Of a DNA stretch of 64,000 bases, positions 1 through 64,000 are shown one piece after another. The position numbers and the translations under genes were made by a program. Numbering within the stretch: position 1 is the first letter of the stretch; every line of letters starts with the position of its first letter. Source of the DNA: Thermoanaerobaculia bacterium (lineage in GTDB: Bacteria; Acidobacteriota; Thermoanaerobaculia; Multivoradales; Multivoraceae); contig OY762911.1 in the NCBI GenBank assembly GCA_963666565.1, positions 2,656,001 to 2,720,000 of the forward strand. Direction: 5' to 3'. The notes beneath the pieces were generated by a model. The model was given only the letters and a program-made list of their open reading frames with translations, searched no databases and had not been told where the DNA came from.

Positions 1-2822
1 GGCCGGTAGACGGCGGAGAGCGGGCGGCCGCCGATCTCGAAGCCGAAGTTCAACCGCAGGTAGGACCAGGCGCCCATGTTCCTGGGCTCTTCCTGCACCC
101 AGCGGACCTCGGCCCCGGCGGGAAACTCGCCGAGCGCGGCCTCGACTTCTTCCCCGGGGGCCGGGTAGAACTGCTCCATGCGCAGGATCGCGTGATCGTG
201 CGCGCCGATCTCCCGGCGGTGGGCGTCCAGGTCGTAGAACACCTTGCCGGCGCAGAGCAGGATCCGGCGGACCTTCGCCCGGTCCTCGCCGGAAGCGAGC
301 GCCGGATCCCTCAGGACCGGCTGGTAGCGGCCGGCGGCGAGTTCCGCGAGAGACGACCCGACCTCGCGGCGCCGCAGCAGGCTCTTCGGCGTGAAGACGA
401 CCAGCGGCTTGCGCTGGGCCCTCTCGACCTGCCGCCGCAGCAGGTGGAAGTACTGCGCCGGCGTCGACGGGTAGACGATCTGCATGTTCTCTTCGGCGGC
501 GAGCAGCAGCCAGCGTTCGACGCGGGCGCTCGAGTGCTCGGGCCCCTGGCCCTCGAAGCCGTGGGGCAGCAGGATGACGAGGCCGCTCAGCCGGTTCCAC
601 TTGTCCTCGGCGCTGGTGATGAACTGGTCGATGATGACCTGGGCCGCGTTGACGAAGTCGCCGAACTGGGCTTCCCAGAGCACCAGGCCGTCCGGGTAGT
701 CCAGGCTGAAGCCGTACTCGAACCCGAGCACCCCGGCCTCCGACAGCGGGCTGTTGAAGATCTCGACCGGCTCCTGGCCCTCGGCGACGTTCATCAGCGG
801 CCGGTAGTTCTCGTCGGTCACGCGGTCGTGCAGCACCGAGTGGCGCTGGCTGAACGTCCCGCGCTCGCAGTCCTGCCCGGTCAGCCGCACGCGGTGGCCG
901 GACTCGGCGGTCGCCGCGAACGCGAGCGCCTCGGCGGCGGCCCAGTCGAGCGGCCGCTTGCCTTCGGCCATGTCGGCGCGGGCGGCGAGGAAGCGGCGCA
1001 GGTTGCGGTGCAGGTTGAAGCCTTCCGGCAACTCGACGAGCCGCCTCAGATACTCCCGCAGCTTGCCTTCGTCGACTCCGGTGTCGGGCTCCGGGATGTC
1101 CTCCATCCGGCCGCCGACGAACGCGTTCCAGACGCCGTCGTAGGCCTGCGGACTCGTCTTCTCGTTCATCCGGCGGGCGGTGGCCAGAGCCCCCTCGAGT
1201 CGCTTCTCCTCGCGCTGGATGTGGATCTCCGCCTCCTCGGGTTCGATCTCGCCGAGTTCGAGCAGGTGCTCCAGGTAGTGGACCCGGACCGGATCGCGGG
1301 CCCGGATGCCGTCGTAGAGGATGGGCTGGGTGAAGGCCGGTTCGTCGCCCTCGTTGTGCCCGCGCCGGCGGTAGCAGTAGAGGTCGACGATCACGTCGCG
1401 GCGGTAACGCTGGCGGAAGTCGAGGGCGACGTTGACGACCTGGGCCACCGCCTCCGGCTGCTCGCCGTTGACGTGGAAGATCGGCGCCTGGAGCATCTTC
1501 GCGACGTCGGTGCAGTAGGTGTTCGAGCGCGAGCTCTCGGGCGGCGTGGTGAAGCCGATCTGGTTGTTGACGACGACGTGAAGCGCGCCTCCGATGTGGT
1601 ACGGGGGAAGCTGCGACAGGTTGAGCGACTCCTGGACGATTCCCTCGCCGGCGAAGGCGGCGTCGCCGTGAATGAGGAACAGCACGGCCCGGTCGCGCAG
1701 GTCGTTGCCGATCCGGTCCTGCTTGGCGCGCACGCGGCCCATCGCCACCGGGTTGATGAACTCGAGGTGGCTCGGGTTGAACGACAGGGAGAGGTGGATC
1801 CTGCGGCCCTGGTCCGTCGTCCAGTCGCTCGAGTGCCCCATGTGGTACTTGACGTCGCCGCCGCCCTTGTACTGATCCGCGTCGAGGTCCTCGAACTCGC
1901 GGAAGATGTCCCGGGTGGGCTTGCCGACGATGTTCGCGAGCACGTTCAGCCGGCCGCGGTGGGACATGCCGAAGACGATCTCCACCGCGCCCTGCTCGGC
2001 GACCTTCTCGATCGCCAGGTCGAGCAGGGGGATCAGGCTCTCCGCGCCCTCGAGCGAGAAGCTCTTGGCGCCGAGGTACTTCTTCTGGATGAACTCCTCG
2101 AACACCGCGGCGTCGATCAGCTTCTTCAGGATGCGCACCTGCTCGCGCCGGTTGAGATGGACCCGGTTGGCGCTGACCTCCATCCGCTCCTGGAGCCAGG
2201 TACGGACCTCCAGGTCGTCGATGTGCATGAACTCGGCGCTGATGTACTGGCAGTACGTTTCGCGCATCCGTTCCAACACTTCGCGCACCGTCGCGGTGTC
2301 GGCGCCGGGGATGCCGGCGGTCGAGACGGTGCGGTCCAGGTCGCTCTCGCTGATGCCGAGTCCCTCGAGTTCGAGTTCCTCCGGCAGCACGGGCGGATTG
2401 CGGAGCGGGTTGATGTCGGCGTACAGGTGGCCGCGGATCCGGTAGTTGCGGATCATGTCGTCCACGCGGCGCTGCAGCTCGATGGCTGCGGTCAGGGCGG
2501 AGGGCGCGCTGGCCTGCGCCTGCGCCGCGGGCGGTTCGGGCGCCGGCGTGGCTGGCCCGGGCGTGGCTGGCCCGGGCGCCGCGGGCCCAAGAGGCGCCGG
2601 CGCGGCGGTCGCCGGGGGTGCGGCCGCTCCGTTGCCGCCGAACAACGACGGCGGCTCGAGCGACGGCGCCAGGGCGCCGCTGCCGAGTTCTCCGGCGGCC
2701 GCCAGCGAGTCGAAGTAGCGTCGCCACTCTTCGCCGAGGGATGCCGGATCCCGGCGGTACTCGGCCAGGAGCGTCTCGACGTAGTCGAGAGAGAGGCTGT
2801 GCAACTGCTCTGGTTGGCTCAT
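1..2822 (-). CDS. sucA: 2-oxoglutarate dehydrogenase E1 component (3' end runs off the window)
   Basis: Not in the ORF track (open-ended). Reverse-strand translation gives MSQPEQLHSLSLDYVE..., YRIRGHL, GAKSFSLEG, GMSHRGRLNVL, DVKYHMG, NPSHLE, IHGDAAFAGEG, RGHNEGDEP, LWEAQFGDF, LLPHGFEGQGPEHSSAR. GGAGG RBS upstream of the ATG at 2822. Confidence 0.96.
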   Translation of the reverse strand, partial: MSQPEQLHSLSLDYVETLLAEYRRDPASLGEEWRRYFDSLAAAGELGSGALAPSLEPPSLFGGNGAAAPPATAAPAPLGPAAPGPATPGPATPAPEPPAAQAQASAPSALTAAIELQRRVDDMIRNYRIRGHLYADINPLRNPPVLPEELELEGLGISESDLDRTVSTAGIPGADTATVREVLERMRETYCQYISAEFMHIDDLEVRTWLQERMEVSANRVHLNRREQVRILKKLIDAAVFEEFIQKKYLGAKSFSLEGAESLIPLLDLAIEKVAEQGAVEIVFGMSHRGRLNVLANIVGKPTRDIFREFEDLDADQYKGGGDVKYHMGHSSDWTTDQGRRIHLSLSFNPSHLEFINPVAMGRVRAKQDRIGNDLRDRAVLFLIHGDAAFAGEGIVQESLNLSQLPPYHIGGALHVVVNNQIGFTTPPESSRSNTYCTDVAKMLQAPIFHVNGEQPEAVAQVVNVALDFRQRYRRDVIVDLYCYRRRGHNEGDEPAFTQPILYDGIRARDPVRVHYLEHLLELGEIEPEEAEIHIQREEKRLEGALATARRMNEKTSPQAYDGVWNAFVGGRMEDIPEPDTGVDEGKLREYLRRLVELPEGFNLHRNLRRFLAARADMAEGKRPLDWAAAEALAFAATAESGHRVRLTGQDCERGTFSQRHSVLHDRVTDENYRPLMNVAEGQEPVEIFNSPLSEAGVLGFEYGFSLDYPDGLVLWEAQFGDFVNAAQVIIDQFITSAEDKWNRLSGLVILLPHGFEGQGPEHSSARVERWLLLAAEENMQIVYPSTPAQYFHLLRRQVERAQRKPLVVFTPKSLLRRREVGSSLAELAAGRYQPVLRDPALASGEDRAKVRRILLCAGKVFYDLDAHRREIGAHDHAILRMEQFYPAPGEEVEAALGEFPAGAEVRWVQEEPRNMGAWSYLRLNFGFEIGGRPLSAVYR

Positions 2823-2859
2823 CGCCGCCTACCTCCGTGATCGAACGCTAGCAGGAGTC

Positions 2860-2914
2860 GCGGCGCGTCCTCCTCAGAAGCCGCCGCACCCGGTGTGAGC
2901 CGCCCTGCCGTGGT
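2860..2914 (-). repeat. REP-like dispersed repeat, copy A
   Basis: Minus strand ACCACGGCAGGGCGGCTCACACCGGGTGCG matches 59273-59301 with 1 gap and 1 mismatch. Confidence 0.75.
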
Positions 2915-2931
2915 TCCAGGCAAGCCCCGGG

Positions 2932-3999
2932 TCAAGCGCGCTCCGCCTGGAGCCGCGGGTCGATCACGTCTCTCAGCGTATCGCCCACGAGGTTGAAACT
3001 CAGCACGGCGACGAAGATCGCCACGCAGGCGGGGGGAATCATGTGGCCGGCGGTGAACAGGTTCTCGTAGCCCGACCGCAGGATCGTGCCCCAGGAGGCG
3101 TCGGGCGGCTGGACGCCGAAGCCGAGCCACGAGAGCCCCGCCTCGATCAGGATGGACACGGCGATGCCGAAGGTCACGCTGACCAGCACCGGCGCCAGCG
3201 CGTTCGGCAGCAGGTGGCGCAGCACGAGCTGGGCCGGCTTGACGCCCAGCGAGCGGGCGGCCAGGGCGTAGTCCGTCTCGCGGATGCGCAGGATCTCGCC
3301 GCGCGCGAAGCGGGCGATGCCGACCCACCGGGTCAGGCCGATGACGATCATCACGTTCTCGATGCTGGGCGGGAACCAGGCCAGCACGGCGAGGATCAGG
3401 AAGAAGGGCGGGAAGCACATGACGACTTCGATGAAGCGCGAGATGACGAGGTCCGCCGCGCCGCCCGCGTAGCCGGCGATGCAGCCGAGCACGAGCCCCA
3501 GGATGACCGCGATGCCCATCGACAGGAACCCGACCTTCATCGACACGACGGTGCCGTGGACCATCCGCGACAGGACGTCGCGCCCCGACTGGTCGGTGCC
3601 CAGCCAGTGACGGCCGGAGGGTCCGGCCAGGGGTTCGGCGGCGATCTCCCGGGGACCGTAGCGCACCGGAGTCCACAGCGCCCAGTCGCCGCGCTCCGGG
3701 TCGAACTCCCGCTTGAAGTCGAAGGTCGCCAGGCGGTAGGGGCGCTTCTTCTGGACGATCAGGCTGGCGCCCGGGACCTGGTGGACGAGGTCGACGACCG
3801 CCGGGAAGTAGAAGCCGCCGTCGAACCGGCACAGGATCGGTTGTTCGTTGGCCAGGATCGGCGACAGGAAGGCCACCAGGAACAGCGCCGCCACCACGCA
3901 CAGGCCGATCATGCCGAGCCGGTGGGTGCGGAACCGGCGCCAGGTGATCCCCCAGTAGGAGCGGACCGGCGCGGGGTTGCTGGCTGCCTCGACCGTCAC
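2932..3999 (-). CDS. oppC: Oligopeptide/dipeptide ABC transporter permease (OppC/DppC)
   Basis: HWLGTDQSGRDV, RHLLPNAL, EAGLSWLGFG, GDTLRDVIDPR motifs. Confidence 0.92.
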   Translation of the reverse strand: MTVEAASNPAPVRSYWGITWRRFRTHRLGMIGLCVVAALFLVAFLSPILANEQPILCRFDGGFYFPAVVDLVHQVPGASLIVQKKRPYRLATFDFKREFDPERGDWALWTPVRYGPREIAAEPLAGPSGRHWLGTDQSGRDVLSRMVHGTVVSMKVGFLSMGIAVILGLVLGCIAGYAGGAADLVISRFIEVVMCFPPFFLILAVLAWFPPSIENVMIVIGLTRWVGIARFARGEILRIRETDYALAARSLGVKPAQLVLRHLLPNALAPVLVSVTFGIAVSILIEAGLSWLGFGVQPPDASWGTILRSGYENLFTAGHMIPPACVAIFVAVLSFNLVGDTLRDVIDPRLQAERA

Positions 4000-4000
4000 G

Positions 4001-4981
4001 TCACTTCTCGTAGCTGATGCGGGGATCGACCAGGCCGTAGGTCAGGTCGGCGATGAAGGTGATGCCGAGCACCAGCAGGGCGGTGATGAAGTTGAGCGCC
4101 ATGATCGTCGGGTAGTCGCGCTGCAGGACGGACTCGAAGTACAGGCGGCCCAGCCCCGGCCAGTTGAACATGTACTCGAGGATCACGCTGCCGCTCAGCA
4201 CGAACGGGAAGGTGAGGCCGATCAGCGAGATGAGCGGGATCAGGCTGTTGGTGAACGCGTGCTTGAGCACCACGCTCCGCTCGCCCAGGCCCTTGGCCCG
4301 GGCGGTGCGGATGTAGTCCTGCCGCACCACCTCGAGCAGGTTCTGGCGGATGAAGCGCGAGTAGTAGGCGAGGTTGCCGAAGGTGAAGCAGAAGGTGATC
4401 AGGACGTAGTGCTGCGCCAGGTCCCACATCTGGCCGAGCGTCGTCATCTCGTCGTAGCCGTCGGACCTCATGCCGCGGAAGGGGAGCAGGTCCCACTTCA
4501 CGCCCAGGTAGAGGATGAGCAGCATGCCGGCGACGTAGTTCGGCACCGAATAGAGCATGTAGAGCCCGGTGCTGACCGAGCGGTCGAAGCCGCCGCCCTG
4601 GCGCAGTGCGCTGTAGATCCCGATCGGCGTCGAGACGATCAGGGTCAGCATGAAGGAGAGCAGCGCCACCGACAGGGTGGGCCACAGCGCCTCGCCGATC
4701 TTGGCCGAGACCCGGCGTCCGTCGTGGAAGGACGAGCCGAGATCGCCCACCAGCACCTTGCCGATCCAGTTCGCGTACTGCACCGGGATCGGCTTGTCGA
4801 GCCCGTAGAGCTCGCGGAGCTGCTGGTAGACGCGCTCCGACACCGCGGCGTCGGCGATCTGGGAGGTCTGGATCTGGGCCGGGTCCCCCGGCACGAGCTG
4901 GATGATGAAGAACGAGATGACCGAGATGCCGAACAGGGTGACCAGCCCGGTGACGAGCCGGCGGAGGATGTAGCTGAACAA
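4001..4981 (-). CDS. oppB: Oligopeptide/dipeptide ABC transporter permease (OppB/DppB)
   Basis: YILRR, PGDPA, GLDKP, DYIRTARAKGL, FNWPGLG, RDYP, DPRI motifs. TTG start at 4981 preferred over 5053, which overlaps the MATE gene. Confidence 0.92.
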   Translation of the reverse strand: MFSYILRRLVTGLVTLFGISVISFFIIQLVPGDPAQIQTSQIADAAVSERVYQQLRELYGLDKPIPVQYANWIGKVLVGDLGSSFHDGRRVSAKIGEALWPTLSVALLSFMLTLIVSTPIGIYSALRQGGGFDRSVSTGLYMLYSVPNYVAGMLLILYLGVKWDLLPFRGMRSDGYDEMTTLGQMWDLAQHYVLITFCFTFGNLAYYSRFIRQNLLEVVRQDYIRTARAKGLGERSVVLKHAFTNSLIPLISLIGLTFPFVLSGSVILEYMFNWPGLGRLYFESVLQRDYPTIMALNFITALLVLGITFIADLTYGLVDPRISYEK

Positions 4982-5034
4982 GGTCGTTCTCTCGGCGGGG
5001 AAGGGGCCTACAATATCGCCGCTGGAGGCGGCGG

Positions 5035-6426
5035 ATGAACGGGAGCAGTGCAACCGGCGACGACCGGCCCGTCCGGCGCGAGTTGGGCGCGGTCCTGCGG
5101 CTCGCTACGCCGGTGATCCTGGTTCAGGTCGGCATGGTGCTGATGGGCGCCGTGGACACGGCGATGCTGGGCCGCGTGTCCGAGACTGCGCTGGCCGCCG
5201 GCTCGATCGGCAACGCCCTGTCGATCGCGGTCATCTGGTCGTTCATCGGCATCCTGCTCGCGATCGACCCGATGGTCGCGCAGGCCTTCGGCGCGGGCGA
5301 CCGCCGGCGGATCGCCCGCGTCCTCTGCCGGGGGGTCGGCCTCGCCGTTCTCCTGTCCGTCCCGGCCACCGCGATCGTGCTGAGGCTGGAGCTCCTCCTG
5401 CCGCTCACCGGTCAGCCGGAGGCGGTCGTCGGGCCGGCCTCCGCCTACCTGCGGGGGATCGGCCCCGGCGTCGTCGCCTTCCTGCTCTTCATGTGCCTGC
5501 GGCAGACGCTCCAGGCGATGAGCATCGTGCGCCCGGCGCTGATCGCGACGGTCGTGGCGAACGTCTTCAACGTCGTCGCCAACTGGGCGCTCATCTTCGG
5601 CAATCTCGGCTTCCCGGCGCTGGGCGCGCGGGGCTCCGCCTTCGCGACTTCGGGGTCCCGCTGGGTCATGCTGATCGTCATTTCCGTGTTCGCCTGGCGT
5701 CATCTGCGCCCCTACTTCCGGGGCTGGAGGCTCCGGTGGCTCCGCCCGGCCGCCTTGTGGCCGTTCCTCTACGTCGGCGTGCCGATCGCCGTCCAGGTCT
5801 CGCTCGAGGTCACGGTGTTCAGCTTCGCCGCCGTTCTGATCGGACGGCTGGGGGAGGCGCAGCTCGGCGGCCACCAGGTCGCGATCAGCATCGCGTCGAT
5901 CTCCTTCATGGTGCCGCTCGGCTTCGCCGGGGCGGCGACGACCCGGGTGGGCAACGCGATCGGCCGTCGCGATCCGGACGGGGCGCGCCTCTCCGCTCTT
6001 GTCTGCCTGGGCCTTGGGACCGGCGTCATGGTCGCCTTCGGCGGCGTCTTCTTCTCGTTCCCGGGACTCATCGCGCGGATGTTCAGCGACGTGCCGGAAC
6101 TCGTCGCCGCCGGCGCGGCGCTGATTCCGATCGCCGGCCTGTTCCAGGTCGCGGACGGTCTCCAGGTCGCTGCCGCCGGCGTCCTGCGCGGCGCCGCGGA
6201 CACGCGTTTCCCCGCCGCCGTCGCTCTCGTCGGCTACTGGGTAGTCGGCATGCCGGCCGGCTACTGGCTGACCTTCCACCAGGGGCTCGGGCCGGCCGGC
6301 GTCTGGTGGGGCCTCACGTTCGGCCTCGTCTTCGTCGCGATCTTCCTGAGCTTCCGGGTGCGCTGGCGGCTCCGGCGCACCGAGCCCGCCAGCCTCGTGC
6401 CGGAGGATCCGGCGGACGACGAGTGA
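5035..6426 (+). CDS. MATE family efflux transporter (NorM-like)
   Basis: VDTAMLGR, LIFGNLGFPALG, TRVGNAIG, FQVADGLQ, LRGAADT motifs; many hydrophobic segments. Confidence 0.93.
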   Translation: MNGSSATGDDRPVRRELGAVLRLATPVILVQVGMVLMGAVDTAMLGRVSETALAAGSIGNALSIAVIWSFIGILLAIDPMVAQAFGAGDRRRIARVLCRGVGLAVLLSVPATAIVLRLELLLPLTGQPEAVVGPASAYLRGIGPGVVAFLLFMCLRQTLQAMSIVRPALIATVVANVFNVVANWALIFGNLGFPALGARGSAFATSGSRWVMLIVISVFAWRHLRPYFRGWRLRWLRPAALWPFLYVGVPIAVQVSLEVTVFSFAAVLIGRLGEAQLGGHQVAISIASISFMVPLGFAGAATTRVGNAIGRRDPDGARLSALVCLGLGTGVMVAFGGVFFSFPGLIARMFSDVPELVAAGAALIPIAGLFQVADGLQVAAAGVLRGAADTRFPAAVALVGYWVVGMPAGYWLTFHQGLGPAGVWWGLTFGLVFVAIFLSFRVRWRLRRTEPASLVPEDPADDE

Positions 6427-6455
6427 CTCCTCGTCTCCTGTAGTCTCCCGCAGCC

Positions 6456-7703
6456 ATGACGCGCAAGAAAGCCGTGCTCGCCTACAGCGGCGGCCTCGAC
6501 ACCTCCGTCATCCTGCGGACGCTGCAGGAGCGGGGGTTCGACGTCGTCGCCGTGATCGTCGACGTCGGGCAGCGGGAGGACTTCGACGCCCAGGCCCGCC
6601 GGGCGGAGGCGATCGGCGCCTCAAGGGTCTACGTCGAGGACGTCCGGCGCGAGTTCGTGACGGACTTCATCTACCCGGCGGTCGCCGGCAACGCCGTCTA
6701 CGAGAACCGCTACCTGCTCGGCACCGCGCTGGCGCGGCCGCTGATCGCCAGGCGCCAGGCCGAGATCGCGATCCGCGAAGGCGCCGACGTGCTCTCCCAC
6801 GGGGCCACCGGGAAGGGAAACGACCAGGTCCGGTTCGAGTTCGGCTACGCCGCGCTCGCGCCGCACATCGAGGTCTACGCGCCGTGGAAGGACGCGGAGT
6901 TCCTGAAGCGCTTCCAGGGCCGCACCGATCTGCTGAACTACGCTGAGGAACAGGGCATCCCGATCGAGGCCTCGTCCGAGAAGCCGTACAGCATGGACGA
7001 GAACCTGATGCACAAGAGCTACGAGGCCGGCCTGCTCGAGGACCCGATGCAGGCGCCGACCGAGGACATGTTCTCGCTCAGCGTGTCGCCCCTCGACGCC
7101 CCGGACGAGCCGACCGGGATCGAGGTCGAGTTCAAGGACGCTCGCCCGGTCCGCGTCCGCGACCGGACGAACGGCGTCGAGCACACGGACCCGCTCGCGC
7201 TGTTCGAGTATCTGAACGAGGTCGGCGGCCGGAACGGGATCGGCCGGATCGACATCGTCGAGAACCGGTTCGTCGGCATCAAGTCCCGCGGCGTCTACGA
7301 GACCCCCGGCGGCACGATTCTCCACCACGCCCTGCGCGACCTCGAAGGCGTGGCGATGGACCGCGAAGTTCAGCGCCTGCGCGACGGCCTGTCACCGAAG
7401 TTCGCCGAGCTGATCTACAACGGTTTCTGGTTCTCGCCCGAGATGGAGTTCATTCGCGCCGCGTTCCAGCAGGCCGAGCGGATCATCGACGGCACGGTTC
7501 ATCTGCGCCTCTACAAGGGAAGCGTGACGATCCTCGGCCGCGAGTCGCCGAGTTCGCTGTACGATCGGAACCTGTCTTCGATGGACGTCGAGGGCGGCTA
7601 CGACCAGACGGACGCCCGCGGCTTCATCCGCATCAACGCGCTCCGGCTCAAGGCCCACCAGGTCATCGTCGGCGGCCGCGGCGGCGAAGACGAAGGCGCC
7701 TAG
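6456..7703 (+). CDS. argG: Argininosuccinate synthase
   Basis: [46 protein letters not shown]. Confidence 0.98.
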
Positions 7704-7742
7704 GCGCTTGCGCAGCCCGGCCAAGCGCATCGAGGGAGGAGC

Positions 7743-9347
7743 TTGAACGGCGGTCAGGGCGCTCCGGCATCTCTCTCCCGCCGCCAGCGTGCCGCCGCGA
7801 CGGGCGGCGTCATGGCGGCCCTGTTCCTCGGCGCGATGGGGCAGACCAGCCTGACGACGGCGATGCCCGCCATCGTCGCCGACCTGGGCGGTTTCGACCG
7901 CTACACCTGGGCGCTGACCTCCTACCTGGTCGCCGCCGCCGTGACGACGCCTATCGTCGGCCGGTTGGCCGACCTGCACGGGCGCCGGGTGTTCTTCGTC
8001 GTCGGACTCCTGATCCTGATCGTCGGCTCGGCGCCGGCCGCCCTGGCGACGACGATGACGCAGCTCGTCGCGCTGCGGGCGATCCAGGGCATCGGCGGCG
8101 GGATCGTCATGTCGAACTGCATCATCGCGATCGCGGATCTCTTCGCGCCCGAGGAACGGGGCAAGGCCCAGGGACTGGTCGGTGCGGTCGTCTTTCTCGC
8201 CACGGTGGCGGGTCCGCTGGTGGCCGGCCTGGTCACCGATCAGTGGTCCTGGCGCCTGATCTTCGCGGTCAACGTGGTGGCGGGACTCGCCGTGCTGATC
8301 GTCGTCCTGCGGACCTTTCCGGCCCTCCGGCCCGAGGTCGACGACCGCGCGCTGGACCCCGCCGGCATGGCGGCGCTCGCGCTGGCGGTGACGCCGATCA
8401 TGGTCGGGGCCTCCCTGGCCGGGGAGGGCCACGCGCTGACGTCGCCGCGGGTCGGCGGCCTCCTGGCGTTCGGCCTGGCCATGGCCGCGGTCTTCGTGCT
8501 GATCGAGTCGAGAGCGGCCGCTCCGGTCATGCCGCTCGGGATCTACCGCGACCGGACGGTCGCTGCGTCGGTGGCGCTCACCGCTCTGGCCTCCTTCGGC
8601 CTCTACGCCACCGTCCTCTTCGTGCCGCTCTTCGTTCAGAGCGTGCAGGGCGTCTCGGCCACCGGCAGCGGAGGCATCCTGGCGCCGCTGGGCCTCGGCG
8701 TCGTCTTCGGCGCCGTCGCGTCCGGCCAACTGCAGTCCCGGGCCGGCGGAAGCTACCGCCTGCACGGCGTCGCCGGCGGCCTCCTGCTGAGCGGCGGAAC
8801 CTGGCTTCTCTCGACGATGGGGCCGCAGACCGGTCTTGGCGTCGTCTCGGCGTATCTCGCCGTCGCCGGCGTCGGCGTGGGGTGGATCACCACCGTGGTC
8901 ACCGTGGCGGTGCAGAACGCGGTGCCGTTCGCGAGCGTGGGCGTGGCGACGGCTGCGCTTCAGTTCTTCCGGCAGGTCAGCGGTTCGCTGGGTCTGGCGG
9001 TTCTCGGGGCGGCGCTTTCGCTGCGGTTCGCGTCGCGGTTCGAAGCCGGGCTGTCGGATGCGGTCCGGACCGCCGTGGCGCCGGAACAGCTCGAAGCGCT
9101 CAGGAGCGATCCCCGGGTGCTGGCGGATCCGGTCGCGGCCGACGCGCTGAGGGCGTCCCTCGCCGAGACGGGCCCGGAGGCCGCCGAGACGGCGGAAGAT
9201 CTGATCGGCGGGTTGAACGCCGCCGTGGCCGGAGCGGTGGGGGACGCGCTGGTTCTATGCGCCGCGGTCACGGCGATCGGAGTCGTCGCGGGCCTGTGGC
9301 TCAAGCCCGGCGCCGCCGGCGAGGCGACGCCGGCGGCTTCGTCCTGA
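7743..9347 (+). CDS. MFS transporter, DHA2/EmrB-QacA type
   Basis: TTAMPAIVADLGG, GRLADLHGRR motif A, RAIQGIGGG, WRLIFAVN; about 14 hydrophobic segments. Confidence 0.9.
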   Translation: MNGGQGAPASLSRRQRAAATGGVMAALFLGAMGQTSLTTAMPAIVADLGGFDRYTWALTSYLVAAAVTTPIVGRLADLHGRRVFFVVGLLILIVGSAPAALATTMTQLVALRAIQGIGGGIVMSNCIIAIADLFAPEERGKAQGLVGAVVFLATVAGPLVAGLVTDQWSWRLIFAVNVVAGLAVLIVVLRTFPALRPEVDDRALDPAGMAALALAVTPIMVGASLAGEGHALTSPRVGGLLAFGLAMAAVFVLIESRAAAPVMPLGIYRDRTVAASVALTALASFGLYATVLFVPLFVQSVQGVSATGSGGILAPLGLGVVFGAVASGQLQSRAGGSYRLHGVAGGLLLSGGTWLLSTMGPQTGLGVVSAYLAVAGVGVGWITTVVTVAVQNAVPFASVGVATAALQFFRQVSGSLGLAVLGAALSLRFASRFEAGLSDAVRTAVAPEQLEALRSDPRVLADPVAADALRASLAETGPEAAETAEDLIGGLNAAVAGAVGDALVLCAAVTAIGVVAGLWLKPGAAGEATPAASS

Positions 9348-9431
9348 CGGGGCGCCGACCCCTCCTGACCCGACTGGGCTGGAAGTCGGGTGCCGAGGGC
9401 CAACGCGGAATCTGCGACGGGTTTGACGGCG

Positions 9432-10403
9432 CTAGCTCGAGAGCGCCGCGAGCTTCTCGGTCAGCAGCGGCACGACCGCCTTGTAGTCCTCGACGATGCC
9501 GAAGCTGCAGTGCTTGAAGATCGGCGCGTCGGCGTCCGTGTTGATCGCCGCGACGACCTTGCTGTCGCCCATGCCGAGGAGGTGCTGGCTGGCGCCGGAG
9601 ATCGCGATGGCGATGTAGAGCTCGGGGGCCACCTTCTTGCCGGTCTGGCCGACTTGCCAGTTCGGGGGCACCCAGCCGGCGTCGCAGGCGGCGCGCGAGG
9701 CGCCCTGCTCGGCGCCGATCGTGTCGGCGAGTGCCTTCAGTTCCTGGAAGGGCTCGGGGCCGCCGAGTCCGCGGCCGCCGGAGACGATGACCTGGGCGTC
9801 CTCCAGGCGGACGCCTTCCTGTTCCGCCACTTCGCGGCCGGTGACGCGGATGCGCGGGGGATCGAGCGCCAGATCGACCGACGTCACCTCGCCGGGCGAC
9901 GGCCGCTCGGGCGCGGGTTCGAAGCCGCGGGCGCGCAGCCAGACGACCGCCGGCTGCTTCTTCAGCCGGTAGATCGAGATCGCCTTGCCGCCGTAGGCGG
10001 TGCGCTGGGCCAGCAGCTCGCCGCCGTCCATCCGGATCGCGGCCGCGTCGGCCATCGAGGCGCCGCCCAGGCGGTGGGCGAGCCGGGGCGCGAGTTCCTG
10101 GCTGTAGGTGTCGTTGCCGAGCAGCACGGCGACGTAGTCGCCGCCGCCCGCGGCGTGGAGCTGCTGCGCCGCCTGCAGCGCCTGTTCGGGCTGGACGTCG
10201 CGGAGCTCCTCGTTGGCGCCGGCCACGACGCGGTCGGAGACGGCCGCCAGGGCCGCGAGCGCCTCGTCGCCGGCCGGGCCGATCACCAGGGCGTGGAGTT
10301 CGCCGCCGACGCTGTCGGCCAGGGCGCGTCCGGCGCCCATCGCGCCCTGCGCGGCGCGGTCGTAGCCGAAGCTGCCAAGAACACAGACTGCAACGTTCGC
10401 CAT
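9432..10403 (-). CDS. etfA: Electron transfer flavoprotein alpha subunit
   Basis: [47 protein letters not shown]. Confidence 0.96.
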
Positions 10404-10425
10404 CGTTCCTTCTCCTTCTCCCGCG

Positions 10426-11250
10426 TCAGCCGATCGAGGCCACGACTTCGTGGATTCGCTTCGCCAGTCGGTCCACGCGATCCTCCAGCGTGTCGCCCTC
10501 GGCCAGTTCGCATTCGACCTCGTCCGCCGGGACGAAGATCTCCTCGACCTCGAAGATCGACGAACCGGCCCGGATCTCCTCGCTGTCCAGGTCCAGGTCG
10601 GCGAGGCTCAGCTTCCGGAGCGGCTTGCGGTAGGACATCATGACGTCCCGCGTCTTCGGGATGCGCGGCACGTTGTCCTCGTTGTTCGTGATCGTGACGA
10701 CGAACGGCGGTTCGGCCTCCGCGACCTCGATGCCGACGTCGGTCTGGCGGCGCAGGGTGACGGCGCCGTTGCCGGGCGCGAGATTCTCTACGAACCCCAG
10801 CGCCGGCCGCCCGAGTTCCTCGGCCAGCATGCCGCCGGTCTGGCCGGTGCCCCAGTCGCCCGACTCGCGGCCGACCAGGACGGCGTCGAACGGCCCGCCG
10901 TCCTCTTCGAGTTGCCGGATCGCCGCCGCCAGCACCCGCCCCACTGCGGCAGCGTCGGGGTTCGCGTTGCCGTCGCGCTCCACCAGGCACGCCTCGTCCA
11001 CGGTCATCGCCATCGCCTTGCGCAGGCAGTCCTCCGCGGACGACTCGCCGTAGCAGAGCGCGGTCACCTTGACGCCGCCGCCCGCCGCCTCCCTGAGCTG
11101 CAGGGCGGTCTCGACCGCGTTCTCGCAGAAGATGTTCGTCACGAGGTTCGCGCCGCCGCGTCTGGCGGCCTTGGCGGCGGGATCGATCTGGAAGTCCCGG
11201 GCGGGAACGTCCGGGTCGAGGATCTGCTTCAGGCAGACGAGCACTCTCAT
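10426..11250 (-). CDS. etfB: Electron transfer flavoprotein beta subunit
   Basis: VCLKQILD, AVETALQL, GRESGDWGTGQ, N-x-PRIP; adjacent to etfA. Confidence 0.94.
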   Translation of the reverse strand: MRVLVCLKQILDPDVPARDFQIDPAAKAARRGGANLVTNIFCENAVETALQLREAAGGGVKVTALCYGESSAEDCLRKAMAMTVDEACLVERDGNANPDAAAVGRVLAAAIRQLEEDGGPFDAVLVGRESGDWGTGQTGGMLAEELGRPALGFVENLAPGNGAVTLRRQTDVGIEVAEAEPPFVVTITNNEDNVPRIPKTRDVMMSYRKPLRKLSLADLDLDSEEIRAGSSIFEVEEIFVPADEVECELAEGDTLEDRVDRLAKRIHEVVASIG

Positions 11251-11305
11251 TCTGGGTTCTCCTTGCCGGAACGGCTGGCGCCTGAGCCGATCGCCGCGGC
11301 GCCGG

Positions 11306-11971
11306 CTAGCTGTCGGCCCCTCCGGCGGCTGCTTCGGTTCGTCCGGCGTCCCGGTTCAGCACCGCCGAGACCGCCATCCGGGTCACTTCCGCCACCACTT
11401 CGTCGCCGTCGAGGCGGCCGTCGGCGCGGTACCAGCGGGAGATCCACAGGATCATCCCCACCAGGCTGAAGGCGCCGACCGTGGGATCGAGGCCGAGGAC
11501 CTTACCCTCGTCGCGGAGGGCGGCCAGGGTGTCGGCGATGAAGTCGACGTAGTCCCGCTGCCTGCCGATGATGTCGGCGCGGTCGTCGGGCAGCAGCCCT
11601 TCGAGCTCGTTGACCAGGATGGTCAGCGCCGAGGAGTCCTGGGTGATCAGCCGGGCGTGGCGGGCGACGATCGTCTCCAGGCGGGCCTGCGGATCCTCTA
11701 CCCGCCGCGCCGGCTCGATGACCTGCTCGTCGAGCTGGTCCATGGCGAAGCCCATGATCGCGAACAGGAGATCCTGCTTGCCCTTGATGTAGTAGTAGAG
11801 GCCTGCCTTGGTCAGGCCCACCGCGGCCGCGATGTCGTTGATCGACGTGGCGTGGTAGCCCTTGCGGTGGAAGATCCGCGCCGCGCTGCGGTAGATCTCC
11901 GCCCGCCGGTCCCGGTCCCGGTCGGCCGAACCCTGGACGGCGCGGAGGACCGCGTTGTCCAGGACGGTCAT
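11306..11971 (-). CDS. TetR family regulator (KstR2/PaaR-like)
   Basis: HTH F-x-x-KGYHATSINDIAAAVGLTKAGLYYYIKGK; C-terminal WYRADG. Confidence 0.92.
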   Translation of the reverse strand: MTVLDNAVLRAVQGSADRDRDRRAEIYRSAARIFHRKGYHATSINDIAAAVGLTKAGLYYYIKGKQDLLFAIMGFAMDQLDEQVIEPARRVEDPQARLETIVARHARLITQDSSALTILVNELEGLLPDDRADIIGRQRDYVDFIADTLAALRDEGKVLGLDPTVGAFSLVGMILWISRWYRADGRLDGDEVVAEVTRMAVSAVLNRDAGRTEAAAGGADS

Positions 11972-12004
11972 CGGATGGGCGTTCCTGTGCGGGTCACGGC
12001 GGTT

Positions 12005-12033
12005 AGTCTACCGACCGCCCGGTAGGTTCGCAA
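12005..12033 (-). promoter_or_regulatory. Sigma70-type promoter of tetR-etfBA with a palindromic operator between the boxes
   Basis: Minus strand TTGCGA (12033-12028), 17 bp, TAGACT (12010-12005). Palindrome CTACCG-N6-CGGTAG at 12008-12025. Confidence 0.75.
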
Positions 12034-12072
12034 CGGGCCGCGGCGTCGCTCGTGCTGCGAGAGCGGGCTCAG

Positions 12073-12390
12073 CTACGCGACCGCGCCCAGACCGTTCTTC
12101 TCGACCAGGGTCAGGAGCTTCAACGAGGCGCCCCGCGGTCTCTTCTGTCCCCGCTCCCACTGGCTCACCAGGCTCGTGGTCACGTTCAGGTAGCGCGCAA
12201 ACACGGCCTGGCTCGCCCGCTCCCGCCGCCGCAGATCGCGAATGTCCTCCGGCGTCATTTCCCGGACCGGGGTGAGGCACATCTCGTCGAACTCCCGCAT
12301 GGTCCGTCTCGACAGGATCCCCGCCTCCGCCAAGCCCTGTGCCGCCTCATGCGCGGAAGCGAACGCCTCACTCTTGTACTGCTTCTTCAT
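12073..12390 (-). CDS. HigA2-like HTH (Xre) antitoxin
   Basis: TMREFD, IRDLR..ERASQAVFARYLNV..SLVSQWERGQKRP.GASLKLL; overlaps the toxin gene. Confidence 0.9.
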   Translation of the reverse strand: MKKQYKSEAFASAHEAAQGLAEAGILSRRTMREFDEMCLTPVREMTPEDIRDLRRRERASQAVFARYLNVTTSLVSQWERGQKRPRGASLKLLTLVEKNGLGAVA

Positions 12391-12757
12391 TGCACTTCAC
12401 CTCAATGATCGCGCCAACCGCCTCGATCGCGGCGAGGCCCGCGCGATCCAGCGCAAGATACCGCCGAGCCAGCAACCGGAAGGCCCGAAGTTCGTCCTGG
12501 CGAAGATTCGCCCGGTCGCTCTTGGCGAATCCGTGGGCGAAGAAGGCCAACTGGTTGCGGCGAAACAGGATGATCGTCCGGAACCCTCCCGACCGGCCAG
12601 CTCCCTTTCGGGCCATCCGCTGCTTGATGACGCCGCCCCCGAGGTCGGCAGCGACGAGTCCTCTCTCGGCACGCTGCACCGCGTCGCAAAGAGCGGCATC
12701 GTCCAATCCCATGCGGTCGGCGAAGCGAGCGAACGCCTTGGTCTTGAAGGTCTGCAA
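12368..12757 (-). CDS. RelE/HigB2-like toxin (DUF1044 type)
   Basis: FKTKAFARFA, ADLGGGVIKQR, GRSGGFRTI, FAKSDRANL. Confidence 0.9.
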   Translation of the reverse strand: MQTFKTKAFARFADRMGLDDAALCDAVQRAERGLVAADLGGGVIKQRMARKGAGRSGGFRTIILFRRNQLAFFAHGFAKSDRANLRQDELRAFRLLARRYLALDRAGLAAIEAVGAIIEVKCNEEAVQE

Positions 12758-12792
12758 TCCCGGTCCCGCGAACGCCTGTCGTCACAGAGCAT

Positions 12793-12821
12793 GTGTAGCA
12801 CCCAGTGCGACGTTTCGTCAA
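12793..12821 (-). promoter_or_regulatory. Putative TA promoter/operator
   Basis: Imperfect palindrome GTAGCAC-CCA-GTGCGAC (12795-12811) downstream of a minus-strand TTGACG (12821-12816). Confidence 0.55.
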
Positions 12822-12991
12822 CCGGCCGTAGGGACCTCGCGCGTCTCGCCGGGGAGGGCTTGACGTGCCGAGGTCTGCCTGTTCGCCATTCGCTGGAGCA
12901 TCGCTTTCGCGGAGAGGCGTCCCGCTGGTTGGAGGCGGCTGCCATGAGCGACCTGGGCGTCGTCTGCTGGATGGCGGTGCTTTGACGGGAT

Positions 12992-15151
12992 TCAGGGCGC
13001 TGCCTGGTCGGAGTCGCCGACCGCGTCCCACAGCAGTTCGGCCACGTCCCTGACCTTCACGTCGCGGTCGCCGCGGCGGGCGTTGACGCCGTCGTCGAGC
13101 ATCGTGGCGCAGAAGGGGCAACCCACGGCCACCACGTCGGCGCCGGTGTCGACCGCCTCCTGGGCGCGTTCCTGGTTGACGCGCTGGTCGGGCGGCTCGT
13201 CGACGAAGGCCATGCCGCCGCCGCCGCCGCAGCAGAAGCTCTCGTTGCGGCTGCGCTTCATCTCGACCTGGCGCGCGCCGCCGACCTTGGCCAGAAGGTC
13301 GCGCGGGGCGTCGTACTCGCCGTTGTGGCGGCCGAGATAGCAGGGGTCGTGGAAGGTGATCGTCGAGCCGCCGTTCCCGTCCGCCGCGCCGTGGCCTCCG
13401 CGCGCCCGGCCGACGGCCGTGCCGGCCGGTTCGCGCGCGGCGCGTCCCGCGCCGTTCGGGGGCCCGGCGAGACGGCCCGATTCCAGCAGTCGGTCGAGGA
13501 ACTGGGTGTGGTGGAACACCTCGTAGCTGCCCCCGAACTGCGGGTACTCGTTGCGGAATGAGTTGAAGCAGTGCGGGCAGGAGGTGACGACCTTGCGGAC
13601 GCCGTAGCGGTCCAGCGTCTCGACGTTGCCCTTGGCCAGCATCTCGAACAGGAACTCGTTGCCGACGCGGCGGGCCGGGTCGCCTGTGCAGGACTCCTCG
13701 CGGCCGAGGATCGCGAACTTGACGCCGGCCTTCTTGAGCAGCTTCGCGGTGGCTCGGACGGTGTTCCGGTTGCGCTCGACGAGGGCCCCGCCGCAGCCGA
13801 CCCACATCAGGACCTCGGCCTCGCGCGGATCGTCCATCTCGGCCATCACGTCGATGTCGAGGCCCTCGGTCCAGTCGACGCGGTTGAACTGCGTCCCCGC
13901 GAACGGGTGTTTCCGCTGTTCGAGCGAGTTCATCATGTCCATCATCCCTTCCGGGAAGTCCGCCTCTTCCATGACGAGGTAGCGGCGGGCGTCGACGATC
14001 TTCGGCATCTGTTCGATGTGGACCGGGCAGGCCTCCATGCAGGCGGCGCAGGTGGTGCAGGAGAACAGTGCCTCCGGCGCCATGGCCGTCTTCTCGTCGA
14101 TGACCGGAAGCAGTTCGCCGCCGCCGTTGCTGTCGTTGCCGCCGGCGCCGCCGTTGCCGTTGGCCGCTCCGGCGCCCAGGAGGCCGTCGCCCCGCTCGTG
14201 CATCAGCTTCTGCAGGTCGAGGATGATGTCGCGCGGCGACAGGCTCTTGCCCACCGTGTTGGCGGGGCAGACGTCGGTGCAGCGGCCGCATTCGGTGCAG
14301 GCGTCGAAGTCGAGCAGGTCCTTCCAGGTGAAGTCGCCCAGGTGGTTGATCCCGAACCGCTCGGCGGTCTCGAAGTCGATCGCCTTGAGGCTGCCGCCGT
14401 AGCCGTCCAGGTTGGCGGTGAAGATGTTGAGGGGCGCGGTGAAGACGTGCGACATCTTGCTGAACGGCACCCAGGCGATCCAGCCGAACGCCACCACCAG
14501 GTGGAACCACCAGATGACCACGTGGCCGGTCTGCATCGCCGCGTCGCTCATCAGCGGGTCCGAGGCCATGGCGAACAGGTTGCCGATCGGCGACCAGGCG
14601 GCCCAGACATCGTCGGTGACGGCGATTCGCCAGCCCTCGATCATGAAGCCGGTCAGGGCCATCGTGAAGATGGTGACCAGAATCCAGCTCGCTTCGTCGG
14701 TGTAGACCAGCAGCTTCGGCCTCGAGATCCAGCGTCGAATCGCGGCCAGCGCCACCCCGACCATCACGAACAGGCCGAAGACGTCGACGATCAGCGACTG
14801 GAAGATCAGGTAGAAGTGCCCCTTCATGATGTGCAGGGGCGTGTCGTGGTGGATGGCGACGACCGTGGTGGCCAGGAACAGCACGATGAAGCCGGTGTAG
14901 ACGAGCGTATGGAAGACGCCCGCGTAGCGGCGCCTGACCGTGCGGCCCTGGCCCACGGCGTTCCTCAGGAAGAGCTTCAGGCGCTCGCCCGGCCGGTCGA
15001 AGCGGACGGCCGGCTGGCCGGCCCGCCAGCGGCGGATCTTGAGCCAGAACCCCCAGCCGAAGACGGCCAGGGTGGGGACCATCAGGACGTACACCAACCA
15101 CGTGTACTGGATGTTCCAGAAGACCTCTCGGGTTGCCTGGGTGGGGTCCAT
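12992..15151 (-). CDS. fadF: FadF/EtfD-like membrane Fe-S oxidoreductase (NarI-like TM + 2x[4Fe-4S] + 2 CCG domains)
   Basis: Start [66 protein letters not shown]. Confidence 0.9.
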
Positions 15152-15212
15152 GGAGGCCACTGTACCGCCGACTCGAAACATCCGGCAATGCCGGTCAGTC
15201 GCCGGGCCGCCT

Positions 15213-15357
15213 TAACCTCTTGTTCATGAAGGACTTACGGCGAGTCGGAGAGGCGCACCGTATTCGGTGCGGAATGGCCGTAAGTTACTGAAAACAAAGG
15301 GGTTACAAGGTATGAGGATGGTTGCTTTCCGCAGGGTTTTCCGCAGCTTCTGCGGAA
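15213..15357. other. AT-rich structured intergenic element: inverted pair of 29-bp sites, central hairpin, four TTCCGCA heptamers
   Basis: 15213-15241 and 15277-15305 are inverted (20/29 identical). CGCACCG-TATT-CGGTGCG at 15254-15271. TTCCGCA at 15327 and 15339 (+), 15268 and 15351 (-). Confidence 0.65.
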
Positions 15358-15366
15358 CTGGCCGCT

Positions 15367-15398
15367 CACCGGGTGCGCGGGTCTCCGGCGCCGCGGGT
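15367..15398 (+). repeat. REP-like repeat, copy B (internally deleted)
   Basis: CACCGGGTGCGC...CTCCGGCGCCGCGGGT; the last 16 bp are identical to the reverse complement of 30747-30762. Confidence 0.65.
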
Positions 15399-15402
15399 TC
15401 GC

Positions 15403-17322
15403 TCAGCGCGCGGCCGGGCGGGGATAGCCCAGTTCGGCGAGTGTCCGCTCGATCTCGTCGAGGATCGCCGGATCGTCGATCGTCGGCGGCACGGCGTAGG
15501 GCTCGCCGTCCGCGATGCGCCGCATGGTGCCTCGCAACACCTTGCCGGACCTCGTCTTCGGCAGGCGTTCGACGATCCCCGCGACCTTGAACGAGGCGAC
15601 CGGACCGAGCTGGTCGCGCACGCTTTGCACCAGCTCGGGGACGATCTCCGCCTCGGTGCGGCCGGCGCCGGCGTAGAGCACCGCCAGCCCGAGCGGCACC
15701 TGTCCCTTGAGCGAGTCGGCGACGCCGATCACGGCGCACTCGGCGACGTCCGGGTGCGAGGCGAGGATTTCCTCCATCGCGCCGGTGGACAGCCGGTGGC
15801 CGGCGACGTTGATCAGGTCGTCCGTCCGGCTCATGATGTAGAGGTAGCCGTCCTCGTCCAGGTAGCCGGCGTCGCCGGTCTCGTAGTGGCCCTCGTAGGC
15901 GGCGAGGTAGGAGTCGACGTAGCCCTCGTCGTTCCGCCACAGCGTCGGCAGGCAGCCGGGCGGAAGCGGCAGGCGCAGGGCGATCGCTCCGGTCTCGCCC
16001 GGGGGCATCTCTTCGACCGGGCCGCCGCCGGCGTCGTCGCGGAGGATCCGCACGTCGTAGCCGGGCACCACCTTCGTCGGCGAGCCGTGCTTCACCGGCA
16101 GCGCGCCCAGCCCCACGCAGTTGGCCGCGATCGCCCAGCCGGTTTCGGTCTGCCACCAGTGGTCGATGACCGGCACGCCCAGCTTCTGCTCGGCCCACCG
16201 CACGGTGTCCGGGTCGGCCCGTTCGCCGGCGAGGAACAGGGTGCGCAGGCTGCTCAGGTCGAAGTTCCCGATCAGCTCGCCGCGCGGGTCCTCCCGCTTG
16301 ATCGCGCGGAAGGCGGTCGGCGCCGTGAACAGCGCGGAGACTCCGTGTTCGGAGATCACCCGCCAGAAGGCGCTGGCGTTCGGCGTGCCGACCGGCTTGC
16401 CCTCGTAGAGCACGCTCGTGCAGCCGTGGATCAGCGGCGCGTAGACGATGTAGGAGTGCCCGACCACCCAGCCGATGTCCGACGCGGCCCAGTAGACCTC
16501 GCCCGGCGCCGCGCCGTAGACGTTGGCCATGCTCCAGTCGAGCGCCACCAGGTGGCCCCCGTTGTCGCGGACGACGCCCTTGGGCACGCCCGTCGTGCCG
16601 GAGGTGTAGAGGATGTAGAGCGGGTCGGTGGCCCGCACCGGAACGCAGTCGGCCGGTTCGGCCGCGGCCATCGCCTCGTGCCAGTCGCGGTCGCCGTCGC
16701 CGAGTTCGGCGCGGTGCTGGGGACGCTGGAGCAGGACGGTCGCGCCCGGCTTGTGTGCGGACATGGCGATCGCCTCGTCGAGCAGGGGCTTGTACTCGAC
16801 GATGCGGGCGATTTCGATGCCGCAGGAGGCGGCGAGGACGACCTTCGGCCTGGCGTCCTCGATCCGCGTCGCGAGTTCCTTCGAGGCGAAGCCGCCGAAG
16901 ACGACCGAGTGGACCGCGCCGATGCGGGCGCAGGCGAGCATGGCGACTGCCGCCTCCGGCACCATCGGCATGTAGATCAGCACCCGGTCGCCCTTCTCGA
17001 CGCCGAGGCTGCGCAGCACGCCGGCGAGCCGGGCGGTCCGGTCCCGCAGCTCGGAGTAGGAGAGCGTGCGCGTCGTGCCGGTGACGGGGCTGTCGTGGAT
17101 CAGGGCCGGCTGGTCCCCCCGCCCGGCCTCGACGTGCCGGTCCACGGCGTTGTAGCAGGTGTTGACCTCCGCTCCCGCGAACCAGCGGTGGAACGGCGGG
17201 TTGGAGTCGTCCAGCACCCGGTCCCAGCGCCGGTACCAGGAGATCGCCTCGGCGGCCTCGGCCCAGAAGCCCTCCGGGTCGCGCCGGGCCCGGCGGAGGG
17301 TCTCTTCGTAGCGGCTGTTCAC
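15403..17322 (-). CDS. prpE: Propionyl-CoA synthetase
   Basis: YILYTSGTTGVPKGVVRDNGGH, WAASDIGWVVGHSY, DHWWQTETG, LPKTRSGK. Confidence 0.92.
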   Translation of the reverse strand: MNSRYEETLRRARRDPEGFWAEAAEAISWYRRWDRVLDDSNPPFHRWFAGAEVNTCYNAVDRHVEAGRGDQPALIHDSPVTGTTRTLSYSELRDRTARLAGVLRSLGVEKGDRVLIYMPMVPEAAVAMLACARIGAVHSVVFGGFASKELATRIEDARPKVVLAASCGIEIARIVEYKPLLDEAIAMSAHKPGATVLLQRPQHRAELGDGDRDWHEAMAAAEPADCVPVRATDPLYILYTSGTTGVPKGVVRDNGGHLVALDWSMANVYGAAPGEVYWAASDIGWVVGHSYIVYAPLIHGCTSVLYEGKPVGTPNASAFWRVISEHGVSALFTAPTAFRAIKREDPRGELIGNFDLSSLRTLFLAGERADPDTVRWAEQKLGVPVIDHWWQTETGWAIAANCVGLGALPVKHGSPTKVVPGYDVRILRDDAGGGPVEEMPPGETGAIALRLPLPPGCLPTLWRNDEGYVDSYLAAYEGHYETGDAGYLDEDGYLYIMSRTDDLINVAGHRLSTGAMEEILASHPDVAECAVIGVADSLKGQVPLGLAVLYAGAGRTEAEIVPELVQSVRDQLGPVASFKVAGIVERLPKTRSGKVLRGTMRRIADGEPYAVPPTIDDPAILDEIERTLAELGYPRPAAR

Positions 17323-17377
17323 GGCGGGCGATGATAGCCGGGCGTCCGGCGCCGGCCGTCTCTGCCGGCCCGCGGCC

Positions 17378-18634
17378 CTACTGCGCCGGTTCGGCCGTTG
17401 CCGCAGGGACCGGCGCGCGCCCGCTCTGCAGTTCTTCCCAGATCGCGACGTCGAAGCGGCCGAGGGAGTTCGCCGCGCCCCGGAACATCGCGTTCGTGTT
17501 GAACTCCATCGCGATCGTGCCGTCCGGTCCGACCGCGATCAACCCGCCGTCGCCAGGCTTCAGAGTGTCGCCGACCACTCGGCGGGCGGCGTCTTCAAGC
17601 GAGAGCCCCGCGTGCTTGACGAGCGCTGAAACCTCGTGCGCGACGGTGTGGCGGATGAACTCCTCGCCGCGGCCCGTGCAGGAGACGGCCGCGGTCTCGT
17701 TGTTCGCGTAGGTGCCCGCGCCGATGACCGGCACGTCTCCGACGCGGCCCACCCGCTTCATCATCGTGCCGCCGGTGGACGTCGCGGCGGCGAGGTTGCC
17801 GTAGCGGTCCAGTGCCACCGCGCCCACGGTACCGAGCTGGGACGCTCCGCTCAGGAGACCGTCCGCTCCGCCTCCAGGGCCGCCGGTTCGGCCCGAGGGC
17901 GCTCCCGCTCCGCCCAGGGGGGCGGCAGCGGCGGCGTTGCCGCCGTCGTCGCGGTCCGCCTGGGCCGCCGCGTCGCCGCCGTCTTCGTCCGTCCGTTCGC
18001 TGCGCCGCGCCCGCAGCGCGCGGAACCTGTCCAACTGCGCCTCGGTCGTGAAGTAGGCCTGCGGCCGGCGGTTCACGCCGACCAGCGCAGCGAAGTCGTC
18101 GGCGCCCGGTCCGCTCAGGAAGACATGGTCCGAGTCTTCCATGACGCGACGGGCCAGCCGGACCGGATTGCGTACGTTCTTCACGCCGCCGACCGCGCCG
18201 ACCGCCAGAGTCCGGCCGTCCATGATGGCGGCGTCCATCTCGTGCGTGCCGACGAAGGTGAACACGGCGCCTCGGCCGGCGTTGAACCGGGGGTCGTCCT
18301 CCAGCGCGGCGACGACGTCCTCGACCACGCGGAGGCTCGCTTCGCCGGCTTCCAACCGCTCGCTGCCCAGGGCCAGCGCCTCGCGCAGCGCCCCGTAGTA
18401 GTCCTCGGCGTCCGTCGAGTCGCGGCGAGCGCTGCCGGCGCCGCCGTGGATGGCGAGCGACCACTCGGGCGCGGCCGTTGCGTCGGCTTCCACTCCGTCT
18501 GCCTGGTTCAAGTCCTGCTGCCCTTCCGGGTCGGTTGCGCGTTCGGCGAGACCGCATGCTCCCAGGCCCGCGGCGAGGATCGCGAAAACGGCGGCATGGA
18601 GGGTCGGGGAACGTGGCCGGGAACGGTTCTTCAT
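17378..18634 (-). CDS. iaaA: Isoaspartyl peptidase/L-asparaginase (Ntn hydrolase), probable lipoprotein
   Basis: IHGGAG, FNAGRG, MDAAIMDG, G/TVGAVALD, ATSTGG, GRVGD, SCTGRGE; lipobox LGAC. Confidence 0.92.
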   Translation of the reverse strand: MKNRSRPRSPTLHAAVFAILAAGLGACGLAERATDPEGQQDLNQADGVEADATAAPEWSLAIHGGAGSARRDSTDAEDYYGALREALALGSERLEAGEASLRVVEDVVAALEDDPRFNAGRGAVFTFVGTHEMDAAIMDGRTLAVGAVGGVKNVRNPVRLARRVMEDSDHVFLSGPGADDFAALVGVNRRPQAYFTTEAQLDRFRALRARRSERTDEDGGDAAAQADRDDGGNAAAAAPLGGAGAPSGRTGGPGGGADGLLSGASQLGTVGAVALDRYGNLAAATSTGGTMMKRVGRVGDVPVIGAGTYANNETAAVSCTGRGEEFIRHTVAHEVSALVKHAGLSLEDAARRVVGDTLKPGDGGLIAVGPDGTIAMEFNTNAMFRGAANSLGRFDVAIWEELQSGRAPVPAATAEPAQ

Positions 18635-18737
18635 CTGGCGGCCCCCAAGCCATCGGGGCACGAGCCGCCGACCTGCCGGAGCGGTGAGGACGCTACCACG
18701 GCGGTCCCGGTTGCCGGTGGGGCATAATGCGCGCTCG

Positions 18738-19091
18738 GTGGCCAACGCGAAGCGCCTGTCGGACTACGGAGACGAGAGGGACCAGGACGCCTTCTGGGAG
18801 GCGATCCGTCCCGTCGACGAGCCCCTGCGGCATCGCTGGTTCCTGCCCGCGGTCGTCCTGATTCTCGCCGTCAGCGTGCCGTGGTACCTGCCGCCGTCGG
18901 TGGGCGGCCGGCTGGCGGGCGGACTGCCCGTCTGGACCTGGATCACGATCGGCTGCGGCTTCTGCCTGGCGGTGGTCACGGCCTTCGCTTCGCTGCGTCT
19001 CTGGCGGGACGGCGGGGACGGCCGCGGCGACGAAGACGGCGGCGCCGCCGGCGAACCGGCGCCGTCCGCGGCGCCGGGGGAGAACCCGTGA
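18738..19091 (+). CDS. Small two-TM membrane protein, partner of the SSS symporter
   Basis: SVPWY...GLPVW pattern; TGA overlaps the symporter GTG; CATAAT 9 nt upstream. Confidence 0.7.
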   Translation: MANAKRLSDYGDERDQDAFWEAIRPVDEPLRHRWFLPAVVLILAVSVPWYLPPSVGGRLAGGLPVWTWITIGCGFCLAVVTAFASLRLWRDGGDGRGDEDGGAAGEPAPSAAPGENP

Positions 19092-20593
19092 ACTCGTCCG
19101 TCCCCGAGGTGACCTTCGGACCGGGCGCGCTGGCGGTGCTCGGCGGCTACCTCGTCGTCATGCTCGGCCTCGGCCTGCTCGGGCGCCTGAAGCAGCAGGA
19201 GCGTTCGCTGCGGGACTTCTACCTCGGCGGCTCGACCTTCGGTTTCGCGGTCCTCTTCCTGACCCTGTTCGCGACCCAGTACAGCGGCAACACGCTGCTC
19301 GGCTTCGCCGGGCGGTCCTACGTCCAGGGGGCGACCTACATCGTCAGCGTGACCTTCATGGTCCTGGTCATCACGGTGTTCATGATCTACGCGCCGCGCC
19401 TGTTCCGCCTGGCCCGGCGCTTCGGCTACATCACGCCGACGGACTTCGTGTACCACCGTTTCGGCTCGCATCCGCTGCGGGTCCTGTGCGTCGTCCTCCT
19501 CTGCTGGGGCCTGGCGAACTACGTGCTGGAGCAACTCGTGGCGATGGGGCACGGCGTCGAGGCGATCAGCGGCGGTCGCATGAGCTTCATGCAGGGCGTG
19601 CTCCTGCTGGTCGGCGTCATGCTGATCTACGAGTCGCTCGGCGGCATGAGGGCCGTGGCCTGGACCGACGCCGTGCAGGGAACCCTCTTGCTGTGCGGCT
19701 GCGCGGTGATTCTCTACACGCTGATCACGGCGGACGGCGGGCTGGCGGCGGCGGCGGAGGGGATTCGCGCGACGGCGCCGGAGAGACTCGAAGCGCCGGA
19801 CGCCCGCGGTCTGCGGACGTGGGTCAGCACCCTCCTCATGCTCGGCCTCGGCGTCGCGCTGTATCCCCACGCGATCCAGCGCATCTTCGCGGCGAAAGGC
19901 GAGAAGAGTCTGCGGCGGTCGCTGGCGGCGATGGGTTTCATGCCGCTGGGCACGACTCTGCTCGCCTTCCTCATCGGTTTCATCGCGCTGAGCCGGTTCC
20001 CGGGTCTCTCGCAGCTCGAGAGCGACAAGGTCACGATCTACGTCCTGGGCGGTCTGATCGACCGCTCGCCGGTGATGTACTGGCTCATCGTGATGGTGTT
20101 CGCGGCGGTGGTGGCGGCGATCATGTCGACCGCGGACTCGGCCCTCCTGTCGATCGGGTCCATGTTCACGAAGGACATCTACAAGAGCTACTTCCGCCGC
20201 GAGGCGTCAGCCCGCGAGATGCTGATCGTCGGCAAGACGTTCGCCTGGGGCATCATGGCGATCCTGATCCTGATGGCCTGGGTTTCGCTGGAGACGGAGA
20301 GCTCGATCTGGGTGCTGATCGAGCTGAAGCTCGAGTTCATGGTCCAGCTCTCGCCGGTCTTCATGCTCGGGGTCTACTGGCGGCGGATGCCCGCTTCGGC
20401 GGTTCTTTCCGGCATGGTGCTGGGCACCCTTCTGACCCTGGTCATCTGGTGCGGCGCCGCCTTCGACGTCTGGGCGACCCGCAGCCCGTGGGGCGTGGGC
20501 GCCGGCGTCTGGGGCCTGCTCGTGAACTACGGCGTCTGCGTGGGCTGGACGGTGCTTCGCCCGGCAAAGGTCCCGGCGAACGCGCCGGCGTGA
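19088..20593 (+). CDS. Sodium:solute symporter (PanF/PutP family)
   Basis: DFYLGG, ATQYSGNT, GGMRAVAWTD, AAIMSTADS. Confidence 0.92.
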   Translation: MNSSVPEVTFGPGALAVLGGYLVVMLGLGLLGRLKQQERSLRDFYLGGSTFGFAVLFLTLFATQYSGNTLLGFAGRSYVQGATYIVSVTFMVLVITVFMIYAPRLFRLARRFGYITPTDFVYHRFGSHPLRVLCVVLLCWGLANYVLEQLVAMGHGVEAISGGRMSFMQGVLLLVGVMLIYESLGGMRAVAWTDAVQGTLLLCGCAVILYTLITADGGLAAAAEGIRATAPERLEAPDARGLRTWVSTLLMLGLGVALYPHAIQRIFAAKGEKSLRRSLAAMGFMPLGTTLLAFLIGFIALSRFPGLSQLESDKVTIYVLGGLIDRSPVMYWLIVMVFAAVVAAIMSTADSALLSIGSMFTKDIYKSYFRREASAREMLIVGKTFAWGIMAILILMAWVSLETESSIWVLIELKLEFMVQLSPVFMLGVYWRRMPASAVLSGMVLGTLLTLVIWCGAAFDVWATRSPWGVGAGVWGLLVNYGVCVGWTVLRPAKVPANAPA

Positions 20594-20606
20594 GGAGATC
20601 TCCGGC

Positions 20607-21623
20607 ATGAGCGGGGCGGTTCGCAGGCGCCGGGTGTTCTCCGGCATTCAGCCTTCCGGCGTGCTCCACCTGGGGAACTACCTCGGCGCGGTGAAGCACT
20701 GGGCGGCGCGCCAGGACGACCGCGAGAACTTCATCTGCGTCGTCGACCTGCACGCGATCACGGTGCGGCAGGATCCGGAGACGCTGCGCGCCGGCGCCCG
20801 CGAGCTGACGGCGATGCTCTTCGCCTGCGGCATCGACCCGGAGCGGACGACCCTCTTCGTCCAGAGCCACGTCCGCGCTCACGCGGAGGCGGCCTGGATC
20901 CTCGGATGCACGACCCCGATCGGCTGGCTCGAGCGGATGACGCAGTACAAGGCGAAGTCGGAACGCCAGGGCGGCCGCGAGCGAATCGGCGTCGGCCTGT
21001 TCACGTACCCGGTCCTGCAGGCGGCCGACATCCTGCTCTACGACGCCGACGAAGTGCCGGTGGGGGAGGACCAGAAGCAGCACGTGGAGCTGGCGCGCGA
21101 CATCGCGGGCCGCTTCAACCATCTCTACGGCGAGACCTTCGTCCTGCCCGAGGCGGTCATCCCCACCGCCGGCGCGCGGGTGATGGCCCTCGACGATCCG
21201 GCGGTCAAGATGTCGAAGAGCGAGACCGCGGGACGCGGCCATGCCGTCCGTCTCACCGACGGGGACGACGAGATCAGGCGTTCGCTCAAGCGCGCCGTCA
21301 CCGACTCGGGGCGCGAGATCGAGTTCAGCGACGATCCGGCGCGGGCTGGCGTCAACAACCTGCTGCGGATCTACCAGGCGGTGACGGACCGCGGCGCGGA
21401 ACAGGTCCTGGCCGACTTCGCCGGGGCCCGTGGCTACGGCGACCTGAAGACGGGCGTGGCCGACGCGGTGATCGAGGTGGTGGCGCCGATCCGGCGGCGC
21501 TACGACGAACTGATGGCGGCGCCGGAGGAACTGGACCGGTTGCTCGCCGTCGGCGCCGACCGCGCGCGGGCAGTCGCCGAGCCGAAGGCGGCGGAGATCC
21601 GCCGGCTCGTCGGCTTCGCCTGA
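20607..21623 (+). CDS. trpS: Tryptophanyl-tRNA synthetase
   Basis: SGIQPSG.LHLGNY, YPVLQAADIL, VPVGEDQKQH, KMSKS. Confidence 0.97.
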   Translation: MSGAVRRRRVFSGIQPSGVLHLGNYLGAVKHWAARQDDRENFICVVDLHAITVRQDPETLRAGARELTAMLFACGIDPERTTLFVQSHVRAHAEAAWILGCTTPIGWLERMTQYKAKSERQGGRERIGVGLFTYPVLQAADILLYDADEVPVGEDQKQHVELARDIAGRFNHLYGETFVLPEAVIPTAGARVMALDDPAVKMSKSETAGRGHAVRLTDGDDEIRRSLKRAVTDSGREIEFSDDPARAGVNNLLRIYQAVTDRGAEQVLADFAGARGYGDLKTGVADAVIEVVAPIRRRYDELMAAPEELDRLLAVGADRARAVAEPKAAEIRRLVGFA

Positions 21624-21625
21624 CC

Positions 21626-22954
21626 TCAGGAGTGAGCCCGGATCAGCTTCTCGATCCGGTCCATGCCGCGTTCCAGCGTCTCCATCGGCGGGCCGAAGCT
21701 GAGCCGGCAGTAGCTGTGGTAGCGCGCGTTGCGCCGCCGCTGGCCCGGATTGACGTCGAAGAAGACGCCCGGCACCGTGATCACCTGGACCTGGAGCAGC
21801 GCCTTGAAGAACTCGATGCCGTCGTTGAGCGGCGCCGGCAGGCCGGCCAGGTTGCCCCAGACGTAGAAGGCGCCGCTGGGCTCGTGCTCCACCTCGACGC
21901 CCAGGCCGCGCAGCCGGTCGACGAGGAACCGGCGTTTGCGCGCGAACTCGGCCTGGATCGCGCGCGTCTCCCGCAGCACGAGTTCCGGCTTCAGCAGCGG
22001 CACGGCGGCTTCCTGGAAGGGGTGGTTGCCGCCGCCGTCCAGGAAGGAGCCCGCGCTGGTCACCCGGTCGATCACGCTCACCGGTCCGACGATCCACGAC
22101 ACCCGCCAGCCGGGGTAGCGCCAGTTCTTCGTCAGGCCGTCGACCAGGATGACCGGATCCCGGTTCACGTCCTCGACGTGCGCGGCCGCCGAGACCATCC
22201 TCTCGGTGTCGCCGATCTGCGGGCAGGCGGTCCGCTCGGAGGTCTGGGGGGACGCCGGCGTGTAGATGTAGTGCGAGTAGAACTCGTCGAGGATGAAGGT
22301 GCAGGCGTTGTCGCGGGCGACGCCGACCCACTCGGCCAGGAGATCGCCCTCGACGAGTTGGCCCGTCGGATTGCAGGGATTGCTGCACCAGAGCGCCGAA
22401 AGACCGCGGCCGACGATCTCCTTCTCGAGCAGTCGCCGCGAGGCGCGGTAGCCGTGGGCCGCGTCGAGCAGGATGGGGATCGGAATGAAGCCCTTGAAGG
22501 CGGTCAGGAGTTCTTCGTAGGCGGTGTAGTCGGGGATGAAGTGGCCCAGGTTCATCTCGCCCATCGCCGCCGCGATCCGGGTCATCGCCGGCCGGCCGCC
22601 GGGAGCGATGCTCACGTTGTCCCGCGTGTACTGCGAGCGCCTGTCGCGGCGGTAGAGGAAGTTGTAGAGCTCGGCGACCCGCTCGCGCAGCTCGTCGATG
22701 CCGTCGACCGGCGCATAGGTCTGGCGGCGAGGGTCGATGTGGAGTTCGTCCCGGCGGGGCGGCGCCCCCGGCAGCGGACCGACCTCCGGGGAACCCTGGC
22801 CGAGGTTGTGCCACGTGCGGCCGTCGCTGCCGTGGCCGGCGGCCGCCGCCCGGTGCATCACGTAGATGACGCCGGTCCGCGGCACCCGGCGAAAGCCGGG
22901 CGTCTCGGGGCCGGAGTCCGCGCCGGTCGCGGTGGGTGCGGTTTCCTCTATCAT
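21626..22954 (-). CDS. PLP-dependent aminotransferase class I/II
   Basis: NLGQGSPE, SNPCNPTG, DEFYSHY, GLTKNWRYPGWR. Confidence 0.9.
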   Translation of the reverse strand: MIEETAPTATGADSGPETPGFRRVPRTGVIYVMHRAAAAGHGSDGRTWHNLGQGSPEVGPLPGAPPRRDELHIDPRRQTYAPVDGIDELRERVAELYNFLYRRDRRSQYTRDNVSIAPGGRPAMTRIAAAMGEMNLGHFIPDYTAYEELLTAFKGFIPIPILLDAAHGYRASRRLLEKEIVGRGLSALWCSNPCNPTGQLVEGDLLAEWVGVARDNACTFILDEFYSHYIYTPASPQTSERTACPQIGDTERMVSAAAHVEDVNRDPVILVDGLTKNWRYPGWRVSWIVGPVSVIDRVTSAGSFLDGGGNHPFQEAAVPLLKPELVLRETRAIQAEFARKRRFLVDRLRGLGVEVEHEPSGAFYVWGNLAGLPAPLNDGIEFFKALLQVQVITVPGVFFDVNPGQRRRNARYHSYCRLSFGPPMETLERGMDRIEKLIRAHS

Positions 22955-23019
22955 CTTCGGCCGATGGAGCCTATTCGAGTGCCGTCGGCGCTGCGACCTG
23001 TCGTTCCGGAGGCTGGATC

Positions 23020-24042
23020 GTGACGCTCGACCCGGTGTTGAGCCATCTGCTCTCCGCCCGGCCCGCGCCGCTGGCGGCCGGCGACGATCCGGCCGGCTGG
23101 TACCGGTCCTTCCACGAGGAGGCGCTGGCGCCCTGGCGGACGCGCCCGAACGGCGGCGCCGGCCCATCCGGACGCGACCACTTCGCCCACGGCCTGCTCG
23201 GCGGCTTCGTTGCCGACCGTCCGGCCTGGGCGATGGTGGCGGGGCACCAGGCGGCGGTGCGGCGACTGGCCTGGGAGCGCGGCGCGCTGGATCTTCTGCC
23301 GGACGGCGGCATCGTCGCCTTTTGCGCGAGCGAGGAGGGCGGGGCGCATCCCCGCGCCGTCCACTCCGCGCTCAGGGAGATGCCTGACGGCGGATTCCGC
23401 CTCGACGGCCGGAAGCGCTGGGCTACCCTGGCGCCGTCCGCGGCGGCCCTGCTCATCGTCGCCTCGGTCGGCCGCGACGGCGACCGCAACCGCCTGCGGG
23501 CGCTCTGCGTGCCGAGCGACCGCCGGGGGGTCGGGATCGCTCCGATGGCGGTCGCCTCTCCCGCCGGAGGGCGCGACCGGAAGCCGTCCAATCCCGAAGT
23601 ACGGCACGCCGTCGTCGATCTGACCGCCGTTCCGGTTGCGGCCGGCGAGGTGATGGATGGCGACGGTTACACGGACGCGATCAAGCCCTTCCGGACGATC
23701 GAGGACCTGTACATCGGCGCCGCGACGACGGCCTACAACCTGGCGCTCGCCCGCCGTTCGGGCTGGCCCGAGTCCGCCGTGGAGGATCTGCTGCTCCTGC
23801 TCGTCGCCGCCGGCGCGCTGGCCTTCGGTCCGCTGGACGACCCGGCCGCGCACCTCGGCGTCGCGGCCCTGGCCCGGGCGACGGCCCGGGTCCGCGCGGA
23901 CCACGCGGAACACTGGGAACTCGTCGACGAGGCCGCGGCCGCCGCCTGGAGGCGCGCCGCGGCCGGCGGCGGGGTGGCCGCGCGCGCCAAGGAACTCCGG
24001 CGGCAGGGGGCGTGGAAGCGGCTTGCCGCGTCCTCGCCCTGA
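23020..24042 (+). CDS. Acyl-CoA dehydrogenase-like protein (divergent)
   Basis: AFCASE, FRLDGRKRWAT, GDGY, KPFRTIED; GGAGG RBS before the GTG. Confidence 0.72.
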   Translation: MTLDPVLSHLLSARPAPLAAGDDPAGWYRSFHEEALAPWRTRPNGGAGPSGRDHFAHGLLGGFVADRPAWAMVAGHQAAVRRLAWERGALDLLPDGGIVAFCASEEGGAHPRAVHSALREMPDGGFRLDGRKRWATLAPSAAALLIVASVGRDGDRNRLRALCVPSDRRGVGIAPMAVASPAGGRDRKPSNPEVRHAVVDLTAVPVAAGEVMDGDGYTDAIKPFRTIEDLYIGAATTAYNLALARRSGWPESAVEDLLLLLVAAGALAFGPLDDPAAHLGVAALARATARVRADHAEHWELVDEAAAAAWRRAAAGGGVAARAKELRRQGAWKRLAASSP

Positions 24043-24050
24043 GACCGGCC

Positions 24051-24518
24051 ATGCTCGACCGCATTCGCAGCTTCTTCGGCGAACGGATCGACCCGGAACG
24101 CGGGGAAGATCCGGACGCCCGCCTGCGGCTGGCGGCGGCGGCGCTGATGGTCGAGGTGATGCGCGCCGACTTCGACGCCGCTGAGGAGGAGAAGGCGGAA
24201 GTGCTCGCCGCGGTCCGGCGCCACCTGGGTCTCGCCGAGGAGGAGACGGCCGAACTCGTGGCGCTCGCCGAATCGGAAACCGAGGGCGCCGTCTGCCTGT
24301 ACGAGTTCACCCGGCTGATCCACGAGTCCTTCGACGACGCCCGCAAGGGCCGGCTGGTCGAGGAACTGTGGCGGGTTGCCTTCGCGGACCGCGTGCTGGA
24401 GGCGCAGGAGGAGTTCCTCATCCGCAAGATCGCCAGGCTCCTGCACCTGCCGCATGAGGAGTTCATCGCCGCTAAGCGACGGGCGCGGCGCCGCGTCCAG
24501 GGAGGGGCCGGGCAGTGA
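24051..24518 (+). CDS. TerB family protein
   Basis: LAAAALMVEVMRAD, LYEFTRLI, LWRVAFAD, E..LIRKIA.LL. Confidence 0.88.
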   Translation: MLDRIRSFFGERIDPERGEDPDARLRLAAAALMVEVMRADFDAAEEEKAEVLAAVRRHLGLAEEETAELVALAESETEGAVCLYEFTRLIHESFDDARKGRLVEELWRVAFADRVLEAQEEFLIRKIARLLHLPHEEFIAAKRRARRRVQGGAGQ

Positions 24519-25285
24519 CGACGACAGCGAATCCGGGGCCGCCCGAGGCCGACCTCCATCCGATCGAGGCGAGTGCGCTCCACGCCCGCCGCGAACGGGT
24601 CTTCCTCATCCTCGCCGGGCTGTTCCTGGGCTCGATGACGATGCTGAACATCCTGGGAGTGACCCGGTTCCTGGACCTGAGCTTCACCGTCTTCGGCACC
24701 CGCATCCCGATGCCGCTGGCCATCGGCGTTCTGCCCTACCCGCTGACCTTCCTGTGCACCGACTTCATCTCCGAGATCTACGGCCGCAAGCGCGCGAACT
24801 TCCTGGTCTGGGTGGGCTTCCTCGTCAACCTCTGGCTCGCCGTCATCCTGTGGCTGGGCGGCGCGTTGCCGGGGTTCGACGCGCCGGTGCCGGGCCCGGA
24901 CGGCCGGCTGCCCATCTTCTTCGAGATCCGGACGATGACCCTGGGCGTCATCGCGGCCTCGATGATCGCCTACCTGAGCGCGCAGCTCTGCGACGTCTGG
25001 GTGTTCCACTTCTGGAAGCGGCTGACGAAGGGCCGGCACCTGTGGCTGCGCAACAACGGCTCGACCGTGGTCAGCCAGTTCGTCGACTCGTTCTCCGTCA
25101 TCACGATCACCCACTTCGCCGCGGGCGCCATTCCGGTGGAGAGCGGGGAACCGATCTGGCCGCAGTTGTGGGTGTTCATCGGCACGGCCTACGTGTTCAA
25201 GTTCCTGGCGGCCGCGGTCGATACGCTGCCCTTCTACCTGGGCACGCGCTGGTTGCGCCGGTACCTGGAGATCGAGGACGGCTGA
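24515..25285 (+). CDS. Queuosine precursor transporter (VUT/YhhQ)
   Basis: YPLTFLCTDFISEIYG, LWLRNNGST.VSQFVDS, DTLPFY. Confidence 0.92.
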   Translation: MTTTANPGPPEADLHPIEASALHARRERVFLILAGLFLGSMTMLNILGVTRFLDLSFTVFGTRIPMPLAIGVLPYPLTFLCTDFISEIYGRKRANFLVWVGFLVNLWLAVILWLGGALPGFDAPVPGPDGRLPIFFEIRTMTLGVIAASMIAYLSAQLCDVWVFHFWKRLTKGRHLWLRNNGSTVVSQFVDSFSVITITHFAAGAIPVESGEPIWPQLWVFIGTAYVFKFLAAAVDTLPFYLGTRWLRRYLEIEDG

Positions 25286-25370
25286 GGAGAGCGGCGGTCG
25301 CCGGCGGGGTGGAGTAGGATTCCGCGCTTTCAGGGGCCGGCACGATGACGGGAAAGGCGGCGGTGAACCG

Positions 25371-26723
<1,353 letters not shown>

Positions 26724-26767
26724 GGGGTTACTATTGCGGCGTCGTTCGCAAAGGAGCGCCCGCGTCC

Positions 26768-28288
26768 ATGTCCCCGGCCAGCCAGAGTTTCCGTTTCCGC
26801 GAGTCCCGCCGCGTACTGCGGGAGGCGCCGGTGCGGCTGTCGGGTTTCGGCGAGGGCGGCGAACTCGTCGCGCGGACCCGCGACATCGCGACCGGCGGCA
26901 TGTTCGTGTCCACGCCCGAGGCGCGGCCGGTCGGTACCGGGGCGTCGTTCGTGCTGGAACTGGGATCGGACGCATCGGACACGGTCCGGGGCGAGGCCAC
27001 GGTGGTCTGGGTGCGCGAGGCGTCGGGCGGCGCCGATCAGCCGGCCGGTATGGGCATGCGGTTCACGAGCGTGGAACCGCCCGGAGAGGAACGCCTGGCG
27101 ATGCTGTTCTCCGAACAGCCGGACGAGGCGGCCGCTCCGTCCGCGGCCGCGGAAGCGGCGCCGCCGGCGCCCGCCGAAGCGGCTGGCGTGGAGGACGAGG
27201 CGCCGACGACGGCGCCGGAGGACGATGCCGCGCCGCCCGAAGAACCGGAACCCGCAGAGCCGGTCGACCGCTCGCAAACGGCTGCCGTCGAGAGCGAAGA
27301 AGGAGAGGTGGAAGAGGTGACGCCGGAAGTCGAGACCGAAGCCGGCGCGGAGGCGCCGCTCCCGGACGAGGCGGCGGCCGGGGAGGAGGTCTCCGGTACC
27401 CGCGCCGAGCTGTTCGGCGACCTCGCGGGCGATGACGACGACTGGATGAAGCCGGAGTCCGACAGCCCTTCCTGGGTCTGGCCCACGGTGGTCGGCGTCA
27501 TTCTGGTCGGCGTCCTGCTGTTCTTCCTGCGCGGGCCGCTGATGCGGCTCGCCGGCATGGGCGGCGCCGAGGATCAGCCGCCCGCCGTCGCGCAGAGCTT
27601 CGACCTGCCGGCGCCGGTCGAGGACCCCGGCGCCGCGGCGCCGCCGCCCGCGCCCGCGGGGGCGCCCGCCGACAGCCGGCTGCCCGTCCCCCCGGGGGAC
27701 GCCGTTTCCTCGGAGGAGTCCGTTACCCGCGAGGCGGACGGGCCGGCGGAGAGCGCCGCCGCGTCTTCGGCGCCGGCCGGGGTCGCGGAACCGCCTCCGG
27801 TCGAGCCGTCTCCCGTCGAGCCGTCTCAGCCTGAACCGTCCCCGGCCCGGCCCGCCGTTGTAACCACCGCCCGGACGGAGGCGGCCCGATCTCCCGAGCC
27901 CGTCGCTCCGCCGCGCGCGCCGGCGCCTGCACGGCCGGCCCCGGCGGACGCCGCCGCGCCGCCCGCGAACGCGACGGCGCTGCGCTCCATCACTGCCTCG
28001 GTCCGGGATGGCCGGACGGTCGTCGAGATCGCCGGCAACGCCCCCTTCCGGCGCCACCACGTGATGCCGCTGGAGGCGCCGCCGCGGCTGCTCGTTCGGC
28101 TGATCGGCGTACAGCGCGCCTACGACGCGAGCGCGGTCGCGGCGCCCCGGCTGCGCGGCCTTCGCACCGCCGTTCATGGGCGGGGAGCGACGCGGAACCT
28201 GCACGTCGTGCTCGATCTCGCGGCGCCCGACATGGTGGCGACGGTCGAGCGGCGCGGCGACCGGGTCGTCGTCAACCTCTCGGATTGA
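26768..28288 (+). CDS. PilZ domain + acidic linker + TM + Pro-rich linker + AMIN domain protein
   Basis: R..RR (RESRR), DIATGGMFV, GMGMRF; TM WVWPTVVGVILVGVLLFFL; C-terminal PPRLLVRL...HVVLDL. Confidence 0.8.
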   Translation: MSPASQSFRFRESRRVLREAPVRLSGFGEGGELVARTRDIATGGMFVSTPEARPVGTGASFVLELGSDASDTVRGEATVVWVREASGGADQPAGMGMRFTSVEPPGEERLAMLFSEQPDEAAAPSAAAEAAPPAPAEAAGVEDEAPTTAPEDDAAPPEEPEPAEPVDRSQTAAVESEEGEVEEVTPEVETEAGAEAPLPDEAAAGEEVSGTRAELFGDLAGDDDDWMKPESDSPSWVWPTVVGVILVGVLLFFLRGPLMRLAGMGGAEDQPPAVAQSFDLPAPVEDPGAAAPPPAPAGAPADSRLPVPPGDAVSSEESVTREADGPAESAAASSAPAGVAEPPPVEPSPVEPSQPEPSPARPAVVTTARTEAARSPEPVAPPRAPAPARPAPADAAAPPANATALRSITASVRDGRTVVEIAGNAPFRRHHVMPLEAPPRLLVRLIGVQRAYDASAVAAPRLRGLRTAVHGRGATRNLHVVLDLAAPDMVATVERRGDRVVVNLSD

Positions 28289-29991
28289 CCCTGGCGGAGT
28301 CCGCCGGAAGGGAGAGCGCGCCGGCGGCGTCCGGCAGCGCCGCGCCGCGGATTGCGGCCGGCATCGTCGCCAGCCGCGTGCTCGGCCTGGCGCGGGAGGC
28401 CGCGATCGCCGGGGTCGCCGGCGTCGGCGCCCTGACCGACATCCTGGCGATCGCGTTTCGGGCGCCGAACGTCCTGCAGAATCTGCTCGGGGACCAGGCG
28501 CTCTCGGCATCCTTCATTCCGGTCTACAGCCGCCTCCTGGCGGAGGGCCGTCGCCGGGAGGCCGGCGCCCTGGCCGGGGCGGTGTTCGGGTTGCTGTTCT
28601 CGGCGATGGCCGTCCTCAGTCTGCTTGGCGTCCTGCTGGCGCCCTGGCTCGTGCGCCTGCTGGTCCCCGGGCTGGCCGGCGACGCGGATCTGGTGGCCGC
28701 CGGCGCCATGACCCTCGACCGCCAGGAACTGACCGTTGCGGCGGTCCGGATCTGCTTCCCGATGGTCGGGGCGATCACGCTGTCCGCCTGGTGTCTCGGC
28801 GTCCTGAACAGCCATCGCCGGTTTCTTCTGCCGTACCTGGCCCCGTGCTTCTGGAACGCGAGCGTGATCGCCGCGGTTCTTTTCGTCGCCGAACGAACCG
28901 GCGGCGACGGCGTAGACCGGCTCGAGACGCTGGCGTTCGCGGTTTGCTGGGGCGGTCTGGCCGGCGGCCTCCTCCAGTTCGCCGTACAGCTTCCCCTGGT
29001 GCTCCGGGTGACGGAGGGGTTGCGGCCGTCGCTCAGCCTCCGCCCGGCGGGCGTGCGGACGACGCTGACCAACCTCGGGCCGGCGGTCGCCGCCCGGGGC
29101 GTAGGTCAACTCGGCGCCTGGGTCGATCTCTTCCTGGCTTCCTTCCTGGTCGAGGGCGCGTTCGCGGCGCTGACCTGGGGGCAACGCCTGTACCTGCTCC
29201 CCATCTCCCTCTTCGCCGTCTCGGTGGCGGCGGCGGAACTGCCGGAGCTCTCGCGGCTCCGCGGCGAGGGGGAGGAACGGGCGAGAGCCGCGGCGGAGCG
29301 CGCGCGGCGGTCCCTGGCCGCCATGTCGTTCCTGGTGGCGCCGACGATGGTCGGCTACCTGCTGCTGGGGTTCGGGATCGTCGGGGCGATCTACCGGCGC
29401 GGCGAGTTCGGGCTCGCCGACAACGGGCTCGTGTTCCTGGTGCTCGCCGCGTACTCCCTGGGTCTGCTGGCGTCCAGCGCGTCGCGGCTGCTGCAGAGCG
29501 TGTTCTTCTCGCTGGGAGACACCCGTAGTCCGGCGCGCATCGCGGCGATGCGGCTCGTCCTTGCCGCCGGGGTCGGCGCCGCGATGATGGTCCTGCTCGA
29601 CCGGGTCGCGGTCGGGGAGGCGTTGCCCTGGCTGGGCGTGCCGGCGGCGGACGCCGAGGCTCTGCGCCTGGGGGCGGTGGGGCTGGCGCTGGCGTCCGCG
29701 GCCGGTAGCTGGCTCGAGCTGGGGCTGTTGCTCGGGCGGCTGAGGGGAAGAGGGGTGGCCGTGCCGGCGCCCTGGCGCGCGTGGCTGCGGCACCTGGCGC
29801 TTGCGGCGTGCTCGGTCGTGCCCTGGGCGGCCGCCCGGACCATCGTGCCGGGGCCGCCCTGGATCGCCGGCGCCGTCCCCGCGGTCGGCTTCGCCGCGAC
29901 CTACCTGGCGGCGTCGTACCTGCTCAAGGTCCCCGAGGCGCGGACGCTCTGGCGCTGGCTCTCGGAAACCCGGCGGGGCCGGGAGGCGTAG
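28285..29991 (+). CDS. murJ: Lipid II flippase MurJ
   Basis: SRVLGLARE, AFRAPN.L, SASFIPVY, QRLYLLP, GDTRSP. Confidence 0.93.
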   Translation: MTLAESAGRESAPAASGSAAPRIAAGIVASRVLGLAREAAIAGVAGVGALTDILAIAFRAPNVLQNLLGDQALSASFIPVYSRLLAEGRRREAGALAGAVFGLLFSAMAVLSLLGVLLAPWLVRLLVPGLAGDADLVAAGAMTLDRQELTVAAVRICFPMVGAITLSAWCLGVLNSHRRFLLPYLAPCFWNASVIAAVLFVAERTGGDGVDRLETLAFAVCWGGLAGGLLQFAVQLPLVLRVTEGLRPSLSLRPAGVRTTLTNLGPAVAARGVGQLGAWVDLFLASFLVEGAFAALTWGQRLYLLPISLFAVSVAAAELPELSRLRGEGEERARAAAERARRSLAAMSFLVAPTMVGYLLLGFGIVGAIYRRGEFGLADNGLVFLVLAAYSLGLLASSASRLLQSVFFSLGDTRSPARIAAMRLVLAAGVGAAMMVLLDRVAVGEALPWLGVPAADAEALRLGAVGLALASAAGSWLELGLLLGRLRGRGVAVPAPWRAWLRHLALAACSVVPWAAARTIVPGPPWIAGAVPAVGFAATYLAASYLLKVPEARTLWRWLSETRRGREA

Positions 29992-30012
29992 TCTCAGGCA
30001 GGAGGTCGAGGC

Positions 30013-30588
30013 ATGGAGATTCTGCTCAGCGTCGGATTGGGGATCGGGCTGGCGGCGGCCTGCGGATTCCGGGTCTTCCTGCCGGTGCTCGTCATGGGCG
30101 TGGCGTCGCGGGCGGGCGCGCTCGAGCTGGCCGACGGTTTCGAGTGGATGGCGAGCGTCCCGGCGCTGCTGGCGCTCGGCGTGGCCGCCGTATGCGAGAT
30201 CGGCGCCTACTACATTCCCTGGCTCGACAACATGCTCGACGCCGCGGCCATGCCGGCCGCGGTGACGGCGGGCATCGTCGTCGCGGCGGCCAACATCGAG
30301 ACCGCGACGCCGCTCCTGGGCTGGGCGCTGGCCGCGGTCGCGGGCGGGTCCGCCGCGGCGGTGGTCCAGACCGGGACGACCCTCCTGCGGGGCGCCTCGA
30401 CCGCGATGACGGCCGGGATCGGCAATCCCGTCATCTCGACCGGCGAGGCCGGTTCGGCGGTCGGCCTGTCGGTGCTCGCGATCGGCCTGCCGGTGGCGGC
30501 CCTGGCCGTGGCGCTGCTGCTGGTGGCCCTGGTCAGCGTCCGGCTGCTCCGGCGGAAGGTCAGGGGGCCGCGGCCCGCGGCCAACTGA
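30013..30588 (+). CDS. DUF4126 membrane protein
   Basis: LAAACGFRVFLP, YYIPWLDN.LD, GNPVIS. Confidence 0.85.
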   Translation: MEILLSVGLGIGLAAACGFRVFLPVLVMGVASRAGALELADGFEWMASVPALLALGVAAVCEIGAYYIPWLDNMLDAAAMPAAVTAGIVVAAANIETATPLLGWALAAVAGGSAAAVVQTGTTLLRGASTAMTAGIGNPVISTGEAGSAVGLSVLAIGLPVAALAVALLLVALVSVRLLRRKVRGPRPAAN

Positions 30589-30732
30589 ACGCCGCTGGCG
30601 GATCGGACGGCCCGGCCCGTCGTCGGAATCCGGCAGGCGCTAGACTGGTTGAGCTGACGGTGGAGCAGGGGACCATCGTGAACGGAAGGGCCATCGCGAC
30701 AACAAGGTCGCCGCTTGGCGGCGCGTTCTTCT

Positions 30733-30808
30733 CCGCGGGTCGAAAGACCCGCGGCGCCGGAGCTGGCGAGGACGCCGGCGTACCCGGTGTGGGGTGCTCG
30801 GCCGTGGT
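30733..30808 (-). repeat. REP-like repeat, copy C (most complete), with a GAAA-loop hairpin
   Basis: Minus strand ACCACGGC-N8-CCACACCGGGTACGCCGGCGTCCTCGCCAGCTCCGGCGCCGCGGGTC; hairpin CCGCGGGTC-GAAA-GACCCGCGG at 30733-30754. Confidence 0.75.
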
Positions 30809-30836
30809 CGGCGCTGCCGCTCTGGCGGCCGGTTCC

Positions 30837-31964
30837 ATGCGAGGCCACGGGCCCGGCTGGCCGGGGCGTTCCGCCCTGGTCGCCGCCGTCTTCGCCTCGC
30901 TCGCCTTGGGATGTGCATCGACCGGCGTGCGGGAGGCCGGCGAGAGCGCCCTCCTGCGGGAACTGGAGCGGCGCCAGGTGAGCCGCGCCCTGGTGCCCTT
31001 CGCGCTGAACGACGACGTGGCCGCCTGGGTTCACGAAGCGGTCGGCGCGGTCGATCGGGACAAACGGCTCGATCGCCTGGTCGAAGCGGTGACGGATTCC
31101 TCCATGCTCGGCGTCGAGTACAAGGCCGGCCGGACCGGCTCCGCCGTCGAGGTCTTCGAGACCCGGACCGCGAACTGCCTGGCCTTCACCCAGTTGTTCG
31201 TCGGCATGGCCCGCGAACTCGACCTCGCGGGCTACTTCGTCGAGGTGTCGCACGTCGAGAACTTCGAGCGCGAGGGCGATCTGATCGTCATCTCCGATCA
31301 CGTCGCGGTGGGTTTCGGGCCCCGGCACGCGATGCGGGTGATCGACTTCGGCCTGCTCGAGAACGAGCGGGGTTTCCGGGTGTCGCCGATCAGCGATCTG
31401 ACGGCGACCGCCCTCTACTACTCGAATCGCGGCGCCGAGGCGTTGCGGGCCGACCGGCTCGACGAGGCTGTAGCCTGGCTCGAGGACGCCGTCCGGATCG
31501 ACCCGGAACTCGCGTCCGCCTGGGCGAACCTGGGAGTCGCCCAGCGCCGGAGCGGCCGCGCCGACCGGGCGGAGCGGAGCTACCGGAAGGCCCTGGAGGT
31601 CGATCCGGGCGCCAGTTCGGCCCTCGTGAACCTGGCCGTGCTGCTGCGCCTGGACGGTCGGACCGCCGAGGCGGACGACCTTCTCCTGTTGGCGGACGGC
31701 AGGCGCAATCGCAACCCGTTCACCTACGTCGCCCTCGGCGACCTGAGCCTGCGCTACGGCCGCCTGGACGAGGCGGAACGCTTCTACAGCCGGGCGCGGC
31801 GGCTTGGACCCGACGAGGCGGCGCCGGCGGCGGCGCTGGGCGAGGTGCTGCTGCGCCGGGGCGAGCGTAAGGCCGCCGAGAGGCTTCTGCGCCGCGCGCA
31901 GCGGCTGGAACCCGGCGGCGACCGCCGGATCGATCGGCTGGCGCGCCTCCTGGCGGGCGCCTGA
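30837..31964 (+). CDS. Lipoprotein with transglutaminase-like domain and TPR repeats (start could be 30660 or 30678)
   Basis: Lipobox ALGC; ANCLAF / DHVAV / VIDF Cys-His-Asp; TPRs AW.NLG, YRKAL..DP. Confidence 0.8.
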
Positions 31965-31999
31965 GAGCGGCCGGCCGGCCGCGCACCCGACCCTCTGCC

Positions 32000-34315
32000 G
32001 TGTCTTCCCTGTGGCAGCTCTGGATCGACACCGGCGGCACGTTCACCGACTGCATCGCGATCGACCCCGGGGGCTCGGCCCGCTGCGTGAAGGTCCTGAG
32101 CTCGGGCGCGGTCCGGGCCACCGTCGTCTCCATCGACGACAGGGGCCCGCGGCTGGAGACGCGCTTCGACCTGCCGGACGGCTTCTTCGCCGGCTACCGC
32201 GCGGCGCCCCTGGGCGGCGGCGCCGCGGCGCGGGTGGAACGGTGGTCGCGGGACGGAACCTGCCGGCTGTCCGCCGAGGGCGGCGGCGCCGCTCCCGGCC
32301 GGGATCCGCACGCCCGAGGACGGCCGCTCGGTCAGCGAGGCTCGCGGCGCGAGGACGCGCCGCCAGGGGTCGCTCCCGGCCAGGTGCTCGAACTCGTGTC
32401 GCCGGAGAACGCGCCGATCCTGGCGGCCCGCATCGCTACGGGCACGGCGCTGCACGAGCCGCTGCCGCCGTGCGACCTGCGGCTCGCGACCACGCGCGGC
32501 ACGAACGCCCTGTTGGAGCGGGCTGGCTCGCGGACCGCGCTCTTCGTCACGGAAGGGTTCGCCGACCTGCTGCTGATCGGCGACCAGGCGCGGCCCGACA
32601 TCTTCGCGCTCGCGGTCGAGCGGCCAGCGCCCCTCTACGAGCGGGCGGTCGAGGTCGCGGGCAGGCTCGACGCGGAGGGCCGGGAGCTCGCGCCGCTCGA
32701 CGAGGACGGCCTCGCGGCGGCCGCCCGCGCCCTTGTCGACGAGGGCTTCCGGGCCGCGGCCGTGGCGCTGATGCACAGCTACCGGAACCCGGACCACGAA
32801 CGGCGCGCCGAGCGCATCCTTCGCGACGCCGGCTTCGAGACGGTCTCGTGCTCGGCGGAACTGGCGCCCCTGATCAAGATCGTGCCGCGCGCGCACACCG
32901 CCGTGGTCGATGCCTACCTGGGCCGTGCGGTCGGCGGCTACCTGGAAACGACCGGCGCGGCGCTGGCGGGTGGCCGCGGGCCGGAGGCCGCCGGGAACGG
33001 CGGCGTCTCGCCCCGGGTGATGACCAGCGCCGGCGGCCTCGCCAGCTTCGCGAGCTACCGCCCCAAGGACAGCCTGCTGTCCGGTCCCGCCGGCGGCGTA
33101 GTGGGGGCGGCCGCGGCGGGGCGCGCGAGCGGCCACGACCGGGTGATCGGGTTCGACATGGGCGGCACCAGCACGGACGTCTCGCGCTACGACGGCGACT
33201 TCGAGTACAACTTCGAGTTTCGCGTCGGCGACGCGACGGTCGTGGCGCCGGCGCTGGCGATCGAGACGGTGGCCTCGGGCGGCGGCTCGATCTGCCGGGT
33301 CGATCACGGCCAGCTCAAGGTGGGGCCGGAGAGCGCGGGCGCGCGTCCCGGCCCCGCCTGCTACGGCGCCGGCGGCCCGCTGACGATCACCGACGTCAAC
33401 CTGCTGCTCGGGCGGATCGATTCGGCCGCCTTCGGCCTGCCGATCGACGTCGCCGCCGCCGAACGGCGTGCGGCGGAGGCCCTGGCGGATCTCGACGGCG
33501 CCGGCGAGGAACTGCTCGGCGGCTTCCTCGCGATCGCCAACGAACGGATGGCCGACGCGATCCGCCGGATCTCCATCTCGCGCGGCTACGACCCGGCGGA
33601 CTACGCCCTGGTCAGCTTCGGCGGCGCCGGCGGGCAGCACGCCTGCGCCATCGCCTCGGAGCTGGGCATGGCGACCGTCGTCGTGCCGGTCGACACGTCG
33701 CTGCTCAGCGCGGTCGGCCTGGGCCACGCCGTGCTGGAGCGCTTCGCTCACCGGCAGGTCCTCGAACCGCTCGACGGCGGGGTGGGCGCCGTGGTGCAGG
33801 AACTCGAGCGCGAGGCGCTGAGCCGGCTGCTGGAAGAGCGCGGCGCGAACCTGGAGGGCGCCGCGGTGCGGCGTCGGATCGTCCGGCTGCGGCTGCTCGG
33901 CCAGGAAACGGCGCTCGAAGTCGAGCCCGGTTCCGCGGAGCAGGCGCGGTCCGCGGAGGCCATCGCCGCGCTCTTCGCCGAGCGCTATCGGGCGGTCTAC
34001 GGCTACCCGCCGCCCGAGCATCCGATCGAGGTCGAGTCCGTCCGGGTGCTGGCTTCGACCGCTCCCGCCGCCGCGCGGCTCGACCGCGCGGGGGAGGTCC
34101 TTGCCGGCGACGCGCCCGTCCGCGCGCACCGGGCCTGGTTCGACGGCTGGCAGGCCGCCGCGCTCCTGCGCCGCGAGGAACTCGCTCCGGGCTTCGAGCG
34201 CTCCGGCCCCTGCCTGGTCCAGGAGCGGCACAGCATCACGGTGGTGGAGCCGGGCTGGAAGCTGCGCGTCGACGAGGCCGGAGCGCTCGTGCTCGACCGG
34301 CCGCCGGGTGCCTGA
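32000..34315 (+). CDS. Hydantoinase A / 5-oxoprolinase ATP-binding half
   Basis: [57 protein letters not shown]. Confidence 0.9.
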
Positions 34316-34396
34316 CCCGCTGTCGCCGCGGGCGGCCGGACGAACGCGCCGGCCCGTCGGCTTCGCGTAGAGTTGTCGGTTCCCACCGCCTGATCC

Positions 34397-35905
34397 ATGC
34401 GTCGCCCATCCGCAAGAGTCGCCCGTGCCCCAGGTTCATCCTCCTGGATGTACCTGACTTGCCTTGCGGCCTGCGGACTGGCCGCGACGGCGCTGGGGTG
34501 CGCGCACACCAGCGTGCTGGAGCGCATTCCCGATATCGCCGAGCCGCCGGCCGCGTTCGACCGGGGACCCGATCCGGCGACCGGGGCGGCCGCGCCCGGT
34601 GCCTGCGGCGACCTGGGCGACCGGACGCTGCGGGACCTCCAGGACCGCCTGGCCAGCCAAAGCTTCGATCTACAGGCCGCCTGGCGACGCTTCGAGGCCG
34701 CCGGCGCCCGCGCCCGCGAGAGCGGCGCCTACCTGATGCCGCGCGTCGACACCTCGCTGACCGGCAACGACCTCACGTTTCCGGGCGGCGGCATCGTCAA
34801 CCAGTTCCTGCTCGCGGGCGCGGCCTGGGATTCGAGCCTGGCGGCCAGTTTCGAGATCGACCTCTGGGGCCGGCTGCGGAACCGGGAGCTCGCGGCGCTG
34901 CTCGACGCCGAGGCGAGCCGGCAGGACCTGCGCTCGCTGGCCATCAGCCTGTCCTCGGTACTGGCGGAAGTGTGGTTCGGCATCGTCGCGGAGCGCGAGC
35001 TGATCGCCCTGCTGGAGAGCCAGCAGCGGACTTCGGAGAGGTTCCTGGAGCTCACCCAGCTTCGGTTCGGACAGGGACTGGGCCCGGCCCAGGACATCGG
35101 CCGCCAGCGCGAACAACTGCTGGGCCTGCGGGGCCAGATCGAACTCGCGCGGGGCCGCCTCGACTCGCTCGAGTTCCAGCTCGCCACGCTCCTGGGCGGA
35201 GTGGAGCGCGAGACGCCGGGCGACTCGCCGGGCCTGGGTCCGCTGCTCGCGGGGAGCCAGCGGCCCGATCTCGGACTCCCCGCGCAACTGCTGGAGCGGC
35301 GGCCGGATCTTCAGGCGGCGCGCAACCGGGTCGAGGCGGCCGACCGGCGGGCGGCGGCGGCGGTCAAGGAATGGCTGCCGTCGCTGTCGCTCAACGCTCT
35401 CCTGACCGGGCGCGCGCTTGAGGTCGTCGACGTGCTGGACGACCTGGTCCGGCAGATCGGCGGCACTGGCGCCCAGGCGCTCTACCGCGGCGGCGGCCGT
35501 CGCGCCCGGATCGACCAGGCGTACGCGGCGGCGGAGGAGAGCCTCTACGCCTACGCGCAGTCGCTGGTCGCCGCGGTCGGCGAGGTACAGACCGCCTTCG
35601 CGGTCGGCCGCAGCAGCCGCGAGCTCGTCCTGAACATCGAGGAGCGCCTGGCAGAAGCTCGCCGCGTGCTGCTTCTCACCAGCGAGTCCTACCGCGAGGG
35701 CGCCACGGACTATCTGAACGTGCTCACCGCGCTCCTCTCCCAGCAGGGGCTGGAGCAGGCGCTGGTCGATGCCCGGCGGCAGCAGCTCGCGAGCCGGCTC
35801 CAGCTCTGCCGGGCGCTGGGCTTCGCGCCGGGCACGTCGGTGGAGCGGTTGGCGGCGGGACTCGCCGCGGCGCCCGAAACAACCGCCGCGGGCGGAGCGT
35901 CCTGA
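34397..35905 (+). CDS. RND outer membrane factor lipoprotein (NodT/TolC)
   Basis: Lipobox ALGC, FEIDLWG, PAQLLERRPD, L.RALG. Confidence 0.9.
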   Translation: MRRPSARVARAPGSSSWMYLTCLAACGLAATALGCAHTSVLERIPDIAEPPAAFDRGPDPATGAAAPGACGDLGDRTLRDLQDRLASQSFDLQAAWRRFEAAGARARESGAYLMPRVDTSLTGNDLTFPGGGIVNQFLLAGAAWDSSLAASFEIDLWGRLRNRELAALLDAEASRQDLRSLAISLSSVLAEVWFGIVAERELIALLESQQRTSERFLELTQLRFGQGLGPAQDIGRQREQLLGLRGQIELARGRLDSLEFQLATLLGGVERETPGDSPGLGPLLAGSQRPDLGLPAQLLERRPDLQAARNRVEAADRRAAAAVKEWLPSLSLNALLTGRALEVVDVLDDLVRQIGGTGAQALYRGGGRRARIDQAYAAAEESLYAYAQSLVAAVGEVQTAFAVGRSSRELVLNIEERLAEARRVLLLTSESYREGATDYLNVLTALLSQQGLEQALVDARRQQLASRLQLCRALGFAPGTSVERLAAGLAAAPETTAAGGAS

Positions 35906-35918
35906 CAGGCGGAAGGAC

Positions 35919-37184
35919 ATGAAGGGTACCCTGATCCGCGTCGGCATCGTGGTGCTGGTCCTGGCGTTCGGCCTGGTGGTTGCCAGGGCGATCGTCCAGG
36001 CCAGGCCCGAGGCGGTGCAGAGGCCGCCGGACGACTCCGGCGTGCTGGTGGAAGTGGCCGAGGTGAGGCGGCTCCCGCGGCGGATCGACATCGAAGCCCA
36101 GGGGACCGTGCTGCCGGCCCAGCGGGTCGTCGTTCAGCCTCAGGTGAGCGGCCGGATCGCGCGCGTCATGCCGCGGCTCGCTCCCGGCACCTTGCTGCGC
36201 GAGGGCGATGTCGTCTTCGCGATCGAGGACGCCGACTTCAAGCTGGCGGTGGCGCGGGCCACCGCCGCGGTCGCCGAGGCGGCGGCCCAGCTCGAACTCG
36301 AGCAGGGCCGGGGCCGGGTCGCCGAGCGCGAGTGGGAGCTGTTCCAGGACGAGCTGGACGCCGAACAGATCGAGGCCTCCCTGGCACTCCGCGAGCCTCA
36401 GTTGCGCTCCCGGCTCTCGGCCGTCCACACCGCCCGCGCCGCCCTGGCGCGGGCCAGGCTGGATCTGGAACGCACGGTCGTGCGCAGCCCGTTCAACGCC
36501 GTGGTGCTCTCCGAGTCGATCGAGGTCGGGCAGACGGTGACGCCGCAGAGTCAAGCCGTTACGCTGGCGGGCACCGATGCGTTCTGGGTGCGAGCGGCGG
36601 TCCGAACCGACGAACTCGAACAGCTCCGGGTTCCGGGTCTCCACGGCGACGTCGAGGGTTCGCGGGCGCTGGTCCGGCTCGATCCCGAGACGGACCAGGT
36701 CCTGCCGGGCCGGATCGTCCGGCTGCTGGGAGATCTCGACACCGCGGGCCGGATGGCGCGGGTTCTCGTCGAGGTCGACGATCCCCTCGCTCTCGGGCGC
36801 GGCACCGGCGGCCCGGCCGGACGCGGACTCCTGCTCCTGGACAGCTACGTCGACCTCCTGCTCGAGGGCGGCACGGTCCGCGACCTGTTCGAGGTGCCTC
36901 GGGAGTGGCTCCAGGAGGGCGGACACCTCTGGATGTACAGCGGCGAGCAGCTCGAGCGTCGACCGGTCGACGTGGCGTGGCGTTTCGAGGACAGCGTGTG
37001 CATCGATACCGGTCTGTCTGACGGGGAACTCGTCGTGACCAGCCGGATCGCCACTCCGATCGAGGGGATGAAGCTCCGCCTGGCGGCGGATGCGCCACCG
37101 GCGGTCGCGGCGGAGTTCCTCTCCGCGGCCAGCCGCTGGGACGTGTCGGCCTGGGGCGCGGTGCCGGCGGGAGCGGCGCCATGA
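35919..37184 (+). CDS. RND periplasmic adaptor (MFP) 1
   Basis: N-terminal TM, PQVSGRI, RTVVRSPFNA; overlaps the RND start (ATGA). Confidence 0.9.
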   Translation: MKGTLIRVGIVVLVLAFGLVVARAIVQARPEAVQRPPDDSGVLVEVAEVRRLPRRIDIEAQGTVLPAQRVVVQPQVSGRIARVMPRLAPGTLLREGDVVFAIEDADFKLAVARATAAVAEAAAQLELEQGRGRVAEREWELFQDELDAEQIEASLALREPQLRSRLSAVHTARAALARARLDLERTVVRSPFNAVVLSESIEVGQTVTPQSQAVTLAGTDAFWVRAAVRTDELEQLRVPGLHGDVEGSRALVRLDPETDQVLPGRIVRLLGDLDTAGRMARVLVEVDDPLALGRGTGGPAGRGLLLLDSYVDLLLEGGTVRDLFEVPREWLQEGGHLWMYSGEQLERRPVDVAWRFEDSVCIDTGLSDGELVVTSRIATPIEGMKLRLAADAPPAVAAEFLSAASRWDVSAWGAVPAGAAP

Positions 37185-40100
37185 GCCTGCTGGCGCACGA
37201 CCGCGGCCCCGTCGACAGGAAGGGACCGATCGGCTGGATGGCGGCGCATCCGGTGGCTGCGAACCTGTTGATGGGAGTCCTGGTCATCGGCGGCATCCTG
37301 TTCGCCTTCGGAACGAAGCGGGAGGTCTTCCCGGAAATCGACATGGACATGGTGACCGTCGTGGTTGCCTACCCGGGGGCGTCGCCCCAGGAGGTCGAGG
37401 AGGGAGTCGTCCTCGCGATCGAGGACGAGATCAGGTCTCTCGACGGCATCAAGAGGATCGGCTCGGTCTCGGTCGAGGGGCTGGGCACGGTGACGGCCGA
37501 GATCCTCACCAGCGCGAACCCGGACCGGACGTACAACGACGTCAAGAGCACCGTCGACCGGATCACGTCCTTCCCGCAGGACGCCGAACGCCCGGTCATC
37601 TCGCTCGTGACGAACCGCAGGCAGGTGCTGTCGCTGCTGGTCCACGGCGACGTGGACCTGAAGTCGCTCGACGGCCTGGCCGAGGAGATCAGGAACGAAC
37701 TGCTCTCGGACGAGCGGATCACCCTGGTGGAGAAGGCGGGCATACCGCCGCCCGAGATCAGCGTCGAGGTGCCGGCGGACAACCTGCGGCGCTACGGCCT
37801 GACGCTGCCGCAGATCTCGACGGCCGTGCGAGCGGCCTCGATCGATCTTCCCGGCGGCTCGGTCAAGACGGAGGGCGGCGAAGTGCTGGTCCGCACGACG
37901 GAGCGGCGCGACTACGGCGAGGAGTTCCGGGACATCACGCTGATCGCGCGGGCCGACGGCACGCGGGTCCGGTTGCGCGACGTGGCCACCGTGGTCGACG
38001 GCTTCCGGGAGACGGACGAGGAGATGTACTACAACGGGCAGCCGGCGATCGACCTGCAGGTCTTCCGGGTCGGCGACGAAGTGCCGCTCCAGGTGTCGTC
38101 CGCGGTCTACGACCTGGTCGAGCGCCGCCGGGGCACGTTGCCGGACTCGGTCGGAATCTCGATCGTGAACGACGAGTCGGAGGACTACCGCGCCCGGCTG
38201 TCGATTCTCGGAAAGAACGGCCTGATCGGACTGCTGCTGGTGGTCACGGTGCTGGGCATCTTCCTGCGGCCGGCGGTCGCCTTCTGGGTCAGCCTGGGCA
38301 TCTTCATCTCGTTCTGCGGCTCGTTCTTCCTCATCCCGGTCCTCGGCGTGTCGCTCAACATGATCTCGCTCTTCGCGTTCATCCTGGTGCTCGGCATCGC
38401 GGTGGACGACGCTGTGGTCGTCGGCGAGGCGATCTTCCATCACCGCCGGGGCGGCGACCGGCTCGAGGCCGCGATCGTCGGCACCCGCGAGGTGCTGACG
38501 CCGGTCACGTTCGCGGTGATCACGACGATCATCGCCTTCATCCCCCTGGCCATCGTCCCCGGCATCACCGGCAAGTTCTTCCGCAACATCCCGTTCATCG
38601 TCATTCCCGTCCTGTTGCTGTCGCTGATCGAGTCCGTGTTCATCCTGCCGGCGCACCTGCGGCACGTTGGACGGACGAAGCTGCGCGGCCGGGAGGGCCG
38701 GAGGCGGTCGCTCAATCCGATAGGGAAACTGGGCGCGCTTCAGCTTCGCTTCTCGGAGTGGGTCGAGCGGCTGATCGCCGGCCAGGTCCCGCCCATCGTC
38801 CGGAGACTGGTCCGGGACCGCTACCTGACGGTGGCCGCCATCTTCTCGGCGCTGGTCGTCGCGGTCAGCTTCGTCGCCGGAGGGCACATCAAGTTCAACT
38901 TCTTCCCGCGGATCGAGGGCGAGTTCGCGAACGGCGTGATCGAGCTGCCGTTCGGCGCGCCGGTCGCGGACACCCGGGAGGTTTCGCGCCTGATGACCCG
39001 GGCCGCGGAGGAGGTCGGCGCCGAACTCCTGGCGGAAGGGCGGATGCGCCCGGGTCGCGACGGCGCCATGCCGGACACCGTCTTCCGGGGGATCCAGGCG
39101 AAGATCGGAACCACGGGCACCGGTGCCTTCGGTCCCGGTCAGGGCTTTGCGGCGACCGGCGGGCACGTCGGCGTCGTGACGGTCCACCTCGTGCCGGACG
39201 CGGAGCGCGAGTTCGGCTCGGCGGAGTTCACGGCGCGCTGGCGCGACCGGGTCGGCGAGGTCTCGGGAGTGGACCGGCTGTCCTTCGACTTCAACGACGG
39301 TCCCTCGGCCGGGGCCAAGGTTTCGGTCCAGCTCGAGCACACCCGGACGCCGCCGCTCGAGGCGGCGGCCGCGCGCGTGGCCGCGTCGCTGGCGACCTAC
39401 AACGGCGTGTTCGACGTCGACGACGGATTCAAGGTCGGCAAGCCGCAGCTCGACCTGGTGCTCAAGCCGGCCGCGAAGGGTCTGGGACTCACCGAGCGGG
39501 CCCTGGCGGCCCAGGTCCGCGGCGCCTTCTTCGGCGCCGAGGCCAGCCGCCAGCAGCGGGGCCGCGACGAACTGCGGGTCTACGTCCGCCTGCCGCGGGA
39601 GGAGCGCGATTCGGTCCACGCGATCGAGAATCTCCTGATCCGCACGCCGGGCGGCGGCGAGATTCCGCTCCACCAGGCGGCCTACGTGCGGCCCGGGAGG
39701 TCGTTCACCCAGATCCTCCGGGTCGACGGACGCCGCACCGTGACCGTGACGGCCGACATCGACCCGACGGCCACCACGGGCAACGACATTCGGGCCGCCC
39801 TGGCCCGGACCATCCTGCCCGAAGTGGTGGCGGACACGCCCGGACTGACCTTCAACTTCAGCGGCGAGCAGGAGGCGCAGGCAGAAGCGGTTACTTCCCT
39901 GACGGGGAGTCTGTTCGTCGCCATGCTGGCCATGTACGCCCTGATGGCGGTCGCCTTCCGCAGCTATCTGCAGCCCCTCGTCGTCCTGTCGGCGGTGCCC
40001 TTCGGCATGTTCGGGGCGGTCGTCGGCCACCTGATCATGGGCTACGACCTGAGTTTCCTCAGCATTTTCGGGCTGGTCGCGCTGTCCGGCGTCGTGGTCA

Positions 40101-40456
40101 ACGACTCGCTCGTCCTGATCGACGCGGTGAACCAGTTGCGGAGCGAGGGCAGGAGCCTGCTCGACTCCGTGGTCGGCGGCGTGACCCGTCGCGTCAGGCC
40201 GGTCATTCTGACTTCGTTGACGACTTTCTTCGGTCTGATGCCGATCATCCTGGAGCGGTCGAACCAGGCCCAGTGGCTCGTGCCGATGGCGCTCAGCCTC
40301 GGCTTCGGCGTCCTGTTCGTGACCGGCATCGCCCTGGTGCTCGTGCCCTGCACCTACATGATGGTCGAGGATCTGAAGCAGGGTCTGCGGTGGCTCGTGG
40401 GGATGAGCCCGGAGCCGGGCGAAGCGCAGCCGGCGCCGCAGCCCGGAGGCAGGTAG
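37181..40456 (+). CDS. RND permease (AcrB/AcrD/AcrF family) 1
   Basis: HPVAANLLM, YPGASPQEVEE, GIAVDDAVVVGE, GVVVNDS, RPVILTSLTT. Confidence 0.94.
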   Translation: MSLLAHDRGPVDRKGPIGWMAAHPVAANLLMGVLVIGGILFAFGTKREVFPEIDMDMVTVVVAYPGASPQEVEEGVVLAIEDEIRSLDGIKRIGSVSVEGLGTVTAEILTSANPDRTYNDVKSTVDRITSFPQDAERPVISLVTNRRQVLSLLVHGDVDLKSLDGLAEEIRNELLSDERITLVEKAGIPPPEISVEVPADNLRRYGLTLPQISTAVRAASIDLPGGSVKTEGGEVLVRTTERRDYGEEFRDITLIARADGTRVRLRDVATVVDGFRETDEEMYYNGQPAIDLQVFRVGDEVPLQVSSAVYDLVERRRGTLPDSVGISIVNDESEDYRARLSILGKNGLIGLLLVVTVLGIFLRPAVAFWVSLGIFISFCGSFFLIPVLGVSLNMISLFAFILVLGIAVDDAVVVGEAIFHHRRGGDRLEAAIVGTREVLTPVTFAVITTIIAFIPLAIVPGITGKFFRNIPFIVIPVLLLSLIESVFILPAHLRHVGRTKLRGREGRRRSLNPIGKLGALQLRFSEWVERLIAGQVPPIVRRLVRDRYLTVAAIFSALVVAVSFVAGGHIKFNFFPRIEGEFANGVIELPFGAPVADTREVSRLMTRAAEEVGAELLAEGRMRPGRDGAMPDTVFRGIQAKIGTTGTGAFGPGQGFAATGGHVGVVTVHLVPDAEREFGSAEFTARWRDRVGEVSGVDRLSFDFNDGPSAGAKVSVQLEHTRTPPLEAAAARVAASLATYNGVFDVDDGFKVGKPQLDLVLKPAAKGLGLTERALAAQVRGAFFGAEASRQQRGRDELRVYVRLPREERDSVHAIENLLIRTPGGGEIPLHQAAYVRPGRSFTQILRVDGRRTVTVTADIDPTATTGNDIRAALARTILPEVVADTPGLTFNFSGEQEAQAEAVTSLTGSLFVAMLAMYALMAVAFRSYLQPLVVLSAVPFGMFGAVVGHLIMGYDLSFLSIFGLVALSGVVVNDSLVLIDAVNQLRSEGRSLLDSVVGGVTRRVRPVILTSLTTFFGLMPIILERSNQAQWLVPMALSLGFGVLFVTGIALVLVPCTYMMVEDLKQGLRWLVGMSPEPGEAQPAPQPGGR

Positions 40457-40585
40457 AGCCGCCGAACCCGTGGCTGACTCCGTGTTCGGCCCCAGCCCAC
40501 ACCTCGCTGGCAGTTCGCGCCCGAGAGCTTGCTTCGCGGCGCGCTGCGGCGCAAGCCGCTGGAGGCCCGGAGGGTAGTTCGGGTC

Positions 40586-41335
40586 ATGGACGACCTGGTT
40601 CGGGCCTGCGAACGGCTGTGGCCCCGGGGGATCTCGATCTTCCTTTCGCACCGGGCCCGCTTCCGCAATCCGCTGTCGCCGGTTGACCGGGATGCCTTGG
40701 CCGATTCGGACGCGGCGGCGGATCCGGCCGTCGTGGCCATCGTCGCGGAGGAACTCCCGGAGCGGCTCGATCGGCTCGAGCGGGGCACGTACTTCCCGGT
40801 TCCGCTGGCCCGGGCGGTCGCCGGGGGACGCGCCTTCGACGACGTCTTGATGTCGTTCCACTACCCGCCGGTCGTGGTCGACGCCGACCGGCGCTGGTCG
40901 TGGAAGGGCGGTCCGGTCGCCGAGCGCATCCGGCGCTTCTTCGTCCAGCACATCGGCTTCGAGCCGGCCCTCGGCGTCTGGTTCGTCGAGTACCGGGTCA
41001 ACGACGGCTGGTGGGACAAGTGCTACCTGCAGTGCGAGACGACGCCGCTGGTCGCGGTTCAGTTGCGGGAGGAAGACGAGGCCGCCGGGGGAGGAGTCGT
41101 CGCCGATCTGAACAACGGCCGCGCCGACACCCTCGATCCCGATTCGCTGTGCCTGGACGAGCGGGAACGGCTGTTCGCGTCGTCCGCGAGCCACGGGCCG
41201 GTCGAGATCGCGGACGCGCCCCGCTTCGCGCTGCTGCGCACCGTGTCCGAGGACTGCCGGACGGTGGAGTTCGCCGGCGCCCGGCGGACCTTGCGCTGGC
41301 CGGAACCCGCCGGCGCCGGCCGAGGCGAGGAATGA
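40586..41335 (+). CDS. Hypothetical protein with a DUF1285-like C-terminal region
   Basis: VDADRRWSWKG.P, K.YL..E.TPLVAV, LNNG..DTLDP resemble DUF1285 by eye; host-like codon pattern. Confidence 0.55.
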   Translation: MDDLVRACERLWPRGISIFLSHRARFRNPLSPVDRDALADSDAAADPAVVAIVAEELPERLDRLERGTYFPVPLARAVAGGRAFDDVLMSFHYPPVVVDADRRWSWKGGPVAERIRRFFVQHIGFEPALGVWFVEYRVNDGWWDKCYLQCETTPLVAVQLREEDEAAGGGVVADLNNGRADTLDPDSLCLDERERLFASSASHGPVEIADAPRFALLRTVSEDCRTVEFAGARRTLRWPEPAGAGRGEE

Positions 41336-41439
41336 GTCGGATGCCCCGTCGGGCCACGCGTATTGGACAGCGCTTCAACTGAACGCCCACAGAGCGCTTC
41401 TGGTAGCTTCGGAGCTGGCGGACCTTGGGGAGGGAGGCG

Positions 41440-42612
41440 ATGGTGGAGTCGACCGGGGAAACCTCACGAGGCTGGATCGGCTGGTTGCAGGTCGCCGTGT
41501 TGGCGGCTGCGGTGATCGTGGGCGTCTACTTCGCCCGGTCGCCGAGTCTGCCGCCGCTGGACGAGCAGACGTTGCGCAGCCCGGCCGCGCCGGCGGTGCG
41601 GGTATCGGCGCCATCGCCGGGCGCCCATTCGTTGACCGTATCGCTGACCGGCGAAGTGAACGCGCGCCACCCGGTCGCGCTGCTGCCTCGGGCGGCGGGC
41701 GAGGTCGTGGCGGTGTCGCCGTCGCTGCGCCCGGGCGGGACGTTCAGGGCCGGCCAGACGCTGGTGACCATCGACTCCGTGGACGCGGAGATCTGGCTGC
41801 AACGGATGGAGGCGGTGCTCGCGGCGGAACGGGGGCGATTGCGCTGGCACCGGGACCGCGGTGCGCTGGATGCTCAGGAATACCGGGAACGGAACCCGGG
41901 CGCGGCCGTGCCGGCGGCGGTACAGCGGCTTGGCAAGATCGAGCGCTCCGAGGCGCAAGTACGAGCGGCCGAAGCCGACGTGAGAATGGCCGAGCGGCAA
42001 CTGGATGTAACTCGCCTGTCGGTGCCGTTCGCCGGCAGGGTGATCGACGCTGCCGTGTCCGTGGGTCAGATCGTTGGCGGCGGGGGCGCCATGGGCGGGG
42101 GCGCCATGGGCGGTGCGGCGGATAGCCTGGCCACGGTGTTCGACGGTCGTCTGGAAGTGCGGGCGCCGATCTCGGTAGCGGACCTCGCATACCTCGGCGA
42201 CCCGCGCGGTCTCGGGGCGACGGTTGTCACCGCCGAAGGCGCTTTTTCCGCGTCGGTGACGCAGGTTTCGGGGGTGCTGGAGCCGCAGACGCGGCTGTCG
42301 ACACTGGTGCTGGACTTCGCCGGGACCGACCGGCCCTTGCCGATGCCCGGCGCCTTTGCGGCAATTTCCGTGCGCGGGCCGGCGTACGACGACGCCTACC
42401 TGCTGCCGGACGAGGCGCACCGTGCTGGAGACAGCGTGTGGCTCGTGGACGACGGGCGTTTGCGGCGGCAGACGCCGCGAACGCTCGGGCGCACGGCCGA
42501 TGGCTGGATAGTGGAGGCGTTCGACGTGCGCGACGGCGTGGTTCTGGGCGCCGTGCCGGGAGAGCGCGACGGTCTGGCGGTGACGGCGATCGCCGGGGAC
42601 GACGAGCGATGA
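41440..42612 (+). CDS. RND periplasmic adaptor (MFP) 2
   Basis: GGAGG RBS, TM, AGEVV.VSP, LSVPFAGRV; contains a 15-bp tandem repeat (42079-42108, GGAMGGGAMG). Confidence 0.85.
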   Translation: MVESTGETSRGWIGWLQVAVLAAAVIVGVYFARSPSLPPLDEQTLRSPAAPAVRVSAPSPGAHSLTVSLTGEVNARHPVALLPRAAGEVVAVSPSLRPGGTFRAGQTLVTIDSVDAEIWLQRMEAVLAAERGRLRWHRDRGALDAQEYRERNPGAAVPAAVQRLGKIERSEAQVRAAEADVRMAERQLDVTRLSVPFAGRVIDAAVSVGQIVGGGGAMGGGAMGGAADSLATVFDGRLEVRAPISVADLAYLGDPRGLGATVVTAEGAFSASVTQVSGVLEPQTRLSTLVLDFAGTDRPLPMPGAFAAISVRGPAYDDAYLLPDEAHRAGDSVWLVDDGRLRRQTPRTLGRTADGWIVEAFDVRDGVVLGAVPGERDGLAVTAIAGDDER

Positions 42613-45600
42613 CCTCCGCCGACGGCGCCGGCGCGGGCGAGGGTTCGCGCGCGGCGGGTGCGGTGGTCCGCGCATTCGTGCGCAGCCGGGTGGCCGGCAA
42701 CCTGCTCATGCTGATCGCACTGGCGGGCGGCCTCCTGGTCGCATCCGGAATCGAAGTGGAGTTGATGCCGGCCATCGACACGAGGGTCGTCTCGGTCACG
42801 GTGCCGTATCCGGGCGCGAGTCCGAGCGAGGTGGAAGAGAGCGTCACGCGGCGGATCGAGGAACGGCTGATCGGTCTGCCCGGCGTGCGCCAGGTGCTTT
42901 CGGAAGCGTCGGCGGGGCTCGGCACCGTGGACGTGCAGCTGAAGACCTTCGCCCGCACCCGGGAAGTGGTGGATGAAGTACGCACGGCCGTCAGCCGCAT
43001 CGAGCGCTTCCCGCCGGTCGGCGCGGAGCAGCCGGAGATTGGCACCACGTTCGTCCACGTGCCGGCGGTCACGCTGGCGGTCGCATCGCCGGAGCTGTCG
43101 CCGGATGCACTGCGGCTGGCTGCCGAGCGCGTTCGGGAAGACATGCTGCGGCTGCCGTCGGTGACCAATGTGACGCTGGACTACGCGGCCGCTCGCGAGA
43201 TCGCGATAGAGGTGGACGAGGAAGCGCTGCGCGAGCACGGGCTGACGATCGGCGAGGTGGCGGAAACGCTGGGTGGATCCTCCGTGGAATCGACCTCGGG
43301 GCGGCTCTTGACCAGCGCCGGCGGGCTGGTCGTTCGGGTCAACGACCGGCGGATTACGGCCGCGGAGTTCGAGGATGTCGTGCTGCTCGGAACGCCGGGC
43401 GGCGCGCTGGTCACGGTGGCGGACGTGGCGGAGGTTCGCGAAGGCTTCGGCGACGCCGCCGGCGACAGCGAGCTCGACGGCGTGCCGGCCGTCTTCGTGA
43501 AGGCCCTGGCTACGGTCGATGGCGAGTCGGAGGTGAAGATCGCGCGGGAAGTGCTCGCCATGCTGGCCGGGTACGCGCCGCCGCCCGGGGCGGAGGTTTC
43601 CGTCTGGGAGGACAGTTCGCGGCAGGCGACTTCGCGCCTGGACGCGGTCCTCAACACCGGCGCGTTGGGCCTCGTGCTGGTGTTCGTGGTGCTCGCGCTG
43701 GTGTTCGACCTCCGGCTGGCGACGTGGGTGGCCGTCGGCCTTCCGGTGTCGTTCCTGGGCGCGGTCGTACTCTTCCCTGCGTTCGGCCTGACGTTCAATT
43801 TCGTGACGATCTACGGGCTGATCATGATGATCGGCATCGTGGTGGACGACGCGGTCGTGGTGGGAGAGAGCATCGCGACCGAGCGCGAGCGGGGCCTCTC
43901 GGGGCCGGAGGCCGCGGTAGTGGGGGCACGGCGGGTGTTCTGGCCGGTGGCGGTTGGCGTCGCGACGACGTTTCTGGCCTTCGTTCCGCTGCTGTTCACG
44001 TACGGAGTGGTCGGCCAGGTCATGAACGCGCTCCCCGTCGTTGCGGGCCTGGTGCTGGCGGTTTCGCTGCTCGAGGCGTTCCTGATCCTGCCGTCGCATC
44101 TCGCCCACGGCGGCGACTGGAGCCGCCAGCCGCTGGCGGGGTTGCAGGCGCGCGTGCGGGATGCCATCGACCGGATGCGCGACAGATGGACCGTGCCCGC
44201 GGTTGCCGCGGCGACGCGCCGGCCCGCCACGACGCTGGCGATTGCAGTCGCCGCCGTGGTCGCCGCCGTGGCCCTGTTCACGAGCAACATCGTGCGCTTC
44301 GGCGCACTGGCGCAGTTCCCGACCGGGAAGATCGAGGCCTCGCTGACCTATCCGGTGGGCACGCCGCTCGACGCCACCCGCGTCGGGGCAAAGCAGGTCG
44401 AGGCTGCGGCAAGGCTGACCAACGAGCAACTCGGTTCCCCGATTCAGGGCATTGCCACGGTGGTCGGGCACCATGCGCAACCGGGTCTTGTCCCGGACAG
44501 CGGCGGCCGGGCTACCCATGTCGCTTCGGTGACCTTGCGGCTGCGCGACGAGTCGAACCGCGCCGTCAGCAGCGATGAAGTGATGCGCTCGTGGCGGCGC
44601 AACGTCGGCCAGATCGTCGGCGTCGAGCGATTGCTCTACTCCACGGGGGACGCAAACGGGGTCCCCGCCGACTTCGGCATGGCCCTTGTCCACCCCGACC
44701 CTGAAGCGCTGGAGCGGATCGCTACGGAACTGATCGCCCGGATCAAGGCGTCGCCGGGCGTTATCGATGCCTACGACTCGCTGGTTCCGGGTCGGCGCCA
44801 CCTGGATCTGGAACTGACGCCCGCCGGGCAGGCCGTCGGGCTGACCGGCGCGGATCTCGCCACCCAGATCAGGGGGCGCTTCTTCGGCGCCGAGGTTCAG
44901 CGCATTCAGCGCGGACGGGACGAGATCAAGGTCATGGTGCGCTATCCGGAGGGTCGGCGGGGCAGCCTGGCTGAACTGGCGGACGAGCGCATCGAACTGG
45001 CGATGGGCGGCGACATTCCGCTCTCGGTGGCCGCGCGCGTGGTCGAGACCCGGGACTGGGAGACGCTGAGGCGCATCGACGGCCTGCCGGCGGTCGAAAT
45101 CGACAGTTCCCTCGACACGGCGGCGGTTACGGCTCGAGAGCTCTCCTCTCGCGTCGACGAGTTTCTCCCGGAGCTTGCGGCCCGCTACCCGGGCCTGGCC
45201 GTTGCCTGGAGTGTGGCGGGCGTCGAGGACGACGAACAGACCATGGGCCCGCTCGTCTATACGCTGCCGGTCGCGCTGTTGGTCATGTACACGCTGATGG
45301 CGGTGCAGTTCCGCAGCTACGTGCAGCCGCTGGTCATTCTGACGGCGATGCCGCTCGCGGGCGCGGGCGCCGTGCTGGCGCATTTCGTGTTGGGCTACGA
45401 CGTGACCCTGGCGTCCGTGTTCGGCCTGGTCGCCGTGCTTGGGGTCGTCATCAACGACACGCTGTTGCTGATGGACCGCAGCAACAGTCTGCGCGCGGCG
45501 CATTCGCTGCCGGCGATCGCCGCGATCGCCGGTGCCGTTCGCGAACGCTTCCGTCCGATCTTCCTGACCACGCTGACGACGGTCGTCGGGCTGCTTCCCG

Positions 45601-45782
45601 TGCTCTATCTGAAATCGGAAACGATGGCCAACTATGCGCCGCTGGTGGTCAGCATCGTCGGTGGCCTCGCGGCCGGAAGCGTCGGCATCCTGTTCGTCGT
45701 GCCGGCCATGCTGCTGCTTGGCGAAGGCGTGCGCGAACGCTTCGCGAGCAGGTACGCCGCGGCGACCCGGACCGCGCACTGA
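42609..45782 (+). CDS. RND permease 2
   Basis: VAGNLLM, YPGASPSEVEE, GIVVDDAVVVGE, GVVINDT, RFRPIFLTTLTT. Confidence 0.92.
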   Translation: MTSADGAGAGEGSRAAGAVVRAFVRSRVAGNLLMLIALAGGLLVASGIEVELMPAIDTRVVSVTVPYPGASPSEVEESVTRRIEERLIGLPGVRQVLSEASAGLGTVDVQLKTFARTREVVDEVRTAVSRIERFPPVGAEQPEIGTTFVHVPAVTLAVASPELSPDALRLAAERVREDMLRLPSVTNVTLDYAAAREIAIEVDEEALREHGLTIGEVAETLGGSSVESTSGRLLTSAGGLVVRVNDRRITAAEFEDVVLLGTPGGALVTVADVAEVREGFGDAAGDSELDGVPAVFVKALATVDGESEVKIAREVLAMLAGYAPPPGAEVSVWEDSSRQATSRLDAVLNTGALGLVLVFVVLALVFDLRLATWVAVGLPVSFLGAVVLFPAFGLTFNFVTIYGLIMMIGIVVDDAVVVGESIATERERGLSGPEAAVVGARRVFWPVAVGVATTFLAFVPLLFTYGVVGQVMNALPVVAGLVLAVSLLEAFLILPSHLAHGGDWSRQPLAGLQARVRDAIDRMRDRWTVPAVAAATRRPATTLAIAVAAVVAAVALFTSNIVRFGALAQFPTGKIEASLTYPVGTPLDATRVGAKQVEAAARLTNEQLGSPIQGIATVVGHHAQPGLVPDSGGRATHVASVTLRLRDESNRAVSSDEVMRSWRRNVGQIVGVERLLYSTGDANGVPADFGMALVHPDPEALERIATELIARIKASPGVIDAYDSLVPGRRHLDLELTPAGQAVGLTGADLATQIRGRFFGAEVQRIQRGRDEIKVMVRYPEGRRGSLAELADERIELAMGGDIPLSVAARVVETRDWETLRRIDGLPAVEIDSSLDTAAVTARELSSRVDEFLPELAARYPGLAVAWSVAGVEDDEQTMGPLVYTLPVALLVMYTLMAVQFRSYVQPLVILTAMPLAGAGAVLAHFVLGYDVTLASVFGLVAVLGVVINDTLLLMDRSNSLRAAHSLPAIAAIAGAVRERFRPIFLTTLTTVVGLLPVLYLKSETMANYAPLVVSIVGGLAAGSVGILFVVPAMLLLGEGVRERFASRYAAATRTAH

Positions 45783-45830
45783 CCGCCGAGGGCCTGCGGA
45801 CAGCTTCGCCCCGGAACCTGCGGGGCAGAA

Positions 45831-45868
45831 ACCGGATGCGCCGGCGTCCCCGCGGGCATCCGGCGCGG
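45831..45868 (+). repeat. REP-like repeat, copy D (between convergent genes)
   Basis: ACCGGATGCGCCGGCGTCCCCGCGGGCATCCGGCGC; outer stem CCGGATGC/GCATCCGG. Confidence 0.65.
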
Positions 45869-45896
45869 AGCGCCGGCTTCTGGACCTTCCACCGCG

Positions 45897-48665
45897 CTAG
45901 TCCTCAACCGGATTCCCGTCCGCGTCGAGGAATCGCATCTCGCCAAGCCCCAGCGCGCGGATCTTCTCCTCGATCCGGACCCGGTCGCCGACGACGATCC
46001 AGACCAGGTTGTCGGGTTGAAGCACCCGGTCCGCCTGGGCGCTGACGTCGGAGAGGCCGACTGCCCGTACGGCGTGCGCGAAGGTGTCCCAGTAGTCGTC
46101 CGGCAGGTCGAAACGGGTCATCTCGACGATGCTCGCCATCACCGCGCCGTTCGTCTCCCACCGCCCCGGCAGGGTCAGCGTGTTCTGGTCGGTCACCTTG
46201 GCCAGTTCGTCCGCGGTCGCGGGCCTCCCGCCGCCGCTCCGGATGCCCCGGATCTCCTTGTCGATCTCGGCCATCGACTCGGCGGTTCGGTCGGTCTGGA
46301 CCGGCGCGAACGCGTAGTAGGGCCGCTGGCCCGCTGCGTCGAGGAGGATCGCGCGGGCGCCGTACGACCAACCCTTGTCCTCGCGCAGGTTCAGGTTGAT
46401 CCGGGACGTGAAGCTGCCGCCCATGATGTCGTTCATCGCCTCGATCCGGAGATTCGCCGGATCGCTCTTGGGCGGCGCCACCTGGCCGGCGAAGACGATC
46501 GACTGCGCCGAGTCGGGCCGGTCGATCAGGTAGACGACCGTCTCGGGTTGCGGCGGGACCTCGGCCAGGTTCTTGGCCGGCACGTCGCCCGCCTCCCAGT
46601 TCGCGAAGCGGGCTTCAACGGCGGGCAGCAGATCCGCCATCCCGATGTCGCCAACGGCGATCAGGGTCGCGTTGTTCGGCCTGAACCAGGTGTCGTGGAA
46701 GGCGCGGAGCGCGTCCAGGCCCATCTCGCCGACCGACTGCTCGGTTCCCGAGCCGGTCAGCGGGTTGCTGTAGGCGTGGCCTTCGCCGTAGAGGATGCGC
46801 GGCAGGACGCGCTGGGCCATCGCCACCGGCTGGACCTTCTCGCGGCCGATGCCGGCGAGCTGCTGTTGCTTCAACCGGTCGAACTCGGCCTCGGGGAAGG
46901 AGGGGTTGAGGACGACGTCGGCGAACAGGTCGAGCGATGCGTCCAGGTTCTCCACCAGCGCGCTCATCGAGACGCTCGAGGCGTCCAGATTCGAGCCGGC
47001 GCCGAGGGTGGCGCCGAGGCTGTCGAGCGCGTCGGAGATCGCGAGCGCGTCGCGGGAGGTCGTCCCTTCGTCGAGCATCGACATCGCCATGCGCGCCGTG
47101 CCGGGGAGCGCGAACTGGTCGGAGGCGTAGCCGGCGTCCAGCAGAAGCGTGAAGTTGACCACCGGGACCGCGTCGCGCCGCGCCAGGACGACCTTCAGAC
47201 CGTTGCCTAGCTCCGCTGTGTCGCGGGCGGGGAACGAGGCGGAGGGGAACTCGGCGACCTCCGGCGGGCCGGAGGACCGGTCGACCGTGCTGGCGGTCGT
47301 CGTGTAGGTGGCGAAGGGGCGGACTTCGACGGTCAGGACCCCGTCGTCCAGCCACTCGACGGCGGCGGCGTGGACGTCGGAGGCGGTCGCGGTCAGCAGG
47401 TTCTCCTGTTGCCGCTTGTGGCCGTCCGGGCTGCCGAGGTAGACCTCGCTGGCCGCCAGCACGTCGGACTTGCCGCCGAAGCCGCCGATCCGTTCGACGC
47501 CGCGGACGAAGCTCGCCCGCTGGCTGGCCTGGGCGCGCGCGAGTTCTTCCGCGGTCGGCCCGGACGCGAGGAAGGACTGGATCTCCTCGTCCAGCACCGC
47601 CTCGACCTCGGCCAGGTCCTGTCCCGGCTGCGCGGTCGCGATGACGAGGAACAGGCTGCCGAACTGGCGGGTCATGACGAAGGCGCTGACATCGGTGGCG
47701 GTCCGGTCGTCGTAGACCAGCCGCTTGTAGAGGCGGGAGCTCTTGCCGGCGGCCAGGACGTCGCTGGCTAGGGAGAGATGGTCGACGGACTTGTCCTTCA
47801 CCGTGGCGACGTTCCAGGCCTTGTAGACCCGAGCCTGCGGCACGCGATCCTGGAGGACGATCCGGCTCGGCTCGCTCCGCCGGGCGAGCGAAACGTCCGG
47901 CTTGATCAGCGGCGGCCCGGACGGGATGTGGCCGAAGTACTTCTCGACCCGCGCCTTCACGTCCTCGGCGTCGACGTCGCCCGCGACGACCAGGACCGCG
48001 TTGGCCGCGCCGTACCAGGTGTCGAACCACTCGTGCACGTCGGCCAGCGAGGCGGCGTTCAGATCCTCCATCGAGCCGATCGTCGAGTGGTCGTAGGGGT
48101 GGCCGTCTGGGTAGGTGTTCTCGAAGATCGTCAGGAAGACCTTGCCGTAGGGCTGGTTCTCGCCCTGGCGCTTCTCGTTCTGGACCACGCCGCGCTGCTC
48201 GTCGAGCCGGGCCTGGTCGACGGCGGCCCGCATGTGCCCCATGCGGTCGGACTCCATCCACAGGGCCATGTCGAGCGCGGTCGTCGGCACCACCTGGAAG
48301 TAGTTCGTCCGGTCCTGGTTCGTCGTCCCGTTCATGCCGGTGGCGCCGACGCGGTCGAAGGGCTTGAAGTAGTCGTCGTTGAAGTGCTCGCTGCCGTTGA
48401 ACATCAGGTGCTCGAACAGGTGCGCGAACCCGGTCTTGCCGGGCTTCTCGTCGCCGGCGCCCACGTCGTACCAGACGTTGACGGCGACGATCGGCGCCTT
48501 GCGATCCTCGTGGACGATCAGGCGCAGCCCGTTGTCGAGCACGTACTTCGTGTTGGGGATGTCGACGATGTCGGCCGACGGGTTTCCGGTGTCGGCGGAC
48601 TCGCCGCAGGCCGTGGCGAGGATCAGGAGGCAGAGAGCAGAGGTAGCGCCGGGCAGTCGCTTCAC
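45897..48665 (-). CDS. M16 (pitrilysin-type) zinc peptidase, lipoprotein
   Basis: AAGGAG RBS, lipobox ATAC, TGFAHLFEHLMF, NGTTN.DRTNY, LREDKGWSYG. Confidence 0.93.
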   Translation of the reverse strand: MKRLPGATSALCLLILATACGESADTGNPSADIVDIPNTKYVLDNGLRLIVHEDRKAPIVAVNVWYDVGAGDEKPGKTGFAHLFEHLMFNGSEHFNDDYFKPFDRVGATGMNGTTNQDRTNYFQVVPTTALDMALWMESDRMGHMRAAVDQARLDEQRGVVQNEKRQGENQPYGKVFLTIFENTYPDGHPYDHSTIGSMEDLNAASLADVHEWFDTWYGAANAVLVVAGDVDAEDVKARVEKYFGHIPSGPPLIKPDVSLARRSEPSRIVLQDRVPQARVYKAWNVATVKDKSVDHLSLASDVLAAGKSSRLYKRLVYDDRTATDVSAFVMTRQFGSLFLVIATAQPGQDLAEVEAVLDEEIQSFLASGPTAEELARAQASQRASFVRGVERIGGFGGKSDVLAASEVYLGSPDGHKRQQENLLTATASDVHAAAVEWLDDGVLTVEVRPFATYTTTASTVDRSSGPPEVAEFPSASFPARDTAELGNGLKVVLARRDAVPVVNFTLLLDAGYASDQFALPGTARMAMSMLDEGTTSRDALAISDALDSLGATLGAGSNLDASSVSMSALVENLDASLDLFADVVLNPSFPEAEFDRLKQQQLAGIGREKVQPVAMAQRVLPRILYGEGHAYSNPLTGSGTEQSVGEMGLDALRAFHDTWFRPNNATLIAVGDIGMADLLPAVEARFANWEAGDVPAKNLAEVPPQPETVVYLIDRPDSAQSIVFAGQVAPPKSDPANLRIEAMNDIMGGSFTSRINLNLREDKGWSYGARAILLDAAGQRPYYAFAPVQTDRTAESMAEIDKEIRGIRSGGGRPATADELAKVTDQNTLTLPGRWETNGAVMASIVEMTRFDLPDDYWDTFAHAVRAVGLSDVSAQADRVLQPDNLVWIVVGDRVRIEEKIRALGLGEMRFLDADGNPVED

Positions 48666-48705
48666 GGGCGGTCTCCTTGAGTCAAGAGGGGCGGTTGATC
48701 CGTAG

Positions 48706-50628
48706 TCACCAGGCGATGCCGTAGTCCTCGCCATAGTCGCTGGCGCCGCCCCACATGGTCCCGTTCTCGCGGTCGAACCAGATCGCGGTGATCGGTCCGG
48801 AAGTGCGGTCCAGCGCGCGAACGCGGTAGCCCATGCGGCGGAGTTCCGCCCGTACCCAGGGCGGCACGTCGCGGTGGACGTCGAGGTCTCCCGGCCGGGA
48901 CTCGTGGGCGCCGAAGGAACTCTGCATCTGGTGGCTCGTGACGTTGGCCGCCTCGACCGCTTGCTGGACGTTCATGCCGAACTCGAGGACGTTGAGGAAG
49001 AACTGGAGCAGGTTCTGGTCCTGCGTGTCGCCGCCCTGGACGGCGAAGGACAGGTAGGGCCTGCCGTCCTTGAGCGCCATGCCGGGGGTCAGCGTGGCGC
49101 GGGGCCGCTTGCCAGGTTCGGGCAGGTTGTACGGGTTGAGCCCCGGATCGAGCACGAAGCTCTGCATCCGCTGGCTCATGCCGATGCCGGTGCGGCCGGC
49201 GATGACGGCCGGGATCCAGGCGCCGCTGGGCGTCACCGAGACGACCCAGCCGTCGGCGTCGGCGGCCTGGATCGAGGTCGTCCCGGCGGTGAAGGCTTCC
49301 TCGTAGGTCATCCGGGACAGGGGAGGTCGGCTGGCCGCCGCCTGCTGGAAGCCCTGCTCGCCCTCGGCGTCCGCCGCCGGCGGGATCGGCGTCCACTCTT
49401 CGAGCAGATCGAGGAAGGGGTTGTCGCCGTTCTGGAACCGGTACGGGTCGCCGGGGCGCGCGCCTTCGTCGTTCTTCTCCCAGTCGATCGACTCGTAGCG
49501 GGCGCGGGCGTAGTCCTTCGAGAGCAGTCCTTCGAGCGGCTCCTCGGGCGGGTAGTAGGGGTCGCCGTAGTAGAAGTCGCGGTCGGCGAACGCGAGGTTC
49601 ATCGCCTGGTAGAGCGCGTGGATGTAGCGGGCCGAGTTGTAGCCCATGCTCTTCAGGTCGGCGTTCTCCAGGATGTTGAGCGCCTGCAGCATGACCGGGC
49701 CCTGGACCCAGGAGGTCAGCTTGTAGACCTCGACGCCGCGGTAGTTCGTGCGGACCGGTTCCTCGATGTGGACCTGCCAGCGGTCGAGGTCCGCCATCGT
49801 GACGAGCCCGCCGAGCTCCCCCGAGCCGCGGACGAACTCCTCGGCGATGTCGCCGCGGTAGAAGCGGTCGTAGGCCGCCGCCAACGCCTGCTCGCGGGTC
49901 TTGCCCTGCTTGAGCGCCGCGGCCTCGGCTTCGACCAGCTTGTGCAGCGTGTCGAGCAGGTCCGGCTGGCGGAAGATCTCCCCGGCCCGCGGCGCCGCGC
50001 GGCCGTCGCCGTCCCCGGACGACGACAGGTGGGGAAGGAACACCCGCGCCGAGTCCGGCCACTGTTGGAGCATCTCCCGGCGGCGCTCCATGTTGTCGGC
50101 CTGGGCGCGCTCGATGGGGTAGCCGTCCGCCATCTGGATGGCCGGTTCGAGTACGTCGGCCAGACTCATCGTGCCGTAGCGCGAGAGCATCGCGATCAGG
50201 CCGCCCGGCGTCCCCGGCGTCACCGCCGCGAGCGGCCCATACTCCGGCGGATAGACGTGGCCCTTCTCCCGGTAGAACTCGACCGTCGCGCCAGTCGGCG
50301 CCGCGCCGAGCGCGTTGATCCCGACCACCTCGTCGCTCCGCGGATCGAAGATCAGCGCCTGCGTTTCGCCGCCCCAGCCGAGGGTGTCCCACATCGTTGA
50401 CGTCGCGGCCAGCATGGCGCACGTGGCGTCAACGGCGTTGCCGCCGCGGGCGAAGATCAGCGCCCCGGCGGTGGCGGCCAGCGGCTTGCCGGTGACGGCA
50501 ACCCAGTGGCGGCCGTGGAGCACGGGCTTGACGGTGCGCTGGGCGAGAGCCGGAGCGGCGACGCAAACGGCGGCGACGGCGAACGCCAGGAAACGAACGC
50601 GGAAACCAGGGGCCGGCGTGGGGGTCAT
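48706..50628 (-). CDS. ggt: Gamma-glutamyltransferase family protein (secreted)
   Basis: GGNAVDA, FYRGDIA, AFADRD.YYGDP, G/TTSIQAAD, PGKRPR.TLTP, GGD.Q.Q. Confidence 0.92.
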   Translation of the reverse strand: MTPTPAPGFRVRFLAFAVAAVCVAAPALAQRTVKPVLHGRHWVAVTGKPLAATAGALIFARGGNAVDATCAMLAATSTMWDTLGWGGETQALIFDPRSDEVVGINALGAAPTGATVEFYREKGHVYPPEYGPLAAVTPGTPGGLIAMLSRYGTMSLADVLEPAIQMADGYPIERAQADNMERRREMLQQWPDSARVFLPHLSSSGDGDGRAAPRAGEIFRQPDLLDTLHKLVEAEAAALKQGKTREQALAAAYDRFYRGDIAEEFVRGSGELGGLVTMADLDRWQVHIEEPVRTNYRGVEVYKLTSWVQGPVMLQALNILENADLKSMGYNSARYIHALYQAMNLAFADRDFYYGDPYYPPEEPLEGLLSKDYARARYESIDWEKNDEGARPGDPYRFQNGDNPFLDLLEEWTPIPPAADAEGEQGFQQAAASRPPLSRMTYEEAFTAGTTSIQAADADGWVVSVTPSGAWIPAVIAGRTGIGMSQRMQSFVLDPGLNPYNLPEPGKRPRATLTPGMALKDGRPYLSFAVQGGDTQDQNLLQFFLNVLEFGMNVQQAVEAANVTSHQMQSSFGAHESRPGDLDVHRDVPPWVRAELRRMGYRVRALDRTSGPITAIWFDRENGTMWGGASDYGEDYGIAW

Positions 50629-50739
50629 CGGGGCAGCTTATCGCCGCGGCGGAACCGTGCTGGCCGCTGGCTGATCTAGTTTCTCGTTGTCCTCGCCGAC
50701 CACTCGTCCGTAGGGCCGTCGACTTGGAATCAAGACGCA

Positions 50740-53700
50740 CTAGTCCTGGACCGCAGGATCGCTCGGTTCTTCTGCGTGCTGGTTCCAGGCGTGGGCGAAG
50801 AAGCCGTAGCGTAGTCGTCCGTGCCACCGAGTCCACGGGATCGGGAACACCCTTGGTTCCACGGTCTCGGTTGAGTCCACGACGTACAGCCAGTACTCGG
50901 CTCCGTCTTCCTGCTGCAGCGCGTCGTTGACTTGGCGGGCGGACAGGAGGACGCTGGCGTCCTTTCCTTCGAATCGTCCCTGCACGCCCTTCACTTCAAT
51001 GCGGCGGAGCTCCCGGCCGGTCTTCGGGTCTCGGCTGAGCACGTCGAAACCGGGCTGGCCGTCTGGCGCTTCCAGAGCTTCTCGACCCTGCCTCTTCTCG
51101 AACTCCACGACCGCTCCGCGGGCTCTCTTGTCGCTTTTCGGCCCCGTCCTCGTCTTGGCCGAAGTCCTGCTGGCCGCGTTCGACTTCGACTCGCCGTCGC
51201 GCTTGGACTCGACGAAGACCGCGACCTGGTTCGCCGCTGGCCGTTCGGAGACCTTCTTCGGTTCCCTCGGTGCCGTTTCGACGACTGGCTCTCTGACTTC
51301 GTCGCTTTCCGCAACAGGCTCGTCGTGGTCGTTCGGCCTCAGGTCGTCGAGATCGGTCTCCACGCCGAGTCCATCCGCCAGCGTCTTGAGATGTGTTCGG
51401 AACAACCTCGAGTCCTCCAGCGCGAAGAGCGCTCCGGTCAGCCACGCGACCTCGTGGCCTCGCTGGCCAAGTCGGAAGTGGTTCACGAGCTGGTCGGCTG
51501 CCTCGACGGCGAAGCTCGACGGCTCGCCGGCGAGCCGGAGGATGTCGCCCTCGGCGTAGGCCGCGAGGCGGCGCTCCGTGTCTTCGACGCGCAGAGTCAA
51601 GTCCTCGTGGAAGGTCAGTTGCCGGATCTCCCGTCGATCCCCGAGCAGGGCCAAGGTCTGGACAAGTTGCTTGAGTCGGCCCGTCCACGGCGTCTGGCGA
51701 TCAACCGTCCTGCCGGGCAGGATCGTGACTTGGTCAGACAGCAAGGGAATGTCGAGGCGCTCGGCGACCCGGCGAACCGATTGGGCCGTTTCTCCCAGGT
51801 GGGCCGCCGCCACCGCGATTCGACCGCCGGAGAGCGACTGGCGGATGAACGGCGACTGGACATCGTCGACTATGAGCGAGGAGTTGTCCACAGGCCACCA
51901 CTGACCTTGCCCATGAAGCCGGGCGCGCTCTCGGTTCTCCTCCCAATGCGAAAGTGGTAGATCCCCGGCGTCGAGATCATCGAGCGCGTAGCGGTAGGCG
52001 GCGGCGATTCGGCTGCGAACTCGCTCCACTTGCGCAGGTCCCTCGTCCCACACAAGCACCAGGAAGTCCAGGGCTTGACGCCCCGTTGTGGTTGCCGGAA
52101 TCGAAGGGACGAGTTCGGCCACGATGGCCGCCAAGTCGTCGCTGACGGAAGACAAGGGGACGACCCAACCACCGAGATCGCTTCGTAGACCCTCGCCTAC
52201 GCCGCAGCGGCGGACGGCACGTCTGACCAAGGGTACGTCGTGGAGCGTCACGCCGTCGAGCGCGGCGTCAAGTTCGGCTCGTGTGACGAGTTTGGTACGG
52301 TACTCCTCTTGCACTTCCCGAAGGAGGCTGGCCAGTTCGGCGTCTGGCATCTCTTCCTCCCCGCGCAGCACGAGACGGCGGAGCGCCGGTGACTTCGGAA
52401 TGTTGTCGCCGAACGCGATGCCCTCTTGCCGCAGTACCTCGGCGAACTCCGAGTCAATGTCCGCGACCGGCGCATCTTCGTAGTCGGGATGGGGGGAGAG
52501 CAGCGCATCGCCCGGCTTGCGCCGTTTCCCGTCCGCGCAGAGCAGCCAAGCGTGGTGGCGTAGATCCTGAGTCCAGTTACACGGTGTCGTCCCGCGTCTC
52601 GTCTTGGTGCCGTAGAAGCTTCCTTCGGCTCGCTTCCTTCCACGGTGCCTAAGGGAGCTGGGCCTGTCGCTCAACCAAACCTGCAGTGCCTCGGCGGGAA
52701 CATCGGCGACGGGGAAGGGAAACTCGTAGTCCAACACCCTGTAGCCGCCGTTCGCGCGGGTCCTCGGCGGTTCAGCACCGATTTGTCGCTGGACCATCCA
52801 GTAGTCTGTGGAGGATGTCCTCAACTCCCGGAGCTTGACTTGGCCTGCGACGCCGAGTCGCTCCAGGAACAGGATCACCGCCCGTCGGCCTTCGATGAAG
52901 GCGTAGTCCTCGACGAGTGCGGGCCTGTTCTGGAAGAGGTCCCGGCGACATCGGCCATGGTCGACAAGCGGGTCCGCGAGCAAGGCTTCGCGGGGTCTGC
53001 GAGCTCCATCCTCCGTCATCACAAGGGGCACGAGATCCTGGCGCCGTTCGCCCCGCCGGAGTGCCCATTCGAGGAGTTCAACCAGCGGGAGATCGTCCTT
53101 GTCCTCGACCGCGTCACAGGCTCTCTCAACGACGGACGCGAGTTTCACGTCCTGCTGCAGGCCCTTGAGCCATGCGGCGCCGGGATGGCGCGATTGTCTC
53201 ACCCGATTGCGTAGCCCTGCCGGAAGCCGCTGATCCGGTTGGGGAAGGAGCCCCGCGAGTGCCTTCGCGACAGCAGGACCGCTCAGCTCCTTTTCGGAAG
53301 GCGGCTCTTCGTTCAGGAAACGCGTGCGTCCTGCCGCCAGCCATGTACCCGCCTCGGTGGGGACGGCTGGCACGTCTTGCCATCCTCGATCGTCGATGCC
53401 GTGCCAAAGCGCGAACAGAGCATCCGTACGCTCATCCTCGGGCAGTTCGGCCAACGCGTCCCACCAAACGGGCAGCGTCTCCGACCAGCGAACGTCGCCT
53501 CGTTCCACGCTACCTGCGCAGCCGAGCCAACGCAGAAAGTCGACGCCACGCTTACCGAGGACTCCCTCCTGCACGAGTTCCCGGTCGAACAACAGGTCCG
53601 GGCGCCAGTCAGGTCGGCGACCGAAGTCCTCCCGGAACCCGCGAGGGAGGCGGACGGCTCTGCTCAGACTGCTGTATCCGCCCGGTTCGGTCCCATGAAT

Positions 53701-54912
53701 CGGCACGACACTCAGGTCGCCGAGCGCTCTGGTGAAGTCCTCCTGAAAGTGCCCCAGCGCATCGGAGAGCGGGGCGTCGTCCTTCGTCGGGTCAGCCAGA
53801 AGCCGGTATCCCGCTTCCTTGGACTCTTCGGGTTGCTTCTTGAGCCAGACGAGGATCTGGCGAACGAGTTCGGGGACTTGCCTCACGATGGCTTGCTGCC
53901 AGGCGTTCTCCTCGATGGGCCTCAGGTTCTGGCGGTCGAGATCGACGAGCCAGTCGGCCTGTAGGTGGAAGCCGAACGGCACGCGCGTCTGGGTCGGGAG
54001 TGTCGCGTAAACGCGCCCGCGGTCCGGTGGATCGGACCTGCCGTCACTGTCAAGCGGCAGCAATGCGATGACTTGCCGCTCCGGCCGTTGGCCCCGAGCG
54101 TCACGTTGATCGTTGAGTTCGCTGCGTGCCTCCAGGAACGCACGCATTTCGTCGTTTCCGGGGCGGTAGTTGGAGGCAAACGACTGCCACTGGAAGAGCT
54201 TCCCATCGGACGACGATCGGACTTCAACGACGCCGTCCTTGGCGGAGAGGCGCCACGTCACGTCGTCGATGCGTACCTCTTCGAGGCCGCGGAGCGCAAG
54301 GACCGCGAGCGGGATCGGATCGTCGGGGGCCGCGAGACGCTCAAGGTCGGCCAGAAGAGGCGGGTCGGGATCCGCCCGGTGGCTGAGCTGAAAGGCGGTG
54401 GTGTAGTCGGCGTCCGGATTCAGCGGTGGGGGATCTTCGTCCCAGTCTGGAAGCAGCGTGTCGAACCAACGGATGACTCTCGCTCCAAGGTCCCCTCGGT
54501 CGGTGGTGACGTTGAAGCGGAGGCGCCATCCGAACCCGGAGACTCGCGCTCGGCGAAATCGGGCGAAGACCGACTTGAAGCCCACCCCCATGAACCCGAT
54601 CGCGGCGAGTCCCTTCGTGGATTGTCCGAGCGATGCCAGAGCCCGGACGTGTTCCTCGTCCAGAGCTTGCCCGCCGTCGTGCTGGAAGCGGACAGTGCCT
54701 TCGTCGATCCGCCGCCACTCAACCCGCCGGGCACCCGCGTCGATGGCGTTCTGGGTCAGTTCGTACACGTAGGTCCAAGGATGGGAGTGGCCGGCAGAGA
54801 GCATCCGCTCTACGGCTGACCGGGCGGCTGGACCGAACTCCTTCTCGTTCTCCTGCCGTACCCGCGACACGAAGCGGCGGTGGGGTTCGGACTGCGGCAT
54901 GGCGTTACCCAT
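50740..54912 (-). CDS. Sacsin/GHKL-type ATPase fused to a C-terminal NOV (DUF3883) PD-(D/E)xK nuclease-like domain
   Basis: YELTQNAIDA, FQHDG, GQSTK..IGFMGVGFKSVF, YATLPT...FHLQADW; C-terminal AVVEFE...PGFDVLS...RRIEVKG...YWLYVV. Start at 54912 or 54900. Confidence 0.85.
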   Translation of the reverse strand: MGNAMPQSEPHRRFVSRVRQENEKEFGPAARSAVERMLSAGHSHPWTYVYELTQNAIDAGARRVEWRRIDEGTVRFQHDGGQALDEEHVRALASLGQSTKGLAAIGFMGVGFKSVFARFRRARVSGFGWRLRFNVTTDRGDLGARVIRWFDTLLPDWDEDPPPLNPDADYTTAFQLSHRADPDPPLLADLERLAAPDDPIPLAVLALRGLEEVRIDDVTWRLSAKDGVVEVRSSSDGKLFQWQSFASNYRPGNDEMRAFLEARSELNDQRDARGQRPERQVIALLPLDSDGRSDPPDRGRVYATLPTQTRVPFGFHLQADWLVDLDRQNLRPIEENAWQQAIVRQVPELVRQILVWLKKQPEESKEAGYRLLADPTKDDAPLSDALGHFQEDFTRALGDLSVVPIHGTEPGGYSSLSRAVRLPRGFREDFGRRPDWRPDLLFDRELVQEGVLGKRGVDFLRWLGCAGSVERGDVRWSETLPVWWDALAELPEDERTDALFALWHGIDDRGWQDVPAVPTEAGTWLAAGRTRFLNEEPPSEKELSGPAVAKALAGLLPQPDQRLPAGLRNRVRQSRHPGAAWLKGLQQDVKLASVVERACDAVEDKDDLPLVELLEWALRRGERRQDLVPLVMTEDGARRPREALLADPLVDHGRCRRDLFQNRPALVEDYAFIEGRRAVILFLERLGVAGQVKLRELRTSSTDYWMVQRQIGAEPPRTRANGGYRVLDYEFPFPVADVPAEALQVWLSDRPSSLRHRGRKRAEGSFYGTKTRRGTTPCNWTQDLRHHAWLLCADGKRRKPGDALLSPHPDYEDAPVADIDSEFAEVLRQEGIAFGDNIPKSPALRRLVLRGEEEMPDAELASLLREVQEEYRTKLVTRAELDAALDGVTLHDVPLVRRAVRRCGVGEGLRSDLGGWVVPLSSVSDDLAAIVAELVPSIPATTTGRQALDFLVLVWDEGPAQVERVRSRIAAAYRYALDDLDAGDLPLSHWEENRERARLHGQGQWWPVDNSSLIVDDVQSPFIRQSLSGGRIAVAAAHLGETAQSVRRVAERLDIPLLSDQVTILPGRTVDRQTPWTGRLKQLVQTLALLGDRREIRQLTFHEDLTLRVEDTERRLAAYAEGDILRLAGEPSSFAVEAADQLVNHFRLGQRGHEVAWLTGALFALEDSRLFRTHLKTLADGLGVETDLDDLRPNDHDEPVAESDEVREPVVETAPREPKKVSERPAANQVAVFVESKRDGESKSNAASRTSAKTRTGPKSDKRARGAVVEFEKRQGREALEAPDGQPGFDVLSRDPKTGRELRRIEVKGVQGRFEGKDASVLLSARQVNDALQQEDGAEYWLYVVDSTETVEPRVFPIPWTRWHGRLRYGFFAHAWNQHAEEPSDPAVQD

Positions 54913-55135
54913 CGAGAAGCTCGAAGAGCCGCTTCCGGCTCATCCCGGCGGTTCGCATGTTCTTGAGGATGATGCCCACCGGCACGTCCTTGCCCATGGG
55001 GATGACCACGGGGCGGCTCGCGCCTTCCTTGGTCAGGGTCAGGTGAGAGCCGACCTGGTGCTTCCTGGTCCAGCCGTCCCGTTCGAAGACGCGGACGAGC
55101 CGGCGCGGCCTAATGGGCCGTAGCGGCCTGGACAA
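54905..55135 (-). CDS. hicA: HicA family toxin
   Basis: 76 aa; GW...QVGSH, VVIPM, G.I...MR.AGMS. Confidence 0.88.
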   Translation of the reverse strand: MSRPLRPIRPRRLVRVFERDGWTRKHQVGSHLTLTKEGASRPVVIPMGKDVPVGIILKNMRTAGMSRKRLFELLDG

Positions 55136-55454
55136 GCTGCTGCCTCGTCTGGAATGGCACCATGCGATCTGTGGTGCTGGCAGCGGAGTAGCGGTTCTCG
55201 GTCGAGGTCTCGAAGCCGCAGTCCCTCAGGACTTCGTCCAGGGTTCCGATGTCGTAGCAGGTGAAGAGGAAGGCGCCCAGAGCCTCGCCCAGCATCTCCT
55301 GGGCCTCCTGCCGGTCCGCGCCGTGGCTTGCTACGTCCAGGAGAGGACACGACGCGATCCACGCGTCTCCCTCCACGTGGAAGTCGACGGGCACCGTCAT
55401 CCTGAAGTGGACGCGGTCCGGGCGGGCGTCAACGAGGATACTGGCTTCAGGCAT
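55110..55454 (-). CDS. hicB: HicB-like antitoxin (short, no obvious DNA-binding domain)
   Basis: EGDAWIASCPLLDVASHGADRQEA..ML.EAL; GTLDEVL..CGF; overlaps hicA. Confidence 0.8.
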   Translation of the reverse strand: MPEASILVDARPDRVHFRMTVPVDFHVEGDAWIASCPLLDVASHGADRQEAQEMLGEALGAFLFTCYDIGTLDEVLRDCGFETSTENRYSAASTTDRMVPFQTRQQLVQAATAH

Positions 55455-55636
55455 GAGCGAGGTTCCGGTCCAGGCGTCCAGACTACACCAGCGTCCGGGC
55501 GGGGGCGACGATGTCGGCGTCGTTCGCCTCCTGTGCCGCCGTGGCCGCTGATAGCCTGACGGTTCTCGTCAGGACCAGCGCAGGCGACCGGGACTCCGGC
55601 GCGCGCCGCCCGCAATCGGGGAGGGGATTCACCGTG

Positions 55637-56740
55637 ATGAAAGCAGCCGTGTTCCACGAGGTCGGGCAGCCGCTCGAGATCACCGATGTCGCCATCGGCA
55701 AGCCGGGACCGCACGAGATCCTGATTCGCAGCGCCGTGGTCGGGGTCTGCCACAGCGATCTCCACTTCGTCGACGGGCTGTGGCCGATCCGTACGCCGGC
55801 GATCCTCGGCCACGAGGCGTCCGGCATCGTGGAGCAGGTCGGATCCGAGGTGCGCTACGTCAAGCCGGGCGACCACGTGATCACCTGCCTGTCCGTGTTC
55901 TGCGGCTACTGCGAGTACTGCATGAGCGGCGAGCCGACGCTGTGCGACAAGCGGGCCACGAGGCGGCCGAGAACCGGCGAACCGCGACTGGCGCTGCCGC
56001 CCAGCAACGGCGGCGGTCCGCGGCCCGTCTCGCAGTTCGCCGACCTCGCCTCGTTCGCGGAGCAGATGCTGGTCCACGAGAACGCGGTGGTGAAGATCCG
56101 CGAGGACATGCCGCTCGACCGCGCCGCCGTCATCGGCTGCGCGGTGACGACCGGAGTCGGCGCCGCGTTTCGCACGGCCCAGGTCGAGCCGGGCTCGACG
56201 GTGGCCGTCATCGGCTGCGGCGGCATCGGCCTGTCGACGATCAACGGCGCCGAACTCGCCGGCGCGGGCCGCGTCATCGCGGTCGACCGGGTGGCCTCCA
56301 AGCTGGAACTGGCGAAGCGGTTCGGCGCCACGGACACGGTGGACGCGTCCGCGGGCGACCCGGTCGAGCAGATCCGCGAGATGACCGGCGGCGGCGTGCA
56401 GTACGCCTTCGAGGCGATCGGCCTCAAGGTAACGGCCGAGCAGGCCTGGGCGATGCTGCGGCCCGGCGGCACGGCGACCGTGATCGGCATGGTCCCGTTC
56501 GGCGAGAACATCGAGATTCCCGGCCACGAGATGCTCCAGGCGAAGTGCATCCAGGGCTGCGTCATGGGGTCGAACCGCTTCCGCATCGACATGCCGCGGC
56601 TGATCGACTTCTACCTGGCCGGCAAGCTGAAGCTCGACGAACTGATCTCGGACCGGGTCGGGTTCTCGCAGATCAACGAGGCGCTTGAGAACCTGAAGAA
56701 CGGCGAGGTTGCCCGTCAGGTCATCGTGTTCGATGGCTAG
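55637..56740 (+). CDS. Zn-dependent alcohol dehydrogenase (class III-like)
   Basis: VCHSD, GHEASG, C..C..C.......C, GCAVTTG, GCGGIG. Confidence 0.93.
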   Translation: MKAAVFHEVGQPLEITDVAIGKPGPHEILIRSAVVGVCHSDLHFVDGLWPIRTPAILGHEASGIVEQVGSEVRYVKPGDHVITCLSVFCGYCEYCMSGEPTLCDKRATRRPRTGEPRLALPPSNGGGPRPVSQFADLASFAEQMLVHENAVVKIREDMPLDRAAVIGCAVTTGVGAAFRTAQVEPGSTVAVIGCGGIGLSTINGAELAGAGRVIAVDRVASKLELAKRFGATDTVDASAGDPVEQIREMTGGGVQYAFEAIGLKVTAEQAWAMLRPGGTATVIGMVPFGENIEIPGHEMLQAKCIQGCVMGSNRFRIDMPRLIDFYLAGKLKLDELISDRVGFSQINEALENLKNGEVARQVIVFDG

Positions 56741-56829
56741 GAACTCCGGCAGCCGCGCTGTGCGCTGCTCCGCGCCAGAGCGGCGCCGGCCTGACGGCTG
56801 GCCCGTTTTTCCAGCCGCCTCCGGCGGCA

Positions 56830-56853
56830 GCGGGTCGGAAGACCCGCGCACCG
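56830..56853 (-). repeat. REP-like repeat, copy E
   Basis: Hairpin GCGGGTC-GGAA-GACCCGC followed by GCACC; same stem as copy C. Confidence 0.6.
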
Positions 56854-56885
56854 ACAACGAGCCCGGTTCCCTGCGGGCCATTGCG

Positions 56886-58319
56886 GTGATCGCGCTGTGC
56901 CTGCTGGCTCCGATCGCCTCTTCGCCGCTGGCGGCCGATGGTGTAACCGGGAAGGGCGACCTCGAAGCGGCGGTGGCCTCCCGCGCGGACCTGCTCTGGG
57001 ACGCCGCGCGCAAGGTCTGGGAGTGGGCCGAGCCCGGCTACCAGGAGACGAAGTCCGCGGCGCTGCTCGCCTCGCTGGTCGAGGAGGAGGGATTCGACGT
57101 CGGCCGCGGAGTCGCCGGCATCCCGACGAGCTTCGTCGCCTCGTTCGGCTCCGGCCGGCCGGTGATCGCGATCCTCGCCGAGTTCGACGCCCTGCCGGGG
57201 CTCTCCCAGGAAGCGGTACCGACCCGCTCGCCGCGCGAGGGGACCGACTGGGGCCACGCCTGCGGCCACCACCTGTTCGGCGCCGGTTCGCTGGGCGCGG
57301 CCCTCGCCGTGGCCGACGGCATCCGCGGCGGAGCGATCCAGGGGACGGTCCGGCTCTACGGCACCCCCGCCGAGGAGGGCGGCGGCGCCAAGGCGTTCAT
57401 GGCCCGGGCCGGCCTGTTCGACGACGTGGACGCGGTGCTTCACTGGCACCCCGGCGACGGGAACTCGGCCGGCGATCCGACGAACCTGGCCCGCGTGGCG
57501 GCCAAGTTCCGCTACCGCGGCCGCGCCGCCCACGCCGCTGCGTCTCCCGAGGCGGGCCGCTCCGCCCTCGACGCCGTGGCGATCCTGAACTACGGCGCCG
57601 AACTGCTGCGCGAGCACACGCCGGACCGGACCCGCATTCACCATGTGATCACCGCCGGCGGCGACGCGCCGAACGTCGTGCCCGCCTTCGCCGAGGCGTA
57701 CTACTACGTCCGCCACCCGGACATCGATGTGGCGCGGTCCATCTACGACCGGCTCGTTCTGGTGGCCGAGGGCGCCGCCCACGCGACGGAGACCGAACTG
57801 GAGATCGAGTTCCTGGGCGGCATCCACAACCTACTGCCGAACGACACGCTGTCCCGGGTGTCGCTCGCGAACTTCGAGAGCCTCATCGACCTGGGCTACA
57901 CGGAAGCCGAGAAGGCGTGGGCCGCGAAGCTCCAGGAATCTCTTCTCAAGCCGCGGCCGCTCGCCTCGGTCTCCGAGCTCCGCGACGACACCGGCGCCAC
58001 GACCCTCGGCTCGACCGATGTCGGCGACGTCTCCTGGGTCGCGCCGACGACCGGCATCCGGACCGCCTGCTGGGTGCCCGGCACGCCGGCCCATTCCTGG
58101 CAGGCGGTGGCCGCCGGCGGCACGACGATCGGCCGCCAGGGCATGCTGATGGCCGCCCGCGTTCTCGCCGCGACAGCGTGGGACCTGCTCGCCGATCCCT
58201 CGATCGTCGAGGCGGCCAGGGAAGAACTCGACCGCCGGCTGGCCGACCGCCCCTACCGCGCGGCGCTCGAAGAAGGCCAGCAGCCGCCGCTCGACTACCG
58301 CAGGCCGCCCGAACGGTAG
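56886..58319 (+). CDS. M20 amidohydrolase (AbgB-like), secreted; start uncertain
   Basis: EPGYQE, AEFDALPGLSQ, GHACGHH, GTPAEEGG, GSTDVGDVSW, PAHSWQ. Confidence 0.9.
   Translation: MIALCLLAPIASSPLAADGVTGKGDLEAAVASRADLLWDAARKVWEWAEPGYQETKSAALLASLVEEEGFDVGRGVAGIPTSFVASFGSGRPVIAILAEFDALPGLSQEAVPTRSPREGTDWGHACGHHLFGAGSLGAALAVADGIRGGAIQGTVRLYGTPAEEGGGAKAFMARAGLFDDVDAVLHWHPGDGNSAGDPTNLARVAAKFRYRGRAAHAAASPEAGRSALDAVAILNYGAELLREHTPDRTRIHHVITAGGDAPNVVPAFAEAYYYVRHPDIDVARSIYDRLVLVAEGAAHATETELEIEFLGGIHNLLPNDTLSRVSLANFESLIDLGYTEAEKAWAAKLQESLLKPRPLASVSELRDDTGATTLGSTDVGDVSWVAPTTGIRTACWVPGTPAHSWQAVAAGGTTIGRQGMLMAARVLAATAWDLLADPSIVEAAREELDRRLADRPYRAALEEGQQPPLDYRRPPER
58276..58319 (+). repeat. Direct repeat, left copy (3' end of the amidohydrolase gene)
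   Basis: 40/44 identical to 59228-59271, including a 28-bp perfect run. Confidence 0.92.
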
Positions 58320-58324
58320 CGGCG

Positions 58325-58358
58325 CGCCGGCGACGGCGGGTACTCGCCGTCGCCGGCG
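58325..58358 (+). terminator. GC-rich hairpin after the amidohydrolase stop
   Basis: CGCCGGCGACGGCG...CGCCGTCGCCGGCG, 14-bp stem; only TT follows, so no clear U-tract. Confidence 0.5.
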
Positions 58359-58487
58359 TTGGCGATGGAGGGTCGAAGGCCGAGTTTTCGAGCCGCCTTC
58401 CGAGGCGCCGGCGGCCGCTGCCCGCGCGCCTCGACGACCCCGGAGACCCGGCTGGCCCGGAGGCGCCGACCGGGAGGCTCCCGGGAC

Positions 58488-58541
58488 TTGCGGGCCGTCG
58501 GTTGCCGCCGGTAGAGTCACGGTGACTCACATCCGACTCAC
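58488..58541 (+). promoter_or_regulatory. vapBC promoter/operator
   Basis: TTGCGG-18-TAGAGT; palindrome GAGTCAC-G-GTGACTC (58514-58528) over the -10 box, plus an extra GACTCAC at 58535-58541. Confidence 0.6.
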
Positions 58542-58558
58542 TCTTCGGGGGACGCCGA

Positions 58559-58825
58559 GTGGCCTTCAAGCAACTGACGGTTCGTGGCCTGGACGAGGAC
58601 ATCGTTCACGAGCTTGAGCGCATCGCGGAAGAAGAGGACGTTTCGCTGAATCAGTCCGTCAGGAAGCTGCTGCGCCGGGGGCTCGCCCATTCGGGCAATG
58701 AGGCTGACGGCGTGATCGGGAACTCCCTCGATCACCTCATCGGCACCTGGACCGCCGAGGAAGCGGACAAGTTCGACCGGGCGGTAGCGGACTTCAACGT
58801 CATCGACGAGTCGATGTGGAAGTGA
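58559..58825 (+). CDS. vapB: VapB/FitA-like ribbon-helix-helix antitoxin
   Basis: KQLTVRGLD...L...A.....SLN; LIGTWT.EEA..F, IDESMWK. Confidence 0.85.
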   Translation: MAFKQLTVRGLDEDIVHELERIAEEEDVSLNQSVRKLLRRGLAHSGNEADGVIGNSLDHLIGTWTAEEADKFDRAVADFNVIDESMWK

Positions 58826-59271
58826 GCGTCTATCTGCTCGACACCGACGCCTACTCGCATCTGAGGCGCGGTCATCGGCAGCTTGCGGGTCTCGTCCGAT
58901 CCTCGACGAGGATCTTTCTCTCGACGGTCGTGGCCGGCGAGCTTCTCTACGGCTTCCGCCATGGAGACCGCTTCGACGAGAACGTCGAGGAACTCGAGTC
59001 CTTCCTGCGGAGCCCGCTGGTGGAGGTCGTGCCGGTCAGCATGAGGACGAGTGATCGGTACTCGCGCATCGCCGCGGCTCTTCGGGCGTACGGCAGACCG
59101 ATTCCGACGAACGACATCTGGATCGCCGCGCACGCCATGGAGACGGGGAGCGAGCTGCTCTCCTTCGATCGTCACTACGAGCGGGTGGACGGTCTCGTTT
59201 GGAGAAGGCTCCGGACCGAGTCGGTCCGCCAGCAGCCGCCGCTCGACTACCGCAGACCTTCCGAACGGTAA
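58822..59271 (+). CDS. vapC: VapC PIN-domain toxin with a C-terminal tail from the duplicated host gene end
   Basis: LLDTDAY, VAGELLYGF, GRPIPTNDIWIAAHA, LLSFDRHY; GTGA overlap with the antitoxin. Confidence 0.92.
   Translation: MSVYLLDTDAYSHLRRGHRQLAGLVRSSTRIFLSTVVAGELLYGFRHGDRFDENVEELESFLRSPLVEVVPVSMRTSDRYSRIAAALRAYGRPIPTNDIWIAAHAMETGSELLSFDRHYERVDGLVWRRLRTESVRQQPPLDYRRPSER
59228..59271 (+). repeat. Direct repeat, right copy (encodes the VapC C-terminus)
   Basis: Encodes QQPPLDYRRPSER*, versus QQPPLDYRRPPER* in the amidohydrolase. Confidence 0.92.
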
Positions 59272-59272
59272 C

Positions 59273-59341
59273 ACCACGGCAGGCGCCTCACACCGGGTGC
59301 GCCGACGTCCCCGCCGGTTTCCGAAGAGAACGCGCGCCGCG
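59273..59341 (+). repeat. REP-like repeat, copy F
   Basis: ACCACGGCAGGCGCCTCACACCGGGTGCGCCGACGTCCCCGCCGG; matches copies A, C and D. Confidence 0.75.
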
Positions 59342-59352
59342 CAGCGGCGACC

Positions 59353-60432
59353 TTACCGGCGCCAGCGCAGCCCCGCGTGCAGGCTGACGTCCACCGCCGA
59401 GCCGTACTTGGCCGTGTTGTTCGTGAGGCTGAAGTAGGCGGCGCGGTTGCCGCTTGCATCGGCGGAAGAGAGGCTGCGGGTCCAGCCGATGTCGATCAGG
59501 GTCGCCGTGACGCCGAGGATGGAGAGGTTGAGCTGGCGGAAGGGGCTCTGCTGATGGCGGAGCTGAAGGACCATCGAGGACCTGGGGCCGATGGGGCGTT
59601 CGCCGGAGATGGCGACGGTGACGATGCTCTGCGGCTTCAGCGTCAGCAGGTCGTGGCCGCCGAGCCGGGTGAAGCCGGCGTTGGCGTAAAGCGTCCACCG
59701 CCGCCAGGGGCGGGAGACAAGGTACTGAACGGCGGCGTCGACCGAGCCGGTGCCGTGGAAGTTGTCGTCGTTGGCGGTCGGTAGCTTGAGCTGGACCTGG
59801 ATGGCCTGCCGCCAGCCGGCGGATTCCGGTCCGAGACCGGACTTGAGCGAGACGATCGTTTCCCCAAGGCCGAGCCCGGCTTGCTCGAAGCGAACGAACC
59901 GGAGCTGTTCCCCGAAACCGCCGGGGCCGTCGCGGCGGAAGTAGAGGGCGTAGCCGTTCTCAAGGGTCTGGGGCCGCCCGGACTGGCGGAAGCCGAAGAA
60001 ATCGTGAAAGCCCTCGATCAGTGGGTCGACGAAACCGCCGTCCGCGTTGACGATGGAGGTTCGGAGGCCGAGTTCGAGCCGCCGTCCGAAGCGCCTGCGC
60101 GCGTCGAGCGTCAGCCGGTGGACTTCCATGTCGGCGAAGTAGATCCCTTCGAAGCCGGGCCAGGGGGAGATGCCGTCAAGCTCCTCGGGCGTGACCGCTC
60201 CCCGGTAGCGGCGCCCTTCGATGACCTCGGAGACGGACGGCGATCGCAGCCAGAAGCTGGACAGTCCCAGGGACGCGGTGACTTGCCACCGGCCGCTTGG
60301 CGACCGCGCGTTCGCCGGCGCCTCGACCGGCAGGCTCAGGAACCCGGAGCCGCTGCCCAGCCAGACCTCGGCCACGGGCAGCGGACCGAACCGGTGTTCC
60401 TGGGCGCCGAGGGAAGAGGCAGCCGCGAGCAC
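59353..60432 (-). CDS. DUF3187-like outer-membrane beta-barrel protein (start may lie ~40 nt upstream)
   Basis: Signal-like N-terminus; GGF.D..IEGFHDFFG...GRP; QLKLPT....GTGS.D; amphipathic strands. Confidence 0.7.
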   Translation of the reverse strand: MLAAASSLGAQEHRFGPLPVAEVWLGSGSGFLSLPVEAPANARSPSGRWQVTASLGLSSFWLRSPSVSEVIEGRRYRGAVTPEELDGISPWPGFEGIYFADMEVHRLTLDARRRFGRRLELGLRTSIVNADGGFVDPLIEGFHDFFGFRQSGRPQTLENGYALYFRRDGPGGFGEQLRFVRFEQAGLGLGETIVSLKSGLGPESAGWRQAIQVQLKLPTANDDNFHGTGSVDAAVQYLVSRPWRRWTLYANAGFTRLGGHDLLTLKPQSIVTVAISGERPIGPRSSMVLQLRHQQSPFRQLNLSILGVTATLIDIGWTRSLSSADASGNRAAYFSLTNNTAKYGSAVDVSLHAGLRWRR

Positions 60433-60472
60433 GCTCGCCGCTGCCGCGAGGACGGTCAGGCGAGATCGCAGG

Positions 60473-62815
60473 TTACTGCGTCGCCTCCGCCGCCTGGATC
60501 GCCTGCCAGACGCGCTCCGGCTTGGCCGGCATGTCGATGTTCGTGACGCCGAGCGGCCGCAGGGCGTCGACGATCGCGTTGACGATGCAGGGCGTGGCCC
60601 CGATCGTGCCCAGTTCGCCGATGCCCTTGGCGCCGAGCGGGTTGATGGGCGTCGGCGTCACCGTGTTGTCGAGCGCCATGCGCGGGAACTGCTTCGCCCG
60701 CGGCACCGCGTAGTCCATCAGGGTGCCGGACAGAAGCTGGCCGCCCTCGTCGTACTGGACTTCCTCCCACATCGCCTGGCCGATGCCCTGGACGACGCCG
60801 CCGAGGCGCTGGCCGTCGGCGAGCATGGGGTTCATCACCTCGCCGAAGTCGTCGACCGCGACGTAGCGCTGGATCTCGATCTGGCCGCTCTCGGGATCGA
60901 TCTCGACCTGACAGAGATGCGCGCCGAACGGGAACGTCGTCGCCGACGGCTCGAAGCGGGCGACCGCCTCCAGGCCCGGTTCCTCGCCGGGCACGGCTAC
61001 GCTCCAGAGGTGCGCCTTCTCGGCCACCTCGCGGAAAGTCAGTTTGCGGTCCGTGCCGCTGACGGTGAACTCGCCGTCCTCGTAGTCGATCCGGTCGACG
61101 GGCGCGTCGAGATGGTGAGCGGCGATCCTGGCGGCCTTGGCGTGGACCTTGACCAGCGCCATGTCGAGCGCGGCGCCGCCCACCGCGATGCCGCGGCTGC
61201 CGAAGGTACCGACGCCGTGCTGCACGTGATCCGTGTCGCCGTGGACCACGACCACGTCGTCGAGGCCGACGCCGAAGGCGTCCGACGCCATCTGGGCGAA
61301 GACGGTTTCCTGACCCTGGCCGTGCGGCGACACGCCGGTGTAGACGGTGACGTTGCCGGTCGGCTCGACCCGCACGGTCGCGCTCTCCCAGGTGCCCATG
61401 CGCTGCTGCGGCGTGGCGCCGGTGGAGGGGCCGAGACCGCACACCTCGGTGAAGGTGGCGAGCCCGATGCCGACGAGTCGCCCTTCTTCCCGCGCGCCGC
61501 GCTGCTCCGCGCGGGCTTCGTCGTAGCCGGCGAGCTCCATCAGGCGATCGAGCGACTTCTCGTAGTCGCCGGTGTCGTAGGTTGCGCCCGAGGGCGTGGT
61601 GTGCGGGAAGGCGTCCTTGCCGATGAAGTTCCGGCGCCGCACGGCGACCGGGTCGACGCCGATGGCGGCCGCCACCTCGTCCATCACGCGCTCGATGATG
61701 TACGCGGCCTCCGGGCGTCCGGCGCCGCGGTACGCCTCGGTCGCCATCGTGTTCGTGAACACCGAGGACGTTTCCCACGCGACGGCCTTGATGTCGTAAC
61801 AGCCGCAGGACATCGTGTGGGTGGAGAGGGCGATGAAGGGGCCGAAGAAGGAGCGGAAGGCGCCGATGTCGGCGATCGTCTGTCCCTTGAGCGCCAGCAC
61901 GCGGCCGTCGTTCTGGAACGCGACGTCGATCTTCTCGACGTGGCCGCGGCCGTGGGTCATGCCGAGCAGGTTCTCGGTGCGGGTCTCCGACCACTTCACC
62001 GGCCTCTTCAGGTCGCGCGAAACCCAGCACAGCAGCGCGTCCTCCGCGTAGGTCGGGATCTTGGCGCCGAAGCCCCCGCCGACTTCGGGGGCGATGGCGC
62101 GGATGCGGATCTCCGGGATCCCCAGGCACATCGCGATCTGCTGCTTGACGGAGTGGGGCGCCTGGTTGGAGGTCCAGAGCGTCAGCTTGCCGGGGCCCTC
62201 TTCCCAGTGGGCGCAGATGGCGCGCCCTTCCATCGGGAAGGGCGCGACACGCTGGTTCAGCAGCCGGATCGAGAGGGTCCGGTCGGCCTGCTCGAAGAGC
62301 TTGTCGGCCTCCGGATTGGGAGCGGGAACCTGGAGGCAGACGTTGCTCTCGAGTTCCTCGTAGACCTTCGGCGCGTCCGGCGCGAGCGCGGCCTCGACGT
62401 CCACCACGGCCTCCCGCGGTTCGATGTCGACCTCGACCATGGCGGCCGCGTCGCGCGCGGCGTAAGGGGTGTCGGCGACGACGACCGCGACCGGATGGCC
62501 GACGTAGAGGACGCGGCCGTTCGCCAGCAGCGGGTGGTCGGGCATCCCGGGTATCTCGACGCCGATGGGGGTCGCTCCGACCTGTCCGTCCATGTCGGCA
62601 TAGGTGTAGACGCCCACGACTCCCGGGTGGGCGGCCGCGGCCGCGGTGTCGATGGAACGGATGACGCCGGCGGCGAAGTCGCTGCGTACGAACGCGGCAT
62701 GGGTCGTGCGCGGCAGCTTGACGTCGTCGGTGTAGGTGGCGAGGCCCCGGATGAGGCGCGGATCTTCGCGCCGCTTGATGGGCCGGCCGACGGAGTTGGG
62801 TCTGAACGTCGTCAT
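60473..62815 (-). CDS. coxL: Molybdopterin hydroxylase large subunit (form II CoxL-like)
   Basis: [44 protein letters not shown]. Confidence 0.9.
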
Positions 62816-63297
62816 GAGGCGTCTCCCGCGAGGTCGGCCGCGTGCTGGACCGCGTCGACGATCTGCTGGTAGCCGGTGCAGCGGCAGATGTTGCCGTCGA
62901 TCGCCTCCCGGATCTCGTCTTCCGACGGGCTCGGGTTGTCGTCGAGCAACTGCTTCGCTGCCATGATCATGCCGGGAGTGCAGTAGCCGCACTGGAGACC
63001 GTGCTTTTCCCAGAAGCCGACCTGCAGCGGATGCAGGTTGTCGGCGTCCGGGGCGAGGCCTTCGATCGTCGTCACCTCCTGGCCGTCGGCCTGAACGGCG
63101 AGGACCGTGCAGCTCTTGACCGCGCGTCCGTTCAGGTGAACGGTGCAGGCGCCGCAGAGGGTGCTCTCGCAGCCGACGTGGACCCCCGTGAGGTCGAGTT
63201 CCTCGCGCAGGAAGTGGACCAGCAGCGTGCGCGGCTCGACGTTGCGCTCGCGTTCGCTGCCGTTGACGGTGATGGAGACGGGGACGGATCCTGGCAT
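62812..63297 (-). CDS. coxS: [2Fe-2S] small subunit (CoxS-like)
   Basis: [32 protein letters not shown]. Confidence 0.93.
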
Positions 63298-63407
63298 CGA
63301 TGCTCCTGTCGAATCGGGTGTCGTGGCGGCGGCATGGTATCGCAGCGGCGACGCGCTATGATGCCGTCACTCGGATACAGCAGACCCCTTCGAGCAGGGA
63401 GGCCGAC

Positions 63408-64000
63408 ATGAAGAAGTCGCTCATCGCCATCGCCGTGCTGACTGGACTCGCGGTCGCCGCGTCCGCGGCCGTTGCCGCCGAGGACGGCGTCAGGAGAACC
63501 GCCGACGGCAAGCCGGACTTCACCGGCGTCTACGACATCTCCAGCATCACGCCGTTCGCCAGGCCCAAGGAGTTCGGCGACAAGCTGACCCTCACGCCCG
63601 AGGAGGCGGAGGCGAACGCGAAGCGGCGAGCCGACTCGAACGCGGCCCAGGACGCTCCCAGCGCTTCGGCTGGCGAGCGCGCGGCGCCCGAGAAGGGCGG
63701 CAACGTCGGCGCCTACAACAACTTCTGGTTCGAGTGGGGCAGCCAGAACTTCATGATCGACGGCAAGTACCGGACCTCGGTGCTGACCGATCCGCCGAAC
63801 GGTCAGATGCCGGCGATGACGGAAGAGGGCAAGGCGCGGTCGGCCGTGGCGCCCAAGTTCGCGTGGCCGAATCGCGGCTACGCCTGGTGGCTCGAGTCCG
63901 GCGACATCCCCTACGACGGACCGGAGACGAACATCGTCGGCGTGCGCTGCATGTACCAGCCGACGGCCTCGGTCGCCATCCGTTCGCTGCCGTACAACAA
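63408..64000 (+). CDS. Secreted hypothetical protein (runs off the window)
   Basis: GGAGG RBS; MKKSLIAIAVL signal peptide; RTADGKPDFTGVY, TPFARP, GAYNNFW, RTS..TDPPNG..P, RC, YN. Open frame to the end. Confidence 0.8.
   Translation, partial: MKKSLIAIAVLTGLAVAASAAVAAEDGVRRTADGKPDFTGVYDISSITPFARPKEFGDKLTLTPEEAEANAKRRADSNAAQDAPSASAGERAAPEKGGNVGAYNNFWFEWGSQNFMIDGKYRTSVLTDPPNGQMPAMTEEGKARSAVAPKFAWPNRGYAWWLESGDIPYDGPETNIVGVRCMYQPTASVAIRSLPYN

Follow-up and report, generated by a model that had tools for sequence, protein, structure and literature searches.

The window, i.e. the whole stretch of 64,000 nucleotides that was analysed, contains two known modules, a hicBA toxin-antitoxin (TA) pair and a gene for a homologue of the anti-phage protein Tiamat (TmtA), in one probable operon. 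On balance, we consider it probable that the two modules are genetically linked and that the locus exemplifies a recurrent layout with a TA cassette before Tiamat. In the broader sense, the data favour a linkage of TA genes and Tiamat, because unrelated TA families hold the same position in other lineages; a TA pair directly before Tiamat seems to recur with other TA pairs and in other bacteria. Both parts are known, and their operon arrangement, which we did not find in print, is probably non-random.

The minus strand carries three co-oriented, overlapping open reading frames (ORFs), as determined from the ORF listing and by reading the junctions: a hicB-like gene (55110..55454, 114 aa), hicA (54905..55135, 76 aa, TTG start), and the Tiamat gene (50740..54912, 1390 aa). 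The stop codon TAG of hicB occupies positions 55110-55112 and the TTG of hicA is at 55135; consequently, these two genes overlap by 26 nt. The 3' end of hicA reads ...GAT GGG TAA, with the stop codon at 54905-54907. The ATG of the Tiamat gene at 54912 is located inside hicA (8-nt overlap), and an alternative in-frame ATG at 54900 follows 4 nt beyond the hicA stop. In the order, orientation and overlap of the genes, the length of the hicB-hicA overlap, and the positions of both ATG codons, the initial annotation agrees with the coordinates and with the sequence. The -8 junction between hicA and Tiamat is common to three related loci (L001, L003, and L004).

A scan for promoters and terminators found no minus-strand terminator-like site across 50400-55800, where the only site lies on the plus strand, and no promoter-like site. 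As Tiamat starts in or just after the hicA stop and no recognisable terminator lies between the genes, transcription from the hicB promoter and translational coupling are most likely; hicB, hicA, and Tiamat are thus presumably co-transcribed. When the stretches before hicB from the window and from L001-L006 are aligned, a near-invariant 12-nt block, CTGGTGTAGTCT (55480..55491, minus strand), stands out 25 nt 5' of the hicB ATG. We regard this block as a candidate for a promoter or leader element; its function in the operon stays putative, because the block does not match the sigma-70 consensus. A second, invariant block of 14 nt, CAGGCTATCAGCGG (55545..55558, minus strand), is located in the divergent intergenic region between hicB and an alcohol dehydrogenase gene. 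It is identical in all seven aligned sequences, occurs once in the window, varies in its distance to the CTGGTGTAGTCT block, and possibly serves the dehydrogenase gene instead. Neither inverted repeats upstream of hicB nor att-like direct repeats flanking the 5-kb segment nor tRNA genes in the window were found.

HicA matches the Pfam family HicA_toxin (PF07927) at 6.5e-11, with 42.6 bits versus a cutoff of 27. The TTG start agrees with the alignment of HicA homologues, all of which start at this position, and the PDB entry of HicA3 (4p78_C) is matched at 2.5e-3 in an alignment that includes the GSH motif. All 41 homologues aligned have G29 and H31; the conserved histidine of HicA toxins is catalytic. 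For hicA, dN/dS is 0.09-0.12 versus six relatives, including three with a broken Tiamat. The family match, H31, and the predicted fold of its neighbour are in line with the proposal of the initial annotation that HicA is a putative RNase-type toxin with a HicB-type partner.

The designation hicB for the 114-aa protein holds insofar as it adjoins hicA and is of the HicB type according to relatives and fold; a direct family match is missing, as Pfam, NCBIfam, and PADLOC gave none even at E<=5. A full-library phmmer search identified 749 relatives. In an alignment of 77 sequences (the window protein and 76 relatives), DUF7387 was assigned to 40, PHD_like to 29, UPF0150 to 22, and HicB_lk_antitox to 17. 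Searching the PDB with the HicB-like profile gave 2yzt (0.026) and the HicB structure 6g1c (0.04). The AlphaFold2 model consists of four strands and a long helix, with pLDDT values above 90 for about residues 19-78 and below 50 for residues 89-114, which are predicted to form a disordered tail. The top Foldseek matches in the PDB are the HicB structures 6g26, 6g1c, 4p78_A, and 6hpb_B, all with E>0.4; for 6g1c, the probability is 0.96 and the RMSD value 1.3 Å over 54 columns. The model thus suggests a partial RNase-H-like fold of a beta-sheet plus helix. These results point to a compact HicB-type antitoxin, which is recognisable only via its relatives and predicted fold. No family match to a DNA-binding domain (RHH, HTH, or Phd) was found in this protein.

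The window's hicBA corresponds to the "Class 2" hicBA of Gerdes (2024, PMC10865869). Common features are the order hicB → hicA, the overlap, a HicA with one domain and about 76 aa, and a HicB that is small and has no recognisable DNA-binding domain. In contrast to the 63-103 codons given there for Class 2, the window's HicB has 114 aa, with an extra helix and the disordered tail; moreover, it matches no Pfam HicB family, and a large defence gene is coupled downstream.

The initial annotation did not recognise the layout as a named system. The large gene does belong to one: six PADLOC models of TmtA match its product with E-values from 4.5e-33 to 2.6e-3, which supports the assignment to defence. 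By these matches, the protein is related to Tiamat, an ATPase-nuclease that is known to act against phages as a single protein. The matches cover only both ends of the protein, about residues 42-409 and 1178-1381. Altogether, 222 homologues were found. In comparison to syntenic relatives, dN/dS of the Tiamat gene is 0.22-0.28, which indicates purifying selection. Both the sacsin-type ATP-binding domain and NOV_C were above the cutoff in an HMM check with Pfam and NCBIfam. Together with the conservation of catalytic residues, these domain matches support the architecture proposed initially, i.e. a GHKL/sacsin ATPase, a long middle region, and a NOV_C/DUF3883 nuclease of the PD-(D/E)xK type.

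The GHKL/sacsin-type ATPase and a conserved downstream segment comprise residues 47-409 (53686..54774, minus strand), which is the span of PADLOC PDLC03966; NCBIfam NF047352 matches residues 48-120 with 55.9 bits versus a cutoff of 50. The ATPase motifs are ELTQNAID (E51..D58), HDG (H78-D79-G80), and GFMGVGFKS (G106..S114). In 38 homologues, no variation occurs at residues E51, N55, D58, G80, K100, G106, G109, and G111, nor at T304, L305, D320, and W321 of the conserved stretch LPT...FHLQADW, a putative transducer segment according to the initial annotation. E51 is assumed to be the counterpart of E44 in Tiamat of Bacillus cereus. The nuclease domain comprises residues 1264-1350 (50863..51123, minus strand; PF13020 at 1.4e-7, 31.9 bits versus a cutoff of 22.1); here, E1272, D1290 of GFD, and E1306 and K1308 of IEVK are invariant in the same set. 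Thus, the motifs ELTQNAID, HDG, and E..GFD..IEVK named in the initial annotation are present, and each motif residue of ATPase and nuclease is either invariant or reaches a conservation of at least 90% in these 38 homologues, whose identity is 33-81%; this is far above chance.

The middle region (residues 410-1185; 51358..53685, minus strand), which is bounded by the ATPase segment and the linker, has no match in Pfam, NCBIfam, or PADLOC. It is conserved among homologues with a mean column identity of 41% in an alignment of 45 sequences (A4), and a PDB search with its profile gave a chance match only (E 0.19). The charged linker (residues 1186-1255; 51148..51357, minus strand) is the least conserved segment: its identity to close relatives is 0.41-0.46 versus 0.60-0.83 elsewhere. 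Searching PDB sequences with the whole-protein profile gave no match; the N-terminal 420 aa matched only a MutL motif I weakly (E 0.5), and the C-terminal 140 aa gave only chance-level matches. Searching phage and plasmid collections at 1e-10 gave no match to Tiamat. At 1e-3, two distant DUF3883 proteins from plasmids appeared; they have no annotated TA neighbours, which is uninformative because the plasmid gene tables are incomplete.

The base composition sets the Tiamat gene apart. Its GC3 value is 0.76, compared to 0.88 for hicA, 0.84 for hicB, and 0.89-0.94 for six flanking genes; this strongly confirms the impression, gained initially by eye, that its codons are richer in A/T than those of the flanks. 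The regional GC content is 0.64-0.67 versus about 0.68-0.77. At the protein level, Tiamat is 67-72% identical to its syntenic relatives, compared to 84-96% for the flanking enzymes. Both features speak for a foreign or variable character of the gene; a lowered GC3 together with rapid divergence is typical of accessory genes. The flanks of the window are metabolic genes, and no second defence gene was found in the window: PADLOC gave no further match among 42 other ORFs and, in line with what had been noted at the outset, a Pfam scan of 46 window ORFs detected no methylase or integrase domain. A vapBC-like pair is found near the locus in only three of seven genomes, and L002 and L003 contain a second HicA-like gene, which is flanked by the GGT and M16 genes. 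In this neighbourhood, TA genes tend to insert anyway.

The related loci studied are the best 80 of 117 tblastn matches to the Tiamat protein, many of which come from few taxa. Homologues of the large protein do co-occur with hicAB, solely in the window's syntenic clade: among these best 80 of 117 matches, hicBA precedes Tiamat in six loci (L001-L006), all of which have the same flanks as the window. Due to this synteny, the hicBA-Tiamat pairing is a single, vertically inherited event and offers no independent support. hicBA is intact in all six relatives, and Tiamat is broken in three of them, by deletions (L001), by insertion of a DDE_3 transposase (L002), or by a split into 337 and 920 aa (L004); for this reason, hicBA is autonomous. 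Judged from dN/dS, it is under purifying selection even where Tiamat is broken (the comparison leaves out M16 in L002-L005 and Tiamat in L001). An allelic replacement of Tiamat, considered because of dS values of 0.76-1.0 versus 0.4-0.6 for most flanks, was not relied on; dS of DUF3187 is similar.

Beyond hicBA, eight further loci of this sample (best 80 of 117) have ParDE, MNT-HepT, MNT-HEPN, RHH-PIN, PIN_3, or a ParE-like gene directly upstream of Tiamat and co-oriented; an MNT-HEPN/HepT pair is in front of Tiamat in four of the loci. In total, TA-family genes are co-oriented and at most 700 nt upstream of Tiamat in 14 of 75 loci from the best 80 of 117 matches, which represents about seven independent events; in the other 61 of 75, no recognised TA gene is upstream. 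In control regions, the frequencies were 0/70 at 3 kb upstream, 0/75 in the same upstream interval on the opposite strand, and 2/52 downstream. The gap between the stop of the toxin and the start of Tiamat is -26 to +256 nt, and several genes are tightly spaced. In a tree of 52 full-length proteins (MAFFT FFT-NS-2 and FastTree), Tiamats linked to TA genes do not group together but are scattered. With syntenic loci merged into seven events, the Fisher test against the pooled controls gave p = 0.011; all seven events are co-oriented (binomial p = 0.016). Two of the 14 loci are toxin-only: L015 with the ParE-like gene, which scores 22.2 bits versus a Pfam cutoff of 28, and L034 with PIN_3 lacking a recognised antitoxin. 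Excluding L015 gave an event-level p = 0.024; for the five two-partner events only, the values were p = 0.021 and, in the orientation test, 0.06. L006 and L041 are on one contig and are two Tiamat paralogues, each located behind a different TA family. In L007-L010, the small ORFs that precede Tiamat might have been a hidden TA pair; we rejected them as coding, due to their low complexity and to indels in the alignment which are not multiples of three. No Rfam family reached its threshold.

In the reading we prefer, each module would act by its own mechanism, and the link would be genetic, with no obligatory protein partnership. The analysis establishes the structure of the genes, their families, their conservation, and how the layout is distributed; we infer co-transcription, all enzymatic activities, and any benefit of the linkage. 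HicA would be a small RNase-type toxin and HicB its partial-RNase-H-like antitoxin without a DNA-binding domain. Tiamat consists of a GHL-family ATPase, a long variable middle, a flexible linker, and a PD-(D/E)xK (NOV_C) nuclease and, by analogy with the B. cereus protein, should hydrolyse ATP and cut single-stranded or nicked invader DNA. Most likely it would be transcribed from the hicB promoter and coupled in translation to hicA. The TA cassette could plausibly lend Tiamat expression control or protection against deletion and add a translation-arrest arm.

The modules could also be mere neighbours, i.e. a selfish hicBA cassette and a horizontally acquired Tiamat gene in a variable spot, whose adjacency would not be under selection, with the recurrence elsewhere reflecting TA-rich genomes and the clustering of defence islands. 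That hicBA-Tiamat goes back to one inheritance event, that hicBA outlives Tiamat in three of six relatives, that TA cassettes such as the vapBC-like pair and the second HicA-like gene come and go within a few kb, and that TA genes also occur downstream of Tiamat is in agreement with this explanation; as GC3 of hicBA (0.84-0.88) differs from that of Tiamat, separate arrivals may have happened. It does not account well for the enrichment upstream on the same strand, for the co-orientation of every event and the tight spacing of several, or for the two paralogues on one contig with a different TA family each, and we regard it as rather doubtful. A role outside defence, as housekeeping or DNA-repair-type ATPase-nuclease or as a decaying gene, has been proposed where some proteins similar to Tiamat are encoded next to metabolic genes, and the metabolic flanks of the window and the decay of Tiamat in three of six relatives would fit. 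The full-length ORF with all catalytic residues kept, the dN/dS value with the purifying selection it indicates, and the accessory-type composition and divergence argue against it, as does the presence of both domains which a strict definition of Tiamat demands; this explanation is highly improbable.

A tighter connection than the preferred genetic link would be an integrated three-component system, in which Tiamat senses infection and then releases or activates HicA (or HicB), or HicBA guards Tiamat and fires upon its inhibition by a phage, comparable to the reported Cas13a-HicAB system. The translational coupling of the three genes and the recurrence of RNase-type toxins before Tiamat are compatible with this design. 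Moreover, HicB has no obvious autoregulatory role, since it lacks a DNA-binding domain; two articles offer a defence effector that binds HicB (PMC13448076) and hicA and relE genes adjoining prokaryotic viperins (PMC10865869). We nevertheless judge such a system to be quite improbable: hicBA is intact and under purifying selection where Tiamat is dead, and the sharing of one position by structurally unrelated TA families argues against a specific co-evolved interface. In the same manner, the restriction of hicBA to one clade, its integrity beside broken Tiamats, and the 61 of 75 loci (best 80 of 117) free of TA genes speak against the obligatory guard or back-up partnership offered by the initial annotation, so that there is little support for its three-gene system; the other option that it names, a TA pair joined to defence cargo, may hold. 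Finally, TA cassettes might be a swappable front module of Tiamat operons that was repeatedly recruited because an RNase-type toxin arm with a labile antitoxin would work together with the sacsin-type ATPase-nuclease, and the animal sacsin-HEPN combination might be a fused descendant. HicBA, MNT-HepT/HEPN, ParDE, and VapBC-like PIN, always co-oriented and immediately upstream, would then serve as an infection-responsive expression switch, as a second effector arresting translation, or as a guard. We consider this extension unlikely.

So far, Tiamat has been treated as stand-alone or with helicase, methylase, and nuclease partners. If TA cassettes are selected partners, they provide a handle on Tiamat regulation, e.g. 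induction upon loss of a labile antitoxin, and a further case of RNase toxins cooperating with immune effectors, as with viperins and Cas13a. If they only hitch-hike, the divergent Tiamat gene and the hicBA pair beside it are both ordinary.

The window protein resembles Tiamat in its ATPase, long middle, flexible linker, and NOV_C nuclease, in its length class of about 1400-1500 aa, and in the catalytic Glu and the D/E-x-K motif. Tiamat profiles match its two ends and leave the middle uncovered; in Tiamat, this is a long helical (TPR-like/solenoid) DUF3684 region, and in the window protein about 780 residues at the same place are conserved and match nothing in Pfam or the PDB. Among other Tiamats, reports describe TPR-like, "Fold B", and metalloprotease-like folds. 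The prototype is from B. cereus, for which the Tiamat preprint of 2026 (10.64898/2026.09.30.754977) cites Millman et al. 2022; unlike the prototype, the window gene is from a high-GC, acidobacterial-type genome and has a TA pair in front. According to the preprint, ATP hydrolysis, DNA cleavage, and phage protection are known only for B. cereus Tiamat. In its main text, the neighbours named are helicases, methyltransferases, nucleases, and regulators, and the terms "HicA" and "HicB" do not occur.

Three further systems are comparable. In Classes 9 and 10 of Gerdes (PMC10865869), hicA or relE is located beside prokaryotic viperins; as in the window, an RNase-type toxin adjoins a stand-alone anti-phage enzyme and, as in Tiamat loci, different toxin families hold the same position. 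Unlike these classes, the window has Tiamat as the partner and a cognate antitoxin gene. In CCTA, the CRISPR-Cas13a/HicAB system (Chen et al. 2026, PMC13448076), hicB or hicA is immediately upstream of the effector and contiguous with it as here; Cas13a binds and activates HicB, and the crRNA neutralises HicA. In contrast, hicBA of the window's clade can persist without an intact Tiamat, and an interaction of the two would be hypothetical. Animal sacsin (Anantharaman et al. 2013, PMC3710099) combines a sacsin-type GHL ATPase with a TA-type RNase domain, as do the MNT-HEPN/HepT loci; its ATPase repeats are fused to a C-terminal HEPN domain, and it has no PD-(D/E)xK nuclease. Although the bacterial genes are separate and the toxin of the window is HicA and not HEPN, the layout is a bacterial gene-neighbourhood counterpart of the ATPase-HEPN combination in animal sacsin.

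The three minus-strand genes are a hicB-like ORF (55110-55454, 114 aa), hicA (54905-55135, 76 aa) and a large gene (50740-54912, 1390 aa). Reading the junctions from the sequence, hicB and hicA overlap by 26 nt; hicA ends with a TAA codon at 54905-54907, and the large gene has an ATG at 54912 within the last hicA codons and a second in-frame ATG at 54900. The first start codon of hicA is TTG, which is plausible, because HicA homologues start at the identical aligned position. The initial annotation had described three co-oriented, overlapping genes with these junctions, and had judged the codons of the large gene to be richer in A/T than those of its flanks; both observations were borne out. 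Regional GC is 0.64-0.67 at the locus and roughly 0.68-0.77 around it, and the contrast is sharper at third codon positions (GC3): 0.76 for the large gene, 0.88 for hicA, 0.84 for hicB, and 0.89-0.94 for six flanking genes.

The large protein is a Tiamat according to the strict two-domain criterion of an October 2026 preprint (10.64898/2026.09.30.754977). Its sole Pfam match is NOV_C (residues 1264-1350); the NCBIfam sacsin N-terminal ATP-binding-like domain matches residues 48-120 above cutoff, and six PADLOC TmtA (Tiamat) models match with a best E-value of 4.5e-33, covering approximately residues 42-409 and 1178-1381. A word-indexed search gave 222 homologues, mostly of 1380-1530 aa, and those carrying a name are called "DUF3883 domain-containing protein". 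Across 38 aligned homologues (33-81% identity), the GHKL residues E51, N55, D58, G80, G106, G109, and G111 as well as the nuclease residues E1272, D1290, E1306, and K1308 are invariant. The proposed combination of a GHKL ATPase and a C-terminal NOV/DUF3883-like nuclease is supported, whereas the large gene of the supposedly unnamed layout belongs to a known system. Sequence searches of the PDB with the whole protein, both ends and the middle region detected no solved structure. For Tiamat of B. cereus, ATP hydrolysis, ssDNA cleavage and weak dsDNA nicking are reported, and the exchange E44A abolishes defence (10.64898/2026.09.30.754977); a second preprint of the same month defines an identical three-part architecture for the family (10.64898/2026.09.30.755639).

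The 76-aa protein is HicA, as the initial annotation had stated: It matches PF07927 with 42.6 bits (cutoff 27) and aligns with HicA structures of the PDB including the GSH motif; G29 and H31 are invariant among 41 sequences. For the 114-aa protein, the assignment as HicB is indirect. It has no direct family match in Pfam, NCBIfam or PADLOC, and a sequence search of the PDB gave no match. A word search found just ten close relatives beyond the window's own sequence, and full-library phmmer found 749 relatives; among 77 aligned family members, 40 match DUF7387, 29 PHD_like, 22 UPF0150, and 17 HicB_lk_antitox. The AF2 model has a confident core of a beta-sheet plus helix and a disordered tail; its closest PDB folds are HicB N-terminal domains, all with weak E-values. 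HicB structures are among the top ranks when the family profile is compared with the PDB, and a language-model atlas points to an antitoxin cluster for the protein (score 0.94). Based on relatives, predicted fold, profile and atlas, we read it as a HicB-type antitoxin that lacks a DNA-binding domain.

With each species represented by one genome, a scan gave 117 relatives of the large protein, of which the best 80 (loci L001-L080) were analysed. Among these, homologues of hicA and hicB lie directly upstream of Tiamat only in L001-L006, as was confirmed by searching the entire set of 7155 ORFs of the 80 loci with local profiles. The window and these six loci, which form a clade labelled as Thermoanaerobaculia, Candidatus Multivorans and Holophagales, share the gene order DUF3187, M20 peptidase, alcohol dehydrogenase (ADH), hicB, hicA, Tiamat, gamma-glutamyltranspeptidase (GGT), M16 peptidase. 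These common flanks indicate that the layout was inherited once within the clade; hence, the recurrent proximity of hicAB to homologues of the large protein, which the initial annotation had proposed to check, is found in these relatives, but reflects a single inheritance and is absent from the other loci. hicBA is intact in all six relatives. Tiamat is intact in L003, L005, and L006 and broken in the other three: by large deletions and frame changes in L001, into two pieces of 337 and 920 aa in L004, and after about residue 1035 in L002, where a 372-aa ORF with DDE_3 transposase and HTH domains (L002 9154-10272) interrupts it. An in-house Nei-Gojobori script, applied against the window after leaving out rows with wrongly picked ORFs, gave dN/dS values of 0.09-0.12 for hicA, 0.27-0.31 for hicB, 0.22-0.28 for Tiamat, and 0.05-0.21 for the flanking enzymes GGT, ADH, and M20; in dN, Tiamat exceeds these enzymes about fourfold. 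The toxin-antitoxin (TA) pair is thus autonomous and stable; Tiamat is an accessory gene that evolves fast and has frequently been lost.

TA cassettes also turn over nearby. On the plus strand, at 58559-59271, the window contains overlapping genes for a FitA-like RHH antitoxin (88 aa) and a PIN-domain toxin (151 aa) with a GC3 of 0.82. This vapBC-like pair occurs in only three of the seven syntenic genomes (window, L002, L005) and is therefore variably inserted between the genes for M20 peptidase and DUF3187. An additional, weak HicA-like ORF (L003 15470-15682, L002 13612-13824; local profile E ~2e-4) lies within an insertion between GGT and M16, two genes that directly overlap each other in the window; the chromosomal neighbourhood thus acquires TA cassettes repeatedly. 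The window additionally contains long ORFs of low GC3 (0.74-0.79) at 42396-45779, 31784-34231, and 26711-28510 (minus strand) and at 11069-12025 and 12242-12985 (plus strand). They gave no Pfam or PADLOC match at 1e-5, and the 1127-aa ORF adjoining the M16 peptidase gene has low-score atlas matches only; they might represent further acquired genes or no genes at all.

For L007-L080, co-oriented ORFs that end no more than 700 nt before Tiamat starts were scanned with Pfam (215 proteins, including a few repeats and two L003 controls). ParD and ParE were found in L020, MNT and HepT in the mutually syntenic loci L041, L045, and L046, MNT and HEPN in L066, RHH and PIN in L059, PIN_3 with no antitoxin recognised by Pfam in L034, and a ParE-like protein below Pfam's cutoff in L015. 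Including the six hicBA loci, TA-family genes precede Tiamat in 14 of 75 loci with sufficient upstream sequence, which amount to about seven independent events, five of them with both partners recognised. The gap from toxin stop to Tiamat start is -8 to +48 nt for HicA, +48 nt for ParE, -26 to +16 nt for HepT, and 106-256 nt for the remaining families. In a FastTree phylogeny of 52 full-length proteins, TA-linked Tiamats are scattered, and one contig carries two divergent paralogues (L006 and L041) preceded by hicBA and MNT-HepT, respectively. Another assembly with two divergent paralogues contains L007 and L010. Other recognised upstream neighbours are rarer: an SF1 helicase (L018, L019), a C5 methylase (L026, L028; identical matches), an AAA-ATPase/PD-(D/E)xK protein (L030), and a NucS-like nuclease (L068). 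In L034, a tRNA-Ser gene (4825-4915) immediately precedes the ORF-PIN_3-Tiamat block; tRNA genes are typical integration sites of islands.

Control ORFs were limited to 75-250 aa, a filter that keeps all toxin-family matches of the test set. TA families occurred in none of 70 loci on the same strand 3 kb further upstream (88 ORFs), in none of 75 on the opposite strand of the same upstream window (135 ORFs), and in two of 52 just downstream on the same strand (92 ORFs), namely RelB and YafQ in L065 and, in L039, a Zeta_toxin-type protein. When the controls 3 kb upstream and downstream were pooled (2/122), Fisher's test against them gave p = 3e-5 for all loci, p = 0.011 for the seven collapsed events, and p = 0.024 if the sub-threshold L015 is left out; these values apply to the nearest relatives of the window protein and not to all Tiamats, many of the loci come from a few, seemingly TA-rich lineages, and gene calls in the flanks are a crude ORF list. 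All seven events are co-oriented (binomial p = 0.016; p = 0.06 for the five two-partner events). TA genes in front of Tiamat are thus probably a non-random variant, with modest statistical support.

The overlapping junctions, the lack of a terminator-like site on the minus strand across the locus, and a conserved 12-nt block (55480-55491, minus strand) 25 nt upstream of hicB suggest that Tiamat is most likely transcribed together with hicBA on one transcript. This block and a second one (55545-55558) in the same region between hicB and the divergent ADH gene are invariant or nearly so in all seven syntenic genomes; the remainder of the region is variable, and the spacing between the blocks varies by deletions and one 63-nt insertion. 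In four Gemmatimonadota/Longimicrobiales loci, a stretch of about 350 nt that adjoins Tiamat on its upstream side is highly conserved (L007 ~5590-5940, L008 ~445-790, L009 ~3590-3940, L010 ~5590-5940). Indels in this stretch are not multiples of three, its ORFs are of low complexity, and neither Pfam and Rfam nor a tRNA search gave a match; the stretch may represent a structured leader or small RNA, the consensus fold having just 3 compensatory pairs from 4 sequences.

In the mechanism that is most likely, HicA, an RNase arresting translation, would be kept inactive by HicB, and Tiamat would act as an ATP-driven GHL clamp whose nuclease cleaves invader DNA. The TA pair in front could stabilise the locus against deletion, render expression responsive to infection, or serve as a second effector arm. 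Direct cross-talk between the proteins is reported for Cas13a-HicAB (PMC13448076); it seems less likely here, as unrelated TA families replace one another before Tiamat and hicBA survives without an intact Tiamat.

The initial annotation was sound as an observation and right in part as an interpretation; its parts, Tiamat and a class-2-like hicBA, are already known. Among the texts searched, a single review mentions both Tiamat and HicA. None of the titles and abstract openings among the search matches listed reports TA genes in front of Tiamat, and the terms "HicA", "HicB", "ParD", "VapC", and "nucleotidyltransferase" are absent from the main text of 10.64898/2026.09.30.754977, whose supplementary neighbourhood data may list TA neighbours. 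Related associations are described: hicA and relE adjoin prokaryotic viperins (PMC10865869), and the HEPN domain of sacsin was proposed to derive from a prokaryotic TA system (PMC3710099). Among known TA systems, the window pair is nearest to the Class 2 hicBA of Gerdes, for which PMC10865869 notes no experimental study so far, and which it resembles in the hicBA gene order, the small HicB and the lack of a DNA-binding domain.
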